From an uncultured virus (IMG/VR IMGVR_UViG_3300049847_000281) (lineage: Duplodnaviria > Heunggongvirae > Uroviricota > Caudoviricetes), in IMG/VR virus record IMGVR_UViG_3300049847_000281: a stretch of DNA of 20,000 nucleotides; one strand, given 5' to 3'. Position 1 is the first letter of the stretch; each line of letters begins with the position of its first letter. The notes beneath the pieces were generated by a model that ran no database searches, was not told where the DNA came from, and saw only the letters and a program-made list of their open reading frames with translations. Of the stretch, positions 1-20,000 are shown piece by piece. Both the position numbers and the translations under genes were made by a program.

Positions 1-460
1 TCGCATCATCAGAACCCTCAATAGCTTTCGTTACAAAGGCGTTCATCCATACGAATTTCCCATCGTAAGCGGTAATGAATTCGTTATTGCATATCTCATC
101 CGTCTCAAACGAAACTTCAACAAGAATTAACTCTAACACTTCCGATGTACTGTCCGTCACCGTCACATTCCATGCAGTGCCGTCATAGACGCACGATGCC
201 AGCGTATTTCCGGTGAGTGCCTGCTGAGGCGTAAGCAGCTTCCCCGCCAGCGTAACATTCTCATCGCTAAACTGCGCGACATACAGAATGTTAAAAGCAT
301 ACGAGATTCCTGTAGTGCCAATCGGAACAATGTCAATAGTCAGAGGCGAAGAAAGAGAGCCGCTCCCCGAAACAACATACGTGGCAATGTTCTGCGTAGC
401 ATCAATCGGGATTGTTCCTCCGGCTGTGGTAGCTATTAAATTTAAAACAGGTTGCTTCAT
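1..460 (-). CDS. Putative virion structural protein, partial (runs off the left edge)
   Basis: Not in the ORF track. ATG at 460 overlaps the TGA of the upstream gene (ATGA). The frame is open to the window edge: MKQPVLNLIATTAGGTIPIDATQNIATYVVSGSG...VYDGTAWNVTVTD...; T/V/G-rich, beta-type composition. Confidence 0.75.
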   Translation of the reverse strand, partial: MKQPVLNLIATTAGGTIPIDATQNIATYVVSGSGSLSSPLTIDIVPIGTTGISYAFNILYVAQFSDENVTLAGKLLTPQQALTGNTLASCVYDGTAWNVTVTDSTSEVLELILVEVSFETDEICNNEFITAYDGKFVWMNAFVTKAIEGSDDA

Positions 461-2511
461 GATAGTTTGTAGTTAGCTTGAACGTATAGTCTGCGAGTCG
501 CGATGCCATCATTGCTGTTATGTGGTGGCGCTGCCGTCACCTTCGTATTCGCATACACATCAATCGTGATGGGTTGAGAGAAGTCAACACCTGTGATGTA
601 CATTGTTTGGGCAGATGTAGATGGCGTAGCCCCGACAACTCCGCACACCAAAAGAACGGTGGTAGAGTCATAGCGGTTTATTTTCAGGAACGACTCAATC
701 TTTTCCTGATAGCTTGAAAACGGATGACTCACCACAACCCCGGCAGAGCCTGCGCTGGTGGTAAGAATGATTTTATGAATGTTCATGTTGCCCCACAGCG
801 CATTCGTGTCTGTGTTTTCTGCATCTGCTTCAGCCAGCACCATGTCACCATCAGCGGTCAGCGTATCAGCAGCGATAGCGTAGGTTTTCACCAGCACATC
901 TATACCTGTGGTGTCGCCCGGATTCACCTCTTCACAATCGTTGTTAAGAATTTCGCTGCCCTTTTCCGAGAATCCTGCGTTACCGATAATGTCTACAGAG
1001 AGAAAGAGGTCGTCTTTATCGACAAAGGGCGCAGACGCTTCTATCGTCATCATCTCAATGTCGAATATCGACCAAGCTCCGGCTACGGTTACATGATTTA
1101 TGACTCTCATCTGTACCAGCGCATCCGGGTCACCTTTCTTTCGAATGGTTATCACCGACTTCACCTTAGTAGTTGTCTGTCCGCTCAACAGAAAAAGATA
1201 AGTGAGCACAAAATTATTTGCCGCTGTATTGGAAACAAAAAGTTTTGTTGCAGAGAACAGGTCTGAATTGTTAAACTTCAGATTTTTATTTCCGGGGTCT
1301 GACTGGGTTGTACCGGGAGTGAAAATATAAGGAAAGTAGTCATCCGGCGGATTAGAACCCACATAATTCACCGCATAGTTCTTCGGATTCGAGCCTGTAG
1401 CCACCACCTCTAAGTAATCAGGAGTATCGGTAGATACAGTCGTGTTATACATGCTTGCAAGAAGCGTCTGTATCGCATCGCTTATCTGAACATGGTAAGT
1501 AGTCGTGTCACCTACTACATCGTTGGTAACAGCGATGCTGAGGTCGGGAGAATCCACCACGGTAATGTTGTTGGTGTTCTCCACAGGAGTTACATACGAT
1601 GGCTTGTCGGTCTGTCCGCAGTCGTTGCACTTGCCATCACAGCCAGTCACAGCCATGATGGATGCGAGATACATAGCGGCTTTGGTTTCATCTCCGCATT
1701 GCTTTGCCAGCATATAGAGCTGAATGTCTTTGATTGCCGGAGCAATAGTCGACTCCCACATCTCAATCGCTGCGGTCGTGTTCTTTGCAAGAAGTCTGTT
1801 GTAGGTTTTGTTCAGGTTACCGAGGCAGCACAGTATCTTGCATCCGTCATCATCACACACCACTTCGAATTCCTTTACTCCCGAAACTTCGATGATGGTT
1901 ACATGCCCGTCAGGATAAGTGTAGGTAATGGTGCTGGTGACTTCCGATGTCCACGTTTGAGTATAGATGCCCGTTACGGTGATAGTCGCTCCGCTGGACA
2001 CATAAGGAGAAAGCTCAAGAACAGGAGGCGGGTACACTTTATGCACACGGCTAAGGGTTGTTACATACAGCCCGTAGTCAGTTACGTCTTCGCTGGTGAC
2101 TTGGCTCTTGGCACAATTCACCGTAGCTTCAATTTTTACTTTAGGACAAGGACATTGAAAAAGGTATTCGAAGTCCTGCGCCTGTATTTCGCTTGGTGTT
2201 GTGGTGTCCCAAAATTGCAACTGCACGGTGTATGTGCCTTGTAAAATATCTCCGTTAGAATCTAACGGAAGATAAATAGGAATCTGATTATCGCGTGTGC
2301 TGGCAAGCGGGATGTCATACGTGCCGGGGGTCACGTTATTATACACTACATGTGTGCCGTCTGCCGCCAGCAGTGTAACCTTTAGCTTATCGGCAAGGTC
2401 TGTTAAGTCGGGAACTCCCTGCCCTGCATAGTCGGTGGTGTCGGTAATACGCAGCTGAGGCGGGGTTGCCGTCTCATCGAATACTGCTGTTATGCTAAAA
2501 GTTATAGGCAT
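457..2511 (-). CDS. Putative virion structural / tail-associated protein (684 aa) with Cys-rich segment and fibre-like module
   Basis: Long ORF in the capsid operon; T/V/D-rich. Cys cluster (CDDDGCKILCCL...CGD...GCDGKCNDCG). Segment YIFTPGTTQSDPGNKNLKFNNSDLFSATKLFVS resembles a module I recall from phage fibre proteins. Confidence 0.7.
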   Translation of the reverse strand: MPITFSITAVFDETATPPQLRITDTTDYAGQGVPDLTDLADKLKVTLLAADGTHVVYNNVTPGTYDIPLASTRDNQIPIYLPLDSNGDILQGTYTVQLQFWDTTTPSEIQAQDFEYLFQCPCPKVKIEATVNCAKSQVTSEDVTDYGLYVTTLSRVHKVYPPPVLELSPYVSSGATITVTGIYTQTWTSEVTSTITYTYPDGHVTIIEVSGVKEFEVVCDDDGCKILCCLGNLNKTYNRLLAKNTTAAIEMWESTIAPAIKDIQLYMLAKQCGDETKAAMYLASIMAVTGCDGKCNDCGQTDKPSYVTPVENTNNITVVDSPDLSIAVTNDVVGDTTTYHVQISDAIQTLLASMYNTTVSTDTPDYLEVVATGSNPKNYAVNYVGSNPPDDYFPYIFTPGTTQSDPGNKNLKFNNSDLFSATKLFVSNTAANNFVLTYLFLLSGQTTTKVKSVITIRKKGDPDALVQMRVINHVTVAGAWSIFDIEMMTIEASAPFVDKDDLFLSVDIIGNAGFSEKGSEILNNDCEEVNPGDTTGIDVLVKTYAIAADTLTADGDMVLAEADAENTDTNALWGNMNIHKIILTTSAGSAGVVVSHPFSSYQEKIESFLKINRYDSTTVLLVCGVVGATPSTSAQTMYITGVDFSQPITIDVYANTKVTAAPPHNSNDGIATRRLYVQANYKLS

Positions 2512-2525
2512 CGTGTATAAAGTTT

Positions 2526-2560
2526 AAAAAAAACGGTAACCACTTGCTTGCAGTCACCGT
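2526..2560 (-). terminator. Rho-independent terminator
   Basis: On the - strand: ACGGTGACTGC-AAGCAA-GTGGTTACCGT (11-bp stem with G.U pairs) followed by a U run, just downstream of the 2585 stop. Confidence 0.7.
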
Positions 2561-2584
2561 CTTTTCTCATGAACAAAAAATATC

Positions 2585-3457
2585 TTATGCAGGCTCCTCT
2601 ACAGGCTCCAGCTTCTCTTCTAAGTATTTAAGCCACTCCTTTTTGTCGCTGAGGGTAAGATGGTCTACAAGGAAGTTGAGCGGGTCTTCTCCCTGCTTCA
2701 CGCTAAGGATAGACTCTTTCTCTTCGCTGTCTTCCATACGAAGCCATTGCTTCTTGCCTCCGTGATACTTGATGAGCTTGGCTGCAACAGCCCGGTTCAC
2801 GATGTTCTTCACATGTGTCTTCGGACTCTTCGCCACCTTCAAAAAAAAGCTGGGGTCGAATTCTGCTTTTGCACGAAGAGCTTCTTTTATCTGCTCATCG
2901 TTATAGTTCTTTTCATGTCCTACCAAGTCAGGGTAGTTGCGGAAGATGGTGCGGAGTTCCGGCATCTTCAGCGCGTTACTTGGGTCAAGGATGAGCGAAA
3001 GCGCGTCATAGCGGAGTTGGCTCTTCTTGATGGCAGCAGCGGCTTTTGCAGCTTTGTCTTCAGGATAGAAAATGGATTTCTTGTTGGTGTCCCTGTTCGG
3101 ACTTGTTTCACAAAGCGGATGATTCATCAAAAAATAATTCATCTCCGGGTTGTGGTCTACGATAAGTCTTCCGGGCTGCGGAAACTCTACCTGCGAAGGA
3201 TTCCACTGGTTGTAGCTTAGACCGCCTTCGCTGACTACTCGCGGAGCAGTCTCTACATACCGGATTTCGGTCGTGCGGTTCTCAGTGTCTGTAAGCCTGT
3301 AGTACGGCTCCATAAAAATTCCGTTGGGTTTGCGCACACGCTTGTCTTGCTGGTCGTAGCGCGCATGTCCCGGCATCAGCAGGTACACTTGCTTCTTGCC
3401 ATACTCTTTTAGTTCTTCCTTAGTGAGCTTATAAGGCTCGTTGTCTTTGTAAAGCAT
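2585..3457 (-). CDS. Conserved phage protein directly downstream of the major capsid gene (similar in position and size to the post-MCP gene of crAss-like phages)
   Basis: 290-aa ORF, K/E-rich, with motif YFLMNHPLCETSPNR and a helical C-terminal half; synteny. Confidence 0.65.
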   Translation of the reverse strand: MLYKDNEPYKLTKEELKEYGKKQVYLLMPGHARYDQQDKRVRKPNGIFMEPYYRLTDTENRTTEIRYVETAPRVVSEGGLSYNQWNPSQVEFPQPGRLIVDHNPEMNYFLMNHPLCETSPNRDTNKKSIFYPEDKAAKAAAAIKKSQLRYDALSLILDPSNALKMPELRTIFRNYPDLVGHEKNYNDEQIKEALRAKAEFDPSFFLKVAKSPKTHVKNIVNRAVAAKLIKYHGGKKQWLRMEDSEEKESILSVKQGEDPLNFLVDHLTLSDKKEWLKYLEEKLEPVEEPA

Positions 3458-3489
3458 ATCTCTGTCGGTTTAATTGGTTACTATTTAAT

Positions 3490-3539
3490 CTTCCTCTTTC
3501 TCCCGCCCCTCAGATGAGGAGCGGGAGTAGGGGAGGAAG
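3490..3539 (-). promoter_or_regulatory. Long GC-rich RNA hairpin in the 3' UTR of the capsid gene (stabiliser, processing site or weak terminator)
   Basis: - strand CTTCCTC..CTCCCGCTCCTC-ATCT-GAGGGGCGGGAG..GAGGAAG; the U.G wobble works on the mRNA strand; no U-tract follows. Confidence 0.6.
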
Positions 3540-3561
3540 GAATTAACTCATGGCAGTGAGC

Positions 3562-5007
3562 TTACTGGGGGTCAAGCAATACCATTTGGTTTCCGCCAAC
3601 GTGTTCTGCACCGATGTGCGAACGCAGGCAGAGCTTGTTGACATCCTTGCTGAGAACTTTCATGCCGGGAGCAGCACCTGATAGCGTCCACACTTCCGCT
3701 CTGCGGTTGTAGTTGCCCAGTGCTTTGTAGATGACTCCGAAGTACGGAACGTCCGTATTGCTCTTCAGGTCACGCTTGGTTCCCATTGGAATGAATGCTC
3801 CCAACGATGCTCCGTTGTAGCCGCTTGCTCCGTAGAGGCGCGGGTGAGAGAACACAGGCATGCGGGAGAACCCGAATGTGTAGCCGCTCTTTTCAAGAAC
3901 TCCGAAGCCAACGCTTGCCTCTAAGCCAGCGTCTCCGCCAAACACATTCTGCACCATCTGCTGACGCACATAGTTGATGTTTGTGTTTTGGAAATACGCT
4001 TTCAGCGTGTCGTCAATTTCGGTGTTCAGGTTGATGCCGATAAGACCGCAGATGTATTTCGGAGCAAACTGCTTGTCCAAAATTTTAGCGATGTCGTTCA
4101 GCGTCTGTACCGCGAATGTTCCCGGAGTGTACTGTTTCACGTTTCCGTTAGCAGCCATATAAGGGATGATACCTTCTGTGGTTTTCACTGGCTCAAACGC
4201 AGATGCGTCATAAGACGATGCGTCATAGATGGTAGACAAGGTGAGGTTACCAAAGAGCAGCGCACCGTCAATTTTCAGCTCATGCTCATAGTCCGTGTCC
4301 ATCTGCCCTTTCAGGTAGTAAGCCGGAATGTCGCCTGCTGTTTTGTAGGTGTCGAACCACGTTTGGTTGGTGGCTTGTGTGCCAGTCCATTTGTAGCCTG
4401 TTTTAATAATCTGAACATAAGAGGTGCTCATCTTAGGTTTGTTCACGATACCATCAGGATGTTCGCTTCCTTCAGGGTAAGCATTCGTGATGATGATAAG
4501 CTCCTGCTGGTCTGCCACAGCTGGTAACGCTACCGTTGCGTCCTGCGCAGTGATAGTGATGGTAACAGCGTTTGTGCCAAGTCCTGCGATGTCAGTAACC
4601 ACTCCGGTAACACGGTTAGGGTACATAATAACGTCTTGCAACTGCACAGGGCAGTAGTAGTAGTTAGCTCCGGTAGGAGGTGCCGGAAATCCGAGGAAGT
4701 CATCGTTCGGAGAAATTGCATTCAACACGATAGCCTGCACTTGAGGTGCATCTTGGTTACCTGATGGAGCAACAGCGCTTACCGCACCGTCCGAGTGGAA
4801 GGTTGGATGAATCCAGTCTTCTTCGTAGCTGATGGCTGAGTCCTGTGCAATAGCACGGGAATAGCCCAATGATTCGAGCAAGCGGAATGCGCTTAACCCT
4901 TGGTCGCCCTTAGAGCGAAACAGTTTGTTTCTTACCTCCGGTTTTTCAATGTCGAAAGTAGAGATGATATTGCTGGTCGTTATCCCAGCGGCTGATGTTT
5001 GATTCAT
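3562..5007 (-). CDS. Major capsid protein (HK97-fold expected; crAss-like/Bacteroidota phage type)
   Basis: 481 aa; motifs ISYEEDWIHP, NAYPEGSEHP, YVQIIKTGYKWTGT, IDGALLFG, KTTEGII are typical of this MCP class; lies downstream of a scaffold-like gene. Confidence 0.85.
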   Translation of the reverse strand: MNQTSAAGITTSNIISTFDIEKPEVRNKLFRSKGDQGLSAFRLLESLGYSRAIAQDSAISYEEDWIHPTFHSDGAVSAVAPSGNQDAPQVQAIVLNAISPNDDFLGFPAPPTGANYYYCPVQLQDVIMYPNRVTGVVTDIAGLGTNAVTITITAQDATVALPAVADQQELIIITNAYPEGSEHPDGIVNKPKMSTSYVQIIKTGYKWTGTQATNQTWFDTYKTAGDIPAYYLKGQMDTDYEHELKIDGALLFGNLTLSTIYDASSYDASAFEPVKTTEGIIPYMAANGNVKQYTPGTFAVQTLNDIAKILDKQFAPKYICGLIGINLNTEIDDTLKAYFQNTNINYVRQQMVQNVFGGDAGLEASVGFGVLEKSGYTFGFSRMPVFSHPRLYGASGYNGASLGAFIPMGTKRDLKSNTDVPYFGVIYKALGNYNRRAEVWTLSGAAPGMKVLSKDVNKLCLRSHIGAEHVGGNQMVLLDPQ

Positions 5008-5026
5008 TTGATTGAAGTTTTAGATG

Positions 5027-6121
5027 TTACTTGAAATTTTTGATGCCGTTCTGCTGCGCAATAAATGAAGCTAAGTCCATGTTCTTGTCGGCAGGTGGCG
5101 TGGCTGGCGGAGTCTCCTCTTTTAATCCCGAAGGATGATGAGTGTCTTTCGCCCACTGTTTGTCTACCGCTGCTTTTATAGTACGGTTGATTTCCTTCTG
5201 ATTACGGAAGAAAATTTTACTCAACAAAATCTCTTTCATCTGCTGCAATCCTTCTTGGTCGGGATTAATGCCTACGGCATCAATTACCTGCTGCATTGTT
5301 TCCGTTACTTCGTTGATGGTTTCCTGCGGAACCTCAAAGGTCACCGAGTTTTTTTCATCAAACGGAATCTCAATTTTCTTTAGAGATTCAATGAACGGGG
5401 CAGTCTGAGGTTTCCACGAATCCACACGGGCTTGTCGCTGTGTTTCAAAATTCTGCTGCTCCCTTACAGATTGCGGTATCATCTGTTCGGACTTGTACTG
5501 AGCTAAATACTTCTTAGCTTCTTTGCCATCTAACCGCAGGTCAATACGCGCATCTTTGACATCCGGGTCATCGGCATCTAATTGGTCACTCAACTTGTAC
5601 TTTCGCGCTACTTTGAATTCGGCTTCTTCCTTAGACAGTCCGTGTTCGAAACGATACTTTAACACTAAAGCATCTTTCTCATTCAGCTTGTCTACATCGA
5701 TTCCGGCTACACGCTCATACACCTTCGGGTCACCACCTTTACTCACGTAATCGTTTAGTCCCTTGATGTAATCGTTAGCAAACTTTGGCGCTTGGCTAAG
5801 GTTGGTCTCCAACTCTTTTGCCTTCAGCTCTGCCGCAGAATACTTTCCTGATAGCTCGTCAAGTTCTTTGAGTTTATTCTGAATCTCTTCTGTCGTTTTA
5901 AACTTGCCCCCGAATCGCTCGTTGAGGTAAGTGGCTTCGTCAAAAGAGGTCTCATTCTTTTTTAGCTCTGCTGCGGGAGGTGTTTCTCCTGCTGGCGGAG
6001 GTTCGTTGTTAGCAGGTGGTGTAACCACAGGTGGTTCCACTACTGCCGCTGGCGGTTCGTTTCCTTCTACAACAGGCGTAAATCCTGCTGCCTGAAACGC
6101 TTCTTGTACTCTGTCTGTCAT
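5027..6121 (-). CDS. Putative capsid scaffolding/assembly protein
   Basis: 364 aa; acidic Pro-rich disordered N-terminus, coiled-coil-like body, short C-terminal helix; immediately upstream of MCP. Confidence 0.7.
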   Translation of the reverse strand: MTDRVQEAFQAAGFTPVVEGNEPPAAVVEPPVVTPPANNEPPPAGETPPAAELKKNETSFDEATYLNERFGGKFKTTEEIQNKLKELDELSGKYSAAELKAKELETNLSQAPKFANDYIKGLNDYVSKGGDPKVYERVAGIDVDKLNEKDALVLKYRFEHGLSKEEAEFKVARKYKLSDQLDADDPDVKDARIDLRLDGKEAKKYLAQYKSEQMIPQSVREQQNFETQRQARVDSWKPQTAPFIESLKKIEIPFDEKNSVTFEVPQETINEVTETMQQVIDAVGINPDQEGLQQMKEILLSKIFFRNQKEINRTIKAAVDKQWAKDTHHPSGLKEETPPATPPADKNMDLASFIAQQNGIKNFK

Positions 6122-6149
6122 ATCTCTTGGTTTTTAGTTTTGTCTTTCG

Positions 6150-6223
6150 TAGCGGGAGGCGGACTCGAACCACCGACATCCTGATTATGAGTCAGGTGTT
6201 CTGACCAGCTGAACTACCCCGCG
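6150..6223 (-). tRNA. tRNA with CAU anticodon (Met or Ile2; identity ambiguous), CCA not encoded
   Basis: Cloverleaf: acceptor CGCGGGG/TCCCGCT-A, D arm GTTC..GAAC, anticodon arm CCTGA-CTCATAA-TCAGG, T arm GGTGG-TTCGAGT-CCGCC. Confidence 0.92.
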
Positions 6224-6243
6224 ATATATTGTTGCCCGACCCG

Positions 6244-6744
6244 TTAGTCAGCATAATCGTTTGCTAAATACTTGATGCGGCTTAAAGTCTCGCCTACATT
6301 GTAGGACACTATCACCGCATCCTGAGACTCAGGCTGCTCATAGCGAAGAACAGACTTTATCAGCTCATCAGAAACAGGATAAGCATACACTTCATAGATA
6401 TAGCGTGGATTAAAAATCTTTTGATACGGCTGATGTCCGTCTCCCGGATAAACAGTTAATTCGATGCCTTCATTGTCATTGAAAATGTTGGGAATGTTTA
6501 TTTGGACAGCAACATCCTCGACCGGGTTCTTCGCCTGATAGTATCGCAGGTCGGGAACAGGATTATCGTAGACCTTATACGTTAATCTTGACACTGTATA
6601 TGTTCCCAATGGAACAAACGGAGCTTCTCCATCGGGAATTTCCCTAATAGACAACACTTTTTTAGCACACAACAGCTTTTCAACAGGCGTGCTGTACACG
6701 TCATTATTCTTTGCGTACTCAGTCCATGAAAATAGTTGTCCCAT
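6244..6744 (-). CDS. Hypothetical protein, paralog of 6757..7224; possible auxiliary capsid/decoration protein
   Basis: 166 aa; shares LF(S/T)W, PVEKLL, K(I/V)FNPRYI(Y/H)EV and YE(Q/E)PE(S/A)QDAVI with its neighbour. Confidence 0.75.
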   Translation of the reverse strand: MGQLFSWTEYAKNNDVYSTPVEKLLCAKKVLSIREIPDGEAPFVPLGTYTVSRLTYKVYDNPVPDLRYYQAKNPVEDVAVQINIPNIFNDNEGIELTVYPGDGHQPYQKIFNPRYIYEVYAYPVSDELIKSVLRYEQPESQDAVIVSYNVGETLSRIKYLANDYAD

Positions 6745-6756
6745 TGTCAGAAAAAA

Positions 6757-7224
6757 TTAAGAGTTCGCTGCTGCCTTTATAGCCGCTTGGTCTGAATCAA
6801 CATGATAGGTCGTTATAACAGCATCTTGCGCTTCAGGCTCCTCATACATTAAGTATGCCTGCAACGGATTGTCAATCCAGTCGCCAACCTCATGAATGTA
6901 TCTCGGATTAAAAACCTTGTCATACGCGGCAACTCCGTTATCGGGGATAACACTCAGGATAATCGCTTCAATGTTATTCGTGGTGTTGGGGTCATTCATC
7001 GCAAGCAAAACATCACTTGCGGGGTCTTCTGAATAACGCTGGTCAGGGTTCGCGTCATCGTTTGCTTTGTAGTTCAAAAGCGAATAACTCTCCGTTGCTC
7101 CGGTAAAGTTATCGTTCACTGTTTGCAGAATTACGACTCGTTTCGAGTTCAGTAATTTCTCAACGGGCGCGGTATAAACTGCTCCGTTCTTTTTGATTTC
7201 ATTCCAAGTGAATAGACGTGCCAT
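6757..7224 (-). CDS. Hypothetical protein, first gene of the virion operon; paralog of 6244..6744
   Basis: 155 aa; preceded by an A-rich leader and a TACTTTTG promoter box. Confidence 0.75.
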   Translation of the reverse strand: MARLFTWNEIKKNGAVYTAPVEKLLNSKRVVILQTVNDNFTGATESYSLLNYKANDDANPDQRYSEDPASDVLLAMNDPNTTNNIEAIILSVIPDNGVAAYDKVFNPRYIHEVGDWIDNPLQAYLMYEEPEAQDAVITTYHVDSDQAAIKAAANS

Positions 7225-7242
7225 TTGAGTTTATTTTTTTTT

Positions 7243-7250
7243 CAAAAGTA
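7243..7250 (-). promoter_or_regulatory. Bacteroidota sigma-A type -7 box (TACTTTTG) for the leftward capsid operon
   Basis: Matches TAnnTTTG, about 18 nt upstream of the ATG at 7224; no clear -33 TTTG seen. Confidence 0.55.
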
Positions 7251-7316
7251 GAAGGAAGTTATTAACCGTATACGGGATGAAGTATAAAGTATAATTCAGT
7301 ATCAATGTTTTACGCA

Positions 7317-7382
7317 TACATTTGTACTGTTTATAAAATAGGTTAATACGACAGTACAACTCCGGTTTTCAGCATAGCTTTG
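7317..7382 (+). promoter_or_regulatory. Two candidate -7 boxes (TACATTTG 7317-7324, TAGCTTTG 7375-7382) plus a 9-bp inverted repeat TTGTACTGT/ACAGTACAA (7322-7330, 7351-7359)
   Basis: Consensus matches in the divergent intergenic region upstream of the HTH gene. Confidence 0.5.
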
Positions 7383-7404
7383 AGTCAACAAAAACACTCA
7401 ACTT

Positions 7405-7677
7405 ATGCGCAAAAACCACGACCGGGTTAAAATGTCTGCACGACAGATAAACCAACTTCTCACATCCAACATGGAAATCATTGGCAACAACGTCAGGTTC
7501 TACAGAAAACAAAAATGCTTTTCTCAAAACGAGCTTGCCTACTATGTCTGCTCCTCGCAACACACCATCTCCAACATCGAAACAGTACGCAACTATAACG
7601 TAGAGCTGCTCACGCTTCTCAAGATAGCGGAGGTGTTAGAAATATCTATTCAAAAAATTCTTACTCCGCGAAAATAA
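7405..7677 (+). CDS. XRE/Cro-CI family helix-turn-helix transcriptional regulator
   Basis: IGNNVRFYRKQKCFSQNELAYYVCSSQHTISNIE...LLTLLKIAEVLEISIQKIL is a classic HTH_3 pattern; the true start may be 7432 or 7471. Confidence 0.88.
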   Translation: MRKNHDRVKMSARQINQLLTSNMEIIGNNVRFYRKQKCFSQNELAYYVCSSQHTISNIETVRNYNVELLTLLKIAEVLEISIQKILTPRK

Positions 7678-7678
7678 A

Positions 7679-7933
7679 ATGACACACCGTCTTCCTATCA
7701 TCGGCTTCGGCTGGAAAAAGATAATCAAAGGCTCTCAGGAGTTTATCAACATCTCGGTGAGCAAAGCGGAGATAGACAAGATACCTGTTGATGCACGCGG
7801 CAGCGTCAACCTCACCATCACCAACATCAAAGACCCGAAAGATACACGTACCCATATCGTCTACGAAGACGACCACCCGATAACTAAAAGAGCGAAAGAA
7901 CATGTCTCACAAACTGACAGCGAAGGAATTTGA
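7679..7933 (+). CDS. Small hypothetical phage protein (beta-rich; possibly ssDNA-binding-like)
   Basis: 84 aa, tightly coupled to the flanking genes; GFGWKK...FINISVSK...GSVNLTI...THIVYED resembles small Bacteroidota-phage proteins. Confidence 0.6.
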   Translation: MTHRLPIIGFGWKKIIKGSQEFINISVSKAEIDKIPVDARGSVNLTITNIKDPKDTRTHIVYEDDHPITKRAKEHVSQTDSEGI

Positions 7934-8648
7934 AAATCTGCAACTGATAAACAATTTTATCGTGGTGAAGCCCGACCCCGGCAACCACAAAATTGTTCTC
8001 AAGAGCGGAGCGGAGCTATACCTCGACACTTCATTCGAAGTGGAGAAGCATGCCGTTACAACAGGCACAGTCGTTTACGTCCCCGACAAGCTGCGCCACC
8101 ACGAACAGTACGGCACAGCCACGCTCTCATACATCACAGACCAAGAGCTGTGCTGTGGCGACAAAGTTATTTTTCACTACAACGAGTCTGTTCACAACAT
8201 CAAAGAGTCGCGCTACATCGAATGCGAAGAGCAAATCTATTTCTTAGTCAAGTACGACACCATCTTCTGCGCCATTCGCACTACACCCACCGGGGAGCAG
8301 CTCGTTATCCCGGTTAACGGTATCGTTATTGTAGAAGCCGATGACGCTCCGCCTCCGTTCGAGTCAGAGCATTTTGTAATTCCTGAAATATCGCTGGGCA
8401 GGAAGAGCGAAACACAGGGCGTTATCCGCTACATCGGCTCTCCGCTGAAGGGCTACTATGACTACAAGGATGTGGTGGACTTAAACAACCTGACGGAAGG
8501 AGACCACGTAGTCTTCAACAAACGCGACAGCGTGCCGCTGCAATACGACCTGCACCAGTCGCTCGACAAAGGCAAAACATTATACCGCATGCGCAGGATG
8601 GACATCTATGGCAAGCTGGAGGACTCTATACACGAACTACTCGTATGA
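7902..8648 (+). CDS. Co-chaperonin-like protein with two tandem GroES/Cpn10 domains
   Basis: Domain 1: LQLINNFIVVKP..KSGAELYL..TGTVVYVP..CGDKVIF..YFLVKYDTIFCAI. Domain 2: VIPVNGIVIVEA..FVIPE..QGVIRYIG..TEGDHVVF..GKTLYRMRRMDIYG. Confidence 0.75.
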   Translation: MSHKLTAKEFENLQLINNFIVVKPDPGNHKIVLKSGAELYLDTSFEVEKHAVTTGTVVYVPDKLRHHEQYGTATLSYITDQELCCGDKVIFHYNESVHNIKESRYIECEEQIYFLVKYDTIFCAIRTTPTGEQLVIPVNGIVIVEADDAPPPFESEHFVIPEISLGRKSETQGVIRYIGSPLKGYYDYKDVVDLNNLTEGDHVVFNKRDSVPLQYDLHQSLDKGKTLYRMRRMDIYGKLEDSIHELLV

Positions 8649-9304
8649 TACAAGACAACTTCTCTAACGAAGAGTTCTCAACCATGCTCTTCAACGTGAT
8701 GAACATTCCTTCGGGCAAGACCATCACCGAAGTGTACCCGGAGCTTGCTAAGTACCCGGAGTTCGGAAATTATACAGGCATGGAGCCGGAGACACTGCTG
8801 CGCTATGTGTTCCTGATGTACGACCGTCACACACCACTGAAGAAAGTGGACGACATCATCTCGCGCAAAATACAGGCTGCGCAGATAGCCGGGTTCGAGC
8901 CAAACGAAAAGGGTTACTTCGACCGCTTGGTGGATGACATGATGCGTGGCTTTAACGCAGACGTAAACAAGATGATTATACGTGCGCTGCGCCTGCAACA
9001 CGACATCACGTTCTCTACGATGGTCACTGGCAACGAAGCGCTGTATCAGAAACAGGAACTCATCCTCTCGGCAGCAGACGAAGGAGAGAAGAAATCTCCG
9101 GTGGAGATAGAAAAAATTAAAGGCGAACTATGGAAGCAGGCAAAGGCGATGCGTGACGACCTCGACAAACTTGCACTCATCTGCCTCAACAACGACAACA
9201 ACCCTTATCTAAAGAAGGATTTATTTTGTGTAATCGACAGAGAAAGCCAGCAGCTAAACCTCACCCCGGAAAGGGTGGCTCAACGGCAGAATGCAGAAGC
9301 ATGA
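8645..9304 (+). CDS. Hypothetical protein, candidate terminase small subunit
   Basis: 219 aa, helical, overlaps the start of the large terminase; function inferred from position only. Confidence 0.55.
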   Translation: MIQDNFSNEEFSTMLFNVMNIPSGKTITEVYPELAKYPEFGNYTGMEPETLLRYVFLMYDRHTPLKKVDDIISRKIQAAQIAGFEPNEKGYFDRLVDDMMRGFNADVNKMIIRALRLQHDITFSTMVTGNEALYQKQELILSAADEGEKKSPVEIEKIKGELWKQAKAMRDDLDKLALICLNNDNNPYLKKDLFCVIDRESQQLNLTPERVAQRQNAEA

Positions 9305-11381
9305 ATACATAGCGGCAGATAAAGTATTAATTGTTAATGACGGTGACCCGGACTTAAAGCCCATCTCTATTCCCCTTCCTGAAGCTCCGGCTATGGAAGA
9401 CACGGACGGCTATGGTCTCGCCCCGGATAATCAGATATGGAAGCGCATGCCGCTGCCGCCACGCCTGCGGGAGCTGCATCACGCCAAGATGACCAACCGC
9501 GAGAAGTGGACATTCCTCAGCGACAACGCCAAGTCCTACAAAAAAGAAATCGACTACATCGCTCAGATGTGGGAGTACCGCATCAACGGCTACTGGCTCT
9601 TCATCAACGGCAAGCAGACGTGGATTAGCGGAGACCACTTCTTCTACCTCAACACATGGAACTTAGATGTAGGCTTCCCGGTCTACCGCAGCCGCGACAG
9701 AAAGTTCTACATCTTCAAATGGTTCTGCGACAACGACCCATTCTGCTTCGGCTTCAATTACCCAAAGTTCCGAAGAGAAGGCGCTACCAGCAAAACCAAG
9801 TGCGCAGAATACAATCTCATCTCCCGTTCCGCCAACTATCACAGCGGTATGCAGAGCATGAACCTCCAAAGCTCCGAGAAACTCTTCAACGGACACGTGG
9901 TAGAGCCGTGGCGCAAGCTGCCATTCTTCTTCCAGCCAGTTCACGAAGGAACTACTAACCCGAAGAGCGGACTGTTCTTCTATGCTCCGGCATATAAGAT
10001 GACTGCCGACAACGTAAAAGAAATTGAGACCGAAGAGCTGGCATCATCCATGACGTTCCTCGACTCAGGGGTGAAAGCCTATGACGGTCGCAAGCTGCAC
10101 TTCTATCACGGAGACGAGACAGGAAAAACCGAAGAGGTGAATGTCTATGCCCGGTGGCGCGTTGTCAAGCCCTGTCTAAGACTTGGCTCTACCATCATCG
10201 GCAAGTGCATCAACACCTCCACCGTAGGAGAGATGGATAAAGGTGGCGGTCGCCACTTCAAGCAGCTATGTGACGACAGCGACTATCACGACCGCAACAA
10301 GAACGGACAAACGAAGTCAGGCTTATACACCCTCTTCATCTCCTCAGCGGATGGCTTAGAAGGTAACGACCCGCAGACCGGGCTACCCTTCATTGATAAG
10401 TTTGGCAACTGCAACATCGAAGCTGCTACACAATATCTCCTCAACCAGCGCGAAGCATTTGAGTCAGATAACAACTACGAAGCCCTCAGCGACATGTACC
10501 GGGAGATGCCGCTCTTCTACAAAGAGTGCTGGAGGTCTAATGCCAAGAACTGCAACTTCAACCAAATCATCCTTCAGTCCCGCATCGATGAGCTGGACGG
10601 CAACAACCCCAATGTGGTGCGCGGAACATTTAAGTGGACGGACGACATTGCAGATTCTACCGTTTACTTCGAACCATCCGAGCACGGGCGCTTCTACGTC
10701 AGCTACCTGTTCGACCACCCCGGTCAGGCAAACCGCATATACCATAATGACGGACGCAAGTACCCCGCCAGCACCCAATTTTTCGTTGCAGGAGGCGACC
10801 CCTACCGCTTTAAAGTAACCCTCAACGAAAAGAAATCGAACGGAGCCGGAGCGGTGTTCATGAAATACAACATTGTCTTAGACCCTCCGGGCACAGACAT
10901 CAGCCGATGGAAGACGCACCGCTTCTGCTGCACCTACAGCTATCGTCCGCGTGACAAGTTCGAGTACGGAGAAGACATGATTAAGATGTGCGTCTACTAT
11001 GGCTGCGAGATGTTCCCCGAAATCAACGTAGACTTCCTGTGGGACTTCTTCGAAGAGCGCGGCTATGGCGGCTACCTCTTCTATCGCAAAGACCCTAAGA
11101 CGGGCTACTCCCTTAGAACACCGGGGCAGACGACTACCGACAAAGTAAAGGAAGCCATCTTCACCGAGTACCACACCTATATCGAACAGCACGGCAGACG
11201 TGAGCTGCACACCGAGCTGTTACAGGAGTGCTTGGACATCGAGAACGACATGACAGATTTTGACCGCTTCGTTGCCGGAGGTTATGCCCTGATGGGAGCT
11301 AAGAAGGTCGTATGGCAGGAGCAGGAAGCGCCTCTGTCCATAGAAGACTATGTAGAAACTTATATCGTAGAATCACAATAA
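9291..11381 (+). CDS. terL: Terminase large subunit
   Basis: Walker A variant KFRREGAT, Walker B FYHGDETGK, coupling motif INTST, RNase H-like nuclease residues AGGDPY and FDRFVAGG. Confidence 0.92.
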   Translation: MQKHEYIAADKVLIVNDGDPDLKPISIPLPEAPAMEDTDGYGLAPDNQIWKRMPLPPRLRELHHAKMTNREKWTFLSDNAKSYKKEIDYIAQMWEYRINGYWLFINGKQTWISGDHFFYLNTWNLDVGFPVYRSRDRKFYIFKWFCDNDPFCFGFNYPKFRREGATSKTKCAEYNLISRSANYHSGMQSMNLQSSEKLFNGHVVEPWRKLPFFFQPVHEGTTNPKSGLFFYAPAYKMTADNVKEIETEELASSMTFLDSGVKAYDGRKLHFYHGDETGKTEEVNVYARWRVVKPCLRLGSTIIGKCINTSTVGEMDKGGGRHFKQLCDDSDYHDRNKNGQTKSGLYTLFISSADGLEGNDPQTGLPFIDKFGNCNIEAATQYLLNQREAFESDNNYEALSDMYREMPLFYKECWRSNAKNCNFNQIILQSRIDELDGNNPNVVRGTFKWTDDIADSTVYFEPSEHGRFYVSYLFDHPGQANRIYHNDGRKYPASTQFFVAGGDPYRFKVTLNEKKSNGAGAVFMKYNIVLDPPGTDISRWKTHRFCCTYSYRPRDKFEYGEDMIKMCVYYGCEMFPEINVDFLWDFFEERGYGGYLFYRKDPKTGYSLRTPGQTTTDKVKEAIFTEYHTYIEQHGRRELHTELLQECLDIENDMTDFDRFVAGGYALMGAKKVVWQEQEAPLSIEDYVETYIVESQ

Positions 11382-11397
11382 CTAAACCCCACATACA

Positions 11398-13704
11398 ATG
11401 GAACTCTTTCAAGTTGAAAAGTATCAGAAAGGAAACTTCTTCGCACCGGGCGACAACATCGACCCGAAGGCGAAAGACAAAAAATGGTTTAAAGAGAAAG
11501 CCGAATTTCTCTACTCGCAGTATCTGCGCGACAACTGCGGCATACCGTACAGCCGCTTAGTCGACTTCTCGCTCTACCGTCTCTATGCTCAGGGCAGACA
11601 GCCCGTAGAGAAATACATGAACGTGCTGTGCCCCGTCAACAAAAAGACCGGGCTGCGCAAGATGTGGATGAACATCAGCTGGGACATCCTCTCAGTAGCG
11701 CCTAAGTACCGTCAGGTCGTCCTCGGTCGCCTCAGCAAAATCGATTACAAGGCGCAGTGCAACTGTGTCGATGAACTCAGCGATGAAGCGCGCAACAACC
11801 TCAAGTTCGGTATATGGGTGGAGAAGAAGCATCAGGAGTTTCTTCAGATGTTCGACAAAATCACAGGCACGGCTCCCGACCCGCAGCAACAGGAAATCCC
11901 GTATATGCCCGATACAATGGGAGAGCTGGACATGATGGCGAACATGGGCGCGTTCAAACTCAAGCACGAAATCGCTATGGAGAAACTCACAGACGCTGCC
12001 TTCAAAGAAAGCCTGTGGGAAGAAATCAAGCGCAAGCTGCACGAAGACTTCTATGACCTCGGTGTCGCTGCCGTCAAAGATTTCGTTGACCCGCTCACCC
12101 AGCGTGCGCAGACGCGCTATGTAGACCCGGCTAACCTTGTAGCGCGGTCTACCCGGTCTAATGACTACGAAGACATCAGCGAAGCAGGAGAGCTGAAGCT
12201 GTTCTCCCTCGCCACCATCAGCGAACTCACCGGGATGCCGGAAGACGAGGTGCGCAGAATAGCGAACGTATACCTCGGCTATGCCGTCAACAAAGCGCTG
12301 TTCTCAAACACCTTCTATCAGGACAGAGCCTACTACAACACACAGGTCTTAGTTCTCGACATGGAGTTCGAAAGTGCCGACACCCGCGTCTTCAAAAACT
12401 TCAAAGACAAGAACGGCAACGAAGTCACCGATGAGCGCAACTTCAACTACCAGCCCTCCGACACCGGAGCTGTGGCTAAGGGCGATGCGTCCATCAACAG
12501 AATCTCCGTGAAGCAGTGGTATCGCTGCAAATGGATTGTAGGCACTGACATCATCTTCGACTATGGCTATCAGATGGACGTGCCGCGCCTGCGCAAGAAC
12601 AAGCCTTGCTCGTCCTACCACATCTATAAAATTGCCGACAAGTCCATGCAGGCTTCCATCATCCAGCCGCTCGACCAAATTCAGTTCAACTACCTCAAGC
12701 TGCAAAACGACATCGCCAAAGCTCCGCCAGCGGGTGTGCGTATCGAATTCGGCTCGTTATCTAACATGGACATGGGAGAAGGTAAGATGAACCCGCTTGA
12801 AATCCTTTCCATCTACCGTCAGACGGGCGACTTGCTGTACAAGCGGACGACACAGAACGGACAGGTTGTGCAGGGAGCAGAGAACCCGATTGAGGAGCTG
12901 GCAGGCGGATTAGGGCGCGTGCTGGATGAACGAATCAAAATCTTCGAGTTCAACTTCAACATGATTCGTGACATCACAGGTGTGAACCAAGTAGTCGATG
13001 CCTCCAGCCCTGCTCCGGGCGCGTTAAACGGCACTTCGCAGATTGCGGCTAATGCCACCGACAATGTGCTGCAAGTGTTTCTGCACGGCTATAAGAACCT
13101 CAAGGTAGCCACCGCACGCAACCTCTGCAAGCGCATACAGATTATCTCCCGCTTTGGCGATGCCTCGCAATACTACGACATTGCCGGGCGTGCCAACATG
13201 GAGATTATCCGGCTGGGTGCGGGTAACGAGTTAGCCGACTACGGCATGTATTGCGAAGCTGCCATCACCGATGAGCAGCGTGACTTCGTGCGTCAGGCGG
13301 CTCTTACCTCACTCAATGCTGCCAAGCAGGGCGCTGTAGGCATCACCATGAGCGACTATCTCTTCATCGAGCGTGCCTTGGAAGCCGACCAAATCAAGTA
13401 CGCTCAGTTCTTCTTGGCTGCACGCGAGAAGCAGGAGTACATGAAACAGCAGGCGATGCAACAACAGAACATGCAACAGAACCAGCAGGGCGCTCAACAG
13501 GTGGAGCAGATGAAGAGTCAGGCGGCTGCGCAGCAGATGCAGATGCAGCAGCAGGGCATCCAGCAAGAGATTATGGCAAAGTTCAATGCCGACTCTCAGC
13601 TGGCGCAGCAGCAGCACGAAAACAAGATGAAGGAGATTACGCTGGAGAAGAACTTAGAGGCTGCGTTGCAGCTGAATCAGTCGAAGGCGGAAGTGAGACC
13701 GTAG
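11398..13704 (+). CDS. Portal protein
   Basis: 768 aa directly after terL; motifs RLYAQGRQPVEKY, MNISWDIL, RYVDPANL, IRDITGVN; Gln-rich coiled-coil C-terminal barrel as in podoviral/crAss-like portals. Confidence 0.88.
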   Translation: MELFQVEKYQKGNFFAPGDNIDPKAKDKKWFKEKAEFLYSQYLRDNCGIPYSRLVDFSLYRLYAQGRQPVEKYMNVLCPVNKKTGLRKMWMNISWDILSVAPKYRQVVLGRLSKIDYKAQCNCVDELSDEARNNLKFGIWVEKKHQEFLQMFDKITGTAPDPQQQEIPYMPDTMGELDMMANMGAFKLKHEIAMEKLTDAAFKESLWEEIKRKLHEDFYDLGVAAVKDFVDPLTQRAQTRYVDPANLVARSTRSNDYEDISEAGELKLFSLATISELTGMPEDEVRRIANVYLGYAVNKALFSNTFYQDRAYYNTQVLVLDMEFESADTRVFKNFKDKNGNEVTDERNFNYQPSDTGAVAKGDASINRISVKQWYRCKWIVGTDIIFDYGYQMDVPRLRKNKPCSSYHIYKIADKSMQASIIQPLDQIQFNYLKLQNDIAKAPPAGVRIEFGSLSNMDMGEGKMNPLEILSIYRQTGDLLYKRTTQNGQVVQGAENPIEELAGGLGRVLDERIKIFEFNFNMIRDITGVNQVVDASSPAPGALNGTSQIAANATDNVLQVFLHGYKNLKVATARNLCKRIQIISRFGDASQYYDIAGRANMEIIRLGAGNELADYGMYCEAAITDEQRDFVRQAALTSLNAAKQGAVGITMSDYLFIERALEADQIKYAQFFLAAREKQEYMKQQAMQQQNMQQNQQGAQQVEQMKSQAAAQQMQMQQQGIQQEIMAKFNADSQLAQQQHENKMKEITLEKNLEAALQLNQSKAEVRP

Positions 13705-14206
13705 CTCTGTAATAGATATTCTCTCTGTTGAATTGCGTAACCGGACTGTCGCCAAGGTAAGTTGTCTTAGCCACTTCCTCCGGGTTTGAAGAGCCTATAG
13801 CCAAAGCCACTGCGTTAGCAAAAAGATAATTCGACTCAGCTATCTCTTGGGCAGTATATGGAACGCAGAATAGCCGCGCCTCCTCCGGCTCCGAGATTAT
13901 CATCCCGGTGTAGAACCCGCGCAGGTCGTACTTCTTTACAAACTCGTCCGCGTTGCACCACACGCACACAGTGTCCTTCTGCCTGAGCAGATAAACGAAC
14001 GTAGAGTCTATAGCAAAAGCTCCGAAGCCGATAAGCCCCTGATGCGTCCCATGTCCCAGCATGATGATGCGGTCGTGAAGTTTTATCTCGCGCTTCAGTA
14101 CCGACTTAGACACGTTGTGTCGTATCACCGTCCATCCATGCCCTTCATAGATAGGGGAAAGGAAGTCGGTGGAGATGTCTTTGGGGTGGATGACTAAGGT
14201 TTTCAT
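13637..14206 (-). CDS. Conserved hypothetical protein (alpha/beta fold with MLGHG and VWCNAD motifs)
   Basis: 189 aa; converges on the portal and overlaps its 3' end by 68 nt. Confidence 0.7.
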   Translation of the reverse strand: MKTLVIHPKDISTDFLSPIYEGHGWTVIRHNVSKSVLKREIKLHDRIIMLGHGTHQGLIGFGAFAIDSTFVYLLRQKDTVCVWCNADEFVKKYDLRGFYTGMIISEPEEARLFCVPYTAQEIAESNYLFANAVALAIGSSNPEEVAKTTYLGDSPVTQFNRENIYYRATVSLPPSTDSAATQPLSSSPA

Positions 14207-14409
14207 TAAAGAGAGTTTTCTAACTCATTTATTTTTTGAATAATTGATTGAATTAATTTACCTTGTAATTCTACCTGTTTTCGCAAACTTTTCCGAGACA
14301 ATAATTCAATTATTTTCGGCAGTAATCCGATAACATTTGCAACCAACTCCACAGGTATTTCTCCTGATTGGTGTTTTTCTAATTTGTCTAATGCTTGTTG
14401 TGCTTCCAT
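14206..14409 (-). CDS. Small hypothetical protein
   Basis: 67 aa, AT-rich, TAATG coupling to the next gene, A-rich leader. Confidence 0.6.
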   Translation of the reverse strand: MEAQQALDKLEKHQSGEIPVELVANVIGLLPKIIELLSRKSLRKQVELQGKLIQSIIQKINELENSL

Positions 14410-14410
14410 T

Positions 14411-14565
14411 TTATTTATTTTTGATTAATAGGGTATTAAGTTCTTCATATTTCTGATGCCAAATTGCAGGGCGTTTAACATTAAGCGCATCATCTATATG
14501 CACGGAATCGGGATTATTATAAACGGGATGTTCCCTTTTTTGAAAACTCCTCTATTTCCTTTCAT
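14411..14565 (-). pseudogene. Probable broken or fused gene remnant
   Basis: The start MKGNRGVFKKGNIP (HNH-associated N-terminal type motif) stops after 23 aa. Another frame continues ...NNPDSVHIDDALNVKRPAIWHQKYEELNTLLIKNK* and ends 1 nt before the next ATG. Confidence 0.4.
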
Positions 14566-14800
14566 AACTCTTTTGCTTATGTCCAAACAGATAGACCCCA
14601 TAGATGCGTCTAAAGTAAATGCGGTAATACACCATCGCCTCTGCTGTGTTACCTGCGCGAGAGCGGTGTCCTTTCTCCACGTCATGCGACTTCTCGATAT
14701 TATCTATCTCGGCAGCCAGCTCCTGCAACACCGCATCCACAGCGCTCTCTTGGTCTTTCCCGAAGGATATAGTCAGTATCGGCATATCAGATATATTCAA
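14552..14800 (-). CDS. Hypothetical protein
   Basis: 82 aa; tiles with neighbours on the - strand. Confidence 0.5.
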   Translation of the reverse strand: MNISDMPILTISFGKDQESAVDAVLQELAAEIDNIEKSHDVEKGHRSRAGNTAEAMVYYRIYFRRIYGVYLFGHKQKSYERK

Positions 14801-15041
14801 GTATCATACTCCCCGGCTTAATGTCCGTATAGACAAACCTGCGCAGGCAATGCGAACAGAAGTCCGTCAGCAACAGCTCAAAGGTAGTGGTATCGCGCTG
14901 CACAAACAAACCCTCCTCCTTACACTCCGGGCAGATGCTGCGGAAGCACGACTCGGTGTTGGAGCGCGTCAAGTCCTGATGCCGCACTTCGAGCTGCGGC
15001 ATTTGGAGGTTGTCTATCAGTTGTTCTATCGTGTAGTCCAT
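14787..15041 (-). CDS. Small zinc-ribbon-like protein
   Basis: CPEC...CSHC pairs; start overlaps the upstream stop. Confidence 0.65.
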   Translation of the reverse strand: MDYTIEQLIDNLQMPQLEVRHQDLTRSNTESCFRSICPECKEEGLFVQRDTTTFELLLTDFCSHCLRRFVYTDIKPGSMILEYI

Positions 15042-15286
15042 CAGATTTTCTTCATTTCATAGCCAATGTCTTTCAGCGCTTCGTTAAGCATCTTTAAACT
15101 AACTTGTCCGTAGCCAACTCTGCCATATCTGTCTGCCATCACAATCGTGAAGCCGGGCTTGTCGTCATAGGTCGCATTCTCCTTCAGGTGAATCTCTATC
15201 GGTCTCATCTCTGCTATTCCGTTCACATGGTGCTGTAGGTCTACTTTCCCTTTGCCGTGGTTGAAAGCGTTAAATTCTTTAGGCAT
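15041..15286 (-). CDS. Hypothetical protein
   Basis: 81 aa; TGATG coupling to the downstream gene. Confidence 0.6.
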   Translation of the reverse strand: MPKEFNAFNHGKGKVDLQHHVNGIAEMRPIEIHLKENATYDDKPGFTIVMADRYGRVGYGQVSLKMLNEALKDIGYEMKKI

Positions 15287-15402
15287 CTCTTTGTTTTTTT
15301 ATAGATGATGAACTCTTCTGTTGTCTCTGTTTTCTCCAGCACTATCTCATAGACCTTCCCTGTCTGATAGTCGTACTCGATGGCTCTTAGTTGTTTGCTC
15401 AT
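15241..15402 (-). CDS. Small hypothetical protein (53 aa, below the ORF-track cut-off)
   Basis: ATG at 15402 overlaps the TGA of the upstream gene; MSKQLRAIEYDYQTGKVYEIVLEKTETTEEFIIYKKTKRCLKNLTLSTTAKGK*. Confidence 0.5.
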   Translation of the reverse strand: MSKQLRAIEYDYQTGKVYEIVLEKTETTEEFIIYKKTKRCLKNLTLSTTAKGK

Positions 15403-16088
15403 CATCTATAGCATTTACCAAGTTTTATCCTGCTCACCGTATGCTCTCCCACACCATACTTCTCCGCAATCTGCTTTCCCGTCAGCTTCCCTGCGCGCAG
15501 CGCCAGCTTAATCCTGCCTACAACGCACCTGTCTGTGCCGGGTGTAGCATGCTTAGCTCTGTTGTACTGCGGTCTTATATCGCCCCAGCATTCACCTCTC
15601 GCTATTCTGTGTATTGTCATCTTTGTAACACCGTAGCTTTTCGCCAGCTTAGACACACTCCTCTTGTTTACGGCAAGAGCATGTTTAATAAGCCCCGCCT
15701 CTTTTGCTGTAAGGGTATAGTTGCCGCGCTCTCCGCCTCTCACTTTGTTGAGCCGGGAAATGCGGTGATAGAACTTCGCTATCTCGCTCTTCGACATCCA
15801 CTTCAGATTCTTTAGCGTCAGATTACTTTTGTCGCCATCTATCACCATCGCATCTCTGCCGTTACGGTTTCCCTTAAATGTCTGCAACAACACATTCGCC
15901 ACCGTGAATCCTTTTTTCTTTAACGGCTTAGACCCGGACACAGCTACATCAAATCCTTTGTGCCCGTGTATGTTTCGCCCTCTCAGAATTCTTCTTGTTC
16001 CTGATTGCGAAACACTCATAATCTTCCCGTCATCCGACACGAAGTAGGACGAGCGTGTTGCAAAGTCGAATTTAATTTCTTTCCACAT
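15402..16088 (-). CDS. NUMOD4 / degenerate HNH protein with two C-terminal HTH repeats
   Basis: N-terminal MWKEI..YFVSDDGKIMS (NUMOD4-like); VANVLLQTF...MVIDGDKSNLTLKNLKW (HNH_3-like, lacking His); HTHs SVSKLAKSYGVTKMTIHRIARG and TGKQIAEKYGVGEHTVSRIKLG. Confidence 0.75.
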   Translation of the reverse strand: MWKEIKFDFATRSSYFVSDDGKIMSVSQSGTRRILRGRNIHGHKGFDVAVSGSKPLKKKGFTVANVLLQTFKGNRNGRDAMVIDGDKSNLTLKNLKWMSKSEIAKFYHRISRLNKVRGGERGNYTLTAKEAGLIKHALAVNKRSVSKLAKSYGVTKMTIHRIARGECWGDIRPQYNRAKHATPGTDRCVVGRIKLALRAGKLTGKQIAEKYGVGEHTVSRIKLGKCYR

Positions 16089-16092
16089 ATTT

Positions 16093-16449
16093 TTATACTA
16101 ACAATATCTCCGGTGTTACCATATTCTGATTACTCTGCCGCCACAGATGCAGCGTGTGCTTATGCAGGTTCACATACTCGCTCTTGGGCGGGTGATACTG
16201 CACCACACAGTCGCTGTCGTCCCAAAACAAATCCTTCACCAAGCACATCTCGCTCCACGTAGGTGTGCGCTCCGCTCCATCACTCTCCGCATGCACACTC
16301 ACATGCTCCCAGCCCTCTCCGTCACTCACAACGAGATGCAGCGTGGTGCGCCCTCTGCTGATGCGGAAGTAGCCGTTGGCACCGTAGCTGCTGTCCGTAG
16401 CCATCTTGTGCCCGTGGGTGACGCGATATTTTTCTGCTGCGTGAAACAT
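16093..16449 (-). CDS. Conserved phage hypothetical protein (WEHVSV...PTWxEMCxVKDLFW...YVNxHxxxLHLW family)
   Basis: Recognisable His/Trp motif set common in phage accessory regions; function unknown to me. Confidence 0.8.
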   Translation of the reverse strand: MFHAAEKYRVTHGHKMATDSSYGANGYFRISRGRTTLHLVVSDGEGWEHVSVHAESDGAERTPTWSEMCLVKDLFWDDSDCVVQYHPPKSEYVNLHKHTLHLWRQSNQNMVTPEILLV

Positions 16450-16454
16450 GAAGA

Positions 16455-16769
16455 CTATTTATCAACTTCCTTTTTCACCACCCGGTATTTCTTCGCCCAC
16501 TTTTTATTTTTCATCTTCAGCTCCACCCACTCGTCAATCTTCAGCGACTTCTGCTGTCCGGTGGCTATCTCTTCGATGATGACTTCATCCGTCACCGAAG
16601 CTCCCAGCTGCATCGAGATGCGCTCCAGCAGAAAGTTCGTCTTGTGCGCGGCAGAAGTGCGCTCGTTGATTCTCCAGTACCAGTTGTTGATTTCCCGGAG
16701 AAGAAAAAATAAAGCGAAGAAGGTGATGACTATCGCTACTACTAAGGTGATTGCATTGTCTTGGTTCAT
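16455..16769 (-). CDS. Small membrane-anchored protein
   Basis: N-terminal hydrophobic helix ITLVVAIVITFFALFFLL followed by REINNWYWRINER. Confidence 0.7.
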   Translation of the reverse strand: MNQDNAITLVVAIVITFFALFFLLREINNWYWRINERTSAAHKTNFLLERISMQLGASVTDEVIIEEIATGQQKSLKIDEWVELKMKNKKWAKKYRVVKKEVDK

Positions 16770-16825
16770 GATGTGTGATTTTAATTGTTAACTTGATAGA
16801 TGAATTGTGATTAAAAGTTTTTCTG

Positions 16826-16900
16826 TATCTTTGCCCCGTGTATTTTTAACTTGTTAAAGTTGTTTAACAACGCCCCGGTGTTAAAGCCGGGGTTTTGTTT
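16826..16900 (+). promoter_or_regulatory. Candidate -7 promoter box (TATCTTTG 16826-16833) followed by a terminator-like hairpin (16872-16900)
   Basis: GCCCCGG-TGTTAAAG-CCGGGGT then TTTGTTTT on the + strand, antisense to the surrounding genes. Confidence 0.45.
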
Positions 16901-17261
16901 TCTTACCCTGCAACTTCTCCTCAAGGTCTCGCACAAACTTCCGCTTCCGCTCTCTGTCCCACGTGTTCCATATCACCGCCTCTGCCGGAGAGAGCTGTAT
17001 CGTCCTGCCGCCAAACTCCACCAACACGTAATCCTGTTCCGGCTTCACCTTGGCGCTGAGGTACTCGTCTTTCGTCATCGGCTCGTCTACCCACTGCTCA
17101 CGAAATCGCTTCCGCTCTCTGTGCGCACGGTAAATAAAAACAGTTGTCACAACAATAGCTGTTGCAACAACTATCAGGAACGCCAGTGTTACCGAGTCGG
17201 CTTTGCCGATGCTCCATGTGTCGTTTTCGATGAAGAGGGTCTGTATCATTTTGTGGCGCAA
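16881..17261 (-). CDS. Small membrane-anchored protein
   Basis: TM helix VTLAFLIVVATAIVVTTVFIY followed by a basic stretch; the start is probably the ATG at 17249. Confidence 0.7.
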   Translation of the reverse strand: MRHKMIQTLFIENDTWSIGKADSVTLAFLIVVATAIVVTTVFIYRAHRERKRFREQWVDEPMTKDEYLSAKVKPEQDYVLVEFGGRTIQLSPAEAVIWNTWDRERKRKFVRDLEEKLQGKKTKPRL

Positions 17262-17332
17262 GGTAAATAATTTTCGAAATATATTGTACAGGACATAAAT
17301 TGTTTTTATAATTGCAGCTTAAAATAAAGAAG

Positions 17333-17536
17333 ATGATAACAGACCAAGAACATAACGACCACTACTTCAAAAACTTTAAAAAGAAGTTTACCGAGAACAA
17401 AGTAAAGATTACACTCGCATGTGGTGTAACCGCAGATGACAAGGTGCTGCTGGCGACAGTGGACATGTCTGATAAAAAAGACACCGTGATGATGTTGCGC
17501 GCTATGGCGGATGTGATTGAGAAAAAACTTACATAG
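17333..17536 (+). CDS. Hypothetical protein
   Basis: ATG at 17333 after an A-rich leader; first gene of a rightward unit. Confidence 0.6.
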   Translation: MITDQEHNDHYFKNFKKKFTENKVKITLACGVTADDKVLLATVDMSDKKDTVMMLRAMADVIEKKLT

Positions 17537-17551
17537 GCAGATAAAACACAA

Positions 17552-17848
17552 ATGAAAAAAATTAGCACATTATTTAAGAAAGACCCGAATGATTTGGGCA
17601 GAGTTATGAATGAAGTAAATCCTGAAAACCAATGGGTATTTGATGGCGAAGGAATTGCTACACGAAAGTTTGACGGAACAGCCGTAGCAATTATTAACGG
17701 TGAACTTTACAAACGCTATGATGTAAAGAAGGGAAGGCAAATACCTGACGGAGCTATTGCTTGCCAAGAAGCTGATGAAATTACAGGACATCATCCACAT
17801 TGGTTGAAGTGCGAAAGAAGCAAAGCAGTTACCGATGAACTTAATTAG
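17552..17848 (+). CDS. RNA-ligase-like (nucleotidyltransferase motif) phage protein, probably C-terminally truncated
   Basis: MKKISTLF...ATRKFDGTAVAI carries a KxDG motif I; only 98 aa, ending just before the cassette array. Confidence 0.55.
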   Translation: MKKISTLFKKDPNDLGRVMNEVNPENQWVFDGEGIATRKFDGTAVAIINGELYKRYDVKKGRQIPDGAIACQEADEITGHHPHWLKCERSKAVTDELN

Positions 17849-17861
17849 ATGCACGGCTATT

Positions 17862-17971
17862 GCTACTAACGTTATCGGGGTTAAAGCAGTTAAAAGTGCC
17901 TACTGCAAACTCCGAATTAAGCACAAAACTAAATGGCACTTTTTATTGCTTTTAACCCTCGTGTTATTGGC
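17862..17971. repeat. attC-like site 1
   Basis: GCTACTAAC-N7-GGGTTAAAGCAGTTAAAAGTGCC (17878-17900), 34-nt loop, GGCACTTTTTATTGCTTTTAACCC (17935-17958)-N4-GTTATTGGC. Confidence 0.8.
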
Positions 17972-17989
17972 TGATTAAATTTACGGAAT

Positions 17990-18310
17990 ATGAAAGACAA
18001 ATCTAAAATCAAAGAACCGAAAATCGGGGACAAAATTTATGTGCCATCATCTTACTATGTGTATCGTGGCGAAGATGATTTTGAAGGAGGACTGGCAACC
18101 ATTACGAAGGTGGAGCATAGCAAGCACTTACCAAAGGGACACGTTAATTATACGATGGTAGGAATTGAAGGCAGACCAAGCACAATGTATAATTGGACGG
18201 TGCTTGCGGAAGAACAAGACGAACTGAAAAAAGAATATGGAAAGCAAGTGGCACATTCCAACCCCGATTTGCGACCAGAGTTTAATCAACCTGATGCTGA
18301 TTGGAAGTAG
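17990..18310 (+). CDS. Cassette A hypothetical protein (SH3/KOW-like start PKIGDKIYV)
   Basis: 106 aa; bracketed by IR GTTATTGGCtgATTAAATTTAC (17963-17984) / GTAAATTTAATttGCCAATAAC (18318-18339). Confidence 0.8.
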   Translation: MKDKSKIKEPKIGDKIYVPSSYYVYRGEDDFEGGLATITKVEHSKHLPKGHVNYTMVGIEGRPSTMYNWTVLAEEQDELKKEYGKQVAHSNPDLRPEFNQPDADWK

Positions 18311-18330
18311 GAACGTAGTAAATTTAATTT

Positions 18331-18431
18331 GCCAATAACGTTCGGAGGGTTTGCGAAGTGCCGCTTACCACAAAATCCAATTTCAGCACTAAACTTCATA
18401 GCGGCATTTTGCAAACCCTATGTTATATGAA
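18331..18431. repeat. attC-like site 2
   Basis: GCCAATAAC-N6-AGGGTTTGCGAAGTGCCGCT (18346-18365), 34-nt loop, AGCGGCATTTTGCAAACCCT (18400-18419)-AT-GTTATATGAA. Confidence 0.8.
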
Positions 18432-18473
18432 GTAAAATAAACGAAGGGTGGGCATCAATTAAACAATTAAAAA

Positions 18474-18803
18474 ATGATTACAAAAATTTACGGAGCATCG
18501 GACGATTTGATAGAAATTGAAGGTGCTATTTCAGACGAAGTAAATGTTTACCTAAAGGACAATGAGAAAGTAAATTTTTCTGCATCCGATGGAACGAAAG
18601 GCAAAATTAGCTACGATGATGAAGGGCAATGGCGAATTGAAGTGCTTGATGCAGGAAGTAAGTGCAGAACTAAAATTGCTGCTGTTGGCGAAGATGCTGC
18701 ACACATTGGCGATGCTGCTGGATGCACTTCATATTCCGATGTGCTAATTTTAGAAGAAGGAATTGAATGGGTCAAAATCAAGGGTAAAACTTTCAAATCG
18801 TAG
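18474..18803 (+). CDS. Cassette B hypothetical protein (YGASDDLIE motif family)
   Basis: 109 aa; bracketed by IR GTTATATGAAgTAAAATAAACG (18422-18443) / CGTTTATTTTAtTTCATATAAC (18815-18836). Confidence 0.8.
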   Translation: MITKIYGASDDLIEIEGAISDEVNVYLKDNEKVNFSASDGTKGKISYDDEGQWRIEVLDAGSKCRTKIAAVGEDAAHIGDAAGCTSYSDVLILEEGIEWVKIKGKTFKS

Positions 18804-18826
18804 CGGTGCGGTGGCGTTTATTTTAT

Positions 18827-18933
18827 TTCATATAACGTTCGGTGGATTAAAGAAGAATGGCGCACCACAACTGCCCGTTCAAAGCGAAAATGTTCATTGC
18901 GCCATTTTTCTTTTAATCCATTTGTTATCGGAA
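18827..18933. repeat. attC-like site 3
   Basis: TTCATATAAC-N6-TGGATTAAAGAAGAATGGCGCA (18843-18864), 33-nt loop, TGCGCCATTTTTCTTTTAATCCA (18898-18920)-TTT-GTTATCGGAA. Confidence 0.8.
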
Positions 18934-19020
18934 GCCGCATCGGTGAACTTCATTCGGAGCAAAAGAAAAAATTAAATAAATTATTTGCGTGGGATTTTTA
19001 ACTATTAAACTATAAACAAA

Positions 19021-19488
19021 ATGACAACAGAAGAAATTACAAAGGGCAACATACTGATTGCCGAATTTATGGGAACAACTTATTGGAAGGCATACAATTT
19101 TGTAAAGGATTATCATTATTGGGCAACTCATTTCAATACGAAAGAGGAATGTCAAATGAAAATTGACGAAATCTTTTATGAAAATCAAAGAGGCGACATT
19201 GTTCCAAAACTTTGTTGGGGCGAAAGATTTGATATGAACTGGGGCGACCTGATGCCTGTAGTTGTAAAGATTAGCAAATATAAATACGAAGATGGCGACA
19301 CTGCTTATCTGCGAACCTTTGGGATGCTGAACGCTGAAACGGGCAAACCAATGGTTAGAATAAATCGCTGTTGTGTAATTGAAGCCGACACTTTAATTGA
19401 AGCAACCTATGGAGCAGTAATAGATTTCCTGACCTATATGAAAAATGAAGAGGCACGATTAACTAATTTAACTGAGCGTGGGGAATAA
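19021..19488 (+). CDS. Cassette C hypothetical protein (NxLIAEFMG...WxxLMPVVxKI family of Bacteroidota phages)
   Basis: 155 aa; bracketed by IR GTTATCGGAAgCCGC (18924-18938) / GCGGtTTCCGATAAC (19541-19555). Confidence 0.8.
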   Translation: MTTEEITKGNILIAEFMGTTYWKAYNFVKDYHYWATHFNTKEECQMKIDEIFYENQRGDIVPKLCWGERFDMNWGDLMPVVVKISKYKYEDGDTAYLRTFGMLNAETGKPMVRINRCCVIEADTLIEATYGAVIDFLTYMKNEEARLTNLTERGE

Positions 19489-19545
19489 TTTATTTAATTT
19501 TTTCTCATCCAAGTTAGCAGAATCTTCAATCGGAGCTATGGCGGT

Positions 19546-19700
19546 TTCCGATAACGGAATAGGGCTTTACGCTCGTTGTTTTTATTTGGATTAGAAAACT
19601 AAAACTTAATAATATGGAAGAAAATACGATTGAAAGAACAATGCTCACTACACCGATGTCGCCAAATAAAAACAATGGCGTTAAAGCTAATGTTATTGGC
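19546..19700. repeat. attC-like site 4 (long loop containing a translation start)
   Basis: TTCCGATAAC-N8-GCTTTACGCTCGTTGTTTTTATTTGG (19564-19589), 72-nt loop, CCAAATAAAAACAATGGCGTTAAAGC (19662-19687)-TAAT-GTTATTGGC. Confidence 0.78.
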
Positions 19701-19877
19701 TGTTTTCGCAAAAGGACTTTTATAGAGGTATTTTGTAAGAAGTGCGGAATTAGATATAGCGATGATGGTGAGTATGAGAAAGTGTTTCAAGATAAGGCAG
19801 ATGCTATTGAAACGATAACGCAAGATGATAACTGGCTTGTTAAAGGACGGGATGCCTTTTGCGAAAATTGCCAATAA
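19614..19877 (+). CDS. Cassette D small zinc-binding protein (CKKC...CENC)
   Basis: 87 aa; starts in the hairpin loop; IR GTTATTGGCtgTTTTCGCAAAAGG (19692-19715) / CCTTTTGCGAAAAttGCCAATAAC (19855-19878); the stop TAA lies in the core TAAC. Confidence 0.72.
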   Translation: MEENTIERTMLTTPMSPNKNNGVKANVIGCFRKRTFIEVFCKKCGIRYSDDGEYEKVFQDKADAIETITQDDNWLVKGRDAFCENCQ

Positions 19878-19931
19878 CACTCCAGTTACAGAAACCCCTC
19901 AATCAAATCACAATTATGCGGGAATTTTTCT

Positions 19932-19963
19932 TTTGCCCACAAAATACATTTAACCTACATTTG
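19932..19963 (+). promoter_or_regulatory. Full-consensus Bacteroidota sigma-A promoter
   Basis: -33 TTTG (19932-19935), 20-nt spacer, -7 TACATTTG (19956-19963). Confidence 0.7.
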
Positions 19964-19968
19964 CCCAA

Positions 19969-20000
19969 ATGAAAGTAAGCCAACCAATCCTCAACGAATG
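19969..20000 (+). CDS. Start of a probably leaderless ORF running off the window (MKVSQPILNE...)
   Basis: ATG 5 nt after the -7 box; frame open to the edge. Confidence 0.4.
   Translation, partial: MKVSQPILNE

Follow-up and report, generated by a model that had tools for sequence, protein, structure and literature searches.

A probable integron-type cassette array in a freshwater phage genome, with its genes on the hairpin strand

The standard example of recombination at folded single-stranded DNA is the integron, in which the choice of strand and the orientation of the cassettes are taken as fixed. The integrase cuts the attC site on its folded "bottom" strand at the AAC core, between A and C, while the coding strand of the cassette gene is the "top" strand and attC is found downstream of the open reading frame (ORF). 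Clusters of attC sites that by definition lack an integrase are referred to as CALINs. An orientation of gene and recombinase that departs from that of class 1 integrons is found in two other tyrosine-recombinase systems, the "inverted integrase" integrons and the Xer-dependent dif modules, in which the modules are bounded by inverted sites. In the former it is the integrase gene that is turned, not the cassette genes, and the latter use fixed 28-bp double-stranded sites, not folded hairpins with private ends.

CALINs have been reported in virulent phages (Qi et al. 2023, PMC9892861; here and below, statements about this article refer to the accessible part of its text). A second phage system is the PeSL of T4-type phages, a conserved stem-loop that precedes small accessory genes in variable regions of the genome. 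Here, the element and its downstream gene form a unit that is shuffled in a modular manner; the PeSL itself is composed of a sigma-70 promoter and a terminator, is exchanged by homology, flanks small genes and yields mini-circles (Arbiol et al. 2010, PMC2839356, also from the accessible part of the text).

The locus described here lies at one end of the genome of an uncultured freshwater phage, the host of which is most likely a Flavobacterium-like member of the Bacteroidota. The whole stretch of DNA that was analyzed, 20,000 nucleotides in length, is referred to as the window. We consider that positions 17871-19878 are probably an integron-type, CALIN-like cassette array, in which units are exchanged at a (T)AAC core and the genes reside on the hairpin strand; the array resembles a CALIN because no recombinase gene was found in the 20 kb. 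It is composed of four units, each an imperfect hairpin of 82-136 nt, flanked by ..AAC and GTT.., followed by one gene that is enclosed by a private inverted repeat of 15 bp in which position 11 is fixed as G.T (Table 1). The inverted core sites pair at the base of the hairpin in all four sites. The likeness to integrons and CALINs comprises AAC...GTT cores that bound an imperfect hairpin conserved by structure over sequence, single, small and co-oriented genes, complementary cassette ends, probable exchange at the AAC core and, where a recombinase is present, its location beyond the array end on the equivalent of the attC bottom strand. Methyltransferase cassettes, found in related phages, are a further point in common.

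Table 1. Features at the right-hand end of the window. Hairpin coordinates are the stretches between the cores.
Feature	Coordinates	Strand	Details
N-terminal half of phage RNA ligase	17552..17848	+	phrog_14301; residues 1-91 of ~185, running into foreign tail
Apparent remnant, 3' end of lost cassette	17825..17870	+	15-nt right end 17856-17870 (..TAAC)
Hairpin 1, short-loop class	17871..17962	+	AAC 17868-17870, GTT 17963-17965; covariance model 74.1 bits, E 1.8e-16
Cassette A	17963..18339	+	Left end 17963-17977, ORF 17990-18310 (106 aa), right end 18325-18339
Hairpin 2, short-loop class	18340..18421	+	Covariance model 105.5 bits, E 5e-25; reverse strand 22.5 bits only
Cassette B	18422..18836	+	ORF 18474-18803 (109 aa), phrog_10666, function unknown
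Hairpin 3, short-loop class	18837..18923	+	Covariance model 67.8 bits, E 9e-15
Cassette C	18924..19555	+	ORF 19021-19488 (155 aa); outer 15-bp ends and nested 22-nt inverted repeat (I12, I3)
Hairpin 4, long-loop class	19556..19691	+	Loop carries ATG (19614) of downstream ORF; 22 bits, E 0.028
Cassette D	19692..19878	+	Body of ORF 19614-19877 (87 aa, Cys-rich); inverted repeat I2
Unit 4 (hairpin 4 and cassette D)	19556..19878	+	Present/absent in sampled population
Flank past terminal core	19879..19970	+	No hairpin; next ORF from 19971, leaves window

All four hairpins, as well as the inverted repeats that flank the four genes, were found where an initial annotation, made from the sequence alone, had placed them. 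Hairpins 1-3 are matched by a covariance model of the site at E values of 1e-14 to 5e-25, and the dinucleotide-shuffle z of the + strand of the window hairpins is -2.5 to -3.8. The ends of cassette A (inverted repeat I6) match at 10 of 12 positions and those of cassette C at 11 of 12, each with G.T at position 11; inside its outer ends cassette C holds a nested, perfect 22-nt inverted repeat (18964-18985 / 19484-19505). The claims that the last ORF begins inside hairpin 4 and that the array ends in a core without a hairpin were also borne out: the ORF begins in the loop and its stop codon TAA lies within the terminal ATAAC (19874-19878), both ends of cassette D are coding, and past position 19700 the covariance model has no match. 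The protein of cassette A has no relative in viral_contigs, and cultured phages gave no match to the window as a whole by megablast.

At its left edge the array adjoins a truncated gene. The match to the phrog_14301 profile covers positions 1-91 of 186, and the DNA homology stops at 17824; among 56 related loci the gene is mostly complete, at ~180-200 aa, and in two it runs into the end of the locus. The initial annotation had found no upstream partner for the core to the left of hairpin 1, and indeed a GTT-anchored search of 13001-17800 for a partner of this flank (17856-17870) gave at best 7 of 12 matched positions, compared with 10-11 of 12 for the four genuine cassette pairs. As it agrees with the consensus of right ends (C at position 8 and T at position 11) and stands behind half of an RNA-ligase gene, the flank has the appearance of a leftover from a deleted cassette, and deletion better explains the missing partner. 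The missing partner alone is therefore weak evidence of polarity. No site at E<1 was found in Cellulophaga phage phi10:1, which among cultured phages is the nearest that carries the ligase.

The covariance model identifies the site family at 216 places, with matches in contigs of phages, in one cultured phage of Flavobacterium and in Bacteroidota chromosomes. In an alignment of 131 distinct sites, fitted to the model's own structure, 89.9% of the cells are paired, compared with 64.4% in shuffles, and the covariation score is 0.587, compared with 0.146 in shuffles (none of 500 reaches the score; slid controls give at most 0.078). Both sides have changed in 23 of the 28 pairs, and the cores, i.e., alignment columns 6-10 with 219-223, pair in 126-130 of the 131 sites. 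The arms contain conserved 10-nt stretches, the spacer is asymmetric (median 5 nt after AAC, 1 nt before GTT), and a conserved loop motif holds the start codon in the long-loop class. In that class, an ATG inside the hairpin opens, across the right arm, an ORF of at least 40 aa in 75 of 157 cases, compared with 2 of 157 in the antisense control. The intervals between neighboring hairpins have complementary ends: 83 of 145 match at 10 or more of 13 positions, compared with 13 of 2000 random pairs. This gene-flanking repeat is exactly 15 bp long, covaries at positions 5-7, 9-10 and 12-15, and is G.T at position 11 in 79 of the 83; the G/T signature is found on the hairpin strand in 225 of 280 end pairs and on the other strand in none. 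The pattern search used for the collection also matches unrelated genomes by chance, and four non-Bacteroidota loci that it returned gave no covariance-model match, so raw pattern counts do not equal family sizes. The cultured Flavobacterium phage vB_FspS_lillamy9-1 harbors at least 10 sites; Polaribacter phage P12002L gives a single weak match (E 0.05) with a model that was built on 100-nt sites and scores the short "mini" kind (P12002L attC1) poorly.

The initial annotation had proposed that the polarity is reversed relative to that of classical integrons, and the family supports this proposal. In phages 393 of 417 flanking ORFs are on the hairpin strand and 24 are opposite, whereas in Bacteroidota chromosomes 56 of 64 are opposite and 8 are on the same strand; the classical arrangement thus fails in phages and holds in their bacterial relatives. 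These chromosomal sites, found in Flavobacterium, Chitinophagaceae, Algoriphagus and others, belong to the same covariance-model family, with the same 15-bp ends and G.T on the hairpin strand, and one array lies beside an Xer/IntI-like recombinase gene in a Flavobacterium chromosome. Their cassettes, however, are larger and carry restriction-modification, GmrSD, reverse transcriptase and similar genes. The left end that follows the last hairpin finds a downstream partner in 37 of 46 arrays (0 of 52 in the control). Of 107 hairpins flanked by 2 kb on either side, 27 are accompanied by a cassette downstream alone and 6 by one upstream alone.

The boundaries of the units were observed in contigs from runs X1, X6 and X3. 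In X1, which is possibly the source sample, a joint from 19550 to 19874 skips 19551-19873 (323 nt), and the five letters ATAAC fit both sides; the depth is 42.4 for the joined contig and 28.5 for the full-form contig. A loss of 323 nt between two 5-nt repeats could also originate from replication slippage. A contig from another study, X6, matches 18336-18837 only, i.e., hairpin 2 and cassette B, with a different cassette end ahead of the hairpin and a different hairpin arm past the cassette, and X3, a third study, gives a contig that covers 17915-18340, cassette A included, and diverges right past AAC. The read evidence consists of assembled contigs throughout, and window parts without cover in X2, X3 and X6 carry no information on absence; the small shares of the window in runs X2-X24 are uninformative on habitat. 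In X6 and X3 the break is found within 1-4 nt of AAC, and the X1 joint lies inside ATAAC, at a resolution at which the exact phosphodiester bond cannot be distinguished. These data agree with the two earlier proposals that the unit is a hairpin with its downstream gene and that the crossover is at the AAC core. As to which hairpin co-travels with a cassette elsewhere, the upstream one does so for units 1, 2 and 4 of the window, but only two of seven homologous cassette pairs in other loci keep it. Elsewhere in the family hairpins and cassettes are also re-assorted at the right (GTT) core, where homology begins in three of six aligned homologous pairs; in one of the three the hairpin alone has been swapped between the same neighbors.

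A tyrosine recombinase (PF00589) is found in 11 of 36 array-bearing phage records and is absent from the other 25. In eight of the 36 a short (267-301 aa), Xer-like recombinase gene lies directly past the terminal TAAC, on the hairpin strand. Matches to TIGR02249, the NCBIfam model of the integron integrase, scored 207.5 and 159.9 bits, each as two stretches, with a cutoff of 265; no integron integrase, i.e., IntI with its specific extra domain, which in integrons stands with attI beside the array, was found in the window, and the relatives harbor the short Xer-like recombinases instead. The absence of a recombinase from most of these phages is compatible with an alternative that we judge to be unlikely, in which the hairpins are regulatory cassettes of the PeSL kind, i.e., conserved expression signals, and the genes are shuffled by homologous recombination that involves neither a dedicated recombinase nor folded DNA. 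The breakpoints at both hairpin ends, the conserved 10-nt stretches in the arms, the start codons of many genes inside hairpins and the precedent of known PeSLs (Arbiol et al. 2010, PMC2839356) also fit this alternative. However, the hairpins within one array differ in sequence and preserve their structure by compensatory changes, the private 15-bp ends with the fixed G.T have no role in homologous exchange, all three breakpoints observed in the window's units fall at the AAC core to within a few bases, and a tyrosine recombinase gene stands directly at the end of eight arrays. In addition, region 17200-20000 contains 10 sigma-70 promoter-like sites, compared with 8.9 +/- 2.9, in a scan that does not cover promoters of the Bacteroidota type, and 2 terminator-like sites, compared with 2.0 +/- 1.7; no hairpin scores as a terminator, and in the sigma-70 scan, with the same coverage, no stem-loop composed of promoter and terminator was found at the hairpins. 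The locus thus differs from a PeSL in its covarying structure, private cassette ends and, in the family, linked recombinase, as well as in the lack of promoter (sigma-70) or terminator enrichment.

A strand-specific signature is also evident. When folded as single-stranded DNA, the + and - strands have energies of -17.6 and -16.5 (hairpin 1), -20.4 and -16.0 (hairpin 2), -20.8 and -19.9 (hairpin 3), and -19.5 and -16.8 (hairpin 4) kcal/mol, i.e., the coding strand folds best at all four sites, as had been proposed, and in the family the hairpin strand is the more stable at 208 sites in 155 cases and the other strand in 48. The stem mismatches are mostly G.T on the + strand, as noted initially, with five G.T (1, 2, 1 and 1 in hairpins 1-4; hairpin 2 has 20 arm pairs) and one T.T; the gene-flanking repeats have G.T at position 11 in all four cases and T.T at position 10 in two. 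In the family G.T is conserved at three stem positions of that strand, in 129, 119 and 81 of the 131 sites. An extra T on the 3' arm, also described initially, is present in hairpins 1 (two), 3 (one) and 4 (one), but hairpin 4 has a bulged T on the 5' arm as well, and bulges in 199 hairpins show no arm bias (29 on 5' arms, 21 on 3' arms). In attC sites the strand that recombines is marked by an unpaired central spacer and by extrahelical bases on one arm; the strand marks of the family are instead the conserved G.T pairs and one conserved mismatch. The gene-sense strand may be the recombination substrate, as the initial annotation had proposed.

The same signature could be explained at the level of RNA if the hairpins and stems acted in the transcript only, in processing, stability or translation start, with G.T read as G.U and mobility incidental. 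Every conserved wobble position lies on the transcribed sense strand, the coding strand gives the better fold, and the start codon in the loop is typically found 42 nt ahead of the core, all of which this explanation would accommodate. We nevertheless regard it as improbable. In Bacteroidota chromosomes the same sites are antisense to the genes with the signature intact, and the signature therefore tracks the site, not the mRNA. Furthermore, units can be missing or stand in other contexts, the breaks being at the core, a recombinase adjoins eight arrays, and no Rfam family matches the hairpins. In phages the hairpins may have an additional role in RNA, beside DNA mobility.

Still less probable is an ordinary attC array that merely appears shifted, where each gene owns its downstream hairpin and exchange occurs at the right-hand GTT core. 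Complementary cassette ends are predicted by both models, and this one would also fit the three related cassette pairs of other loci that have their break at the right core, as well as the 6 of 107 hairpins with only an upstream cassette partner. In X6, X3 and X1, on the other hand, it is the upstream hairpin that travels with the gene and not the downstream one, which contradicts this model for units 1, 2 and 4. The downstream hairpins differ in both comparable pairs (0.53 identity each), arrays end in a bare TAAC with the last left end mostly partnered downstream, and ORFs begin within the upstream hairpin. The least probable explanation, which we consider negligible, is single-strand transposition of the IS200/IS605 or REP/RAYT type, in which a Y1 HUH enzyme would insert hairpin-led units 3' of TAAC: the units do sit 3' of TAAC, themselves end in TAAC and have strand-specific features, but Y1_Tnp (PF01797) is found in none of 31 array-bearing phage records (6 of 14 control genomes are positive), the hairpins are 80-140 nt long with long loops, and the enzyme that adjoins the arrays is a tyrosine recombinase and not of the HUH type.

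An integron-type array thus remains the preferred reading, with a number of differences from described integrons and from phage CALINs, its closest published counterpart. Here, the genes are on the "bottom-like" strand such that the site precedes the gene, the outer box pairs over 15 bp and includes a fixed G.T, compared with ~7 bp, the spacer measures 5 nt (5' side) and 1 nt (3' side), a conserved loop motif holds the start codon in the long-loop class, and the linked recombinase is short, Xer-like and below the integron-integrase cutoff. These differences were not found in the accessible part of the text of Qi et al. (2023, PMC9892861). In the literature within reach of the search, to which most subscription journals do not belong, neither the reversed polarity nor the 15-bp ends nor the Xer-like partner was found to be described.

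One of the sites of Qi et al. (2023, PMC9892861), P12002L_attC1, has the same architecture as the window sites; in the accessible text, those authors' "bottom" strand corresponds to the gene-sense strand, with a methyltransferase gene on either side. It is the sole one of six phage sites for which recombination by IntI1 (class 1 integrase) was not verified, i.e., a site of the window type failed to recombine with this enzyme. As far as that text goes, this assay is the only one published for a site of such architecture, and it counts against the explanation that we favor.

In the proposed mechanism, the mobile unit would consist of the hairpin, a 15-bp left end, one gene and a 15-bp right end that ends in TAAC, and units would be gained, lost and moved via exchange at the (T)AAC core 5' of the hairpin, i.e., at the point cut by integron integrases. 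Relative to the recombination site the layout would be that of integrons, with the recombinase, if any, beyond the terminal TAAC on the hairpin strand, except that the genes would lie on that strand; because they do, the site precedes the gene and would be co-transcribed with it, and in the long-loop class it would provide the start codon. The anatomy, the membership in the family, the unit boundaries, the polarity and the better fold of the coding strand are observed; we infer that the recombination is site specific, with the folded sense strand as its substrate, and that the likely enzyme is the short Xer-like tyrosine recombinase of some related phages and host chromosomes, which for the phage of the window would act in trans. 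A more far-reaching proposal, which we put forward only tentatively, is that Bacteroidota phages run an integron of their own, in which a short Xer-like recombinase, encoded at the array end or borrowed in trans, recombines hairpins folded from the gene-sense strand, perhaps exposed by transcription or replication. The phage-specific cassette pool would be reversed relative to that of the host, the site before the gene would also serve as a translation start module, and a phage operon would receive its new genes at the 3' end.

The system can be tested, since such arrays occur in cultured pairs of Flavobacterium phage and host (vB_FspS_lillamy9-1); in these phages the presence or absence of a methyltransferase has been linked to plating efficiency (Nilsson 2020, accessible part of the text). 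Integrons are described as rare in Bacteroidetes (IntegronFinder 2.0, accessible part of the text), and the chromosomal arrays seen here may therefore be under-recognized. From the comparison of phages and chromosomes it follows that one kind of site serves two cassette pools of opposite gene polarity. The host-chromosome pool includes defense genes, e.g., restriction-modification, and the phage pool includes, in related phages, methyltransferases among small genes of unknown function. The family thus offers a natural system for studies of the determinants of strand choice, of a short Xer-like enzyme compared with IntI, and of the trade of phages in accessory and counter-defense genes.

The feature is real and well supported: it is an integron-type cassette array of a phage, with its genes on the hairpin strand, i.e., the plus strand in the window. 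The array extends over 17871-19878 and is composed of four units, each starting with an imperfect hairpin that directly follows an ..AAC core and reaches up to a GTT.. core. In every unit one small gene (the gene parts are referred to as cassettes A-D) is found 3' of the hairpin, enclosed by an inverted repeat that finishes in TAAC on its right arm. Upon recounting, all four observations of the initial annotation held, i.e., a first hairpin lacking an upstream partner and a terminal TAAC lacking a hairpin, stem mismatches that are mostly G·T on the plus strand, an extra T in the right arm of hairpins 1, 3 and 4, and an ORF starting inside a hairpin (at 19614). Cassette C also harbors a nested perfect 22-nt inverted repeat (18964-18985 / 19484-19505), which hugs the ORF at 19021-19488 and is devoid of GTTA/TAAC ends. 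The window is phage DNA, with capsid, terminase and portal genes; a DNA-level search of cultured phages revealed none close to it.

Features of the window and of the cassette array
Feature	Coordinates	Strand	Remarks
Capsid protein, SU10 type	3562-5007	minus	
tRNA gene	6150-6223	minus	amid structural genes; Rfam RF00005, 60.4 bits
Large terminase	9291-11381		
Portal	11398-13704		
HNH endonuclease with helix-turn-helix domains	15402-16088	minus	1.7 kb upstream of array
Phage RNA ligase, N-terminal half	17552-17848		in front of array; phrog_14301, profile 1-91 of 186
Hairpin 1	17871-17962		
Hairpin 2	18340-18421		
Hairpin 3	18837-18923		
Hairpin 4	19556-19691		

Most of 56 related loci harbor a full-length RNA ligase gene. 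In the window this gene breaks off after residue 91 and continues into a 46-nt foreign tail with an orphan cassette right end (17552-17870 in total), and DNA homology ends at 17824. The last 15 nt of the tail (17856-17870) match the right-end consensus; their best upstream partner reaches only 7/12, compared to 10-11/12 in the four real cassette pairs. We read 17552-17870 as half a ligase gene that was probably joined by deletion to the remaining end of a cassette that has been lost. In related phages the complete ligase gene forms a cassette of its own, bounded by GTTAG...CTAAC ends.

Which hairpin travels with which gene was addressed for the window's own units using assembled contigs from three runs, X1, X3 and X6. 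In X1, possibly the source sample, 19526-19903 is covered by one contig path (depth 28.5) and a second path (depth 42.4) joins 19550 to 19874, thereby skipping 323 nt, i.e., hairpin 4 and cassette D (19556-19878); the five letters ATAAC fit both sides. A 1492-nt contig of X6, from another study, matches the window only over 18336-18837 (17 differences), i.e., from the TAAC ahead of hairpin 2 to the AAC, with one further G, ahead of hairpin 3, and is surrounded by a different cassette end before the match and a different hairpin arm after it. X3, from a third study, has a contig of 461 nt that aligns to 17915-18340, ends within hairpin 1 and diverges directly after AAC. Units 1, 2 and 4 thus keep the upstream hairpin and break within a few bases of the AAC core, as the initial annotation had proposed: in the window, a hairpin and its downstream gene make up the unit, and exchange falls at the AAC core.

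With a covariance model of the hairpin structure, built on five sites, E values are 1e-14 to 5e-25 for window hairpins 1-3 and 0.028 for hairpin 4; the score of hairpin 2 fell from 105.5 bits to 22.5 bits on the reverse strand. The model identified 28 further sites near ligase genes of other viral contigs, and a consensus DNA pattern yielded at least 127 stretches in viral contigs. Model matches at E<=0.05 in 80 fetched viral loci numbered 215, on a single strand per locus and at most 10 per locus; removal of six overlapping loci and three reverse-strand rows left 216 of 248 rows. In an alignment of 131 distinct sites, which is fitted to the model, 89.9% of the cells are paired (64.4% in shuffles) and 23 of 28 pairs display two-sided changes, with no shuffled or slid control coming close. 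The sites fall into three loop classes (~45, ~85 and ~120 nt between cores). The shortest, referred to as "mini", has a recurrent loop motif, TCGTTTTAATG (e.g., L072, L033, L069, and Polaribacter phage P12002L, i.e., L191, at ~30037), and is scored poorly by the model; the published site P12002L_attC1 is a member. A cultured carrier is Flavobacterium phage vB_FspS_lillamy9-1, with 10 matches at E<=0.0012; the words hairpin, repeat, palindrome and stem-loop are absent from the main text of the paper describing it.

In 83 of 145 intervals between adjacent hairpins the two cassette ends agree at no fewer than 10 of 13 positions, compared to 13/2000 random pairs. The repeat is exactly 15 bp long, where positions 1-4 are invariant (GTTA/TAAC), positions 5-7, 9-10 and 12-15 are variable yet paired (80-100%), and position 11 is G in the left end and T in the right end in 79/83. 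This G/T signature is found on the hairpin strand in 225/280 end pairs and on the other strand in 0, and it therefore marks the strand without recourse to the covariance model.

Family-wide partner counts agree, less cleanly, with a unit defined by its upstream hairpin. The last left end of an array has a partner downstream in 37/46 arrays (control 0/52), and an upstream partner exists for the first hairpin's left flank in 17/52 (control 1/46), by eye mostly behind hairpins missed by the model. An exact 9-mer test of 107 hairpins with 2 kb on either side revealed both partners for 68, the downstream partner only for 27, the upstream only for 6 and neither for 6 (wrong-side controls, 4 and 3). 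A hairpin precedes 71 of 89 chain starts and follows 39 of 84 chain ends (background 19/201 and 15/201). Of 157 long-loop hairpins, 75 contain an ATG, as a rule 42 nt ahead of the core, from which reading continues across the right arm into an ORF of at least 40 aa (controls: short-loop class 1/46, antisense of long-loop sites 2/157). The right arm and core of long-loop hairpins in loci L062-L141 are read in two frames; as a result, many cassette proteins that are unrelated resemble each other at the N-terminus, which ends in ..FCQTRVSGS.. or ..FAKPVLGAVP... In other long-loop hairpins, the TAG of a GTTAG core may serve as the stop codon of a short ORF in the loop (L001 7230-7365).

There are exceptions to a strict unit rule. 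Seven of 18 homologous cassette pairs from different loci have differing upstream neighbors, and the upstream hairpin is kept in 2 of these 7. Homology in six aligned pairs starts at the left core (2), the right core (3) or inside the cassette (1), and in one right-core pair both neighbors are shared and the hairpin alone differs. Loci L020 (5858-5959) and L019 (~5880-5950) have the same cassette neighbors and a hairpin of the 85-nt class and the mini class, respectively, so a hairpin is replaceable on its own. Re-assortment of hairpin and cassette is thus possible at the GTT core too.

None of the 25 larger ORFs in the window encodes a recombinase. Matches to PF00589 occur in 11 of 36 array-bearing phage records, each searched over its full length; 8 of these proteins are short (267-301 aa), and their genes lie 3' of the array on the hairpin strand, in 6 of the 8 directly after the terminal TAAC. 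The catalytic domain starts 344-383 nt past the core in five of these six, the start codon of the sixth (L008) is found 66 nt past the core, and the remaining two genes lie 1064 and 2202 nt from the last detected cassette. A classical integron is ordered as array, docking region and integrase reading away, which is the same geometry when the phage arrays are viewed from the hairpin strand. One Flavobacterium chromosomal array adjoins a tyrosine recombinase that passes the NCBIfam model "site-specific tyrosine recombinase/integron integrase" (226 bits, cut-off 220) and is under the cut-off of the integron-integrase model (207.5 bits, cut-off 265). Y1 transposases were found in 0 of 31 array-bearing phage records. 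There is a strong circumstantial case for an Xer-like recombinase as the enzyme, and we infer that the folded sense strand would be its substrate.

Because the 60-90 nt stretch after the terminal TAAC runs into the recombinase gene in recombinase-bearing phages, it is a candidate attI-like docking site. Many of the terminal flanks of 41 arrays have T as their first base and, in the first ~15 nt, a TATAT(G/A)TA or TATACGC-like motif (e.g., L008 2763, L124 6025, L073 7101); the motif is absent from the window's own flank (19879 onward).

Qi et al. (2023, PMC9892861) reported 17 clusters of integron cassette sites (attC) without an integrase in phages, and recombination by the class 1 integrase IntI1 for five of six phage sites tested. 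The one that failed, P12002L_attC1, has the same architecture as the window family. It sits between two methyltransferase genes, and the strand given for it as "bottom" in supplementary table S3 is the gene-sense one. The available text of that study has no discussion of a reversed polarity, of long cassette ends or of an Xer-like partner. In P12002L, a ~75-nt repeat follows the terminal ..TAAC core at both 29208 and 37234; read on the other strand, this repeat is the published P12002L_attC2, a site that IntI1 recombined. The closest known units of an element plus a downstream gene are the PeSLs, regulatory cassettes of T4-type phages (Arbiol 2010, PMC2839356), the defining promoter-terminator pair of which was not found in a scan of 17200-20000 for sigma-70-type promoters and terminators. 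Full-text literature searches turned up no account of the present system.

The proposal that gene polarity is reversed was borne out by the nearest ORFs, which in phage loci are found on the hairpin strand in 393 cases, opposite in 24 and absent in 15, whereas in Bacteroidota loci 56 are opposite, 8 are on the same strand and 6 are absent. Host arrays thus display classical polarity and phage arrays the reverse. The consensus pattern gives many chance matches in bacterial genomes; 23 of 80 fetched bacterial loci were given to the model, which confirmed 35 sites, in 17 of 19 Bacteroidota loci, and no sites in 4 loci of other phyla. The 15-bp ends recur at the Bacteroidota sites and again show G/T on the hairpin strand. 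Integrons are reported as few in Bacteroidetes by IntegronFinder 2.0. The bacterial cassettes carry restriction-modification systems, GmrSD, a reverse transcriptase, a HEPN protein and a beta-lactamase-family protein (L256, L216, L238, L210, L197, L263), and the Bacteroidota chromosomal arrays of this site family look like an integron-like store of defence genes.
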